Part shown: one piece after another, positions 1 to 64,000 of the stretch
Layout: each line of letters starts with the position of its first letter
Numbering within the stretch: the first letter of the stretch is position 1
Source of the DNA: Rhynchopus sp. YZ270_cl-10
Taxonomy: Eukaryota
Direction: 5' to 3'
DNA: 64,000 bases
Assembly (NCBI GenBank): GCA_964035575.1
Contig: OZ037840.1
Coordinates: 1,054,001 to 1,118,000, forward strand
Translations under genes and position numbers: made by a program
The notes under the pieces: model-generated
Told to the model about the DNA's origin: nothing
Databases searched by the model: none
What the model saw: the letters and a program-made list of their open reading frames with translations, nothing else

Positions 1-1632
1 TATCGATTTGGGATGTTCGATATGCCAGGGTTGTTTCCGCAGAAAGGTGAGCAAAGTAGGTGGCAGCATCACCGTGATGTGTCGGACTGTGAGAAACTGC
101 CCTGCGCAACGGAGGATATGGCGAAAGTGCTCTTCGCCATCGCGATTTTCGTGATAGATTTTCTTGCAACCAGAGGCTTCGCTCGGAGAATCCTGAAGGA
201 GCAGGCAGCAATGGAGAGAACGGTCAGTGTGGTGCAGGAGATTGCGAGTCTGCTAGCAAGGTACGACGTGGAGGGTGTGGCGGAGATGCTGAAGGTGCAA
301 AGGGACGAGCTCCCAGAGGAGATGCACGCAACACTGCAGAGGATGGAGGAGAACCTGCGGAAGTACCGTCCCTACCTCCCCGCAGCGCTGTTTGAGGAGG
401 AGGGTGGTGCGCCAAGCGCGTCTGTGCCGCCACCTGTGCTTGAGAACGACGTGGGAACGATTGTCTTTACAGACATCCGTTCGTCGACGTCGATCTGGGA
501 GTGTGCGCCAGAAGGGATGCGTGCTGGGCTGAAGATCCACAACGCTGTGATGCGTGAGGTGATGCAGGTGTTTGGTGGGTACGAAGTGAAGACAATCGGC
601 GACGCCTTCATGGTTGCCTTCGCAACAACAGCTGACGGTGTGAACTTTGGCCTGCAGGTGCAGGAGTACCTTCGTGAAGCACACTGGCCTGCGTCGCTGC
701 TTGAGGAGGCACCGATCTGTGCTGAACAGGGACCACTTTGGGGTGGACTGACTGTGCGCATTGGTGTCAACACTGGCACTGTGACTGTGGAGCAGAACAC
801 ACTGACGGGACGGACAGACTACTTCGGACACACGGTGAACGTTGCTGCGCGTCTTGAGAGCACATGCACGCCAGGAGCTGTGGCTGTGCCCTCGGACCTG
901 TGGACTTCTGTCTGTGGGTTGTGCAGTGCTGTTGCTGGTGAGGCTGAAGCACTTGCCTTGAAGGGTGTGTCACAGCCAATGCGTGTGCGTTGCTTGTGGC
1001 CCGTCTCACTTGCAGGCAGGCGTGAGACGCGCCTGCGCGAGCCTAGCGACGTGAGGGGCGGGAATGTTCTTGAGTCTGAATCAGAGAGGTGCTCCACACA
1101 CAGCTACTCACTGAGCTCCTCCGCCTCGTTGTTCCCTACGCTGGCCGATGCCACTGCCACTGTGGGCATTGTGGACATCGCTGTCGGGGAGAGCAGACAC
1201 ACTGCACTGCATGCACTCAACGCAGGGCTCGCGACACTCATGATTGCACTGGACCAGAGCGGCGGGATGCTGGTGACGCTGCTTGGGAGCTCTGTCTGTG
1301 TCGGGTGGAACCTTGCCCGCTCTGCACCGTCACACATGGAGAACGCAATCCGGTTTGCACAACGCATCTTGGCGACGACAAATCTGTGTGGGGCTGGGAT
1401 TGTGAGCGGCCCTGTGCAGCACGGGGATGTGGGTGCACGGCAGCAACGCTTTGTGACAGTCATGGGACGGACTGTGCGTCGGAGCTGGGCGCTGTGCGAG
1501 GAGGCGATGGCAGGTGACGGGGGTGTGTGCCTGTTCGAGCCTCCTGAAGGGGCCGTCCTGCCTTATTCCCTTGACCATGTTCTCGTGCGCGCTCACGACT
1601 ACGTATACACGATCGTTGCCACCCAAACCTGA
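1..1632 (+). CDS. Class III adenylate cyclase, 5'-partial: last TM helix, intact cyclase domain, second degenerate cyclase domain
   Basis: Frame is open from base 1. TM segment VLFAIAIFVIDF. Catalytic motifs TIVFTDIRSST, YEVKTIGDAFM and DYFGHTVNVAARLES (K/D specificity pair indicates ATP). C-terminal GWN...HGDVG..QQRFVTVMGRTV looks like a decayed second cyclase domain. Confidence 0.9.
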   Translation, partial: YRFGMFDMPGLFPQKGEQSRWQHHRDVSDCEKLPCATEDMAKVLFAIAIFVIDFLATRGFARRILKEQAAMERTVSVVQEIASLLARYDVEGVAEMLKVQRDELPEEMHATLQRMEENLRKYRPYLPAALFEEEGGAPSASVPPPVLENDVGTIVFTDIRSSTSIWECAPEGMRAGLKIHNAVMREVMQVFGGYEVKTIGDAFMVAFATTADGVNFGLQVQEYLREAHWPASLLEEAPICAEQGPLWGGLTVRIGVNTGTVTVEQNTLTGRTDYFGHTVNVAARLESTCTPGAVAVPSDLWTSVCGLCSAVAGEAEALALKGVSQPMRVRCLWPVSLAGRRETRLREPSDVRGGNVLESESERCSTHSYSLSSSASLFPTLADATATVGIVDIAVGESRHTALHALNAGLATLMIALDQSGGMLVTLLGSSVCVGWNLARSAPSHMENAIRFAQRILATTNLCGAGIVSGPVQHGDVGARQQRFVTVMGRTVRRSWALCEEAMAGDGGVCLFEPPEGAVLPYSLDHVLVRAHDYVYTIVATQT

Positions 1633-2561
1633 AGCACACACACCACTGCCCTATCAATTTTATTTTTTTGCGCAACAACGGCTCTTTGGAAATTAGAGGA
1701 TGGAATGGTGTGTATACACGATTCCACATATACAGTAAGACAATAAACACCGGTGGGGCAAAAACTAAGGTGTATTTTGGGATTTCAAAACTCTAAGGGT
1801 TTTTACCCCTCCGATGTTTGTTGTCTTACTGAAATTATTCAGATAAATACTCTCAATTCTGTTTTGTTTCGTTTTTTTGGGAGGGTCCAATCTAATCATT
1901 TTTTGTGTCAAATAGTTTGTGCAGGTTTTTATTATTTCTTCTAGGTCAAACGCAGTTGACAGGGGGGAAATGCTACGGTCGCTCTATCTGTTTTCACCCT
2001 CATTTGTGCTCCTCTCTTCCCACATCACTTTCTGTATTTCAGAACTTTCACTTTATTACCTTTTCTTTTTGGCTCTTTTTTTTTTTTGTAAAGTGGAAGC
2101 GTACAACCAACAAACTCTCCCCCTGTTTCGTTTCCAATTTTTTTCCTGTGTGGGTGATAGCTATAGACACTGTAGTATATATTTTTTTTTCAAAAAAAGA
2201 CAAAACCCCTATCTGTTGGTGATCAGGATCAGTATCAGTCTTAAAAATACAAACACCGCAAAAAGCCTACCCCCCCGAATACCCAATTTTCCCATTTTCT
2301 TCCACCCCAACCTTTTTTGTCAAACCTTCCTTTTTTCCCCAAAAAAAAAACCCCCCTCACAGAAAACCATGTCTCCCCCACCGTGAACACCACACACCCT
2401 TTTTTTTTTTGCGTTTTTTTTTTTTTATTTTTACGTTTCTTTCTTCTTCTTCCTCTCCTCTCTATCATCCCCTCTATCCTCGCTTTTTTTTTAAAGGTGA
2501 CTAAGCAGAGAGCGAGGCTTAGGATTCATCTTATAAACTTTTCTCTTTTTTTAAAGACGCA

Positions 2562-5500
2562 ATGCTGAACGCAGTGCATGACCCGATAACGGATACACTG
2601 TCGAAACGAGCAGGGTCGTTTTCACAAGGTTCGCTCCTTGGGGGGTCGACGCGGGATTTGCATGCATCTGCGTCTAGTGTAGGTCCGTCACCTAATTCTA
2701 CTCCTTCGCCGCTTCTCAGGTCGGCGAATCTTCCTATATTGCAAAGTAATTCTCCTCTGTCGGGGTCGTTCGCGAATGCACCATTGACGCTTGGGACACC
2801 AGCGATAGGGTGTGCGGCAGGGAATAACGGATACATCACCAGCAGCAGAGAAGGGAGCCCCCCTAGAGAGTTCCTCATCACCCCGGCGAATTCGCACAAC
2901 GCAAACCCGCTGCAGAATGATCACCATTCGTCGCCGTCGTCGCCGGTGTTAAGGGGGAAGTCTCCACTCACGATACCAACTACAAACAGTAAAGGAAGCA
3001 ACGGCGCGAAGTGGACCATCGCAGACGATGATTCTGATGTGGAAAACATGCTGCGTGGGGTAGTGTCGAATGCGCCGGATATCCGCAGGGTGTTGAGTGT
3101 AGGGGACGACCCGTTGACGCCAGCGCAGGATGGTGTGGCGGCAGCGCGGCAGCATACCCCTGATGTAGGATCTGCGGCGTCACCGGTGCTGTTGGCGCAG
3201 GGGGGCATGAGGGTGCCGTCGATTTTGAGTACCGTTTCATCCGGGCCATCACCGAATTCGTCTCCAAGGGTAGTGAGGAGGGAGGGGAGTGGTCCGGTGT
3301 TGCAAGCAATGCAGCAGCAACATCAGCAGCAGCAGCAGCAGCAGCAGCAGCAAGAGGAGCAACCCCAGCCAGCATTCACCAAGGCAAGACCCCCCTCGCT
3401 CAACCCGAGCCTCTTCACCTCCGGGAGTATCCAGAACAACAGCTTCGGGCGGCCCACATCAACAGGCCCGCTGCTTGCAGGCGCCACGGAGCAGGGCAGC
3501 TCCCGCCTCCTCACCACCAAGGTGCCCTCCCCAAGGGTCTCCGCACCCCCTTCCCCACGCCTTCTAGGGATGACCACCACCACCACCCACACCACGACCC
3601 CGCTGCAGACCCAAGGCAGAAGCCCGACCTCCCCGCTCCCCAGCCCATACGACAGCGAAGGGGACACTGCAGGGACACTCTGCTGCTCCGTGATCGAACA
3701 GCATCTACGGTTGTCCCCTGTTGTCAAGACCGCTGGGGCGGGAGCATCTCATTTGTACGCCACCTTCGTCTTTGCAGGGAAAGGCGAAAAGGGGGCAGTT
3801 GATATGACTACAAAGGTTCGGGTCTCTGCTGGATCATCCCCTCGGGCCGTGAAAGGGCAGGTTTTGGCAAAAATCGCAGCACGGCATGAACTCGGTTTGG
3901 ACCCGGAGATGTTTACTCTGAGAAGGGTCGATCCAAGCCTTGCTACCCCTGAGTATTTGTACGGCGACTCTGCCTTGCGGGACTTCGCTTTTATTGATAA
4001 AAACCAAAAATTTTTGGATGATCCTAACATAGAATGCTGCCGCCTGCAGTTGGTTCCTGTAGACTCCTTTGTGGATATTGCTGGGAGCAGACCTGGTGCA
4101 ATCACTGTCGCAGGGAAAAGCATTAAACTAAGAAGACGCAGTGGTGCTGGAACCTCTAGCGGTAATACACCACACCAGGCATCCCTCACTGCACCCTTCA
4201 GTGAAAACAACCGTAGCCCTAATAGAATCAGATCGCCTTCGCTGGGAGGGGTAGGTGGGAGTGCCGCGTCTCTATTTAGCACCCCGTTGCTCCCGATGAC
4301 GCCGCAGGTAGTGAGGTCTACCTTGCAGGAAAAGAGAATTTCGTTGTGTGGAGGCGAATTTAAGGTCGCCCTAACGCACCGCCATTTTATGAATTCGGAC
4401 GGAGTGCAGACCCATTTTGAGACCAAAATTGAGGAGAATTTGTCTGTCGAGGAGATTCTTGCTTTGCTAAACAAAAGGGAGGAAAACGCTACGGTACGTC
4501 CTCGGCGAAGTGTTACTCCCGAAAGCTGCCACGTCGGCATTAGTGCAGAGGAAAAGAAAAAACGGAGTACCCTGCCTCCAAGCCCACGACCCTTTTTTGG
4601 AAAGGTTCTATCTCCGAGTGGTAGATCGGTGGTGGCGCAGGCAGCGCATTTGGGGGTTCCGTTGTCATCTACTCCGACGATGTTGACCAAAAAGGCGGCG
4701 CAAGAATTGACAGATCGGCGTCGAGCAGAGTTTGGCAGTCTTGCACAAATGGCAGAAGAGCAGGAAGGGCACGACACAAACAACAGTAGCACCAAGGGGA
4801 CCTCCTCTTCCCCTATGCGAACAAAAAAGCCGGCCCGAGCGACGCACCCCCACCGCGACGACAATGAAACGATCGCATTGCACAGAGACAACAACTCCTT
4901 CTCGTTCAACCCTACTCCGAGGGACGAAGGCGACGTCCGGAGCGGTCATGACTCCACCTCCACCGCCTCCCCTCGCGGAGAGCGCACCGCCTCCGCCGGC
5001 GGCGCCTCTGTCCGCGCTGCAGCGCACTCCCTCCTCCACCTCCAAACCCCTTTACTGCGTCGGGAAAACACCGCGGATTTCCCTACCAGCTCGACCCCTG
5101 CGAAGCGCGCACGGTCTCAAACCATGGGTGGAGGAAGGAAACGCGGTTTTACAGAATCGGGATTAGTCTCTGGGGTCCGCACATTAGTTTCGAAGAAGAA
5201 AATCCGCTTCAAAGAAGGCGGCTACGACCTGGATTTGACCTACATCTCTGACCGCATCATCGCCATGGGGTACCCCTCCATAGGGAAGGAAGCCTACTAT
5301 CGGAACAAAATGGAGGACGTGGAAACATTTTTCGAAGAGAACCACGCTGGCTCTTACAAAGTGTACAACCTCTGTGAAGAACGTACCTACGCATTGGGGA
5401 AGTTTGCGGGGTCGGTGGCGAGATATCCGTTTTTCGATCATTGTCCCCCGCCGTTTCATCAGATGATACCGTTGTGTGAGGATGTAGCGGAATTTTTGGG

Positions 5501-6107
5501 GAAAAAACCGGAAAATGTTGTGTCAATCCATTGCAAAGCGGGGAAAGGCAGAACTGGTACTATGATTTGCGCCTATCTCCTCTACGCAAAGGAATGCCGC
5601 ACTGCCGAGGAGGCGCTGCACCACTTCGGCCAGAGACGCACCTCAGACGGGAAGGGTGTCACCATTCCCTCCCAAATCCGCTATGTACGGTACTTCGAGC
5701 AGGCGCTCCGCCACCAACCCGACGAAAAAGCTGTCATCTTTCAGTCAATCAAAGTCCACGGGGTACCTAGATATAGGGACGGAGGATACGACCCGTTTTT
5801 CACAGTGCATCGGAACTCCCCAGAGAACCCTAATACAGATGTGTTGTATGACTCGCGTGACGCCCAGCCGGTGCGTTTCACGGTGAAGGATTGTGAGTTG
5901 AAACTGCACAGAATGGTGGTGCTGCGGGGGGATGTGCAGCTGCAGTTTTTTCACTACGACAAAACGTTGTCGAAGGCGCAGAAGATGTTTCAGTGCTTCT
6001 TCAACACTTCGTTCCTCCCGCCCTCAGGTGCGTTGCTTCTGCCGAAGAGCGAGCTCGACAAGGCAGCGAAGGATAAAGACTGTAAATATTTCGACGCGAA
6101 TTTTGCG
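2562..6107 (+). CDS. PTEN: PTEN/TPTE-family lipid phosphatase, exon 1 (low-complexity N-terminus, putative Ras-binding-like domain, phosphatase and C2 domains)
   Basis: LVSKKKIRFKEGGYDLDLTYISDRIIAMGYP, WPD-like PFFDH, P-loop HCKAGKGRTG, VTIPSQIRYV, C2 motifs GDV...F, FFNTSF and KSELDKA. The exon ends at FDANFA, followed by a GTATGT donor at 6108. Confidence 0.9.
3311..3352 (+). repeat. (CAG)n poly-Gln tract in the PTEN-like gene
   Basis: cagcagcaacatcagcagcag... encodes QQQHQQQQQQQQQQ. Confidence 0.9.
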
Positions 6108-6416
6108 GTATGTCATTTTGTTTATAAGAGTTGTATAGGGATTGTTTAGTTAAAACTTAAGAATGGAAGATCGCTCACTCTTTGTGTGAATCTGGAGTGA
6201 TTATGGGGAAGGCAAAGAGTTTTTTTTTTAAAATCAATATCATCCACTTTATGTGAGAGTTTTATAGGGATTTTTTAGTTAAACGGAAGATGTGTGAATC
6301 TGGAGTGGCTATGGGGAAAGAGTGGCAAAGTATTTTCAAAAAAAAATTCAATTCCTGGGTACATTTTTTGCACCCTATTTTTTGCATTATTTTTGTTTCG
6401 CTAAGAAAAGAATGTA

Positions 6417-8447
6417 CCGTAATCGTAAAAATTGTGGACCGTAAAAATGTTCCAGTTTGCCAAAAAACCCCAAAAAGTTCCAGAATTTTTACGGTCCAAC
6501 ATTTTTTGGGGGGGTTTTTTTGTGTTAAGGGTAGCACAATTAAAAATATTGTTTAGTGTCCTGCGCGCGAACAGATTTTTGGAAATCCAAAAAAAAAAAA
6601 TAATTGGGACACAACTACAAAAAAAATAATTTTTATGGTTGGTAGGTTGAAGTCAGGACGGACGAAGTCTCGGAGGGCCCTAAGGGGGAAGGTAGGTAGG
6701 GCACTTCTGTCTGGGAAAAAGTGATCACTAGTGTGACCCCACCGTGGAGAGCAATCGGCTCGTGCAATCAAAAGAAAGTGGAGAAAAGGTACAAGAATAA
6801 AAAAAGTTGGGTACCGTGCGCCTGCGGCGCTGCCTGTTCCTACCAGTTTCTACAGGCAAACACTTGCCCCCTTTACCTTACACTGACGGATTTTGACCAA
6901 AACCAAGAACTTGTCCATTTCGGCAAATTGACCCCACCACACAACGGACAGATTCCGAAAATGCAAATGCCGATGTTTTCGCGCATTTTCATGTTTCAAG
7001 ACGTCAGGATCAGGGAGAGAAAGTCTGGTTGTGGGATTTACCTTGACCCTCTTTACCCTACATGGATTTTGACCAAAACCAAGAATTTGGCCATTTCGGC
7101 AAAGTGACCCCACCACAGTGCGGACGGATTCCGGAAATTCCAATCGCGGTATGTTTTCGGGCTGAAAACCCACTGTTTTTTCAGGGGAAAAAATTGCTTC
7201 CAAATGTCGGAATTTTCCGAATTTTCCTGAAAATGACCCTTGTTTACGAGTATGGGTTCATATTTTGCGAAAATTTAAGTCACTAAAATTTTGTCCATTT
7301 TTCCGTATATACCCCACCACAAGCCGGGATTGGCTCAGAAATGCAACAAAACGCCCCAGAGTTAGGAAATAGCCTGAAAAGAGGGCAAAATAGGTGAGGG
7401 AAAATTTATTTTTTTTTGACTAGTTATTTTTTTTTTGCGTGCGTGCGAACAGATTTTTGGGGAGCGGTGGGACACTAAACAAGGTTTTTAATTGTGCTAC
7501 CCTTAGCAGTTTTTGGTTTTTTGGTTTTTTTTTCCCCCCTTTTCCACCCACCCATCGTGGAAAAGGGGAAAGCGGGTGGATTTTTTTTTCCCCCGATGAA
7601 ACCAGTGTTTTTTCTAGGATTTGGAGTTTTTGGCTGACGGGGATGCACAGGGCAAAAAAGTGCGTATATTTTTTTCCCCGCGGTTGACCATGCAACAGGG
7701 GATTAAAAAGGTTTTGGGGTTTTTCGCTGAAACTCGGTCAAAACTCGGTCGAACCCGGGTCCCCAACCCAGCTCAAGTTGGGGGCCTCCGGCGGAATATG
7801 GGAATTCCTCAGTTATCCAACTGCGGAGTTCGGCACTTCATTGATATTTGCACTAGACACACGTGGCACGAAGTACCAGCCGGCGGTCATGGCACCCAAA
7901 GGTTCCTGGCGAAGCCACGGTACGCAACATTTCTAAGAAATGATGACATAAAATGGCACTTTCGTTGGTAATTATCTAAAATGAAAGTTTCTGGCGAAGC
8001 CACGGTACGCAACGTTTCAAAAAATTGCGCTTAAAATTGCACATTTTTACAGACAAACAGAGAAGAGCTACACTTACAGCACCTGGGACGCAAAACAGTT
8101 ATGTTTGCAGCTACGGAAACGCCGACTCCTTACTTCCTGGTGAGGCTCGCGAGAGCATGATGGGGAAGGTGAAGGGGGGGGCCGCTAGGGGGTGCGTGCA
8201 CTCCCTTGAAATCTCAAAAAAGTCTGACGGGGGTGCGCGCGCACCCCCGCACCCCCTCCAGAAAAAACACTGAATGAAACCAAAAACCGCTAAGTACTCG
8301 GCAGGCCAAAACCACATCTGGACCGTAATATATCTGGACCGTAAAAATGTTCCAGTTTGCCAAAAAACCCAAAAAGTTCCAGAATTTTTACGGTCCAAGT
8401 ATTATACGGTCCAAAATTTGTACGGTCCACAATTTTTACGATTACGG
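6417..8447. mobile_element. Non-autonomous Tc1/mariner/pogo-like element inside the intron
   Basis: TIR CCGTAATCGTAAAAATTGTGGACCGTA at both ends, TA on both flanks. A similar uninterrupted flank (aagaaaagaatgtatatga) occurs near 44172. Confidence 0.8.
6528..7503. mobile_element. Nested TIR element (AGGGTAGCACAATTAAAAA ends)
   Basis: Inverted termini at 6528 and 7503 flanked by TA. Internal segments recur near 15450-15700, 47400-47860 (reverse) and 55245-55330. Confidence 0.7.
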
Positions 8448-8783
8448 TATATGAAATAATAATTCCTCTTTCACCTCTTCCCTCCTGAACCTGGCATTGT
8501 GTGTCTCCCAAAAAATCAAAAGCGTTATGTGTGAAGTTTTGAAGGAGAGAAGAACAGCAAATATCATCATTTGTTTCTAAGGTGACTAAGCACGAGAGGC
8601 TTAGGATCATCTTATAAACTTTTCTTTGTTTTTGACTGAGATGCGTTTTAGTTTCAACTACTCTTTTTGTTGGCCTCAAAGAGGTTTCCTCTTGGCCAAG
8701 GTACTCAGTGGGAGCGTATTGCAATAAAAAAATATTACCACAGAATATTTACACACTTTACCGCACAAACAAAAAAAACACAG

Positions 8784-8897
8784 ATTGAGCTCGTGTTCCA
8801 GGAAATTGAGGATGTGCCCCACAGAGCCAGAGGTGCCTCTATCGTTGCGCAAGGAAAAGGTGAGAGTGACAGCAAAAACCCCGCAAGAACGTCGTAA
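8784..8897 (+). CDS. PTEN: PTEN-like gene, terminal exon 2 (IELVFQEIEDVPH...PARTS*)
   Basis: In frame after the CAG acceptor and completes the last C2 strand. Confidence 0.75.
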   Translation: MELVFQEIEDVPHRARGASIVAQGKGESDSKNPARTS

Positions 8898-9000
8898 AAT
8901 TTACGTTTTTTTCAAAAACACTACGTAAAAAGATCCTCCCCCAGACTCTCTTTATTTTCTTGCCCAAAAAAATTCACCTTTTTCAACAGTTTTTATTTTC

Positions 9001-9178
9001 TCTGGATGTGTGACACAGCGACGCACATTTCTCTCTCTCTCTCTCTCTCTCTCTCGTGGAAGCGTACAACTAACAAACTCTCCCCCTGTTTCGTTCCCGT
9101 TTTTCCTGTGTGGGCGAAGATAGTTATTGGCACCGTAGTATTTCTCTGGATGTGTGACACAGCGACGCACATTTCATC

Positions 9179-9214
<36 letters not shown>

Positions 9215-9230
9215 CTCTCTTTGTGTGTGT
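9001..9230. repeat. (CT)n microsatellites within a short local duplication; dispersed repeat shared with 2093-2180
   Basis: tctggatgtgtgacacagcgacgcacattt occurs twice, each followed by (CT)n. gtggaagcgtacaa..caaactctcccctgtttcg also occurs near 2093. Confidence 0.8.
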
Positions 9231-10169
9231 GTTTTGTGCGTTCTCGTCTTTCCCCCGACTCTCCTTTCCTCCTCTCTCTTCTGCAATACATAAAATTTCA
9301 AATAAAAATAGGCCTCACGCTACGTTCCCCATTTCTTCACTGAATTCGGGGCGGTGTGAGAGCTGGACTTATTTGCTTCCTTTTTTTTCGTAGTCCGAAT
9401 ACACAAATATATATTTTTTGAACGAAAAAAAAAATTACGTTCTGTTCAAAGAGGAGATATCTGTGCATTAAAAAGAAGATGTCTGTGAGGAAGCCATGAA
9501 TGAATTTCTCTTTTTTTTCCAAAGCCACGTGTCTAAGGCGATCGTGTGCTAATACAGAAAGTATCAATCAAGGCTGTCCTTACAGATGCATGTCAATGCG
9601 GCCGCGTGGGTGTGGACTTAATATTGAAGTTTCCTCCTTGTACTAGCCCAGGGAGGGTTCCCGGCTACCGGCGAGATCTCTTCCAATCTGTACTCCCAGT
9701 TTCCTAGGGGGGACCTCGTGGCTTCACTGCCTTCAGCACCCAGGGGGTAGCATTCCCAGCACCTTTTTTTTTACCCTCAGGTAGACCTTCATTGAGTTTC
9801 AGGAGGAGTGCCACCACAAAAAGTTCGGGTTGATTTCCTGTTTATTTCGTCAGGCTTCGTCGGTGAAGCACCCCGGAGGCAATTTAACGTCCAGCCCAGG
9901 ACGTCTTTTTCTCTCTTTTTTTTTCCTGTTTATTTCCCCATGCAAGGGGTAAATGGCGTAACCCCTCATACTCTGTTTCAAGGTGACTAAAGCACGAGAG
10001 GCTTAGGATCATCTCATAAACTTTTTTCTTATTTTCTGGTGGTGTGTTTTTCTTTTCAGACCAGAGTTCCCAAACTGTCTCATATATGCCATGCTCTGTA
10101 GGTCTATGTCGTCTGTGTCAGAATCCTGACCCTGTTCAGGGCAGGAACAAAGGTTAACCGGTTAGTGCT

Positions 10170-10282
10170 CACGGTGCGCTGGTCAGAGGATACCTGGCCA
10201 GTTGACCAGGTAATATGACCAGGTTTTGACCTGGTCAGATTGACCAGGTATACCTGGTCAGACCTCTGACCAGCGCACCGTG
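10170..10282. mobile_element. Tiny CACTA/CMC-like MITE
   Basis: TIR CACGGTGCGCTGGTCAGAG, 2-bp CT duplication, internal tgaccagg/cctggtca subterminal repeats. Same family as 49882-53235. Confidence 0.75.
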
Positions 10283-10597
10283 CTGGGAGGGGATGGGAGG
10301 GGGGGGGCCCTCAGGGGGGAACGAAAGGGTGTGATCTTGTTTCGTTGTTTTCTGATCTGTTCCGTCGTATTACCATTGCCATTATTTTTTCGACCCCTTT
10401 TTGCCCCGGAGTACCTTTCCAAAAAAACAAGTAAAGTGGCAGGGCACATCCTGTCCACTCTACTAATTTTTTTCCCCATGTTTCAACATAATATTATGCT
10501 TTCAGTTTATTGAGTGGGCATACGTTGAAATACTTTCTCCGAGTGAGTGGAGCCCTGTGAGGGACAACTCATTTTTTGTTTTCAAATATTTTCCCCC

Positions 10598-11417
10598 TTT
10601 TTCAACTTACCTTCCTTCACCCCCCTGTAAGGGCAACCGTAGGTGAAGTAAGGTATAGTATTGAAATCGATGTGGGGGGGGAGTAAAGGGTCAATTTTAC
10701 AAAACCAGATTTTGAGGAAAATTTTAGCCGAAAATGGGCCCCACGTATAAGGAACCGGGCTCATATTTCTCAAAATTTAAGTGGTCAAAAAATTATCCAA
10801 TTTTCGAGATTGACCCCACCACTGCACGGGCGGATCCCAAAAATGCAAATAAGGACCCTTTTTAATTTGTTCTCTTGAAATGTATAATTTCATGTTTTCG
10901 CGAAAAAAATAACAACTGATCCCTACAAGGGTTGAAGGAAGGTGGTTGAAAATAACAATAACAACAAGAACAACTAATTGCTAAGAAAAAACGGGTGTGA
11001 TGTGGAAAACTCCGCGCGATTTTCGAAACCACCGTAGCATCCTGGCGATTTGGTGGAGGTGCTGATGCGCCTGGTGTGATCGATGTGTTGTAGTCTGTGC
11101 ATTCTGTGTTCCTTCCGCACTGCTCCAACGACGACGACAATGTGGGGAGCCTGTGGACAACTACGAGCTGGAACACGCCGAGCCTGCCGAGCCGACGTCC
11201 AACAACGCTCTCGAGCAGATGGTGCTGGATGAAGAGGACAGCCCCCCTTCTTGAACGTTTCAGATGCTGGCGTCCCAGTGGGTCTGGCAGCGTACGAAGA
11301 GCGTTAGCATACCTACAGAAGAGCAGAATGCTGGGCGTGTTGTAGATTATTTCTACAGGATGGAGTTCCACATCACACCCCGTTTTTTTCCGATAGCAAT
11401 TACTTGTTTTAGGCTCG
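10598..11417 (-). mobile_element. ~0.8-kb non-coding element with two adjacent inverted-repeat pairs (copy 1)
   Basis: Reverse-complement copy at about 58752-59557, where it interrupts a site that is empty at about 35170. Confidence 0.75.
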
Positions 11418-12292
11418 ATTCTTCTGCACCACCTATTTTGCCATCACAAAATACATACAGTATGACAAGTAATATTGGCGACCAAAAAAGTCGCCAATTA
11501 CAAGAAAACCCCCAAAATCCGCCAATATTATTTGGTCGACAAGTTTCTTGTCCTACTGAAAAGTATGTTTTCATTGTGTCAAAAAAAAAAAACATTTTTT
11601 TCATTCGCCGGAAAAAAGGCTTTTGTTAGTTGCTGTGTTGGTTTCCCCACACCCTTTTTTTGTTTCATTTGATTTAGCCAGCTAGTGTTTACACTTTGTC
11701 TACGTCTCGAATGCTTCCCGATTGAGCGTATCTAACAACAACCAAAACAAAAGAAAGTACAAGAAGCAAAGTATGAAATGCAGGAAAAATAGACAAAGAA
11801 AACAAAGAGATTTTTTTGACAACGGGACAATAAAATTTTTGTGGTGTTAATTTCACTGTTCCAGCTTTCATTAGGTGACTAAGCGAGCCTTAAGTTCATT
11901 GTTACCAACTTTTCTTTTCTTTTTGTTCGTGTACCATACGCGCAATTTTTGTCTTTTCAGGTTTCTTTATTACGCTGTGTCCTGGTGTAGTCTGTGTGTT
12001 CTGTACGCGCAGAGTAACACCCGTCACTTCTTTTTTTTGCAATGTGTTTTGTGTCTGTTGGCGGAAAAGTAAATTGTAAAGTCGTGCCTGCAAAATACCG
12101 GTTAACTCTTCGGTGAGAATACGTGAGTGAGTAGCGTACCAACTTAACAAAGACGGGGTTTTTTTAAATAAATTATTTCTGAAACGGTACGCTAGGAGCT
12201 ATTCTTCCTTTTTGTTACAAAAATAAAACAAATCTAGCTTGGGATGGGTGGAGGTGACAGAAAAAAACATTCAGGTATTTTTTTAAAGGATA

Positions 12293-12696
12293 AAGGGCAC
12301 TCTGGGCCACTATGACTTTTGGACAGTATGGGCTCAAAAACGTTAAGAAAGACAGTTCAGACCCAGGCAGTGGCGGTAGTTTCATCAGGGTCTGGTTGAC
12401 AAGAACACTCGTGTGTTATGTGGGTTTGCGGGTTCTCGCGTCTGTAGTTCACCCAGCAGGCTCGTGGGTTTTATGTGGGTTGACGCGCAGGCTACAATAG
12501 AACCCCCGAGAACCCACATAAAACCCACAAGAGTGCTGGGTGAACCACAAACCCGAAAACCCACATACCACACAGGTGTGCTTGTCAACCAGTCCCTGAA
12601 ATGATACCACTACCACTGCCTGGGTCTGAACTGTCTTTCTTTAAAACGTTTTGGGCCCATACTGTCCAAAAGCCACTCAGTGGCCAGACTGTCCTC
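12293..12696. mobile_element. ~400-bp imperfect foldback MITE
   Basis: Arms ttttggacagtatggg...gacagttcagacccaggcagtgg and their reverse complement surround a short centre near 12481-12510. It ends where homology with the paralogue 2 upstream region begins. Confidence 0.75.
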
Positions 12697-12960
12697 ATCC
12701 CTTTTTGTGTACTTCTTATTACAAAAAGGCAACATATTCACTTGAGAAGAGTTGCACTCACGAGAGAAAAGAAAGCTTCTTGCATCTACTTTCCTTGTTT
12801 TTCGATCCTTGCCACCTCCCCTCTCCTTCGCTCCACACCAGCATCACAGATACACCACACACAAAAGTAAATACAGAACGAAGCAACAAACACTCTACGC
12901 CACTCGGTGAACTTTGCCAACGCTGTTTATATATCTCGATCTTCCTTTGGCGTCTGAACC

Positions 12961-15450
12961 ATGCCGGGAGATGCAGTGACCGTACTTCCACCACGGAAGG
13001 GCGTGTCGTTCCGTCCACCCATTCTGTGTGTGTTTGCTGTTGCAACGCTGGTGTCGACATGTGCGTCGATGGGGGGTGGTCTGGTGATGTACTTCGAGAG
13101 TCTTGCATCGCTTGAGGCGACTGTGGAGACAACAAGCAAGAGCGAGGTGGAGGGACTCGAGAACACACTCAAGACACTTCTTGTCCTCACGACGTACACA
13201 GCAGACTCTGTGCGTGCCTTCCACTACAACAACGAAGTGGTCTCGAGCCACGACCCACGGGTCGTCTCAAACCAGACACGTGCCTTCACTTTCAGCAACA
13301 CAAAGTCGATGCATCTTGGTGGTGCTGGGTACGTCCTTGTTCCGTACGACATCGCCGATGGTTCAGGAGTGTACAGTTTTGTATGGAACGAGCCGCTCAA
13401 GGAGAAGGGGCAATTTTACTACATGCACGCAGAACATCACAAGTACCTGAACCACACCGAGGGGCTTGAGTACTTTCCTGTGAACCACTCTGCTGACCCG
13501 CCAGTGCCAACACGGATGATGATCCACACGAGCCTTGTGGATGAGGGCACAGGTGAGTTGGGAGAGTGGGTGTACGACTGGGATGGTGTGACCTACTTGA
13601 CAGAGATGTTACCACGCGACTACGACCCACGTGACGGAGTGCCTCCACCAGGTTGGGAGGCAGGCCTGTCCGAGGCTGTGGGTCACCAGTGGCGACCACC
13701 AGGTGCCTGGAGGTCTGTCGATGGTTCTGTGTACACATACTCTGGGTACGACTCGGTGCACGTGCCACCCCCAGCACCACACCCGTGGAGCAAGTACAGA
13801 GCAGTGCTGATTGTCGGTCTGCACATGTTCGTTCCGTGGCAGGTGGACCTGGACGAGTACAAAGCACGCAACGCTGAGACGACAGTTGCTTTGGTGGACG
13901 CAAAGCTGCGCATCGTCTTTGCATCCACGACAGGGCGGTCCATGGTCGACAGGTGCATGACCACGAGGAACAGTTTCTCTGTGACAAGCCCGCTGTCCTG
14001 TGCGACACGAGTGGACGAGATACCGTCCCTGAAGAAGGCGTTCGACGACTTGGTGAACGAAGATGTGTACGAAGGGACGTTCCGGACGATGACACTTGAC
14101 GGTGAGGAACACTTTGTGCGTCGGAGTGCAACCTTCCACCAGGACCTGTTCCTGTTGTGGTACCGCCCGAAGTCGACTGTGCAGGGGAAGGTGCAGGAGG
14201 CGCTGGTTGTGCTGATCATCTTCACAGCTCTGGTGTTTGTGTTTGACCTGCTGGTGTCGACGCTCGAAGTTGTCTTCATTGCGCAGCCGATGCGACAGCT
14301 CTCTGCAGCCATCCAGAATGTCAGCAACTTTGAAACGGAATCTGCCACTGCTGCGATCTCACGTTACGACAACGCACATGTCGTGATCAAGGAGATCAAC
14401 TCGCTCATGGTGGGGATGCTCTTCACCATCCAACGCCTGGAGGAGTTCCGCACCTTTATGCCGCAGTCTGTGGTCCCAGGCCAGCAGGACGAGGCAGAGG
14501 AGTCGGCTGGTCAGTCTGTCACTTCCTTGTCGGATGGAAGCTCTCCTGTGTCCCGCATGTCATCAGTGTCGCAAAAAAGTGCAGCAGCAGGCGCACCTAC
14601 AACTACTCTGCTTGGCCTGCACCTGACAAGCAAGGATGTGGGGTTGCTGTACGTGAACGCACTCGGGTGGGACACACGCCAAGACAGCGAGGGTGTGCTG
14701 CGTGCGAGCAACGCGCTTGCTGCATACGTGCTGGGCTGTGTCGCACAGCACTCAGGTGTGCTGGACAACTTCTCGGGGGACCGCTACCTCATTGGGTGGA
14801 ACACTGCACGGCGTACGTGCAGCCCTGCCACAGCAGCATGCAACACAGCACTGCGCATGTCTGCAGGACAGGGTGGTGTGTGTGCGTTCCGTCTTTCCTG
14901 CGCTATCGCATTCGGCCCTGCGAAGGTGGGGAACGTGGGCACAGCACAGCTGAGGCGCTTCTCTGTGATCACACCTTTGATTCCGTGGCTGATGACGATG
15001 GAGGCATACGCGAAGACCTGCAATGTACCACGTGTCACCGATGATGCGACGGCCCGCCACTTGGAACGTTCTATTATATGCCGTGTGTTTGATGCTGTTG
15101 TGCGTGAACGTCCGAGCAAGGTGATGCCACTGCTGGAGGTGCTGCACAGAGAGGAAGCCTCGCCTCAGGAGTGGATGTACGAGCTGACAGAGTTGGACGC
15201 GAAGAACGGCGACAGCAAGGCTGCGAACAGCATTGCGCACTGCATCGTGAAGGGCGACTGGGACGCTGCCGACAAGCAGTACGACAAGCTCGCAGACAAG
15301 AACGACCTTACGCCCATCTGGGCAGATGCGCTGGAGAAGAGATGTTTTGATCCCATGCGCCTGTTCTTCTCCCGTTACAGCGATACAAAGTGCGCAAACA
15401 CGCCTTCTGCCTGTGAAACCAGCCAAAAGACTACGGAAGTAAAGATTTGA
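12961..15450 (+). CDS. Receptor-type cyclase-like protein, paralogue 1 (TM, extracellular sensor, TM, HAMP-like linker, degenerate class III cyclase)
   Basis: 829 aa. Hydrophobic segments ILCVFAVATLVSTCASMGGGLVMY and ALVVLIIFTALVFVFDLLV. IAQPMRQLS...IKEINSL linker, FRTFMPQSV, GVLDNFSGDRYLIGWN, VGNVGT..LRRFSV. Confidence 0.85.
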   Translation: MPGDAVTVLPPRKGVSFRPPILCVFAVATLVSTCASMGGGLVMYFESLASLEATVETTSKSEVEGLENTLKTLLVLTTYTADSVRAFHYNNEVVSSHDPRVVSNQTRAFTFSNTKSMHLGGAGYVLVPYDIADGSGVYSFVWNEPLKEKGQFYYMHAEHHKYLNHTEGLEYFPVNHSADPPVPTRMMIHTSLVDEGTGELGEWVYDWDGVTYLTEMLPRDYDPRDGVPPPGWEAGLSEAVGHQWRPPGAWRSVDGSVYTYSGYDSVHVPPPAPHPWSKYRAVLIVGLHMFVPWQVDLDEYKARNAETTVALVDAKLRIVFASTTGRSMVDRCMTTRNSFSVTSPLSCATRVDEIPSLKKAFDDLVNEDVYEGTFRTMTLDGEEHFVRRSATFHQDLFLLWYRPKSTVQGKVQEALVVLIIFTALVFVFDLLVSTLEVVFIAQPMRQLSAAIQNVSNFETESATAAISRYDNAHVVIKEINSLMVGMLFTIQRLEEFRTFMPQSVVPGQQDEAEESAGQSVTSLSDGSSPVSRMSSVSQKSAAAGAPTTTLLGLHLTSKDVGLLYVNALGWDTRQDSEGVLRASNALAAYVLGCVAQHSGVLDNFSGDRYLIGWNTARRTCSPATAACNTALRMSAGQGGVCAFRLSCAIAFGPAKVGNVGTAQLRRFSVITPLIPWLMTMEAYAKTCNVPRVTDDATARHLERSIICRVFDAVVRERPSKVMPLLEVLHREEASPQEWMYELTELDAKNGDSKAANSIAHCIVKGDWDAADKQYDKLADKNDLTPIWADALEKRCFDPMRLFFSRYSDTKCANTPSACETSQKTTEVKI

Positions 15451-16559
15451 GAATTTAAGTCACTGATATTTTGTCTATTTTTCCGTGTAGCTCCCACCAC
15501 AAGACGGGATTGTTTCAGAAATGCCACAAAATCACCTCTTGGGAGGGGAAAAGCCGCAGGAAATTTGCACCTGTTTTTGAGACCTTACTAAAACCAAAGG
15601 AGCCTCATTGTTCAGAGTAAGGATTCTTTGGAGTGTTTTTGGACACACATGTGACCCCACCGCGGAGAGCAATCAGCTCGCGCAATCGAAAGAAGGCAGA
15701 GAAAATGGGGTGTCCTGGTGGTACCACACTAACACCCACTTTAACATGCTTTCATCCCATTCCACCCCATTCCACCCCCTCTCAGCACTTGAATGAATAA
15801 ACAACAAATAAAAGCTACTTTCCAGAGCTTCCTTTTATGTACATTAGCCTTCAGGCGACATTGAGTACAGATCCTGCACTAGCAGGTGATTGTCGACACA
15901 ACTAAAAAAAAATCTTGGAAAAAGAAGAATGCTGTACCGCAACACCTGCGTGATGATAGATACACAAATCTGTTGAAAATAATATGAAAAAGTGAAGAAC
16001 AAAACACAACCCACTGCTCCCTAATAATAAAAAAGGTGAAAATGTATGTCATTTTGATTTATTGATGTGCAAAGGGACAGGCCGGAACACACCACCCCCG
16101 ACTCATTCCCCCGGGTTCAGTAGTGCCGTCTGTAAATTAGTACCCCATCTTTTTCATTACTCCCCGTCCCGCCCTCCTTTTGTTCAAAGATACGCCAAAA
16201 CCCATCCAAAACCCCATTTTCTCGGGGGGTACCAAATGAAACCCTGTCTTACTGACAAAAAAAAAAAAATTGAATTTGAAGAAGAAAAAAACACCCCCCA
16301 AAAACGGGTACAGCTTTTTACAAAGTCCTCACACTCACCCCTCCACACCCCTCTCTATTTGACGCAATGCACTACAATGACTCTGTATCCCCCACCTACT
16401 GCTTTTCTATACGTGTGTCCCCACCCCCACCCTCTCCACTGCTTTTGTTTGGGCCTGACTGGCAATGAGAACGGTATTCACTCGACCTCACTACACCATG
16501 TACATCTTTGAAGGGCACCTCTGCCGTGTGTTACCGGCTATGGTAGTAACAAAGATATT

Positions 16560-16825
16560 CCATAGTCCCGAATAACAAAAACGCTGCGACGAGGAAGCAA
16601 AGCTCCCCAGCAACTGGAGCAGCTGTTCTTTGCGCTCAACGTATTGGCCTTCGTATGCACCGTGCTCTTCCAGGTTCTGGCGTACGAGGAGATCTGGGCG
16701 GGTCCGTTCTCCCTTTTCTCGCAGTGGCTGTTCTTCGCCACTTCTGCCTACTGTGTGCTCGCGGTTGTCTGCAAAGCCCCGGTCACGAACCGCATACTTG
16801 TCTGTGTTTCGTCTGCATATGCATC
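16560..16825 (+). pseudogene. Possible fragment of a multi-pass membrane protein gene
   Basis: Coding-like stretch reading QQLEQLFFALNVLAFVCTVLFQVLAYEEIWAGPFSLFSQWLFFATSAYCVLAVV, with no clear start. Confidence 0.3.
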
Positions 16826-17088
16826 ATCCCTTTTTGTGTACTTCTTTTTACAAAAAGGCAACATATTCACTTGAGAAGAGTTGCACTCACGAGAGAAAAG
16901 AAAGCTTCTTGCATCTACTTTCCTTGTTTTTCGATCCTTGCCACCTCCCCTCTCCTTCGCTCCACACCAGCATCACAGATACACCACACACAAAAGTAAA
17001 TACAGAACAAGCAACAAACACTCTACGCCACTCGGTGGACTTTGCCAACGCTGTTTATATATCTCGATCTTCCTTTGGCGTCTGAACC

Positions 17089-19563
17089 ATGCCGGGGGAT
17101 GCAGTGACCGTACTTCCACCACGGAAGGGCGTGTCGTTCCGTCCACCCATTCTGTGTGTGTTTGCTGTTGCAACGCTGGTGTCGACATGTGCGTCGATGG
17201 GGGGTGGTCTGGTGATGTACTTCGAGAGTCTTGCATCGCTTGAGGCGACTGTGGAGACAACAAGCAAGAGCGAGGTGGAGGGACTCGAGAACACACTCAA
17301 GACACTTCTTGTCCTCACGACGTACACAGCAGACTCTGTGCGTGCCTTCCACTACAACAACGAAGTGGTCTCGAGCCACGACCCACGGGTCGTCTCAAAC
17401 CAGACACGTGCCTTCAGCTTCAGCAACACAAAATCTATGCATCTTGGTGGTGCTGGGTACGTCCTTGTTCCGTACGACATCGCCGATGGTTCGGGGGTGT
17501 ACAGCCTTGTGTGGAACGAGCCGCTCAGGGAGAAGGGGAAATTTTACTACATGCACGGGGAACATCACAAGTACCTGAACCACACCGAGGGGCTTGAGTA
17601 CTTTCCTGTGAACCACTCTGCTGACCCGCCAGTGCCAACACGGATGATGGTTCACACGAACCTTCTGGATGAGGGAACAGGTGAGGTGGACGAGTGGGTG
17701 TACGACTGGGATGGTGTGAACTACTTAACAGACATGTTACCACACGACTACGACCCACGTGACGGGGTTCCTCCACCAGGTTGGGATGCAGGTCTGGCCC
17801 AGGCTGTGGGTCACAAGTGGCGTCCACCACGTGCCTGGAGGTCTGTCGATGGTTCTGTGTACACATACTCTGGGTACGACTCGGTGCACGTGCCACCCCC
17901 AGCACCACACCCGTGGAGCAAGTACAGAGCAGTGCTGATTGTCGGTCTGCACATGTTCCTTCCGTGGCAGGTGGACCTGGACGACTACAAAGCACGCAAC
18001 GCTGAGACGACAGTTGCTTTGGTGGACGCAAAGCTGCGCATCGTCTTTGCATCCACGACAGGACGGTCCATGATCGACAGGTGCATGACCACGAGGAACA
18101 GTTTCTCTGTGACAAGCCCGCTGTCCTGTGCGACACGGGTGGACGAGATACCGTCCCTGAAGAAGGCGTTCGACGACTTGGTGAACGAAGATGTGTACGA
18201 AGGGACGTTCCGGACGATGACACTTGACGGTGAGGAACACTTTGTGCGTCGGAGTGCAACCTTCCACCAGGACCTGTTCCTGTTGTGGTACCGCCCGAAG
18301 TCGACTGTGCAGGGGAAGGTGCAGGAGGCGCTGGTTGTGCTGATCATCTTCACAGCTCTGGTGTTTGTGTTTGACCTGCTGGTGTCGACGCTCGAAGTTG
18401 TCTTCATTGCGCAGCCGATGCGACAGCTCTCTGCAGCCATCCAGAATGTCAGCAACTTTGAAACGGAATCTGCCACTGCTGCGATCTCACGTTACGACAA
18501 CGCACATGTCGTGATCAAGGAGATCAACTCGCTCATGGTGGGGATGCTCTTCACCATCCAACGCCTGGAGGAGTTCCGCACCTTTATGCCGCAGTCTGTG
18601 GTCCCAGGCCAGCAGGACGAGGCAGAGGAGTCGGCTGGTCAGTCTGTCACTTCCTTGTCGGATGGGAGCTCTGCAGTGTCGCGCATGTCATCAGTGTCGC
18701 AGACCGTAACGGCCACCGCACCAGCAACGGTGAACACACCTGCAACTGTACTTGGCCTGCACCTGACAAGCAAGGATGTGGGGTTGCTGTACGTGAACGC
18801 ACTCGGGTGGGACACACGCCAAGACAGCGAGGGTGTGCTGCGTGCGAGCAACGCGCTTGCTGCATACGTGCTGGGCTGTGTCGCACAGCACTCAGGTGTG
18901 CTGGACAACTTCTCGGGGGACCGCTACCTCATTGGGTGGAACACTGCACGGCGTACGTGCAGCCCTGCCACAGCAGCATGCAACACAGCACTGCGCATGT
19001 CTGCAGGACAGGGTGGTGTGTGTGCGTTCCGTCTTTCCTGCGCTATCGCATTCGGCCCTGCGAAGGTGGGGAACGTGGGCACAGCACAGCTGAGGCGCTT
19101 CTCTGTGATCACACCTTTGATTCCGTGGCTGATGACGATGGAGGCATACGCGAAGACCTGCAATGTACCACGTGTCACCGATGATGCGACGTCCCGCCAC
19201 TTGGAACGGTCTATTTTATGCCGTGTGTTTGATGCTGTTGTGCGTGAACGTCCGAGCAAGGTGGTGCCACTGCTGGAGGTCGTCCGGAAGGAAGAGTTTA
19301 CACCTCAGGAGTGGATGTACGAGCTGACAGAGTTGGACGCGAAGAACGGCGACAGCAAGGCTGCGAACAGCATTGTACACTGCATCCTCAAGCGCGACTG
19401 GGAGGAGGCAGCCAAGCAGTACGACATGCTCACAGACCAGAACGACCTTGCGCACATCTGGGCAGATGCACTGAGGAGGAGACGGTTCGATCCCATGCGC
19501 CTGTCCTTCTCCCGTTGCAGGGATACAACTCGGTGCGAAAACACGAATTCTGACTGTACTTAG
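17089..19563 (+). CDS. Receptor-type cyclase-like protein, paralogue 2
   Basis: 824 aa, near-identical to paralogue 1. Shares 5' flank and N-terminus with paralogue 1, and C-terminus and 3' flank with paralogue 3. Confidence 0.85.
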   Translation: MPGDAVTVLPPRKGVSFRPPILCVFAVATLVSTCASMGGGLVMYFESLASLEATVETTSKSEVEGLENTLKTLLVLTTYTADSVRAFHYNNEVVSSHDPRVVSNQTRAFSFSNTKSMHLGGAGYVLVPYDIADGSGVYSLVWNEPLREKGKFYYMHGEHHKYLNHTEGLEYFPVNHSADPPVPTRMMVHTNLLDEGTGEVDEWVYDWDGVNYLTDMLPHDYDPRDGVPPPGWDAGLAQAVGHKWRPPRAWRSVDGSVYTYSGYDSVHVPPPAPHPWSKYRAVLIVGLHMFLPWQVDLDDYKARNAETTVALVDAKLRIVFASTTGRSMIDRCMTTRNSFSVTSPLSCATRVDEIPSLKKAFDDLVNEDVYEGTFRTMTLDGEEHFVRRSATFHQDLFLLWYRPKSTVQGKVQEALVVLIIFTALVFVFDLLVSTLEVVFIAQPMRQLSAAIQNVSNFETESATAAISRYDNAHVVIKEINSLMVGMLFTIQRLEEFRTFMPQSVVPGQQDEAEESAGQSVTSLSDGSSAVSRMSSVSQTVTATAPATVNTPATVLGLHLTSKDVGLLYVNALGWDTRQDSEGVLRASNALAAYVLGCVAQHSGVLDNFSGDRYLIGWNTARRTCSPATAACNTALRMSAGQGGVCAFRLSCAIAFGPAKVGNVGTAQLRRFSVITPLIPWLMTMEAYAKTCNVPRVTDDATSRHLERSILCRVFDAVVRERPSKVVPLLEVVRKEEFTPQEWMYELTELDAKNGDSKAANSIVHCILKRDWEEAAKQYDMLTDQNDLAHIWADALRRRRFDPMRLSFSRCRDTTRCENTNSDCT

Positions 19564-19928
19564 GCCGAAAAATTGAACTTTACAAAATTACCGAAATCTG
19601 AATCATTGTTCACCCTAAAATTAGTCTACCTTTTCAGAATTTTTCTGGAAGTCCGACCTTTTTAGCGGTCGACAATTATTCCGATTCCAGTATGTGTGAG
19701 AGAAGCAAAAAAAAGAAAGTGGATATTGCACAACTGTGGCAACACAAACCGTGGAAACTACAGTACTCCAACAATTTATCAAAAAAACAAACAAAGAAAC
19801 ATCTTGAAAAAGAAGAATGCTGTACCGCACCACCTGCGTGATGCCTGATACACCAAATCTGTTGAAAAGAATGTGAAAACGTGAAGAACTGAACACAACC
19901 TACTGCCCCCTAAAAAAAAGGGTGAAAT

Positions 19929-20723
19929 CAGGGTCCTAGGTATAGGGAACGGAAAAGGTGCGGCACCTTTTCCGTTAAATTCGGATTTTTTTTTTTTTTT
20001 TTGGGGGGGATTTTTTTTTTTTGGGTCCCCCCAAAGAAAAAAATTCCAGTAACGGGGGTCCCTCCGACACTCAGCTCACAACAGAATTTATTGCTGCCCA
20101 AAATCTCAATTTCCCATACAAAAATGCTCGCATTCAGAAGGAAAGCGCTTGCGAAACCCGAGGGGGCTCAAGGGCACACCGTGGGAGAACTCGACTCATT
20201 TGGTCAAACGCCGAAGGAAAAGGAAGCATGCAGCGAAGCGAAAGCAAAAAAGTAGCGTACCGTGCGCCTGCGGCGCAAGATTGCAACACCCTTTCACATG
20301 ACATAGTTTGTCAGCAAAAATGTGCTATTTTAAGTGATTTTTTTTTGAAATATTGCGTACCGTGGCTTCGCCAGAAACTTTCGTTTTAGCAAAATACGGA
20401 AGTAAAATTTACGCAAACTGACGATAATTACCAACGAAAGTGCTATTCTATGCCAACATTTTAGAAATGTTGCGTACCGTGGCTTCGCCAGGAACCTTTG
20501 GGTGCCATGAGCGTCGTTTCTTTTTGTAAATGTACTGAGGTTATTGATAAGCGCACGATTCTTTCGTGCCACACATTCTTGGATGGGTAACATCATTGTC
20601 GTTGGAGTAATCATTTTTTGAGGCTGTTGTGGGGTGGTAAATATTCCGCGCGCAGCGCGGAATTTTTTTTTTTTTGCAGCACCTTTTCCGTTTCCGTTTT
20701 TTTTATTTGGACCTAGAACCCTG
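19929..20723. mobile_element. hAT-like MITE
   Basis: TIR CAGGGTCCTAGGT / ACCTAGAACCCTG, flanked by (g)gtgaaat on both sides. Empty site at about 38247. Confidence 0.8.
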
Positions 20724-20895
20724 GTGAAATATGCCATTTTTATTAATTGAGTGCCCAATTAGAACGATTTTTTATATATTTTCCTGTGACTTAATTAGGG
20801 TGCCCAAGTCTTAGCGCAGTCCCCCCACCTGAGTGAAGCAAGGAGGATAAAACGTTATGAAGGGACCATGTTTTGAGCACTGAAAATAATATATA

Positions 20896-21962
20896 TTATT
20901 GACGTGTAATATTTTTGCCTTTATTTCACGCACAGCCCCAAAAAACCCCGAGGAGTGGTTTTTTTCCCCGAGGGCGCAGCCCGAGGGGAAAAAATACCAC
21001 TCCGAGGGGTTTTGGGGCTGTAAGTGAAATTAAGGCAAAATATTACACCAACAATACATTTTTTTATTGCACAACGGGGCACTTTAATTTCACAACCCGG
21101 GGGTCTGCTAAACGCTTAGTTCTCAAGGCTTACGTTCATCGTATCAACTTCCCTTTGGTGTTGGGGTTATCTTCATTCAAATTTTTCTCTGTCACCTCAT
21201 GAAATGAAGGAGGAAATAGAAACGAAGCATTTTGAACACACTTTGCGGTTCTAGAGACGAACCGCGCTGCAGAGCCACTCCTCACCAAACAGGTCGAGGT
21301 GTGTGCGTTTCACCACAACCTCTCCCATGGGTTTTATCGTGTGATGAGTGTTAAGTTTCTATTTTTTTCGAAATATCTTTATCTCCTGTATCACAACCTT
21401 GCAGAGTTGCTGATGTCCGACCTAAACACCATTGAGGCAGATGGAGTGGCCACTCCACAGGCAGCACTGTTCCCGTAGGTGGGCACCCCACCCCCACCAG
21501 CCACATCCGCTTCCAGCTAAGGTGAAACAGGTGAAAAAATCCCTCAGATGCTCAAAATACCCAAATTTTGCGTTTTTTTTGCATTTTTCGGTATCCCAAG
21601 ACCCCACCCAGGAGTCGAAATTTTCCGGGGAAAAAAAATTTTTTTTCCCGATTTTTCGGATTTTTGCTAAGGCGTTGGCCCATACAAACCGATTTTTTGT
21701 ACAGAAAATGACCGGGGAATAAATATGTGATGCTCAAAACATCAAAATTCTTGCTTTATTTGCATTTTTGGGTCCATCTGAGCCCAAAAAAAATTTTTTT
21801 TTTCGGCTGAAAATTTTGTCTTTGCGAAAAGAAGAAAAAAAATCGAGCAGTGAAATAAAGAGTGAAATAAAGAAATAAAGCCTTTTTTATTTCACTGCCG
21901 TTTTTATTTTTCTACAGGAATTTGTTAGGGGAGTGAAATTAAAGTGCCCCGACGTGCAATAA
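20896..21962 (+). mobile_element. Non-autonomous derivative of the tyrosine-recombinase (YR) element (unit 1)
   Basis: Shares the terminal hairpin (20904-21048), the inner IR pair (21064-21093 / 21933-21962) and about 430 bp of the right end with unit 2. It has no recombinase ORF. Confidence 0.85.
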
Positions 21963-22383
21963 TATATATTATTGACGTGTAATATTTTTGCCTTTATTTC
22001 ACGCACAGCCCCAAAAAACCCCGAGGAGTGGTTTTTTTCCCCGAGGGCGCAGCCCGAGGGGAAAAAATACCACTCCGAGGGGTTTTTTGGGGCTGTAAGT
22101 GAAATAAAGGCAAAATATTACACCAACAATACATTTTTTTATTGCACAACGGGGCACTTTAATTTCACAACCCGGCGGTCCGACCAAATTATAGTATAAA
22201 ACAACAGGGGGATGGACAGGGGGATTCTTTTTAGTGTAAGGCTCTGCTTTCATGGTGCTTCCAAATTCACACACGCCTGGGGGTTAGGTGCGCAGGTTTT
22301 ACAAAGGGTGTAAACAACTTTGGTACAAAAAAAATGTGATATGATCCCAAGTTTCACCGTGTTTGGAAAAAGTTACGTTGAAG

Positions 22384-23559
22384 TTACTTGGGTATCCCTT
22401 GCTTGGTCAGTTGAGTGAGTATGTCACCAAAGTTAAGGTTGATGACAACTGATCCCTGAGCTGTCTGCGGGGCCTGTGGTGGTGCTGCTGGAGGCTGGGT
22501 CAGTCGATCCGCTACGGTTTTTTTCGTAGCATCCGAGGATTTAGCGTACGTCTGGATCATGCTTTCGCTTGACCAGCCGCAGTGATCCTTAAGGACACTT
22601 GAGGGGGTTTCTTTGTCGTACAAGGACTGTGCAGCCGATTTGCGTGCGCAATGACCGGTGTACAATTCGGGGTTCTTCAGGTTCAGCCATCTTGCACAGA
22701 CAGAGGGGATTTGGCGAAGAGTGTTCACGCCCACCACGCATTCCGAGAATTTCACAGGCCCGTCCTCGTCTTGCTCACCCCGGATCCACAGACACTCATT
22801 CCTGGCCAGCTCAATCAAATCATGTTCGTCGTTTATATAATTGAGGTACAGCAGGAAAGTGGCAGCGGCCCAGTTCGTGAGGAAAAAGGTGAAGCTGACA
22901 GGATTTTTCGACTTGAGTCGAATGATGGTAACCTTTATGTTGCCTTCATCACTCGCATCAACATCCTTTAGTGTCAGTGCCTTAGCCTCAGCTGCGCGAA
23001 GTGCTCCTGAGTATGATGTGGCGAGGTAGGCCCTCCTAACGAGGTGATAACCGTTGAGTGGCCCATTCGTGCAGTAATCCTCTAGCTGCTGATCCGTCAG
23101 AGTCTTACTCTGCTTCGGTGGAGCGCATGGGGCGTTGCTAATCAGCATAGCTACTCTGGGATACGTTGTTTTGCACTTGATGTTGTATTTTGCCAAAATG
23201 AAACCAGACAGTCTGCAATAGTAGCTGGAGACAGAGGACCGTTTATTTTTTTTGACGTCCAGGAGATATGTTACGTACCGCACCAACTCCGCCTCCTTCG
23301 GGGCTGTCTTCCTCTGCTTTCCCCATTTGATGAATGATGCGAATTTGTCCCATTCCTCTTCATACTGCAATTTCGACTTTTTCGGCAACAATTTCTCGGC
23401 ATAGGTCTTAGCCATCTCATCCGATTCCTTTGCTGAGACTCTAGCCCTCTTCGTCGGTGGCGCTGACTCACTTGAACTATCCTCGCTTGAGCTATCCTCG
23501 CTTGAGCTATCTTGTTCTTTTTTTGTCTTTTTCGGGGCAGGGCGCTTCTTGGAACCCAT
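22384..23559 (-). CDS. Tyrosine recombinase (Crypton-like), 391 aa
   Basis: Catalytic set readable: R (GALRAAE), K (RLKSK), HxxR (YTGHCARKS), W (HCGW), Y (IQTYA). Basic NLS-like N-terminus (KKRPAPKK, PPTKRARV). Confidence 0.88.
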   Translation of the reverse strand: MGSKKRPAPKKTKKEQDSSSEDSSSEDSSSESAPPTKRARVSAKESDEMAKTYAEKLLPKKSKLQYEEEWDKFASFIKWGKQRKTAPKEAELVRYVTYLLDVKKNKRSSVSSYYCRLSGFILAKYNIKCKTTYPRVAMLISNAPCAPPKQSKTLTDQQLEDYCTNGPLNGYHLVRRAYLATSYSGALRAAEAKALTLKDVDASDEGNIKVTIIRLKSKNPVSFTFFLTNWAAATFLLYLNYINDEHDLIELARNECLWIRGEQDEDGPVKFSECVVGVNTLRQIPSVCARWLNLKNPELYTGHCARKSAAQSLYDKETPSSVLKDHCGWSSESMIQTYAKSSDATKKTVADRLTQPPAAPPQAPQTAQGSVVINLNFGDILTQLTKQGIPK

Positions 23560-23847
23560 TTTTTGTGTTTGTTTTTGGTTTTTGTGGATTTTTTGATGTT
23601 TTTTCGCTGTGTGAGGGTGTGAAAATTGGTTTCACAAATGTGAAAATAGGTGAAAAAATCCCCCAAATGGTTAAAATGCCCAAATTTTGCGTTTTTTTTT
23701 GCATTTTTCGGTACCCCAAGATCCCACCCAGGAGTCAAAATTTTCCGGGGGAAAAAAAATTTTTTTTCCCGATTTTTCGGATTTTTGCTAAGGCGTTGGC
23801 CCATACAAACCGGTTTTTTGTACAGAAAATGACCGGGAAATAAATAT

Positions 23848-26835
23848 TTGTGCAAACACCTGGACAAGGACTACCGCTGGGACGCGGCAGGGTGGGATCA
23901 CTCGGCCACCAGGTTCAACGAGTTGGTGGACGATGACGCACGTGTGGACCCGGGCGAGCAGCCCCAGCAGACCCTTAGGCAACGTGATCTCTCTTTGTCG
24001 ATCATCCTCCGACAAGCGGCTGCGGTGCGGGAGGCAGGCGATGTGCAGGACCTTGCTCGGCTGAACTCGCTCCAGCTGCCCATGGCTGGGGCGTGGGTAA
24101 CGGCTCTGCCCCTCCCGGAGAATGTCATCGATCCGGAGGCGTTTCGCGCTGTGGTCCGTCTTCGGTTGGGTCTGGTGATGTACAGAGACGATGTCCGCTG
24201 CGGACAATGCGCAGTGAGCATGGACCAGTATGGGATTCATGCCCTCAACTGCAAGCATGGGGGTTGCACGATTCGCAGGCACGACCGGCTCCGGGATCTG
24301 GTGGGCACGCTAGGTTCGAAGGCAGGTCTCGCTCCGGCCTTGGAACCCAAGCACATCGTCCTCGGGGGTACCAAGCCAGCAGACATCTTCTTCCCCATCG
24401 GCATAGGTGACGGTAGAGCCAGGGCGGTAGACTGTGTGGTTGCGAACCCCCTGGCCTCTTCGCATGTACAGGGGGCGGCGCGAGCGGTGGGGCACGCAGC
24501 GGTCAAGCATCAGTCCTGGAAGCGCGATAAGCACGGCAAAGCTTGCAGGACAGCACACATTTCCTTCTCCGCTTTTGCGGCCGAGGTCTTTGGGGGGCTG
24601 GGGCCGGAAGCAGCCACGCTGTGGCGGCACCTGAACAAGATTGCCGCGGAGCGTGCGGACGGGGATAAGGTCTTGGCCTCGGCCAAATGGAATGAGCGTC
24701 TGGCCGTGTGTGTACAGCGGGAGGTGGGTGCCACGCTGTTGAAGCGGGGGGCCTTGTGTTTCGGCCTTGGGGGTGATCGTGATGCAGTGCCGGCTGATAC
24801 TGTCGAACGTACCCCAGACTACTACGTCACACCTGACGACGCCCCAGACGATCGCTTCCCTACATACGTGGACGACCACCTGTACCGGCTCGCTGAGCAA
24901 GACTGTGAGATTGTTGAGGAACCAACCCCTGATCCACGAAGTGCGGCTGATGTTGATGAGGCTACTGCGGCGATGGAGAGGTGGTTACAGCGGCAGGCGC
25001 GCAAGAACCCTGTTCATCAGTCTTCCGTCGTCGTGGAAGTAGCTCCCTGCGAGGACCCAGCTGCGGCCTATGAGAAGCTGCATGAGGGTGACTCCCCTCC
25101 TGCCCTAGCGGTGCAGCTGTCCGCCGTCGGATGCTCCACTCCCGCGAACTTCCGCTACACCGTGGGTGACTGCTGTTTCGACGCTATGGCACACTTGAGC
25201 GGGAAGAACGCGGGGTCCCTGAGGCAGGTTGCGGTTGCACAGGTAGTCCAAGACGCGGACCTGGCGGCACGGGCTGAACCGAATGTCGCCGTGTGGTCGC
25301 GGCGGATGCTCATCGCTGGGTGTGATCGATCGGATACCTGGGCTGACACTGTGACCGTTGCCGGCCTTGCGCGCGCTCTGAACTCGCTGGTGGTGGTGTT
25401 TGTGGGTGGTCATAAGCCTTCGCTCTTCACCCCCTCGAGTGCGACGAATTACCAGAATGTGTTTGCGCTGGCTCACGACGGCCGCACGGTGGGCCACTTC
25501 ACGCCGGTCACCATCCCGGAGAAACTGAGGCAGTACTTCCTGATGCAGCCTCCGACGCCGCGCCTGCCGTCGCTCACTTGTGTGTCCCGCGTGGCAATGC
25601 TGGACTACCCTCAGGACGGAACGAGAGAGGATTTCGGGAAATGTGAGGTGTGCGGGTCTGCTGTCCTCGGCAGTGAGCAGCACTGGCAGTGCGGGGAGTG
25701 CGTGGCTTGGGCGTGCCGGCAGTGTCGTCCCCTCAGCTGCTCTTCCTGCCCACGGGCTCCAGCGGTTGTCAGCTTACCGAGTTCCTCAGGTGTCACTGCG
25801 CGCACACATCCAGCAGCGGACCCCAAGAGTAATGACTTGTTGCAGGAGCAGCGGGATAAACGCGTGGCCACGAGTGGGGCTACCATCAAGAAGAACAGGG
25901 ACCAGCTTCGTGCCCGGTTGCGTAAGGCTCCGACGGATGCCATGGATGTAGAGAGTGGCTATTCAAACACCACCCCAGCCCTCTCTACCTCCTCCGCGCC
26001 CCAGGTCGTGCAGACCCCTGTCCAACCTGGCACTTCGTCGCAGGCGCACTCTGCATCGGACGAGTCTCAGCAGCATCAGACAAATACGGAGAGTGGCTAT
26101 TACAACACCCACGCAGCCCTCCCCGTACCCGCGTCTGATGTGGCTGTTCCCTCATCCACCAGCACGAGAGAGCAGCCTCACGCTGTTCCGCAGGTCGCTA
26201 CGTCGCAGGCGCAGCCATCAAGGACCCATACGGAGAGTGGCTATTCAAACACCACCCCAGCCCTCCCCGTATACACGTCCTCTGAGGCAGCTCACTCTCA
26301 CGCTGACACGAGTGAGCAGCCACACGTCGCCTCGCAAGACAGTGCGTACTCCGCGGACCTCCTTGGCGGGTCCCAGCACGCAGTTCCCTTGCCTGGCGCA
26401 ACCTCGGTCCCCAGCACAGACACACCATCGGAGAGTGGCTACCAATCCGCACCACCAGCCCTCCCGAACCCTGTGCCGGTATGGAATGACATAGCGCCCT
26501 GCCCCGGGTTTGACTTGCCTATTCCAGAGACCGCTGATGAGTGGGAGGGGTTGTTCTCCCACTACCACTCATTTCAGCTCCCAAGGCGGGGACTCTATGA
26601 CGGCGGCGGAGGCTTTCGAGTACTGTGGGCGGTGGAGGACTGCAGTGAGGCCGATGTTGAGTCAGGAGGAGCTGAGGAAGGCGTCGACGCTGTGCAATCG
26701 CCTGAGGAGTCTTGTGCAGACGCGCCTTCGCTCCGCCGCATAGACTTTAGAGACTTCTTTTTACTTTTTCTCCCCTCTCCCCCCCCTTCTTCCCTTTCTC
26801 CTTCTTTTTTGGCTATTTTTATTTCGTTCACATAG
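23848..26835 (+). pseudogene. C-terminal part of the retrotransposon ORF: CCHC finger, RLE endonuclease, OTU-like protease, Cys-rich finger, ESGY repeats; RT domain missing
   Basis: AGAWVTALP, FRAVVRLRLG, C..C...D.YG.HALNC, RRHD, EP, KPADI, AVD, K..KH, AAEVFGGLG. Then TVGDCCFDA...LRQ...WAD...GHF, and CEVC..CGEC..C..C. No ATG at the start. Confidence 0.85.
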
Positions 26836-27117
26836 CCTAGATTCGGACCTGTTTTCAGGCCGACCGTGTACAGCCGGGTAGAGCTAGACAACGCCAACAG
26901 CTGTGGCCCAAGGAGGTCCTCAGTGTTGTCTGCCAATCCCCTTAACCCAACAAAAGACTACAAAATAAAAACAATCTAGACAAAGCCGCCCCCATCCCCG
27001 TCCAGGCAAAATAAAAAAAGTAAAAGAATGCCCTTCCTCAGTCCGGAAGTATCACCTCAACCGGTTACCTGCCGTAAAAGAGAGAGAGGTTACAGAACTA
27101 TTGTAAGAAATTAAAAA
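23848..27117 (+). mobile_element. 5'-truncated CRE-clade-like (RLE) non-LTR retrotransposon
   Basis: TSD AAATAAATAT (23838-23847 / 27118-27127) and an A-rich tail. The ORF begins at the insertion edge. Unit 1 shows the uninterrupted site. Confidence 0.88.
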
Positions 27118-27215
27118 AAATAAATATGTGATGCTCAAAACATCAAAATTCTTGCTTTATTTGCATTTTTGGGTCCATCTGAGCCCAAAAAAAATTTTTT
27201 TTTTCGGCTGAAAAT

Positions 27216-28897
27216 ACCACTCACTTCAGCTCCCAAGGTGGGTACGGACTGACGGCAGCGGAGGCTTTCGAGTACTGTGGGCGGTGGAGGTCTGCAGTGA
27301 AGCCGATGTTGAGGGAGCTGAAGAAGTCGGCGGAGCTGTGCAATCGCCTGCGGAGTCTTGTGCAGACGCGTCGTCGGACCGCCTCATAGACACTAGAGTC
27401 ACCATTTTTCCACTTTTCACTTTTCGTTTCCCTCCCTCCCCCCCCCCCTAGGGGATACGACTCCAGCCATTTTGGCTGGGACCAAACGCACGGAAAATTC
27501 ATTTGGCATTATCTGGCCATCTCCAAGGCAACTGCGGGTGAAAAACACCCTCAGAGTGGGTCACAGGGGGCCTGTGGGTCGAAAAACGACCCAGAAGCCA
27601 CCCCAGAATACAAAAAAATGGAAAAAAATAGTGAAAAAACGGCTTTTTTCACGTTTTGGCCACTTTGGGCAAAATAGCGATTTTTCGAGAAAAAAATCAA
27701 AAACCGGGATATTTTTTGACATCACAAAGCCTCCTTTGGCACAAATATACCCCAAAAGTGGCCTGTGAGTCCATTCCAACCTGTTTTGGACATATTTGAC
27801 ACTTTTGGAAGTGTTTTTTTGGTGTTTTTAGGTCAAAAAAATGCCCAAGACGTCCCCAAGACATCCCCAAGACACTTTGCACACCCCCTGTTACGGTCAT
27901 ATTTTTTTCGTTTTTTTGCCTGAAACCCCCAAAATACCCCTCCCGGACCCCACATAGTCCCGAATATCCATCACACACCCACTCAGAGTGAGTAGAAGCA
28001 CCCCAAAAAAAATATTTTTTAAAGCCCTAAAATTGTGCTTCAGTTTCGGCAGCATCCATGTTGAAGTTGAAGGGCTTTAAAAAATATTTTTTTTGGGGTG
28101 CTTCTACTCACTCTGAGTGGGTGTGTGATGGATATTCGGGACTATGTGGGGTCCGGGAGGGGTATTTTGGGGGTTTCAGGCAAAAAAACGAAAAAAATAT
28201 GACCGTAACAGGGGGTGTGCAAAGTGTCTTGGGGATGTCTTGGGGACGTCTTGGGCATTTTTTTGACCTAAAAACACCAAAAAAAACACTTCCAAAAGTG
28301 TCAAATATGTCCAAAACAGGTTGGAATGGACTCACAGGCCACTTTTGGGGTATATTTGTGCCAAAGGAGGCTTTGTGATGTCAAAAAATATCCCGGTTTT
28401 TGATTTTTTTCTCGAAAAATCGCTATTTTGCCCAAAGTGGCCAAAACGTGAAAAAAGCCGTTTTTTCACTATTTTTTTCCATTTTTTTGTATTCTGGGGT
28501 GGCTTCTGGGTCGTTTTTCGACCCACAGGCCCCCTGTGACCCACTCTGAGGGTGTTTTTCACCCGCAGTTGCCTTGGAGATGACCAGATAATGCCAAATG
28601 AATTTTCCGTGCGCAAAAAATGGCTGGAGTCGTACCCCCTACTCCCCCCCCCCCTTTTATAGACTAGAGTGTACAGCCAGGCCTGGCTAGACGGCGTTAA
28701 CAGCTTTGAGCCAAGGAGGTTCATCGTGTCGTCATGCACGCAGCTGAGGCCGCCCCGTACCCCCTCCAGGCAAATAAAAAAGTAAAAGAATGCCCTTCCT
28801 CAGTCCGGAAGTATCACCTCAACCGGTCACCTGCCGTAAAAGAGAGAGAGGTTACAGATATTTAAAAAAAACGTTAAAAAAAAAAAAAAAAAAAAAA
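27216..28897 (+). mobile_element. Second, shorter and diverged 3' fragment of the same retrotransposon family
   Basis: Begins with sequence homologous to about 26564. Shares the 3' end agaatgcccttcctcagtccggaagtatcacctcaaccgg. Poly(A) at 28876-28897; AAAAT duplicated. Confidence 0.85.
27449..28641. mobile_element. ~1.2-kb foldback element (arms about 580 bp, spacer about 42 bp)
   Basis: TAGGGGATACGACTCCAGCCATTT / AAATGGCTGGAGTCGTACCCCCTA. Arms are near-perfect reverse complements around 28029-28070. CT(C)11 on both flanks. Confidence 0.9.
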
Positions 28898-29063
28898 TTT
28901 TGTCTTTGCGAAAAAAAAAAAAAAAATCGAGCAGTGAAATAAAGAGTGAAATAAAGAGTGAAATAAAGAAATAAAGCCTTTTTTATTTCACTGCCGTTTT
29001 TATTTTTCTACAGGAATTTGTTAGGGGAGTGAAATTAAAGTGCCCCGACGTGCAATAAATGTA

Positions 29064-29746
29064 GAATTTTGATGTTTTGAGCATCACATATTTATTTCCC
29101 GGTCATTTTCTGTACAAAAAACCGGTTTGTATGGGCCAGCGCCTTAGCAAAAATCCGAAAAATCGGGGAAAAAAATTTTTTTTTCCCCGGAAAATTTCGA
29201 CTCCTGGGTGGGGTCTTGGGGTACCGAAAAATGCAAAAAAACGCAAAATTTGGGTATTTTGACCATCTGAGGGATTTTTTCACCTGTTTCACCTTAGATG
29301 GAAGCGGATGCGGCTGGTGGGGGTGGGGTGTGCCCACCTACGGGAACAGCGCTGCCTGTGGAGTGGCCACTCCATTGGCCTCAATGGTGTTTAGGTCGGA
29401 CATCAGCAACTCTGCAAGGTTGTGATACAGAAGATAAAGATATTTCGAAAAAGAGAAAAATTTGAATGAAGATAACCCCAACACCAAAGGGAAGTTGATA
29501 CGATGAACGTAAGCCTTGAGAACTAAGCGTTTAGCAGACCCCCGGGTTGTGAAATAAAAGTGCCCCGTTGTGCAATAAAAAAATGTATTGTTGGTGTAAT
29601 ATTTTGCCTTAATTTCACTTACAGCCCCAAAACCCCTCGGAGTGGTATTTTTTCCCCTCGGGCTGCGCCCTCGGGGAAAAAAACCACTCCTCGGGGTTTT
29701 TTGGGGCTGTGCGTGAAATAAAGGCAAAAATATTACACGTCAATAA
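29064..29746 (-). mobile_element. Inverted, right-truncated copy of the non-autonomous YR derivative (unit 3)
   Basis: Reverse complement of about 20896-21750 with a ~175-bp indel. Ends CACGTCAATAA followed by TATATA. Confidence 0.85.
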
Positions 29747-30134
29747 TATATATGTTTGTCCGCTCCGTATGTGATGTTATTTGAAAAGTGAGAAGTCGTT
29801 GTGGAAAATAAATGCTGGTGAAAACAGACTGTTATGCGTTTGAAGCCGCGAAGACCAAGAAACACAATTTAGTCCTCTACATTTCTAATTTAAAAAATGT
29901 AGTTTTGCTCATTTACCAAGCCCAAGCCAAAAAAAAAGAAAAAGAAAAAAAAGAAAAAGAAAAAACGGGTTCACGACGAATGCCGTCTATACCTTCCGTA
30001 GTACAAAGTCTTCGGCCAACATTGAGCACAGGCCCTGCTAGCCCCAAGTGGGTTCTTAGGAGATTGTCGACACAACAACAACAACAACAAAAAAACGAAA
30101 TATAAACGCAGATCTCTATACCAGTAGGTGTAAC

Positions 30135-30969
30135 CAGGGCACTAGCTAGGTGCTTTTTTGCGGTTTCAAAACCGCAAAAACCCGGTTTTGCGGTTTGGTG
30201 AAAAAAAAAAAAAAAAACGGAAAATCTCGGGGCAGAAGAAAAAAAAAATGTGGGGGGTTTTGGGCACTGTTGGGGCCCCCTCGCCCGACCCCCAGATGAC
30301 TGGCATGACAGCACCTTAATTTTTTCTGCTCGCTGCGTTCACGGGAGTACACCCCAAAAAAATTTCCGCTCGCTTCGCGAGCGGAGTTAACCCATATTTT
30401 TTTTTGCCTGCGGGGCCATTTTCCTTTTTTGTTGAGTGACTCTGGTGTAAAACCGGCATCTTTACACCGTACCCTAATTTTTTTTGCCTGCGGCGCCATT
30501 TATTATTTTACAATGTCTTCGGGAATCCCCTTGCAATTTGGACAGTTGCATTTTGCAACCGAAAATGCAATCGATTCAGGTAGAGGGGTGGTCCACGATA
30601 GGGGAGATTAAGTCAGAGCATAGTGAGCCGGCGTGCCACTGCGGACATGGAGGAGTATGTGATAGAATGGTCGACAGCAAACAGGAGACTGGGGGGAGTA
30701 TGTGCGAACGTCGGAAGCTGTGCAGACCATGCGGCAACACATGCTCACGACAGAAGCATTCTGATACATGCAATGAAGTTGGTAGGAGATTCCACCAGGG
30801 GTCAGTCGGGTTTAGCCCCGTAAAAAATGCCCTGTAAATAACCCCTTCCCAAAATCTCCCCGTCCCTCATTCGTGTGTTTTCCCTTCTAGTTTGTCGCCG
30901 CGCGAATTTTTTTTTTGAAACCGCAAAACCGCAAAAAAACGGGAAAAAAAAAGTCTAGCTAGTGCCCTG
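30135..30969. mobile_element. hAT-like MITE
   Basis: TIR CAGGGCACTAGCTAG, 8-bp TSD GGTGTAAC, empty site at about 38926. Confidence 0.9.
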
Positions 30970-32154
30970 GGTGTAACGTATAGGTTGTAGAAAAAAAAGT
31001 AGTATAAAGTAATAACGGTATCCACGACACGAGAGAGAGGTGAGGAACGGCTGTGTGGAGCTCACACGAAAAGAAAAGAAGAAGAAAAACGAAACCGAGG
31101 TGTCTACGCGATATCAATTGTTTAAAAAAAGCAAAAGCAAAACCACATTGTAACCTAGTGTAGTCACAGTGAGTACCTTGATGAGGTTTTACTTTCTTCA
31201 CTTTGTGCTGTGGTAGCTCCACGAACAGGAACAAAGCCAGATATACCGTGACATCTGGCTTCAACTGGATATCTGTGGTGCGTTTCTCCTTTTGATAGTG
31301 GCTTGCAGATGTTACGGTGCGTGTGTGTGTGTTTGTGTTATCAAGCATTGACGAATAGAAATGGAAAACGATGGATGGTGCGTGCCCGCAAGTGCTTGGG
31401 TTTTTCTTCACTAACACATATCCCACACATATTCTGCAGTGAAAACTCACAAGCCTTTTGCGGTGCGATAAAACGAAAAAGTGTTTTCTTTTTTCATTTA
31501 ACTGTCATATCCTGAAGTCGTTTTCTATTTTGATTTTTTCTTTGTCTTTTGTCTTTTTTGTACTTTCTCTCCTTTTGAGTGTGGCTTGTAGATGTTACGG
31601 TGTGTGTGTGTGCGTTTTTTTTTTTTTGTTTTGTTTTTTGTCTTTGTACTTTCTCTTCTTTGATGTGAAAGCTTTCTATTATTTTTTTTTGTGTGTTGTG
31701 TCAACCTCGAATGGATGCAGGACTGTTGGGGTCCACCCACGGTGCACCGGTCAAGCACCGAGGTACACTGTCACGAGAGCTGCTTTTGTCGACCAGATTT
31801 TTCCTGAAATTTGGGCAGGGTTTGGTGGTATTACCCCCCACACAAACTCCACAAAATTTTTAGGCAAAATTACATACAATGCAACGAGGCCGACTGCGCC
31901 TGAAAATAGGCATCAAAAAATTCAAAAAATGTAAAATCTATGTGAGGCGTGGCTGAGGCGTTAATCCTCATAATGGTTCTGAACTGTCCAAAAATCAAGC
32001 CTGGGGGTACCACACACGTCTTTACCCCTACTTATAATCACGTCGCAAGCCACGCCTGAGTATTATTAGTCCCCCTCAGCCACGCCTGTATCAGGCCTTA
32101 GTGAGGATTGTTCAGCCTCGTTGCATTGTCTGAAATTAGTTGGTTTGTAAGTTA

Positions 32155-32690
32155 CTGGGGGGGAGCTATTAAAGTATACGTATACTTTATTCGGCGGGAA
32201 TTACTGCTTAAATGGCCAAAAAACGAAAAAGGAAAAAAAAAAAAAAAATCACTGTTATTTTGGGGTTTCTAGTGGCCGAAACCTCACGAAAACACCACCA
32301 TTGACATTTTTGGGCCAATCCCAGCCAGTGGTGGGGTCAATGTGGAAAAATGAACAATTTTTTGGTGACTTAAATTTTCACAAATCTGAACCCCATCAGT
32401 ACCAATCGTGTAAAAACTGATACACGCGTTTTAGGTCAAAAATACTCGTTTCTCAGCGCAAAGTGACCCCATCACAGCACGTACAGAATCCGGACCACCG
32501 AAATCAAAAAAAATAATTTTCGATTTTTTGTGCAAAACTTGCTGGAAAATTTTTTTAGTAAGAAAAATGTACACAAAAACCGTATACTTTATTTCACAGA
32601 TTTCCACGCTCAAAATGGGTTTCCGCGCCGTATACTTTATTACCCCCGTATACTTTATTAGCACCGTATACTTTATTAGCCCCCCCCCAG
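32155..32690. mobile_element. TA-flanked Tc1/mariner-like MITE
   Basis: TIR CTGGGGGGG..GCTA.TAAAGTATACG, repeated cgtatactttat motifs, empty site at about 44790. Confidence 0.85.
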
Positions 32691-35487
32691 TAAGTCAATT
32701 TTTTCTGTTTTTTTTTTCTCTCTTTTTTTTTTTGCTTTTTTTTTTTTTTTTGCGTTGATGTGGAAGAGGAGGGTTGATAACAAAGCATTCACAGATAACC
32801 CCGCAAGAGGAAAAAGAAAAAATAATATTCAGGGTGAGTGGTGTGTCTCTTTGTGCGGTTGTTTTTTTCCTATCTCTTTCTTTTCTTTGATTTGAAAGGG
32901 GGCATGTGTTGACCCTCTCACATACTTTCAATTCTGTGAATTGAAAGTATATGAATCTAATTTTCTTTGATTGGAAAGTGTCTGAAGCTATTTTCAAACT
33001 AATTTTACATCGCATTGTTGTTAAAATCAACGTTGAAAAAACCCCACGAAGCAGAAACACCCACCCGCAAATTATTTTTTTTGTGACTCTGTGATTTGTG
33101 TTACGGTCAAACCTCCCCGCCACCAGTTGGGACTATTCTTTGCTGTTCTTGCTCTATGTTTTTTTTCTCTTTTTTTTTCTTTTCTGCTGAACTCTCATTG
33201 AAAACTGGCAACACTTTTTACCTGCAAGTGTTGTCTATAACCAAAACAAAATTTTCTTTTCTGCTGTACCCTACTTTTTATTTGCAAAAAAAAACAAAAG
33301 ATTTTTTATTCAAAAAAAAAAGAGGAGACGACGCTGGACAAAAAAAAAACCCTATCTTTCGCTTTGAAAATATTAATCATTTCTTCTTTCTTTCCCCACT
33401 TTTTTTGATTATTTTTTTTTTTTCTCTCAACGGTATTTACAAAAAGGAATCATTTTTATTTTTGTGAATTCGTCCCTTTCCTCCTCCTGTCCCCCCTCCC
33501 AAACTTGCTCTCTTTGCCCCCTTCGCTCTTCTTCACACTTTTTGTCTTCGTGAAGGGGCATTGGGGAGTACCCTGTACAACTCACAGAAGCTTTTAACGT
33601 AGGTGTGGTCTGTGTGGCTGCGTTATATACTTCCCTCGCGTCGCAATGTGAAGCGGGCAAAATACAATATAATGCCACCAGAATTGTCACACTTTCCCCG
33701 CCCCCCCAGCACTGTGGTTTTGTACTAGGGGGCTAGCATCTACTGGTTCCTCTTTGAGTGCGCTCATCGGATGTGGTGTCTGCAAAATAAATTGCCTTTT
33801 TCTCTCTCTTTCCTTCTCTTTCCGTGCTTATTGCTATACACGTTGGATTGTGTAATGTCATTACGTGACGAGTGACGAGAGCAAAAACGGGGTCAAAATA
33901 CGCGTCACTGCCGTCACTACGTCGGCATGCCGACCCCGTAACGACGACGTCCTGACGCCCGTAATGTCCGTACGATTCCATCGTGTACGCTAACAATCAA
34001 AGTATCTAAGCAGCGTTGGGTTTCAGGCTCATCTTACCAAAAAAACAAAACAAAACAAAAAAAAAAGTTGCTCTTAAGGGTTCAGGACGAACGACGTCTA
34101 TACCTTCCGTGGTACAAAAGGCTTCGGCCAACATTGATTTTTTTCTTTGGTTAACACAACCGTATTTGACAGAAATGCTCGATACCCTCATGAAATGTCG
34201 CGCCTCTGCGTATCCCCTTCCCCGCTTCCCCGTAAGCGAACAACAAACAACGTTTTTTTATTATCAGATGTAAACCACGAAATGGATTGTAGGACCTGCA
34301 TGGTTGGGTGTCCACCCCCTGGTACAGCCGGTCATACCAAGGTACACTGTTCACGAGAAGGCTTTTGTATTTCAACTCTACCTTTTCCCCCCCTCCCCGT
34401 TAGTCTTTTTTTAGCTATAAGCAAAGAGTAACGAGTCTCTCGCGCATTTTGGTGAAGTGCACGGCTTCGAGGCTATCGTTCCAGATTTTCTTTACCACCC
34501 CCGTGTTAAACCCTGATAAGATACAACACTTGTCCGTGCTAAGCGTGGTCCTTCGCTTTCTCCCCATCTCTGTGTCTCGGTCAGTCTCTAAAAAAAATTT
34601 CGCGTTTTTTGAGAACCACTTTCCGACAATCAGAGACCCGCGAGAGAGTGTTTGCGTCTGCCATCTCTGTGAGTACAGCCCGGCTATATAAGGGCCTCTC
34701 GGGCACAGGACAACACACAAATTAAAGAAAAGCTGAAAAAAGATGAACGCACCATGCAAACATCAAAAGAAATGTTTTGTCAGATGGCCCCTAAGCGATC
34801 CAGTGCTCAGTGAACAGCGGGAAGAATCAAGAACGGGAATGGAAAAGGCTGTTTGCCTTTGCTGCACCCTGTAAGAGATTTCTTAGATCCCATTCTCCCC
34901 AAGGTGCTTGGTATTTAACCCCCTTCAGTGGCCACTTTCATTTGTTCAATTTTTTGTTTGGCTTCACGAAGCGCAAATCATGACCATCGTTTCTTTTTTT
35001 GACAGACAAAAAAAAAGATCTTGTGAATTGAAAAGGGCTGGCGTATATTGCCATTGTTGCTATTCTTATTCCTTCCCCCAAAAAACCCCCCAAGAACGCA
35101 TCTTTGACTTACTTCTGTGTGCGAGCAAATTTGTTCCATTTTATATGATTGGAACGCAAAAGCAGAGAAAAAAACAAAATTATTTTAGTACTAAACCCAT
35201 CTTGTCACGGGTTGTTGTACGTATCGCAGTAGTGTGCATCGCTTCAGGGAAAGTGGATTCTTGCATGTGTCCATTCCAAAAAATAATAATTGTCAAGCAA
35301 ACAAAAAAAGCAAAACTAAATAATACAAAAGGTGAAGAAAGAAGTATTGCAGTGATTTACAGAAAAAAATAGCCTCACATATTTGTCCACCTCTGTCCCC
35401 ACGTTCACTCTCTTCTCGTTTTTCGTCTGTCCAAGCAACCACCACACCACAGATACCCCACCCCGATCCCGTGGGAACAGTACAAAG

Positions 35488-37959
35488 ATGTCTGCAGGTG
35501 CAGAGGTCACGCCACCACGGAAGGGCGTGTCGTTCCGTCCACCCATTCTGTGTGTGTTTGCTGTTGCAACGCTGGTGTCGACATGTGCGTCGATGGGGGG
35601 TGGTCTGGTGATGTACTTCGAGAGTCTTGCATCGCTTGAGGCGACTGTGGAGACAACAAGCAAGAGCGAGGTGGAGGGACTCGAGAACACACTGAAGAGA
35701 CTTCTTGTCCTCACGACGTACACAGCAGACTCTGTGCGTGCCTTCCACTACAACAACGAAGTGGTCTCGAGCCACGACCCACGGGTCGTCTCAAACCAGA
35801 CACGTGCCTTCACTTTCAGCAACACAAAGTCGATGCATCTTGGTGGTGCTGGGTACGTCCTTGTTCCGTACGACATCGCCGATGGTTCAGGAGTGTACAG
35901 TTTTGTATGGAAAGAGCCGCTCAAGGAGAAGGGAAAATTTCACTACGTGCACGGGGAACATCACAAGTACCTGAACCACACCGAGGGGCTTGAGTACTTT
36001 CCTGTGAACCACTCTGCTGACCCGCCAGTGCCAACACGGATGATGGTTCACACGAACCTTCTGGATGAGGGCACAGGTGAGGTGGACGAGTGGGTGTACG
36101 ACTGGAATGGTGTGAGCTACTTGACAGAGATGTTACCACGCGACTACGACCCACGTGACGGGGTTCCTCCACCAGGTTGGGATGCAGGTCTGTCCCAGGC
36201 TGTGGGTCACAAGTGGCGTCCACCAGCTGCCTGGAGGTCTGCCGATGGTTCTGTGTTCACATTCTCTGGGTACGACTCGGTGCACGTGCCACCCCCAGCA
36301 CCACACCCGTGGAGCAAGTACAGAGCAGTGCTGGTTGCCAGTACGCTCATGTACCTTCCGTGGCAGGTGGACCTGGACGACTACAAAGCACGCAACGCTG
36401 AGACGACAGTTGCTTTGGTGGACGCAAAGCTGCGCATCGTCTTTGCATCCACGACAGGACGGTCCATGATCGACAGGTGCATGACCACGAGGAACAGTTT
36501 CTCTGTGACAAGCCCGCTGTCCTGTGCGACACGGGTGGACGAGATACCGTCCCTGAAGAAGGCGTTCGACGACTTGGTGAACGAAGATGTGTACGAAGGG
36601 ACGTTCCGGACGATGACACTTGACGGTGAGGAACACTTTGTGCGTCGGAGTGCAACCTTCCACCAGGACCTGTTCCTGTTGTGGTACCGCCCGAAGTCGA
36701 CTGTGCAGGGGAAGGTGCAGGAGGCGCTGGTTGTGCTGATCATCTTCACAGCTCTGGTGTTTGTGTTTGACCTGCTGGTGTCGACGCTCGAAGTTGTCTT
36801 CATTGCGCAGCCGATGCGGCAGCTCTCTGCAGCCATCCAGAATGTCAGCAACTTTGAAACGGAATCTGCCACTGCTGCGATCTCACGTTACGACAACGCA
36901 CATGTCGTGATCAAGGAGATCAACTCGCTCATGGTGGGGATGCTCTTCACCATCCAACGCCTGGAGGAGTTCCGCACCTTTATGCCGCAGTCTGTGGTCC
37001 CAGGCCAGCAGGACGAGGCAGAGGAGTCGGCTGGTCAGTCTGTCACTTCCTTGTCGGATGGAAGCTCTCCTGTGTCCCGCATGTCATCAGTGTCGCAAAC
37101 CGTATCGGCCACCGCACCAGCAACGGTGAACACACCTGCAACTGTACTTGGCCTGCACCTGACAAGCAAGGATGTGGGGTTGCTGTACGTGAACGCACTC
37201 GGGTGGGACACACGCCAAGACAGCGAGGGTGTGCTGCGTGCGAGCAACGCGCTTGCTGCATACGTGCTGGGCTGTGTCGCACAGCACTCAGGTGTGCTGG
37301 ACAACTTCTCGGGGGACCGCTACCTCATTGGGTGGAACACTGCACGGCGTACGTGCAGCCCTGCCACAGCAGCATGCAACACAGCACTGCGCATGTCTGC
37401 AGGACAGGGTGGTGTGTGTGCGTTCCGTCTTTCCTGCGCTATCGCATTCGGCCCTGCGAAGGTGGGGAACGTGGGCACAGCACAGCTGAGGCGCTTCTCT
37501 GTGATCACACCTTTGATTCCGTGGCTGATGACGATGGAGGCATACGCGAAGACCTGCAATGTACCACGTGTCACCGATGATGCGACGTCCCGCCACTTGG
37601 AACGGTCTATTTTATGCCGTGTGTTTGATGCTGTTGTGCGTGAACGTCCGAGCAAGGTGGTGCCACTGCTGGAGGTCGTCCGGAAGGAAGAGTTTACACC
37701 TCAGGAGTGGATGTACGAGCTGACAGAGTTGGACGCGAAGAACGGCGACAGCAAGGCTGCGAACAGCATTGTACACTGCATCCTCAAGCGCGACTGGGAG
37801 GAGGCAGCCAAGCAGTACGACATGCTCGCAGACAAGAACGACCTTGCACACATCTGGGCAGATGCACTGAGGAGGAGACGGTTCGATCCCATGCGCCTGT
37901 CCTTCTCCCGTTGCAGGGATACAACTCGGTGCGAAAACACGAATTCTGACTGTACTTAG
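35488..37959 (+). CDS. Receptor-type cyclase-like protein, paralogue 3
   Basis: ATG at 35488 (MSAGAEVTPPRK), aligned with the start of paralogues 1 and 2. Confidence 0.85.
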   Translation: MSAGAEVTPPRKGVSFRPPILCVFAVATLVSTCASMGGGLVMYFESLASLEATVETTSKSEVEGLENTLKRLLVLTTYTADSVRAFHYNNEVVSSHDPRVVSNQTRAFTFSNTKSMHLGGAGYVLVPYDIADGSGVYSFVWKEPLKEKGKFHYVHGEHHKYLNHTEGLEYFPVNHSADPPVPTRMMVHTNLLDEGTGEVDEWVYDWNGVSYLTEMLPRDYDPRDGVPPPGWDAGLSQAVGHKWRPPAAWRSADGSVFTFSGYDSVHVPPPAPHPWSKYRAVLVASTLMYLPWQVDLDDYKARNAETTVALVDAKLRIVFASTTGRSMIDRCMTTRNSFSVTSPLSCATRVDEIPSLKKAFDDLVNEDVYEGTFRTMTLDGEEHFVRRSATFHQDLFLLWYRPKSTVQGKVQEALVVLIIFTALVFVFDLLVSTLEVVFIAQPMRQLSAAIQNVSNFETESATAAISRYDNAHVVIKEINSLMVGMLFTIQRLEEFRTFMPQSVVPGQQDEAEESAGQSVTSLSDGSSPVSRMSSVSQTVSATAPATVNTPATVLGLHLTSKDVGLLYVNALGWDTRQDSEGVLRASNALAAYVLGCVAQHSGVLDNFSGDRYLIGWNTARRTCSPATAACNTALRMSAGQGGVCAFRLSCAIAFGPAKVGNVGTAQLRRFSVITPLIPWLMTMEAYAKTCNVPRVTDDATSRHLERSILCRVFDAVVRERPSKVVPLLEVVRKEEFTPQEWMYELTELDAKNGDSKAANSIVHCILKRDWEEAAKQYDMLADKNDLAHIWADALRRRRFDPMRLSFSRCRDTTRCENTNSDCT

Positions 37960-39716
37960 GCCGAAAAATAGACCTTTACAAAATTACCGAAATCTGAATC
38001 ATTGTTCACCCTAAAATTAGTCTACCTTTTCAGGATTTTTCGGTTTTTATTGCACAACTGTGGCAACACAAACCGAGGAAACTACACTACTCCAACAATT
38101 TATCAAAAAAAACAAACAAAGAAGCGTCTTGAAAAAGAAGAATGCTGTACCACACCACCTGCGTGATGCCTGATACACCAAATCTGTTGAAAAGAATGTG
38201 AAAACGTGAAGAACTGAACACAACCTACTGCCCCCTAAAAACAAGGGGTGAAATATGCCATTTTTATTAATTGAGTGCCCAATTAGAACGATTTTTTTAT
38301 ATTTTCCTGTGACTTAATTATGGTGCCCAAGTCTTAGCGCAGTCCCCCCACCTGAGTGAAGCAAGGAGGATAAAACGTTATGAAGGGACCATGTTTTGAG
38401 CACTGAAAATAAATGTATTGTTTGTCCGCTCCGCATGTGATGTTATTTGAAAAGTGAGAAGTCGTTGTGGAAAATAAATGCTGGTGAAAACAGACTGTTA
38501 TGCGCTTGAAGCCGCGAAGACCAAGAAACACAATTTAGTCCTCTACATTTTTAATTTAAAAAATGTAGTTTTGCTCATTTACCAAGCCCAAGCCAAAAAA
38601 AAAGAAAAAGAAGAAAAAGAAAAAGAAAAAAGGGTTCACGACGAATGCCGTCTATACCTTCTGTGGTACAAAGGCTTCGGCCAACATTGAGTACAGGCCC
38701 TGCTAGCCCCAAGTGGGTTCTTAGGAGATTGTCGACACAACAACAAAAAAAAAAACGAAATTGGTGCTCCTGAAATAAAAACTACCAAGTACGCAACAAC
38801 TACGCAATATAGGGTATTCCTGTATTATTTTTTTTTCGTGCACAAAGTGTGCAACAAGTACGCAAAATGGGGTTATCAGGAGCACCAGAAATATATTATA
38901 ATAAACGCAGATCTCTATACCAGTAGGTGTAACGTATAGGTTGTAGAAAAAAAAGTAGTATGTAAAAGTAAGAACGGTATCCACGACACGAGAGAGAGGT
39001 GAGGAACGGCTGCGTGGAGCTCACACGAAAAGAAAAGAAGAAGAAAAAAAAACGAAACCGAGGTGTCTACACGATATCAATTGTTTAACCCTTTGGGACC
39101 GAAGGGTGGCTGAATTAAACACCCAAAATTGGGGTCCCCACAGAGGAAGGTGGGTAATATGGTCCCACATGCATAAAAACCAAAGTCGAGGGGCGGAATT
39201 GAAAGATTTTTCATCAAATAAATCCAAAGAAGCAAAAAATTTTCAGTTTTGGCATCCTGGAAATTTATTAGATACTGGAGAGCCTGGGTCACCTGAAAAG
39301 GTGGTAAAGGGGGGTGTGACAACAATTAAAAGTGCATTTTTTGGGTCAATTTTTTCACATTTTCCTAAATTTCGGCCCGGAAACGCATTTCCGGGCATTT
39401 TTGGGGCGGGGTATGGGTGAATTTTCCATATTTTGAGGCCTCAGGCAACATGTCTAAAAATGGCACTTTTACTAGGGAAAAGTGGAAAAAAGTAGGGTAT
39501 GTTAGGGGGGAAAGTGAGTAAATTGACTTCAGATTGGCCATTTTTGAAAACTTTTAGCGTCGTTAAATGCGCGAAACTGCCGGAATGCAAAGCAATGCGA
39601 GATCAGTTCCAGAAAAAAAAATATATCAGTCCTATTCGTGGTCCTTTACCCCCCCCTTTGGGTCGGTGAACCGGAAATTTTGGAAATAGGGGGGTAAAAT
39701 AAGGGGGGGGGGTAAA

Positions 39717-42351
39717 CAGTGTTCCTAACCCTAGTTTTAAACGAAACGTTTTAAACGTTTTAAACTCTAAACGTTTTAAACTGTTTTAAACGTTTTAAAC
39801 TCGAATAAAAAACGGTGGTGAATTTTGGCTTTTCAGGCAAAAAAAAAATTTTTTTTTTTTTTTTTCAGGCAAAAAAAAAATGTCTTTGCGAAAAAAATGT
39901 GGTATTTTCCTCTTTGCTGAACTTTTCAGTGGCAGCAGGCACGGTGTAATTAGGTGTAGTAGGTGTAAATTATGCGCATGCATGTTAATGCTGCGGTGTA
40001 GCCAACCCCCCACCCCCCTTAGTCAGACACATCTTCTATCTTCAGGCAAGAGTGCACTGCTGACAGCATCTGGAGCTTCTCTGCTGACAGACGGCACCTT
40101 CTGCCCCCCGAGAGCCAGCCCATCGAGCTGAACGTACGCTCCACCTCCGCCGTCGAGGGCCGGATCGCCACGATGGGGATGGCGATGCGCGCCAGCGTAC
40201 ACCCCTTCTTCGCAAGCACAGTCCACCACTCCTCCGGCGTCACCTTCCCCGCAATCTTCCAGAAGCTCTCCTTCGAGAAGAACTCCAGCTTGTTGGAGAG
40301 GAGGAGGAGGTCGGAGCTTTCCCCGCCGCACGCCTTCACGTACCGTTCGGCGGCTTCCTCAACTTCCGCAGGGGGGGAGTAGCCCTCGAAGAAGGCCTTC
40401 GCATCGCCAGCACCCTCCCGGGAATACTCCACGGGGGTCATCACGGTGGCGGCACACAGCCAGTCCTGTGACTCGTACTTCTCCCTCCGCCCAGCCGCCT
40501 TCTGCGCCCAGTCTCGCATCTTCTTCCGGTCTCCTGCAGGCACCGTTCCCTTCGCAGCGCAGGCAATGATCTTCTTCTCAACGGCAGAAAAGATAGGGAT
40601 GATCATGCCTGCCCTGCCCTTGTTCCCCTGCAGGAGGTTTATCGCCACAGAGACGAAGGCCATAGCCTCGAGTACGACCGCGAAGGTGTCCCACTTATCC
40701 AGCAGCTCCTTGAGGGAGGGGCACTGCGCCGCAATTGTGTTGTCGTCATTCATGAGGATGAGCGACGTCTTGGCTTCACACATCACTTTCCAGCACTCAT
40801 GCGAGCTGGTCCAGCGGGTGAGGGTGGGGCGTGGGGGCTTCTTTGCCTGAGGGCGGCCATTCTGGACCTGGAGCTCAGCAAACTTCTTCCCGAGAGCCTC
40901 GACATTGCGAATGGAGGAGGTGGTGGTGCTCAACAGATCTACCAGCCAAGCGAAGGCGTTCTTCACTTCCTTCCCCGCGCTCTTCCTCACCCCGAAGGCA
41001 TCATTCAGGACACGGTTCAGGGTGTGAGTAGAACAAATGAGAAGCACGCACTTATGCTCGTTCTCCCCCCTGGCTTCATTGATTTCGGTAGCAAAAACCT
41101 TGCACCCTGCAGCTGTAGTGGTGTCCCCATCACACACTAGCCCACTCAACTTATCTTTTTCTGGCATCTCATGCAGGTGCGTACGGATCTCCTCCGCATT
41201 GTGCGAGTCCTCCTCCAAAACTTTTGTGCTTACAGGGCGGGCATCCGCACCATCTCCGGAGGCGACAAGGGTGAACACCTTCTCGTCGTTGTGCGCCTTC
41301 CAGCCATCAACGTATACCGAGATGTGCAGGCTCTGTGCTAGGGCTGCTCTCACAGGAACCATGACCCTGTCATACTCAGCCTTAAGTACCCTGTTGCCCA
41401 TCTGGTACCCGCTGGGAATTTTTGCCACATCAAATGCTGGCACCAAGCGCTTGATCAGCCTCTGCAGGTATATTGACTCTGCAGTGCTGAACGAGAGGCC
41501 GTGCGCAAAAAAGAGGCGACCAAGGTCAGCTTCGATGTTTGCGTAGTCCTCGTCAGTCAGAGCTGACGGATCACCCCGCTTGCGCTTCGCGCGTCGCGCC
41601 TGAGTTTGGGGAGTCTGCTCCGAAGATTGTGACGATGCCACTGGGGGAGACTGTGTCTGGGACACGGGTGGCTGTGAGGATGGCAACACCTCAGGGGATT
41701 CCGCCTGACCTGGGGGGGGAAGAAGCACCGGGGGAGCCTGGTCCGGGGGAGTCTCCTGCGAAGATGCTTGCGGCGCCCCATCATCCTCATCATCCTCCAC
41801 GCCCTTGGCCTTCCGCACGATCGCTGCAGGGGCGTCGCTGCACTGGCTCAGGTGTTTGCGCATACGTGTTCCTGTTGCGCTCAGCACACACTCGCCGCAG
41901 TGGTTGCACTTAGCATCCTTTTCGGAGCTGAAGTGTGCACGCGACCAGCATGGCGGGCGACCCATAATTGTCTTGTGTATGTCTGTTCGTGTTGGGTGAA
42001 CATACTGTACAAAAAAATGCAGTCCTGGGAAAATTTAAGACGGGGGTCTATCGGAAGGTTTTCGCGCATTCATTAGGGTACCGTACAGGAAACAAGTTGC
42101 CATAGCAGGAGAAACGAAGAAAAACCAGGCTAAATTGACCATAGATACACCAAAACTATGATTTTTGATACAGAAAAAAAAAAATTCGAAAAATCCCCCC
42201 ACTTTTTTTACGTTTTTTTGTGCAGAACTGCCACCCGTTTTTTATTCGAGTTTAAAACGTTTAAAACGTTTAAAACGTTTAAAACGCGTTTTAAATAATT
42301 TAAAACGTTTAAAACGTTTTAAACGTTTTAAACGCAAAATTAGGAACACTG
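39717..42351 (-). mobile_element. Apparently intact autonomous hAT transposon (2635 bp)
   Basis: TIR CAGTGTTCCTAA, 8-bp TSD GGGGTAAA, AAACGTTTT subterminal arrays, transposase ORF. Confidence 0.92.
40019..41965 (-). CDS. hAT-family transposase with BED zinc finger, 648 aa
   Basis: W..HF...AKCNHC...RMRKHL..C (BED). Catalytic core VDGW, VCDG, CSTH, TRWTS. Dimerisation region PEEWW...PSTAEVERTFS...R.RL. Confidence 0.92.
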   Translation of the reverse strand: MGRPPCWSRAHFSSEKDAKCNHCGECVLSATGTRMRKHLSQCSDAPAAIVRKAKGVEDDEDDGAPQASSQETPPDQAPPVLLPPPGQAESPEVLPSSQPPVSQTQSPPVASSQSSEQTPQTQARRAKRKRGDPSALTDEDYANIEADLGRLFFAHGLSFSTAESIYLQRLIKRLVPAFDVAKIPSGYQMGNRVLKAEYDRVMVPVRAALAQSLHISVYVDGWKAHNDEKVFTLVASGDGADARPVSTKVLEEDSHNAEEIRTHLHEMPEKDKLSGLVCDGDTTTAAGCKVFATEINEARGENEHKCVLLICSTHTLNRVLNDAFGVRKSAGKEVKNAFAWLVDLLSTTTSSIRNVEALGKKFAELQVQNGRPQAKKPPRPTLTRWTSSHECWKVMCEAKTSLILMNDDNTIAAQCPSLKELLDKWDTFAVVLEAMAFVSVAINLLQGNKGRAGMIIPIFSAVEKKIIACAAKGTVPAGDRKKMRDWAQKAAGRREKYESQDWLCAATVMTPVEYSREGAGDAKAFFEGYSPPAEVEEAAERYVKACGGESSDLLLLSNKLEFFSKESFWKIAGKVTPEEWWTVLAKKGCTLARIAIPIVAIRPSTAEVERTFSSMGWLSGGRRCRLSAEKLQMLSAVHSCLKIEDVSD

Positions 42352-42911
42352 GGGGTAAAGGAGGGGGTAAGGGGGGGGGGGGGGGGTAAAGGACCATGTT
42401 ATGGGTTTGGTCACGTTTTTGGGTGGGAAGGGGGGACATTTTCCAACACCGTGGGGTGAAATTTTGCACAACACAGTGTGACGACACATGATCTAATGAC
42501 AAATATATCGTCTGAAAAAAATTCCTCACCTCCTTGCGACATCGCAAGTAGTCATGAATCATGCAAATCCACAGCATCCACATCATCTTTCTGCCCGTGC
42601 CTGTACCATGACTGGTCAGGGATGACGAGGGATCACGATGTTGCCTCAGATTCCGTGAGGTGTCCCAAACGTATCGCCCACGCAGCACAAACGTACCCAC
42701 TTGCACCCATCTACCTGCACACGCGATGCAAAACAGGAGTGAAGGATTATTTGCACTTTACCCCTTTCCTCATTTCGAGCTTGTCTCCAGCTTCATATCA
42801 GACGAGTCCTACAGTCTACGGATGTGTACGACCCGCTGAACACATCAGCCCCTCCCAGCAAACCATCAAACAAAACAAGTGTGCGCTGCATTATGAAATT
42901 ATTACCCTATA

Positions 42912-43010
42912 ATTACACGCCGGGTGGTGTTTTGTCACGAGGGACCTAAACCCCCTCGCTTCGCTCGTGGGTTTAGGTCACTCGTGACAAAACACCACCT
43001 GGCGTGTTGT
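42912..43010. other. ~100-bp imperfect hairpin
   Basis: cacgccgggtggtgttttgtcacgagggacctaaacc-ccctcgcttcgctcgtg-ggtttaggtcactcgtgacaaaacaccacctggcgtg. Confidence 0.8.
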
Positions 43011-45644
43011 GGTAATTACCCAAAAATTGCCTGGTGGCTGGTACTTTACCCCCCCTCAGGGGGGTAAAGTACCAGCCACACAGGGTATTATAAGGGGGGG
43101 GGGTAAAGGACCATGTTATTTTGGGCTGAACCGTTTTTTTCTGAAAAAGGGGGTAAAATAAGGGGGGGGGGGGGGGGGTAAAGGAAGGGGGGGGGGGTAA
43201 AGGACCACGAATAGGACTGATTTATTTTTTGACGAGTGGTGAATTAAAGCCTGTGACAGATCTGTCAAAAACTGCTTATTCCGCTTTCTGCATACCACAC
43301 CTATTTTCCCCCCCCCCGAAAATGGCGTTTTTGGATAGATTTGCAAGAAATCTTTTCACGACACCCCGAGTTTTTGAAAAATACCATTTTAAAGATATCT
43401 TACTCACGTGGGAGCACTAAAACGGAAAAATTTTAAAAACCCCACTTTTTCTGATTTCTTCGAAAATTGGCTTGGGGGCGCCACCATCTGACACGAATGC
43501 ATTTTTTACAAAATCTTCTATTCTTGCTTCTTTGGAAAGATGGGCCATAAAATCTTTCCACCATGCCAAGAGTTGGTCGAAAATATTGAGCAGATCATGT
43601 CTAACTCGTCTTCCTAAGAAAAATTGTTATAACCGCCACCACAGTGGCGGTTAGTTCCCAAAGGGTTAAAAAAAGCAAAAGCAAAACCACATTGTAACGT
43701 AGTGTAGTCACATTGAGTACCTTGATGAGGTTTTACTTTCCTCGCTTTGTGCTGTGGTAGCTCCACGAACAGGAACAAAGCCAGATATACCGTGATATCT
43801 GCTTCAACTGGATATCTGTGGTGCGTTTCTCCTTTTGATAGTGGCTTGCAGATGTTACGGTGCGTGTGTGTGTGTGTGTGTTTTTGTGTTATCAAGCATT
43901 GACGAATAGAAATGGAAAACGATGGATGGTGCGTGCCCGCAAGTGCTTGGGTTTTTCTTCACTAACACATACCCCACACATATTCTGCAGTGAAAACTCA
44001 CAAGCCTTTTGCGGTGCGATAAAACGAAAAAGTGTTTTCTTTTTTTTCATTTAACTGTCATATCCTGAAGTCGTTTTCTATTTTGATTTTTTCTTTGTCT
44101 TTTTTCTTTTTTGTCTTTTTTGTACTTTCTCTCCATTTTTTGCACCCTCTTTGCATTCTTTTTGTTTCGCTAAGAAAAGAATGTATATGAATTACTTTCT
44201 CTCCTTTTGAGAGTGGCTTGAGATGTTGCGGTGTGTATGTGTGTGCATTTTTTTTTTTGTTTTGTTTTTTGTCTTTTTGTCTTTTTGTCTTTGTACTTTC
44301 TCTTCTTTGATGTGAAAGCTTTCTATTATTTTTTTTTGTGTGTTGTGTCAACCTCGAATGGATGCAGGACTGTTGGGGTCCACCCACGGTGCACCGGTCA
44401 AGCACCAAGGTACACTGTCACGAGAGCTGCTTTTGTCGACCAGATTTTTCCTGAAATTTGGGCAGGGTTTGGTGGTATTACCCCCCACACAAACTCCACA
44501 AAATTTTTAGGCAAAATTACATACAATGCAACGAGGCCGACTGCGCCTGAAAATAGGCATGTCAAAAAATGTAAAATCTATGTGAGGCGTGGCTGAGGCG
44601 TTAATCCTCACAATGGTTCTGAACTGTCCAAAAGTCAGCCTGGGGGTACCACACACGTCTTTACCCCTACTTATAGTCACGTCGCAAGCCACGCCTTAGT
44701 ATTCTTAGTCCCCCTCAGCCACGCCTGTATCAGGCCTTAGTGAGGATTGTTCAGCCTCGTTGCATTGTATGAAATTAGTTGGTTTGTAAGTTAAGTCAAT
44801 CTTTTCTGTGTTTTTTTTTTTTCCTCTCTCTCGGTACATTTTTTGCACCCTCTTTGCTTTCTTTTCGTTTCGGTTAAGAAAAGAAAGTATATGAACTAAT
44901 TTTCTCTCTTTTTTTTGCTTTTTTTTTTTTTTTGCGTTGATGTGGAAGAGGAGGTTGATCACAAAGCATTCACAGATAACCCCACAAGAGGAAAAAGAAA
45001 AAAGAATATTCAGGGTGCGTGGTGTGTCTCTTGGTGCGTTTTTTTTCTCTCTTTTTAGAACGTCCTTTTGTACTTTCTTTTTTTTGATTGGAAAGTGTCT
45101 GAAGCTATTTTCAAACTAATTTTACATCGCATTGTTGTTAAAATCAACGTTGAAAAAAACCCCACGAAGCAGAAACACCCACCCGCAAATTATTTTTTTT
45201 TTGTGACTCTGTGATTTGTGTTACGGTCAAACCTCCCCGCCACCCCCAGTTGGGACTATTCTTTGCTGTTCTTGCTCTATGTTTTTTTTCTCTTTTTTTC
45301 TTTTCTGCTGTACCCTACTTTTTATTTCAGGGCCTCCGCTAGGTACTAAAGTTGTTGATTGTCAACAGAACTTTTTGAAAATGGGGGGGGGGGGGGGGTA
45401 GGGAGCACGCACGACGTTGAAGTAACTTACTTTACTTGTGGTTTTACTTGTGGTTTTACATGTAATAATTTTTACTTGTGGTCACAAGTAATTACTTGTG
45501 CCACAAGTAACTTTTACTTGTGCACAAGTAATTTTTTACTTGTGCACAAGTAACTTTTTACTTGTGTACACGGTGCGCTGGTCAGAGATCTGACCAGGTA
45601 CCCAGGTACCCAGGTACCCAGGTACACAGTGTACACAGTGTACA

Positions 45645-46960
45645 AGGAAAAAAGTCGTGAAAGAGCAACCACAGCTCCACATGACAAACACAAAAGTGTC
45701 CAGTCACGTGGGGCATTCATGCACTGAGGAGATAATGATCCAACAATTTACAAGAAAGATTACTTAACCTACTGCTGGAAGTTGCCAGGTCGTAGTAACA
45801 CACAAAGTGTGCCTCCGTTCGGGAAGACCGGATATTCTAGAGACCAAAAAGGCCTCAAGAATATCTTCCGCTGGTCAAGGTATAACCGAATGAACGGCCC
45901 AAGACCCCCGTGGAGAAGTTAAATGTTGTAATGCTATCAAGTAGAAACTGCGACCACTGTCTTACCCTCCTCAATACATGGTGGAAGATGTCTTTGACAA
46001 CAAATATCCTGTACCCAGGTACCCATATTCCCAGACCCACGCAGTACCACGTCGCAGTACTACGCAAAATTTACCACCAGACCCTGTCTTCGTGCACCTT
46101 AAGTACAACGCCGCAGACAGGCCAAACATGCGTTGGACTCAGAGGAATGCCCGCTGTGCAGGTATCATGAGAACCAACTCCCAGCAACAAGGGGCGCCTT
46201 TTGGCGGGCGTTGTTGAGGGTGTTTGGGGTGCAAAGTTTTCCACAATTTTGATGCGCGGGTACAGAAGTGTTGTCTTGTTCTTTCATCTCTAGGAATGTA
46301 AATGTCAATCGCGTTTAACTACCACGAGGGCTTGTTCAGTGAACCCACAAGGGGTCGAAGGGGGTTGGTTATCCCATATCTATCAAAGGTTGTGTCGACC
46401 AGGCTAAACCACTATGTTACGCTGTACGGGTTAAATCCGAAGAAATAACGCTTTAGCAGCCGCAGGAAGTTTGTTAAAAAGAGTGCCTCACGCTACACAA
46501 ACCACCACCCGCGATTGACTTAGATGTTATAACAAAGAGACTTCAGAACAAAACAACACCCTGCCCCATACACACTAAATTGTCATGCTTCAAGAGCATG
46601 CCTGGGCCAAAATTACTGTGACAAAAAGGCAACAAGACCACCCACAAGGAGTGTGAAATGTGCACTGGATTTCTGGGGGAACGCAATATTTTCTTGTGCC
46701 TCGTCCTCCGCAAGCAGAGGACAGACTTTCCGGAAGGTTTCCAAAGTCGAATTTCTTGCACTAGCCATGCTCCCTGGGTTAATGGCAATAGCAGTGACTG
46801 ACAAAATGTTCCCACCCCCCTTCATCCGCAAACTCAGTATTGATGCAGGTGAACGTGTGTGAGTTGAATGTCGGAGACGGCGAAGGTTCTCCTCGCACTC
46901 GCAGATGCTGTTCAGATTTCACGATCCTGTGATGAGTGGAAATGTGGGGTGTAGTTAGGT
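45645..46960 (+). repeat. ~1.3-kb internal segment of the CACGGTG family, duplicated at about 50118-51470
   Basis: Direct colinear match, preceded by the CACGGTGCGCTGGTCAGAG terminus at 45569. Confidence 0.85.
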
Positions 46961-48129
46961 TATGGTAGCTTGGAAAATAGAAGTTAATTATGACTTCAAG
47001 AAAAATGGTTATCGAATTTGAGGATGTAGAAAGACAGGGATGCAAAAAGTAGTGTAAAACCCCCCATATGTGAAAATTGTATTTTCTGGGGGAGATAAAA
47101 CCATACCTTGTCTGCACATTCACCATTTGTGCCAGCGCCTCTGAGGGATAGAAGCTGGTTCTGGATCAACGTGGACTGCTCTTAGGGGAACCGGGGAACC
47201 GTTCCCTGGTTCCCGTTCCGAAATGACCGGTTCATTATACTCCAGTTCCGGGGGTATCGGACTGTTGGGGCCCCCTCGCCCGACCCCCAGATGACTGGCA
47301 TGACAGCACCTTAATTTTTTTCTGCTCGCTGCGCTCGCGGAAGTACACCCCAAAAAAATTTCCGCTCGCTTCGCGCTAACTTTTGGAAAAAAATCTGAAA
47401 AATCGTGCTTCGGGCCCAAAAAAACGCACCTCAAATAGGGTTACGTCTGGGGGTGAAAAAGCAGTGTTTTGTGGCATTTCCGAGCTGTGGTGGGGCATAT
47501 TCGGAAAAGTGGACAAATTTTAGTGACTTAAATTTTCACATAATATGAACCCATACTCCTAAACAAGGGGCATTTTCAGTCTGAAAACCCAAATTCAGAT
47601 GAAATTGTGGTGTTTTTGACTGGGAACAGGTAGCGCCGCAGGCGCACGGTACCCAACCTTTTTCCTTTCCCTTTTCTCTGCTTTCTTTTGATTGCGCGAG
47701 ATGATTGCTCTCCACGGTAGGGTCACATGTGTGTGTGAAAACACTCTACCCGTACTCTGAACTATGAGATTCCTCTGGTTCTAGTAAAGAAACCCCGGTC
47801 TCAAAAAGTGCGTAAATATCATTTTCCGCCCAAGAGGTCGTTTTGTTGCATTTCCGAAGACCCACCCACGAGACCTGTCAAATCTATGTGACATGTTATA
47901 AAATAACATCTAATCTCGCATGTCGTATCACCAAAAACCCTAGTAACATTATCATCATGTGTGGGATGGTAGGTGTTCACATGACTCGTCACAACTCTTC
48001 ACAACACAGTCTATGACATATATTGTTGTGAAAGAGTTGTGAATTGAAATGAAAATTTGTGTTCTCCAATACCCCGAACACCACCAGGAAAATTGAGCCT
48101 TTTGAGCCTTCTTTCGAGCCTTCTCAAGG

Positions 48130-48358
48130 AGAAAAAGTTTAATTTTCCCAGTTTGTAATTTTGTTTTGCCGTACAATTGGAAATGAAGCGTTCCTTGTGC
48201 TAGTGATCGAAGAAGACGGTGTAATCTTCTTCACAGGATTTGATCTTCGGAAATTTCAGAAATCCTTTCCGAGCAATGTCGTAGGTTTCTTATGAGGCGT
48301 TCTTCTGAGCACCCTCATAGATATTTGCTGCCTGCTTCTTCGTAGCCCTTCGCGATTT
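48130..48358 (-). pseudogene. Possible decayed N-terminus of a second tyrosine recombinase
   Basis: Manual translation KKQAANIYEGAQKNAS*ETYDIARKGFLKF..KSCEEDYTVFFDH*HKER resembles KS..Y...W..F..F...E.....Y..YL of the YR at 22384-23559. Confidence 0.35.
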
Positions 48359-49881
48359 TGTGTTTTTGACGTTAAAATGCCTATGGGTGTTTTTTGGGGG
48401 GTGAAAAAACCTCAAAAACGCGTTTTAGACCCCTAGAAAGGCTCAAAACTGCTCAATTCTGGCTGGAATTGCAAAATTGGGCACTTTTAGGGTATGACCA
48501 AAAAAATTTTCGAGAGTTCAGTTAGTACAGAGGCGCACCTTAGAAGGTTTTGACAGGTGATTTTTACTTGTGCACAAGTAAAAGTTACTTGTGATCACAA
48601 GTAATTACTTGTGCCACAAGTAAACTATTTTCACAAGTAAAATTACATGTAAAACCACAAGTAAAGTCATTTACTTCAACGTCGTGCGGCGAGGCCCTTT
48701 TTTCTGTAACACTCAACAAAAAATCATGAAAAAGTGTAAAAAAAATATCCGAAAACACAAAACCACCCCAGAAAACACATTTGTGGGACTATTTCTTACT
48801 TTTTGATGCCTTTTGGCACTTTCCCCCCCCGATTTTTTGACACTTTTTGTCACGTTTTCACCCAATTTCCCCCTTTTTCAGAGGGGACTTGATACAGGGC
48901 GATGTATCAAAAAATTCAAAAATTTAAAATAGTCCAAAACAAGAGGAAAAGTGGTTTTTTCCAGTCAGATGTGTGCACAGAGTGATTTCCGGGGGGTTTT
49001 GGGGCCAAAAGTCCAGTTTTTTCAATGTCTTCGCTGAAAATATTGAATTTTTTTTATACACAAAAACCACATTTTAGCCGGGGAGGAGAAAGCGTTACCA
49101 AAGCGTTACACACCTTCTATTTGGACCTCCGGGCACCAAAATCGACCAGAAAATGGTTGTAAATACGATTTTTCAACCCCCATAAGGTATCTAAGATCAA
49201 CCCCGGGGGTATTGGTGCCTTCTATGGACGTTTTGTAGGCGATTTTTGGGTTTTGGGGTAACGAAAAGGGCTAAAAAACGAGGTAAAAACTGCCCCCTTT
49301 TCTGTCTCATCCACTCAAATACACGCTCGGGCCCCAATCTGGACGCCCAAAAGCTTCGAAACCTACATATTTCCACTGCCGGACCTCACCGGAGGGGACG
49401 TGGGGTGGTTTTCGGCACCTTAGAAGAAAAACTGTGCTCCCGGATCCATTTTTTTGAAAGCGTTACATTCCTAGAGGAAATCTTACTAAAATCTTACTAT
49501 TTTCGGAGCCGTTTTTTCGAAAAAAAGTGAATTTTTCCCGAAAATAAACGCTCAGTTTTGGTTGTTTGGTGTTTCATTGGGCAGAATCGACGAATTTTAG
49601 GCCACTTTGGGACCAGGTAGACCCACCTTGGCGGGTTTTATGACTTTTTTTCAAAAAATTCTTGAAAAAACACGAGCGTTACAGAGGGTCCTTAAGGATT
49701 TCCTTAAGCGCTGTGCCCCCTGGGGGGGGGGGGGGGTAGGGGAGTCCACGTAGTAGGAATTCCTTAAGAAACCGTGTCACAAACCCATTTTTTTGAGTTT
49801 TAGGTTAAGAAATCCACTAAAATAGCCGTATTTGGCCCCAAAACCACCTCCCGATCACAAAAATATCTCATTAAAACCACA

Positions 49882-52800
49882 CACCGTGCGCTGGTCAGAG
49901 GTCTGACCAGGTAATACCTGGTCAGATTTATGACCAGGTACACCTGGTCAGATCTGACCAGGTACACCTGGTCATGACCAGGTATACCTGGTCATGACCA
50001 GGTGTACCTGGTCAGATGACCAGGTACCTGGTCACATTTACCCGGGTAAGTACCCAGGCGCCCAGGTGACCAGGTACCCAGGTACCCAGGTACAGGTCCA
50101 GGAACAGGTACCCAGGAACAAGAAAAAAGTCGTGAAAGAGCAACCACAGCTCCACATGACAAACACAAAAGTGTCCAGTCACGTGGGGCATTCATGCACT
50201 GAGGAGATAATGATCCAACAATTTACAAGAAAGATTACTTAACCTACTGCTGGAAATTGCCAGGTCGTAGTAACACACAAAGTGTGCCTCCGTTCGGGAA
50301 GACCGGATATTCTAGAGACCAAAAAGGCCTCAAGAATATCTTCCGGTAGTCAAGGTAGAACCGAGTGAACGGCCCAAGACCCCCGTGGAGAAGTTAAATG
50401 TTGTAATGCTATCAGGTGGAAACTGCGAACACTGTCTTACCCTCCTCAATGCATGGTGGTTGATGTCTTCCACAACAAATTTCCTGTACCCAGGTACCCA
50501 GGTTCCCAGACCCACGCAGTACCACGTCGCAGTACTACGCAAAATTTACCACCAGACCCTGTCTTCGTGCACCTGAAGTACAACGCCGCAGACAGGCCAA
50601 ACATGCGTTGGACTCAGAGGAATGCCCGCTGTGCAGGTATCATGAGAACCAACTCCCAGCAACAAGGGGCGCCTTTTGGCGGGCGTTGTTGAGGGTGTTT
50701 GGGGTGCAAAGTTTTCCACAATTTTGATGCGCGGGTACAGAAGTGTTGTCTTGTTCTTTCATCTCTAGGAAATGTAAATGTCAATCGCGTTTAACTACCA
50801 CTAGGGCTTGTTCAGTGAACCCACAAGGGGTCGAAGGGGGTTGGTTATCCCATATCTATCAAAGGTTGTGTCGACCAGGCTAAACCACTATGTTACGCTG
50901 TACGTTGTTAAATCTGAAGAAATAACACTTTAGCAGCCGCAGGAAGTTTGCTAAAAAGAGTGCCTCACGCTACACAAACCACCACCCGCGATTGACTTAG
51001 ATGTTATAACAAAGAGAATTCAGAACAAAACAACACCCTGCCCCATACACACTAAATTGTCATGCTTCAAGAGCATGCCTGGGCCAAAATTACTGTTGAC
51101 CAAAAAGGCAACAAGACCACCCACAAGGAGTGTGAAATGTGCACTGGTTTTCTGGGGGAACGCAATATTTTCTTGTGTCTAGTCCTCCGGAAGCAGAGGA
51201 CAGACTTTCCGGAAGGTTTCCAAAGTCGAATTTCTTGCACTAGCTATGCTCCCTGGGTTAAATGGCAATAGCAGTGACTGACAAAATATTCCCACCCCCC
51301 AGGTCTTCGTCCACAAACCCAGAATAGATTGATGTGGGTGAAGCCTTTCGGATTTTTGAGTTGTTGATAGAATGTCGAAGAGCGGCGAAACTTCTCATCG
51401 CAATCACGGATGCAGTTCAGATTTCACGATCCTGTGATGAGTGTAAATGTGGGGTGTGATTAAGTTATGGTGTATAAACGCAGTACTGTAAAATCGTTTA
51501 ATTTGTCACCTACAATTCTTCCGTCCCTAATACAGAAAGTATCACTCAAGGCTGTACTTTAAAAAGTAGACACAAAAAATCGCCCAACGTAATGTGAGGG
51601 GGTGACAAAATTCATTTATGACTGATATTTCAACTCGGTTAATGAGGGTGTGACAAATTAAACGATTTTCCAGTATTAAAGATGAGGTTAATGAAGAAAG
51701 TTGGGGAGATCCGGGTGCCCGCAACAACAATATTCACAAAAAATCACAAACAAAAAATCTTATTCACAAAAAATCACACAAAATCACAAAAAATAAATCC
51801 TATTCACAAAAAATCACAAAAAAAAAATTCAATTCACAAAAAATCACAAAAAATCAAAAAGAATCACATCCACTTCAATAGGATTTATTTTTTTGTGATT
51901 TTTTGTATTTATTTGTTGTGATTTTGTGTGATTTTGTGTGATTTGTTGTGAATATTGTTGTTGCGGGCACCCGGATCTCCCCAAAAGTGGTAATAACTAT
52001 GCATTGCCGTGAAATAAGGTAGCCTTTTTTTCACGCCACAGTGGATTTCCTGCTGCACTAATGGTTCCCAAGCGAAGCGAGGGGACCATGTATAAGTATT
52101 TACCGAGCGAAGCGAGGTGAATATTATGTGCAGCAGGTAACGAGCACGCCTGCAGAAGTTAAAAAACGGCTGCCTTCTGACAAGCAATATGTAAGTTTAT
52201 TCCGATTACACAAAGTAGGGGTAGTCTGCAAGCACCAGCCAAAAAAGAGTGAGATCGGTGATCAGGGAAAACAAACACCACCACACAACAACTTGACAAC
52301 CACTAAAGGAATGAATCTACACTAGTGCCTGACAGTTAAACATATTTACATACCTTGTCTTCATCGTAACCTGCGCCTTCGCTGCTGTCAAGGTGCCTTC
52401 TCTGGGTACAGTGCCCAGTGTCCAGTACAGAAAAAAAAATTCGTCTAAAAAATCGAGTACGCAAAACCACATTTTAGACATTTTAGACCCCTACAGAGGC
52501 TCAAAAGTGCCAAATTTTGCTTTTATGGCCTCAAATCGTAAAAATTAGCTACTACAGTACACGGGGTATGACCGTATTTTGGCTGAAATTTTGACTTGAA
52601 AATTTTTTTCAACATTTGCCCAATCTGAGGTTTTCTTTGGATTTTTTGGGCCATTTTATGGCCTACCACGGCCAGTTTTGGGCAAAAAAGTTATTTTTTC
52701 TTTGGTCAAAAATCGCCTTGTCTAACCACTGTTTAGTGTAGGATTGTTCAAATACGTGTATTTGGTGAAACCCCAGATGGTCAAAACACCCGAATTTTGC

Positions 52801-53235
52801 GTTTTTTTGCATTTTTCGGTGCCCCAAGACCCAACCCAGAGGCCAAATTTTTCCCGAAAAAAAAATTTTTTTTTTTGAGATTTTTCGATTTTTTGCTAAG
52901 GTGATGCCCATACAAAATGTACAGGGTGCACACAAATAGCCGTGGAATAAATTCTAGATGCTCTAAACTGCTCGTAAGTGCCTTTATTTGCACTTTTAGC
53001 CCAGTTTTGAGGTCATATGGACCCACCAAGGGCATTTTTGTGTTGTCAAAAAAAAAAAAAAACCTGGTCACAGTGGCCAAATACCTGGTCAGTGACCAGG
53101 TATACCTGGTCAATACCTGGTCATTGACCAGGTATACCTGGTCATGACCAGGTGTACCTGGTCAATCTGACCAGGTCAAAACCTGGTCATATTACCTGGT
53201 CAACTGACCAGGTATCCTCTGACCAGCGCACGGTG
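49882..53235. mobile_element. CACTA/CMC-like non-autonomous element
   Basis: TIR CACCGTGCGCTGGTCAGAG, 2-bp CA duplication, palindromic TGACCAGGTATACCTGGTCA subterminal arrays. Confidence 0.82.
51702..51983. mobile_element. 282-bp MITE with TG...CA ends and a 5-bp TSD
   Basis: TIR TGGGGAGATCCGGGTGCCCGCAACAACAATATTCACAA, AAAGT on both flanks, TCACAAAA repeats. Confidence 0.85.
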
Positions 53236-54535
53236 CAGACGACCTCAACAGAAGCTTTGTTCCTAAAAAAAATCGTGTTTTTCTGAAAAAAAACACGAAA
53301 AATGTGTAACAAAAATGTAACAATTATGTCACACTTATGTCACACTTAGCAAATCACACTTTCTGGTTCCAAAGAGTACCTGTAAAGCCCAAAAACCACT
53401 CCCCTCATACTGGGGTGAGGTCCGGGGGTGGGAAAATATGCTTTTGGGGCTTTTTTGGCACCGATTTTCGGCCCCAGAAATAAAATTTTCTGGAAAAAGC
53501 ATTCATTTTACCCTAAAAATACCCGTTTTTGGGGGTGTTTCCAACATACCAACCCCGAAAAAAATCACCAGAAAAGTCACCACAGGTGACTTTTCGGCTC
53601 GGAATGGATGCGGGGACATCCAAATAGGCAGAAAACCCTACTTTCCAGTAAAAAAACCGCTTTTTTCTGGGCTATGAGATGCCCCCCTCCGATGCCGCGC
53701 TTATGCCGCACTTAGTGTCACACTTATGTCACACTTATGTCACACTTAGCAAATCACACTTTCTAGTTACAAAGAGTACCTGTAAAGACCCAAAAACCAT
53801 TCCCATCATATTGGGGTGAGGTCCGGGGGTGGGAAAATATAGTTTTGGGGCTTTTTTGGCACCCCCAGAAATATTTTTTTTCAAAAAAAATACTCATTTT
53901 ACCCTAAAAATACCTGTTCTTTGGGGTGTTCTTGGGATGATTCCCAAATGCCGACCCCAAAAGGGCTGCCGAAAAAGTCACAGAAGGCCAGAATTCGGCT
54001 CGGAATGGATGCGGGGACACCCAAATAGGCAGAAAACCCTACTTCCAAGTAAAAAAAACGCTTTTTTCTGGCCTATGAGATGCCCCCCTCCAATGTCACA
54101 CTTATGTCACACTTCCTCCTCCCGGCTAAAAAGTGGTTTTTACGGCAAAAAAAAAATTCAAAATTTTCAGCAAAGGCGTACAAAAAAATAGACTTTTGGC
54201 CCCAAAACCCCCCAGAAATCGCTCTGTGGACACATCTGAGTGGAAAAAACCTCTTTTCCTCTTGTTTTGGACTATTCAAAAAAATTGAATTTTTTGATAA
54301 ATCGCCCTGTATCAAACCCCCTTAGAAAACGGTGAAAATGGGGTGAAAACGCTACAAAAAGTGTCAAAAAAAGTTCCCAAAAGTGCCAAAAAGTGCCAAA
54401 AAGGCATCAAATAGTAAGGAATAGTCCCAGAAATGTGTTTTCTGGGGTGGTTTTGTGTTTTGGAATGATTTTTTTGCATTTTTTTATGATTTTTTGGGGT
54501 GTGTGACAGAAAAAACGGCTACGTGGACTCCCCTA

Positions 54536-56185
54536 GGCATACATGTCATGCGAAGAGATTCTTCGGATTCTTCGTATTTTCTTCGTATTCCTCTTCGCAT
54601 ATTCTTCGCATTCGGAAAATGCGAAGAATATGCGAAGAAAATGCGAAGAATTTTTTTCCACCAATTCTTTGCCCACAAAGGGATCGAAAGTGCTAAGGTG
54701 CAGATGATCGCACTGGGAAATAAGTTGCATTTTTCTTTTCTTCACGCCGTTTCCTTTAAATTTTCAACGAGTATGCAATACGTTTGGAAAATAATTTACT
54801 ATATTCGTTTGTCTGTTTCAGTATACTGTGTATACTGTGTATACTGTGTATACTGTGTATACTGTGTATACTGTGTATACTGTGTATACTGTGTATACTG
54901 TGTATACTGTGTATACTGTGTATACTGTGTATACTGTGTATACTGTGTATACTGTGTATACTGTGTATACTGTGTATACTGTGTATACTGTGTATACTGT
55001 GTATACTGTGTATACTGTGTATACTGTGTATACTGTGTATACTGTGTATACTGTGTATACTGTGTATACTGTGTATACTGTGTATACTGTGTATACTGTG
55101 TATACTGTGTATACTGTGTATACTGTGTATACTGTGTATACTGTGTATACTGTGTATACTGTGTATACTGTGTATACTGTGTATACTGTGTATACTGTGT
55201 ATACTGTGTATACTGTGTATACTGTGTATACTGTGTATACTGCGAAAATTGACCAAAAACGAGAACTTGTCCATTTCGGCAAATTGACCCCACCACTGGC
55301 CGGACGGATTCCGGAAATGCAAATGCCGGCGTTTAAAAGCTCACCAGCGAAAAAAACGAAAATTTTCCAACATCTGGAACCCCCCTTTACGGAGCGACAA
55401 CTGGTAGAAACACGGTAGAAACACGGGGAATCGGTTAAGGCGCCACACCACAAAACCAAATTTTGTCCGCGCCGCAGGCGCACGGTGCGCTACTTTTTTA
55501 TGAGAGTTGCGAACATACATTTGAAAAATCCATCCATCCACGTGTCTTTTTTTATGAGAGGATCAGTGAGTAAATAGTTCCGCTTATGGGCCCAGGAGGC
55601 TTCCCCTGGTCAGGGGTGGGGTTTGCTGCTTGGAGAGGAGGTTGTTCTGGGTACAGAACGAGAAAAAAGAGTAGTTGAAACGTGCTAAAACGCAGTCGAG
55701 CTCATGCAAAGGGTAGGAGGTGGGTGTTCCGTACCGTAAGAGAACGGAGGCGGTTCACAACCGCTCGACGAATCACGCGACCTCTTTATACCCCAGCCTT
55801 TTTAACAGCCAAAAAAACTCTATGATTTTGCACGTGTTACCGTGGGACTCTAAGGGCAATCATGGCTCAGTTCGTAAACGCGCACGTGCCATTCAATGCC
55901 AAAATATTTATATCTCGTGTGTATTGTGTTTTTCTCGTCAGCATTTTAAAAACAAAAATAGTAAGGTGGGGCATAAATCACAGAAAAAAAGAGGAAGAGG
56001 TGTGCACGGAATATGCACTTCGCATTCTTCGCATATTCTTCGCATGTTGGAAAATGCGAAGAATATGCGAAGAATGCGAAGTAGGCGAAGAATATGCGAA
56101 GAAAATACGAAGAAAATACGAAGAATTTTTGGGATTTTTGAAAATACGAAGAATCCGAAGAATCTCTTCGCATGACATGTATGCC
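54536..56185. mobile_element. TA-flanked TIR element (GGCATACATGTCATGCGAAGAGATTCTTCGG ends)
   Basis: Long inverted termini with TTCTTCG subterminal repeats. Duplicates the terminal TA of the neighbouring element. Confidence 0.85.
54821..55242. repeat. Perfect 9-bp tandem repeat (GTATACTGT) x ~47
   Basis: Directly visible; produces spurious YCV/ILC/YTV ORFs. Confidence 0.97.
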
Positions 56186-58751
56186 TAGGGGGGGGGGGGA
56201 AAACAAAAAAAGTTCTGCTGAGTGGTTCAGACCCGTTCTACCTGTCAAAAAAGCTCAGGAGAAGAAGATATGGAGAGGTGAGTGCTCAAACGTCCCAAAA
56301 AAGTCAAAAATGGGCGTTGGGAAAAAATAAAGTTGCGTACCGTGCGCCTGCGGCGCAAGCATGTGCCCCACCAACGTGGACCATCAACAGAATATTTTCA
56401 AAATCGGAAATCCTAGCGGAGAGCCTGTTTTATTTGCAAAACAAAAATAAAACAAAAGATTTTTTATTCAAAAAAAAGAGGAGACGACGCTGGTGGACAA
56501 AAAAACTCCATCTTTCGCTTTGAAAATATTAATCATTTCTTCTTTCTTTCCCCACTTTTTTGATTATTTTTTTCCTCTCAACGGTATTTACAAAAAGGAA
56601 TCATTTTTATTTTTGTGAATTCGTCCCTTTCCTCCTCCTGTCCCCCCTCCCAAACTTGCTCTCTTTGCCCCCTTCGCTCTTCTTCACACTTTTTTGTCTT
56701 CGTGAAGGGGCATTGGGGAGTACCCTGTACAACTCACAGAAGCTTTTAACGTAGGTGTGGTCTGTGTGGCTGCGTTATATACTTCCCTCGCGTCGCAATG
56801 TGAAGCGGGCAAAATACAATATAATGCCACCAGAATTGTCACACTTTCCCCGCCCCCCCAGCACTGTGGTTTTGTACTAGGGGGCTAGCATCTACTGGTT
56901 CCTCTTTGAGTTCGCTCATCGGATGTGGTGTCTGCAAAATAAATTGCCTTTTCTCTCTCTTTCCTTCTCTTTCCGTGCTTATTGCTATACACGTTGGATT
57001 GTGTAATGTCATTACGTGACGAGTGACGAGAGCAAAAACGGGGTCAAAATACGCGTCACTGCCGTCACTACGTCGTAACGACGACGTCATGACGCCCGTA
57101 ATGTCCGTACGATTCCATCGTGTACGCTAACAATCAAAGTATCTAAGCAGCGTTGGGTTTCCAAAAAAACAAAACAAAACAAAACAAAAAAAGTTGCTCT
57201 TAAGGGTTCAGGACGAACGACGTCTATACCTTCCGTGGTACAAAAGGCTTCGGCCAACATTGATTTTTTTCTTTGGTTAACACAACCGTATTTGACAGAA
57301 ATGCTCGATACCCTCATGAAATGTCGCGCCTCTGCGTATCCCCTTCCCCGCTTCCCCGTAAGCGAACAACAAACAACGTTTTTTTATTATCAGATGTAAA
57401 CCACGAAATGGATTGTAGGACCTGCATGGTTGGGTGTCCACCCCCTGGTACAGCCGGTCATACCAAGGTACACTGTTCACGAGAGGGCTTTTGTATTTCA
57501 ACTCTACCTTTCCCCCCCTCCCCGTTAGTCTTTTTTTAGCGATAAGCAAAGAGTAACGAGTCTCTCGCGCATTTTTGGTGACTAAGTGCACGGCTTCGAG
57601 GCTATCGTTCCAGATTTTCTTTACCACCCCCGTGTTAGCAATACAGAGAGAACCAGCCAATTTTTCAATATACAAACGATCTTTCGACACCCCCGTGTTA
57701 AACCCTGAAAAGATACAACACTTGTCCGTGCTAAGCGTGGTCCTTCGCTTTCTCCCCATCTCTGTGTCTCGGTCAGTCTCTAAAAATATTTCGCGTTTTT
57801 TGAGAACCACTTTCCGACAATCAGAGACCCGCGAGAGAGTGTTTGCGTCTGCCATCTCTGTGAGTACAGCCCGGCTATATAAGGGCCTCTCAGGCACAGG
57901 ACAACGCACACAAATTAAAGAAAAGCTGAAAAAAAGATGAACGCACCGTGCAAACATCAAAAGAAATGTTTTGTCAGATGGCCCCTAAGCGATCCAGTGC
58001 TCAGTGAACAGCGGGAAGAATCAAGAACGGGAATGGAAAAGGCTGTTTGCCTTTGCTGCACCCTGTAAGAGATTTCTTAGATCCCATTCTCCCCAAGGTG
58101 CTTGGTATTTCACCCCCTTCAGTGGCCACTTTCATTTTATCAATTTTTTGTTCCAAACACGTAGTGTATTAAGAAACTAGACAAAAAGAAAGCCAACGTT
58201 CAGATCTTGTATAACAGTATTTCCCCTTGATTCCTTTCACCTTGCGCCAAACAGATTTTTACCCCTATTTGGCTGCGTTCAACGAAAAAATTCATTGCAC
58301 GTTACCACTACCCCTTCCTACTTCAATCCACAACTATGAGCGAGCATAACGACATGCAGCTTGATGAGAACCCCGGCGCGCCGTCCCCACCACGGGGCGT
58401 CAGCAACGCCATGGTCCCGCTGATGGCGGGACGTTCGCGGGGTACCCCGCTGCAGAACCACCCCCTGGCTGCGAAAAACACTGTTATATTTTTATTGTTA
58501 TCAAGATCAGTTGGCGGATGATATCGTCCAGTTTTTTGGCTTCACGAAGCGCAAATCATGACCATTGTTTCTTTTTTTTGACAGACAGAAAAAAAAGATC
58601 TTGTGAATTGAAAAGGGCTGGCGAATATTGCCATTATTGTTATTCTTATTCCCTTCCCCCAAAAAAACCCCCCAGGAACGCATCTTTGACTTACTTCTGT
58701 GTGCGAGCAAATTTGTTCCATTTTATATGATTGGAACGCAAAAGCAGAGAA

Positions 58752-59557
58752 AAACAAGTAATTGCTATCGGAAAAAAAACGGGGTGTGATGTGGAACTCA
58801 TCCTGTAGAAATAATCTACAACACGCCCAGCATTCTGCTCTTCTGCAGGTATGCTAACGCTCTTCGTACGCTGCCAGACCCACTGGGACGCCAGCATCTG
58901 AAACATTCAAGAAGGGGGGCTGTCCTCTTCGTCCAGCACCATCTGCTCGAGAGCGTTGTTGGACGTCGGCTCGGCAGGCTCGGCGTGTTCCAGCTCGTTT
59001 TTGTCCACAGGCTCCCCACATTGTCGTCGTCGTTGGAGCAGTGTGGAAGGAACACAGAGTGCACAGACTACAACACATCGATCACACCAGGCGCATCAGC
59101 ACGTCCAGCAAATCGCCAGGATGCTACGGTGGTTTCGAAAATCGCGCGTCGTTTTCCACCCCACACCCCGTTTTTTCTTAGCAATTACTTGTCCTTGTTG
59201 TTATTGTTGTTTTCAACCACCTTCCTTCAACCCTTGCAGGATCATTTTTTTCGCGAAAACATGAAATTACACATTTCAAGAGAACAAATTAAAAAGGGTC
59301 CTTATTTGCATTTTTGGGCTCCGCCCGTGCAGTGGTGGGGTCAATCTCGAAAATTGGACAATTTTTTGACCACTTAAATTTTGAGAAATATGAGCCCGGT
59401 TCCTTATACGTGGAGCCCATTTTCGGCTAAAATTTTCCTCAAAATCTGGTTTTGTAAAATTGACCCTTTGCTCCCCCCCCACATCGATTTCAATACTATA
59501 CCTTACTTCACCTACGGTTACCCTTACAGGGGGGGTGAAGGAAGGTAGGTTGAAAAA
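58752..59557 (+). mobile_element. ~0.8-kb element with A..A'B..B' inverted repeats (copy 2)
   Basis: Absent from the paralogous site at about 35170-35185; inverted copy at 10598-11417. Confidence 0.8.
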
Positions 59558-59864
59558 TTATTTAGTACTAAACCCATCTTGTCACGGGTTGTTGTACGTA
59601 TCGCAGTAGTGTGCATCGCTTCAGGGAAAGTGGATTCTTGCATGTGTCCATTCCAAAAAATAATAATTGTCAAGCAAACAAAAAAAGCAAAACTAAATAA
59701 TACAAAAGGTGAAGAAAGAAGTATTGCAGTGATTTACAGAAAAAAATAGCCTCACATATTTGTCCACCTCTGTCCCCACGTTCACTCTCTTCTCGTTTTT
59801 CGTCTGTCCAAGCAACCACCACACCACAGATACCCCACCCCGATCCCGTGGGAACAGTACAAAG

Positions 59865-62468
59865 ATGTCTGCAGGTGCAGAGGTCACGCCACCACGGAAG
59901 GGCGTGTCGTTCCGTCCACCCATTCTGTGTGTGTTTGCTGTTGCAACGCTGGTGTCGACATGTGCGTCGATGGGGGGTGGTCTGGTGATGTACTTCGAGA
60001 GTCTTGCGTCGCTCGAGGCGACTGTGGAGACAACAAGCAAGAGCGAGATGGAGGGACTCGAGAACACACTCAAGACACTTCTTGTCCTCACGACGTACAC
60101 AGCAGACTCTGTGCGTGCCTTCCACTACAACAACGAAGTGGTCTCGAGCCACGACCCACGGGTCGTCTCAAACCAGACACGTGCCTTCAGCTTCAGCAAC
60201 ACAAAATCTATGCATCTTGGTGGTGCTGGGTACGTCCTTGTTCCGTACGACATCGCCGATGGTTCAGGAGTGTACAGCCTTGTGTGGAACGAGCCGCTCA
60301 GGGAGAAGGGAAAATTTCACTACATGCACGGGGAACATCACAAGTACCTGAACCACACCGAGGGGCTTGAGTACTTTCCTGTGAACCACTCTGCTGACCC
60401 GCCAGTGCCAACACGGATGATGATCCACACGGACCTTCTGGATGAGGGCACAGGTGAGGTGGACGAGTGGGTGTACGACTGGGATGGTGTGAACTACTTA
60501 ACAGACATGTTACCACACGACTACGACCCACGTGACGGGGTTCCTCCACCAGGTTGGGATGCAGGCCTGGCCGAGGCTGTGGGTCACAGGTGGCGGCCAC
60601 CACGTGCCTGGAGGTCTGTCGACGGTTCTGTGTACACATACTCTGGGTACGACTCGGTGCACGTGCCACCCCCAGCACCACACCCGTGGAGCAAGTACAG
60701 AGCAGTGCTGATTGTCGGTCTGCACATGTTCCTTCCGTGGCAAGCGGACCTGGACGACTACAAAGCACGCAACGCTGAGACGACAGTTGCCTTGGTGGAC
60801 GCAAAGCTGCGCATCGTCTTTGCATCCACGACAGGACGGTCCATGATCGACAGGTGCATGACCACGAGGAACAGTTTTTCTGTGACAAGCCCGCTGTCCT
60901 GTGCGACACGAGTGGACGAGATACCGTCCCTGAAGAAGGCGTTCGACGACTTGGTGAACGAAGATGTGTACGAAGGGACGTTCCGGACGATGACACTTGA
61001 CGGTGAGGAACACTTTGTGCGTCGGAGTGCGAACTTCCACCAGGACCTGTTCCTGTTGTGGTACCGCCCGAAGTCGACTGTGCAGGGGAAGGTGCAGGAG
61101 GCGCTGGTTGTGCTGATCATCTTCACAGCTCTGGTGTTTGCGTTTGACCTGCTGGTGTCGACGCTCGAAGTTGTCTTCATTGCGCAGCCGATGCGACAGC
61201 TCTCTGCAGCCATCCAGAATGTCAGCAACTTTGAAACGGAATCTGCCACTGCTGCGATCTCACGTTACGACAACGCACATGTCGTGATCAAGGAGATCAA
61301 CTCGCTCATGGTGGGGATGCTCTTCACCATCCAACGCCTGGAGGAGTTCCGCACCTTCATGCCGCAGTCTGTGGTCCCAGGCCAGCAGGACGAGGCAGAG
61401 GAGTCGGCTGGTCAGTCTGTCACTTCCTTGTCGGATGGGAGCTCTGCAGTGTCCCGCATGTCATCAGTGTCGCAAAAAAGTGCATCAGCAGGTGCACCAG
61501 CAGGCGCACCTACAACTACTCTGCTTGGCCTGCACCTGACAAGCAAGGATGTGGGGCTGCTGTACGTGAACGCACTCGGGTGGGACACACGCCAAGACAG
61601 CGAAGGTGTGCTGCGTGCGAGCAACGCGCTTGCTGCATACGTGCTGGGCTGTGTCGCACAGCACTCAGGTGTGCTGGACAACTTCTCGGGGGACCGCTAC
61701 CTCATTGGGTGGAACACTGCACGGCGTACGTGCAGCCCTGCCACAGCAGCATGCAACACAGCACTGCGCATGTCTGCAGGACAAGGGGGTCCCCGTGCGT
61801 TCCGTCTTTCCTGCGCTATCGCATTCGGCCCTGCGAAGGTGGGGAACGTGGGCACAGCACAGCTGAGGCGCTTCTCTGTGATCACACCTTTGATTCCGTG
61901 GCTGATGACGATGGAGGCATACGCGAAGACATGCAATGTACCACGTGTCACCGATGATGCAACTGTACGCCACTTGGAACGGTCTATTATATGCCGTGTG
62001 TTTGATGCTGTTGTGCGTGAGCGCCAAAACAAGGTGGTGCCACTGCTGGAGGTGCTGCACAGAGAGGAAGCCTCGCCGCAGGAGTGGATGTACGAGCTCA
62101 TGGAGATGGACGCGAAGGGTGGCGACAGCCAGAGTGTGAACAGCATTGCACGCTGCATCCTCAAGGGCGACTGGGACGCTGCCGACAAGCTCCGTTTGGC
62201 GATGGCAGAGGGACACACCCTTGCCTCTGTCTGGACAGAGGCCTTGGAAAGGAGAAAGTTTTACCCAATGCGCTCTTCGTTCTCCCGCAGCAGAGAAACA
62301 CAACACGTTGTCACGTCACAGGCCACACCGGTGATCAATACTGCTGCAGACACAACGAAGACACCAGCAAACACAAGAGCAGATGCTTACACTGTGGCAG
62401 TACTGTCAGAGTCGTCAGGTGCGCATCATGTCTCCATGCTGAACTCGATTGTGTCGGGCACCTACTAG
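59865..62468 (+). CDS. Receptor-type cyclase-like protein, paralogue 4 (extended C-terminal tail)
   Basis: ATG at 59865 (MSAGAEV). Same architecture, with a diverged and longer C-terminus. Confidence 0.85.
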   Translation: MSAGAEVTPPRKGVSFRPPILCVFAVATLVSTCASMGGGLVMYFESLASLEATVETTSKSEMEGLENTLKTLLVLTTYTADSVRAFHYNNEVVSSHDPRVVSNQTRAFSFSNTKSMHLGGAGYVLVPYDIADGSGVYSLVWNEPLREKGKFHYMHGEHHKYLNHTEGLEYFPVNHSADPPVPTRMMIHTDLLDEGTGEVDEWVYDWDGVNYLTDMLPHDYDPRDGVPPPGWDAGLAEAVGHRWRPPRAWRSVDGSVYTYSGYDSVHVPPPAPHPWSKYRAVLIVGLHMFLPWQADLDDYKARNAETTVALVDAKLRIVFASTTGRSMIDRCMTTRNSFSVTSPLSCATRVDEIPSLKKAFDDLVNEDVYEGTFRTMTLDGEEHFVRRSANFHQDLFLLWYRPKSTVQGKVQEALVVLIIFTALVFAFDLLVSTLEVVFIAQPMRQLSAAIQNVSNFETESATAAISRYDNAHVVIKEINSLMVGMLFTIQRLEEFRTFMPQSVVPGQQDEAEESAGQSVTSLSDGSSAVSRMSSVSQKSASAGAPAGAPTTTLLGLHLTSKDVGLLYVNALGWDTRQDSEGVLRASNALAAYVLGCVAQHSGVLDNFSGDRYLIGWNTARRTCSPATAACNTALRMSAGQGGPRAFRLSCAIAFGPAKVGNVGTAQLRRFSVITPLIPWLMTMEAYAKTCNVPRVTDDATVRHLERSIICRVFDAVVRERQNKVVPLLEVLHREEASPQEWMYELMEMDAKGGDSQSVNSIARCILKGDWDAADKLRLAMAEGHTLASVWTEALERRKFYPMRSSFSRSRETQHVVTSQATPVINTAADTTKTPANTRADAYTVAVLSESSGAHHVSMLNSIVSGTY

Positions 62469-62715
62469 AACGCAAGTGCAGCGTGCCGTGTCCCTTCTCT
62501 CTTGCGATGAAGCAGCCGGTACCACCCGCGCCTTTCTTGTGTGTTCACTAGTTGCACGCCTCTGACAAGTTTTCTTTCTTTTCCTTCTTTTCCTTCGTTT
62601 CTCCTGCTATTCTCAATAACGCCCCTCCCTGGGAATGAAAATAGTTGGATTCACGTATTTTGTCCTTTGTGAACAAGGTGACCAAGCACTGAGAAGCTTA
62701 GATTCATCTTATATG

Positions 62716-62822
62716 CAGTGGTTAAACAAAGTTCCGCCTAAGAAAAGTGCCCGCCTAAAGTAATTTCCGACATCGATTTCAATTCCGCCTTTAGTTTAGC
62801 AGTAAACTTTGTTTAACCACTG
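62716..62822. mobile_element. 107-bp Tc1/mariner-like MITE
   Basis: TIR CAGTGGTTAAACAAAGTT / AACTTTGTTTAACCACTG. Confidence 0.75.
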
Positions 62823-64000
62823 TAATACTTTCTTTGCACCGCCTCAGACCCCCGTCGGGGGGTACAAAAAATTCCTCTTTACAGCCATACAGCATGCCGT
62901 GTGTTTGTTTTTCATATTACTTTGAGGGAAACACATATCGTTCCACAGACGGGGTGCCCCCAGCAAACGTATGGTTAATTACTCCCCCTTTCAAAAGGCT
63001 TTATTTTTTTTCCGCCTAGGTTTGTTGGACCCCCACCATGTGTTGGCTGCAGGTATTTAAGCCTGCATCCGTTGTGGCATCTCATTGGACGACTGCTGTA
63101 TGTGTGCGTTTAGACGGAAACATCTTCGTTGTACCGCTCAAATGCATGACCCCACCCACTTCTTCTTCTTTTTCTGTTTTGTGGAAGAAGGCTGCAAGCA
63201 CACAACGCTTCAGGAAGTGGGCTGCTGGGTATGAAATGGTGTGCCGTCTTGCTTGTCTTTTCATTCAGGGCTGGCATCGTGTGTGGGTCAGTCGGAGGCC
63301 CTCCCTCAGCAACCATTTATAAGAAGGTGACGAGAAGCACAGAGAGAGCTTAGGGTCATCTTCCTAAACCTTTCTTTTTAACAAAAAAAAAAGTGTCAAC
63401 TTGTTGTCGTTCCCTCACCCCTCTTTTTGTAGTTTTTTTTTATGTGTTGACGCTTCCACACACACTATCTCTCACCTGTTGGGTGGTGTTGTGGAGGACA
63501 GTTGGGTGATGTGAACTACGTTGACACTTTCCGCGCAATAGTAGTGTGCGTAATAATTTATCTTGAGTAACTTATCTTGTGTCTTTTTTTCTTCTTTTTT
63601 TATTTACGAACTGTGCAGGCAAAAAAACTTCGTGTCCCCTCGTACTATGTTTTCTCGTTGCTCCACGTAGCTGCTGCAGCGCTCACATTTTCGCATTTCT
63701 TGTTTTGAGCCTGAGAGTACATATGTGACACTTTGTAGCTGGTGTGCATTGAGAATTAATAATGACCTCGTCCCTCCCCATATTTCTTGCAAAAACGGAG
63801 GGTAAAAAAGTGATCGGGGGAAAGAAGCACTGTAATGAGCCCTTTTCTTTTCGTGATCTGTTCTGTTGATGTACCCGAAGAAGATCTTTTTGTCAACATT
63901 GGAACGACGTAAATTGGTGTTCCTGACCCCTCCTGCTTTTTTGCAAAGTTTAAAGCAATCTTGCTTGTCCTTATGTTTTGCGGTTAACACCAAATTAAAT

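Follow-up and report, generated by a model that had tools for sequence, protein, structure and literature searches.

The mobile elements closest to the one we describe here are the Cryptons, and among them most likely the insect-type CryptonI, judging by published descriptions and by named sequence homologues. Cryptons have a tyrosine recombinase (YR) as their sole coding part and are defined in part by the lack of terminal inverted repeats (TIRs). CryptonI elements are YR-only DNA transposons of 1.5-2.0 kb, without a C-terminal domain and with non-autonomous derivatives. They are reported to be free of terminal repeats (Kojima and Jurka, 2011; PMC3212892), and the main text of that survey contains neither 'hairpin' nor 'palindrom'. 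CryptonF and CryptonS use terminal direct repeats of 4-6 bp as the crossover region; animal Cryptons are also described without such repeats. According to passages of one study, CryptonF-1_cRei lacks a target-site duplication (TSD), leaves clean empty sites, gains copies and is rearranged at target-like sites, and it requires, like CryptonF/S in general, that terminus and target match over 5-6 bp; the same source notes that active Cryptons increase in copies despite clean excision (PMC9977147). Crypton transposition is without experimental demonstration and a double-stranded circle is assumed, as sections of a 2026 review state (PMC13565253).

Comparable features recur in other YR systems. The Starships, including Hephaestus, combine a direct repeat with an asymmetric TIR, and a circle has been detected for them (PMC10104507; bioRxiv 10.64898/2026.09.21.753150; PMC12257634); they carry a DUF3435 captain and giant cargo and use TTAC microhomology, and the portions of the Starship literature compared here mention neither a hairpin at the ends nor a single-strand model. 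In the bacterial phage CTXφ and in IMEX, folding brings the two inverted site pairs of attP(+) together in a single site whose overlap stays unpaired, host XerCD at dif performs one strand exchange, and replicative resolution and tandem copies follow, as parts of the source describe (PMC3442271). Integron attC sites are likewise folded and single-stranded, with unpaired bases that choose the strand and with replicative resolution; the I2 insertion belongs to IntI (PMC4792948, in part). SE-6945 and Tn916 bring six non-homologous bases into the target; in SE, with four CDS, the 6 bp of the donor attL are moved to the new attR in each round (PMC9345347, in part). In DIRS, Ngaro, VIPER and TATE elements the YR is accompanied by a reverse transcriptase (RT) and RNase H. 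The coupling sequences of Tn916 vary, both at the two ends and between copies. Outside the YRs, HUH transposons have single-stranded hairpin ends, often without a TSD.

Anatomy of the element

The window, a stretch of 64,000 nucleotides from Rhynchopus sp. YZ270_cl-10, contains three copies of one Crypton-type YR transposon at a single locus: A and B are head-to-tail, and C is inverted and truncated. The element opens with the fixed leader TATATA. A hairpin of 162 bp follows, then a spacer of 6 nt and an inner TIR of 30 bp; at the opposite end, the far TIR directly abuts the target. Copy A (20890-21962, plus strand; 1073 bp) is non-autonomous, sharing both ends with B and C and having no YR remnant. 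It comprises the leader (20890-20895), the hairpin module (20896-21057) with a C-GCA-G apex near 20975-79, the spacer ATTTTT (21058-21063), which faces the leader in the predicted folded junction, an inner TIR (21064-21093) that is a 28/30 inverted match to the far TIR, and the far TIR itself (21933-21962), which ends in GTGCAATAA. Copy B (21963-29058, plus strand) codes for the YR and measures about 2135 bp once two nested inserts are subtracted: its leader (21963-21968) is followed by a hairpin module with two tandem G·A loops and a C-GCA-G apex (21969-22132), the spacer ATTTTT (22133-38) and the inner TIR (22139-22168), and its far TIR lies at 29029-29058. Comparison with the uninterrupted A delimits, approximately, the inserts in B on the plus strand: both are LINE-like with poly-A tails, the one at 23848-27128 with the TSD AATAAATAT and the one at 27216-28898 with the TSD AAAAT and a 1.2-kb palindrome inside; they were inserted later and are no part of the YR element. 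Copy C (29064-29752, minus strand) is a relative of A lacking the far end, with its leader at 29747-52, hairpin at 29585-29746, spacer at 29579-84 and inner TIR at 29549-78.

The leader is invariant at the hairpin end of all three window copies. The initial annotation had placed TATATA at every left end: the hexamer is indeed present in all three (20890-95, 21963-68, 29747-52), but that 'left end' is really the hairpin, spacer and inner TIR, all of which it overlooked. The occurrence of TATATA at both outer junctions has a sole reason, the inverted orientation of C. Between A and B, the far TIR of the former runs into the leader, hairpin, spacer and inner TIR of the latter (21933-22168, plus strand), forming one long predicted hairpin; the proposed arm-6-arm geometry (21952-21978) is borne out there, as is the use by the element of its own ends as sites, seen in the head-to-tail copies.

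Insertion without target duplication

A paralogue of the locus without the insert has flanks 98-99% identical to those of the filled locus, with one difference in the left 100 aligned bases and two in the right 100. Its empty site (38405-38427, plus strand) reads GAAAATAA-ATGTAT-TGTTTGTCC; among the loci compared, the empty site is known for this window locus only. In the filled locus the left arm GAAAATAA (20882-20889, corresponding to 38405-38412) is host DNA, with the insertion point after 20889, and the right arm TGTTTGTCC lies at 29753-29761, where its minus-strand reading serves as the left arm for the insertion of C. Instead of being duplicated, the target hexamer remains behind the far end of the element, at 29059-29063, as ATGTA. 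Its reappearance beside the right end had been noted at the outset and stands with a reservation, since five of the six target bases survive there (ATGTAG), the sixth being lost because C is truncated at that point. The chance of ATGTA standing right behind the far end is about 0.001.

The comparison is able to reveal a TSD, given that ordinary ones (TTAA, about 8 bp) are evident at further insertions within this pair of paralogues. With flanks 98-99% identical, six neighbouring substitutions cannot account for the difference between the hexamers. That TATATA is a TSD next to a diverged paralogue is ruled out by the identity of the flanks and by the reappearance of ATGTA within the locus. A homologous core shifted by one base (ATRTAT) is also ruled out, as it predicts junctions one base shorter than those observed. 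Insertion with neither TSD nor core homology, as first proposed from the sequence, is upheld, and all of the coordinates quoted for it are correct.

Copy C was inserted into the same hexamer as A/B, 6 nt away and on the opposite strand, so that both strands of one hexamer have been used. In both window insertion events the leader differs from the target core at 6/6 positions. The target core always lies at the far end; the junction is therefore one-sided, with no two-way exchange. The left arm of C, ACA, shares 1 bp with the element end. AATAA occurs at both A/B junctions because the left arm of the target resembles the far end of the element; an annotation would call this a 5-bp direct repeat. 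The truncation of C is ruled out as a normal YR event, being one base off the rule (CTACAT versus ATACAT), and for this reason the deletion of a tail-to-tail palindrome is its more likely origin.

The recombinase

The YR ascribed to the element is confirmed: a 391-aa ORF in B (22384-23559, minus strand) matches PF00589 at E 1.9e-9 in a profile search. It has the catalytic R-H-R-Y (R188, H303, R306, Y338) together with K216 and W329, and these residues sit in columns at least 90% conserved among 95 sequences. The best structural match of its model is Cre (TM 0.74), with IntI4 at 0.59. This ORF is the coding part of B; PF00589 is its only domain, without a C-terminal one. Its homologues with names are insect proteins, the top ESM Atlas cluster is from Arthropoda, and identity to relatives is about 25-30%. 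Profile searches of the element yielded no DUF3504 match of the CryptonA type at E up to 0.05, no GCR1_C domain of CryptonF and no DUF3435 captain, the element being only about 2 kb. No RT family is found in B proper, a nested ORF lying within a TSD-bounded insert, and no HUH family is found among the 12 window ORFs scanned. A word-indexed protein search with the YR returned the query alone, a locus search with P0011 confirmed 0/97 candidates, the motif pattern gave no match in viral contigs, and Rfam gave none over 20700-30000.

Related loci and sequencing runs

The same YR family is encoded at all 38 metagenome loci examined. In these relatives 1.4-2.1 kb separate the TIRs, and this interval is mostly taken up by the YR ORF. 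A flank hairpin scoring at least 60 is present at 19/38 loci versus 0/190 resampled flanks; no hairpin passes this threshold at the other 19, many of which stop some 300 bases or less from the gene. In 8/13 diverged modules the hairpin adjoins a matched TIR. An origin of the hairpin by chance insertion of a MITE was discarded in view of the related loci and the folds of the joined ends.

In two related families the leader is 7 nt long, as against 6 nt in the window, and is again fixed (5/5 copies of family 1 and 2/2 of family 2; 7/7 ends), and no two far flanks are alike. The six copies with two flanks share arm suffixes of 0, 5, 3, 1, 0 and 2 bp: the direct repeat is wholly absent in two of them (L017 and L019, 0 bp), and L038 shares 1 bp. 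A constant direct repeat, which would have spoken against the proposed insertion mode, is not seen at these copies (0-5 bp shared among the six). The right-arm consensus T(T/G)TTG suggested at the outset is weak and absent from most other right flanks. L001 also has a head-to-tail junction carrying the leader; the two such junctions seen may represent tandem insertions.

In the high-depth contigs of 4/4 sequencing runs the hairpin end continues unbranched through ATATA; at the far end, branching begins at 21962 or after one further base other than T. The exception is one X2 contig with G as the first leader base. None of the contigs listed bridges the head-to-tail junction, which carries no information on circles, since contigs lose rare forms. 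Further exceptions among the relatives are L028, which lacks a hairpin, is flush at the inner TIR and has foreign bases at both TIRs; L003, with TIRs and no hairpin; L025, with a reversed G·T/A·C bias; and L037 and L033, with a flipped loop.

Folding and strand bias of the hairpin

In silico, the window junction folds at -102.8 kcal/mol (z -20) with a 7x7 loop containing leader and spacer, and the opposite strand nearly as well (-101.3); the joined ends of L001 fold at z -15. In both junctions the two inverted site pairs are predicted to fold on one strand, leaving the overlap unpaired. Over 14 modules, oriented by gene position and not by fold, the better-folding strand runs from flank to interior in 13, with 60 G·A versus 10 C·T mismatches and seven C-GNA-G apex loops versus none. 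Tandem G·A pairs number 17 versus 0 on the complementary strand, in 11 modules versus 0 (p 0.001; 10 versus 0 once a related pair is merged), and none occurs in seven unrelated palindromes of the window. These counts leave out L006 (a 58-nt palindrome not beside a TIR), the perfect palindrome on the 3' side of L033 and, as redundant, L001, L032, L036, L038 and L037, the last with a flipped centre. As modules on either side of the gene, 5' as well as 3', show the same bias, it does not reflect an mRNA structure.

Proposed mechanism and its alternatives

The hairpin and inner TIR suggest a single-stranded substrate. We hold it to be reasonably probable that the element is a eukaryotic DNA transposon of Crypton type that employs its own YR and a fixed six-base leader without target duplication, likely moving as a circle of folded single-stranded DNA through a single strand exchange, whose resolution would be left to replication; CTXφ attP(+) and integron attC offer precedents. 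One strand would be excised, joining the far TIR to the leader; the far TIR would then pair with the inner TIR and the hairpin arms with each other, and a mismatched bubble formed by leader and spacer would remain between two YR-binding arms. Cleavage by the YR would be limited to the leader strand and, in the target, would fall behind a TAA-like arm, and the two would be swapped; replication of the joined product would yield flank-leader-element-target core. The junction products in the window and the families, as read from their sequences, agree with such a single exchange.

The fixed leader and absent TSD would be explained equally well if the circle were double-stranded and underwent an exchange that is ordered and strand-biased, or directed repair, the hairpin then being an accessory protein-binding array, cruciform, replication origin or self-targeted mini-element. 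Self-targeting is indeed seen in the window, L028 and L003 dispense with the hairpin, bacterial SE elements are strand-biased with no end hairpin described in the parts of the source concerned (PMC9345347), and mini-hairpins are found at single-strand priming sites (PMC13037366, in part). We consider this alternative unlikely, as it leaves aside the adjacency of hairpin and matched TIR in the 8/13 diverged modules, the register in which the hairpin sets inner and far TIR across the 6-nt spacer, and the confinement of the mismatch bias to one strand. Exchange of both strands through heteroduplex coupling sequences, in the manner of Tn916, to which the initial annotation had pointed, is far less credible: the leader is invariant (3/3 window copies, 5/5 and 2/2 in the families, high-depth contigs of 4/4 runs), whereas Tn916 coupling sequences vary, and the comparison fails on this point despite the 6/6 differences between leader and core in both window events, the deviant X2 contig and the foreign bases of L028.

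The published model for Cryptons and Starships (PMC3212892, PMC9977147, PMC10104507, each in part) would place a crossover in a short homology, AATAA or TAA, between element end and target, and make TATATA simply the first six bases of the element. AATAA at both A/B junctions would fit, as would the match through TAA in 11/12 left-flank contig rows, which are biased towards flanks resembling the reference. It is nonetheless improbable, being strained by the copies with zero homology (L017, L019) or with 1 bp (C, L038), by a dyad axis that falls on the leader and not on AATAA, and by the insertion of C into the same hexamer, 6 nt off and on the other strand. Least of all do we expect, on a par with coupling sequences, that the mobility of these elements comes from a Helitron or Replitron HUH nuclease, with the YR as passenger or resolvase: hairpin ends and missing TSDs are shared with HUH transposons, but the space between the TIRs is largely YR ORF, no HUH family appears in the 12 ORFs scanned, and the arm-6/7-arm geometry suits a YR.

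Comparison with known systems

The element resembles CryptonI in its YR-only coding capacity, its size (about 2.1 kb), the lack of a C-terminal domain and the non-autonomous A and C; it differs in the 28/30 TIR pair, one copy of which lies about 170 bp inside behind the hairpin, and in the fixed leader, and its relatives have TIRs as well. The 4-6-bp repeat of CryptonF/S is inconstant here (5 bp in A/B, 1 bp in C, 0 bp in L017/L019). The 40-mer at the Hephaestus junction may, on our own reading of its published sequence, form a 12-8-12 dyad whose cut falls where arm meets spacer, so that here, too, a fixed and mostly non-matching spacer would be carried along. Unlike CTXφ, the present element is eukaryotic, would use its own YR and enters many unrelated, loose targets; with integrons only the overall fold was compared, and Cre is nearer than IntI4. 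In contrast to SE, the carried bases are fixed and kept at the hairpin end, and there is one CDS.

Slightly better than even, in our estimate, is the broader proposal of a YR clade widespread among eukaryotes (insects, protists and eukaryotes from the gut and the environment) that would peel and paste one strand through a CTXφ/attC-like fold with a mismatched bubble, using one Cre-like transposon-encoded YR and loose targets that pair at no more than one base. A search of the openly searchable literature listed no paper proposing folded single-stranded Crypton transposition. The locus supplies exact substrates, namely leader, bubble, arms, one true empty site and both insertion strands; together with the sharp contrast to the standing model, this makes the proposal testable with oligonucleotides and one 391-aa protein. 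If true, it would be the first integron-like mechanism in eukaryotes and would account for Crypton copy gain, and a small recombinase able to insert DNA with neither a double-strand break nor homology to the target would also be worth considering as a tool. At the first position of the bubble there would be a T·T mismatch, at which a target starting with A would pair with the spacer and one starting with T with the leader; in 12/12 cases an A or a T directly follows the far TIR, a rule noticed post hoc.

Element architecture

The 8.9-kb insert is made up of three copies of a single element, each with the same order of components: a TATATA leader, a 162-164-bp imperfect palindrome, an ATTTTT spacer and a 30-bp inner terminal inverted repeat (TIR). 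The latter is an inverted match at 28/30 positions to the far TIR, located at the opposite element end and terminating in GTGCAATAA. Copy A (20890-21962) is non-coding. Copy B (21963-29058) codes for a tyrosine recombinase (YR) on the minus strand (23559-22384) and measures ~2135 bp after subtraction of two poly-A-tailed inserts bounded by target-site duplications (TSDs). Copy C (29752-29064, minus strand) is an inverted relative of A without the far end. The 'left end' of the initial annotation is the outer foot of the hairpin.

The sole Pfam match of the YR protein is PF00589 (1.9e-9), and 198 representatives with ~25-30% identity meet E 1e-10. Its named relatives are insect proteins (species name in one of 20 clusters looked up and in four of 12 hits in another listing). 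Conserved columns include R188, K216, H303, R306, W329 and Y338, and the predicted structure (pLDDT 88) best matches Cre (TM 0.74; IntI4: 0.59; Tn1549 Int: 0.58).

The first nested insert has an open frame of 1000 aa (23833-26835, plus strand) with no Pfam match, whose N-terminal third we take to resemble the zinc-knuckle and restriction-like endonuclease of non-LTR elements and whose later part presumably resembles an OTU protease; its ESM Atlas clusters at 0.97 are without a name, the nearest named being zf-RVT (0.88). The second contains a 1.2-kb palindrome (27449-28641), 95.5% self-inverted, with mismatches free of strand bias. A copy of the element's sub-terminal region at 52771-52997 (76-81% identical, ends not recognisable) is perhaps an old relative.

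Filled and empty sites and the junction rule

The filled site (20889/29753) and its empty counterpart (38405-38427) are situated in paralogous segments that have 1 and 2 differences in the 100 bases to either side, and every string quoted for them in the initial annotation is present where it was placed. Other insertions between the same two paralogues have ordinary TSDs and thus provide an internal control for the TSD-less filled site.

Both A and B are inserted after GAAAATAA, and the ATGTA of the target directly follows the far end of B (chance ~0.001). C is inserted at the same hexamer on the opposite strand, after GGACAAACA, six bases away; YR cleavage falls on either side of a core, which this six-base stagger fits. 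The leader mismatches the target core, ATGTAT, at 6/6 positions in both insertion events. AATAA occurs at both A/B junctions owing to the similarity of the target arm to the far end, but C's junctions have only one base in common, which places the crossover no more than one base from the edge of the arm. C's truncation is one base off the junction rule, and we infer that it more likely arose when a tail-to-tail palindrome was later deleted.

Insertions missing from the paralogue lie at 19929-20723, 30127-30970 and 39088-43666, each with ordinary TSDs: two have CAGGG termini and ~8-bp TSDs, and one, with a TTAA TSD, contains an ORF (40019-42034) with a hAT dimerisation domain. An 800-bp repeat at 58751-59557 and 10598-11410 is inserted in an A-rich site by comparison with 35172-35176 and has no clear TIRs.

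Copies in sequencing runs and metagenomes

Part of the window stretch is present in seven of nine listed sequencing runs, five of which (X1-X5) were compared. In 4/4 runs a high-depth hairpin-end contig begins at 21960 or 21964 and is unbranched through ATATA, while the far-end contig ends at 21962 or one non-T letter later. In X1 the end contigs reach a depth of ~2700 versus 62 for one flank contig, which suggests tens of element copies as a rough figure, depth not being equal to copy number. Left flanks match through TAA in 11/12 rows, with G at the first leader base in one; the same loci repeat between runs and flanks dissimilar to the reference are under-sampled. The right flanks observed start with AACAAT, TAACTA and one near-match to leader plus arm (3 differences), and none of the contigs listed from the runs bridges the head-to-tail junction. 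Over 21780-22200, X1-X4 also have contigs of low depth whose ends are diverged and whose hairpin centre is different, which indicates that the same genomes contain related subfamilies.

A motif pattern recovered 38 metagenome loci (L001-L038), all matching the family profile; six form one family of 99% identity (family 1) and three a second (family 2). Both families share a 7-nt leader, a 136-140-bp hairpin, an inner TIR and a far TIR that directly abuts flanks of differing sequence, with the leader fixed in 5/5 and 2/2 intact ends, respectively. Six two-flank copies have common arm suffixes of 0, 5, 3, 1, 0 and 2 bp, with an empty site available for the window only, and their leaders differ from the right flank at 2-7 of 7 positions. 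L001 contains a head-to-tail junction including the leader, representing either a tandem or a circle. A or T directly follows the far TIR in 12/12 cases from all sources, a pattern spotted post hoc. Flank hairpin scores of at least 60 occur in 19/38 loci versus 0/190 resampled flanks, and the matched TIR begins <=8 nt from the hairpin end in 8/13 distinct modules (terminal hairpins of single elements).

Individual loci show further features. In family 1, L028 (2132-3532) is without leader and hairpin and has foreign DNA flush at both TIRs, possibly the result of an adjacent deletion in which the inner TIR was used. The final 60 bases of the gene-oriented L033 contig are a perfect 60-nt palindrome centred just past the far TIR, which could mark two ends joined tail to tail, a hairpin end closed covalently or an artefact of amplification. 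The hairpin centre is inverted between the 97%-identical L019 and L037, through either flip/flop or assembly ambiguity. Near the far end of L014, L024, L029, L030 and L004, short palindromic units beside element ends, some of them stacked, are possibly self-targeted mini-elements.

Hairpin fold and strand bias

The joined ends are predicted to fold into a single long hairpin with the leader facing the spacer (window: -102.8 kcal/mol, z -20; L001: -64.4, z -15). Because any palindrome scores well, strand asymmetry is the informative test; it was applied to 14 modules, two pairs of them related, oriented flank-to-interior from the gene position. Mismatches were G·A 60 versus C·T 10, G·T 28 versus A·C 13 and G·G 11 versus C·C 1. 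Tandem 5'-GA/GA loops numbered 17 versus 0 (modules: 11 versus 0), with none in seven unrelated window palindromes, and C-GNA-G apices 7 versus 0, their four-base versions numbering 2 on the flank-to-interior strand and 1 on the other. The bias is present whether a module lies on the 5' side of the gene (sense) or on its 3' side (antisense, the window arrangement), and hence does not reflect an mRNA structure. Tandem sheared G·A pairs are stable in DNA. Loops of the GCGNAGC type are described as having an unusual stability in DNA that is lower in RNA (PMC13037366). Against the strand bias, the G·T/A·C bias is reversed in L025, loops are flipped in L037 and L033, and the window's two strands have nearly equal fold energies.

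Transposition mechanism and relation to known systems

Since the leader is fixed and the target core stays on one side, insertion is always recovered as just one of its two possible heteroduplex products. These products are observed, and we regard as fairly probable that they arise through a single-stranded circle and a single exchange: the element strand would fold as single-stranded DNA, one strand exchange would join it to the target, and replication of the junction would resolve the product. Such a folded-single-strand route with junction replication is described for CTXφ (PMC3442271) and attC (PMC4792948), which the window element would resemble in its way of working; by this analogy, the CTXφ route would be the simplest that also employs the hairpin and inner TIR. 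An ordered exchange from a double-stranded circle is distinctly less probable, and the microhomology model as published less so again. Tn916-type coupling, the analogy of the initial annotation, and an HUH enzyme both seem very improbable.

The element is best classed among the Crypton-type transposons, probably as a candidate CryptonI. Cryptons are described with direct repeats of 4-6 bp and no TIRs, and terminal repeats are reported as absent from CryptonI and CryptonA (PMC3212892); a TIR concealed behind a hairpin would account for that report. Short matches are used by CryptonF-1_cRei (PMC9977147) and by Starships (PMC10104507; bioRxiv 10.64898/2026.09.21.753150), the latter having asymmetric TIRs (PMC12257634). 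In our interpretation of the printed Hephaestus junction, Starships already have a fixed, mostly non-matching spacer, which makes the fixed-core geometry less of a novelty than the initial annotation took it to be. SE elements carry 6 bp that change every round (PMC9345347). A 2026 review calls the Crypton mechanism undemonstrated (PMC13565253), and the literature searched yielded no publication that proposes for Cryptons a model based on a hairpin or on a single strand. The window contributes an empty site that is genuine, a pair of insertions on opposite strands and zero-homology copies, together with the strand test on 14 diverged modules.

Other features of the window

An ORF of 825-910 aa without a Pfam match occurs in four copies, 94-98% identical (12958-15450, 17086-19563, 35356-37959 and 59733-62468). 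A 1208-aa ORF (2523-6149, plus strand) has a PTEN-like phosphatase and C2 domain at its C-terminus, and a perfect tandem array of 54-bp period spans 54821-55242.
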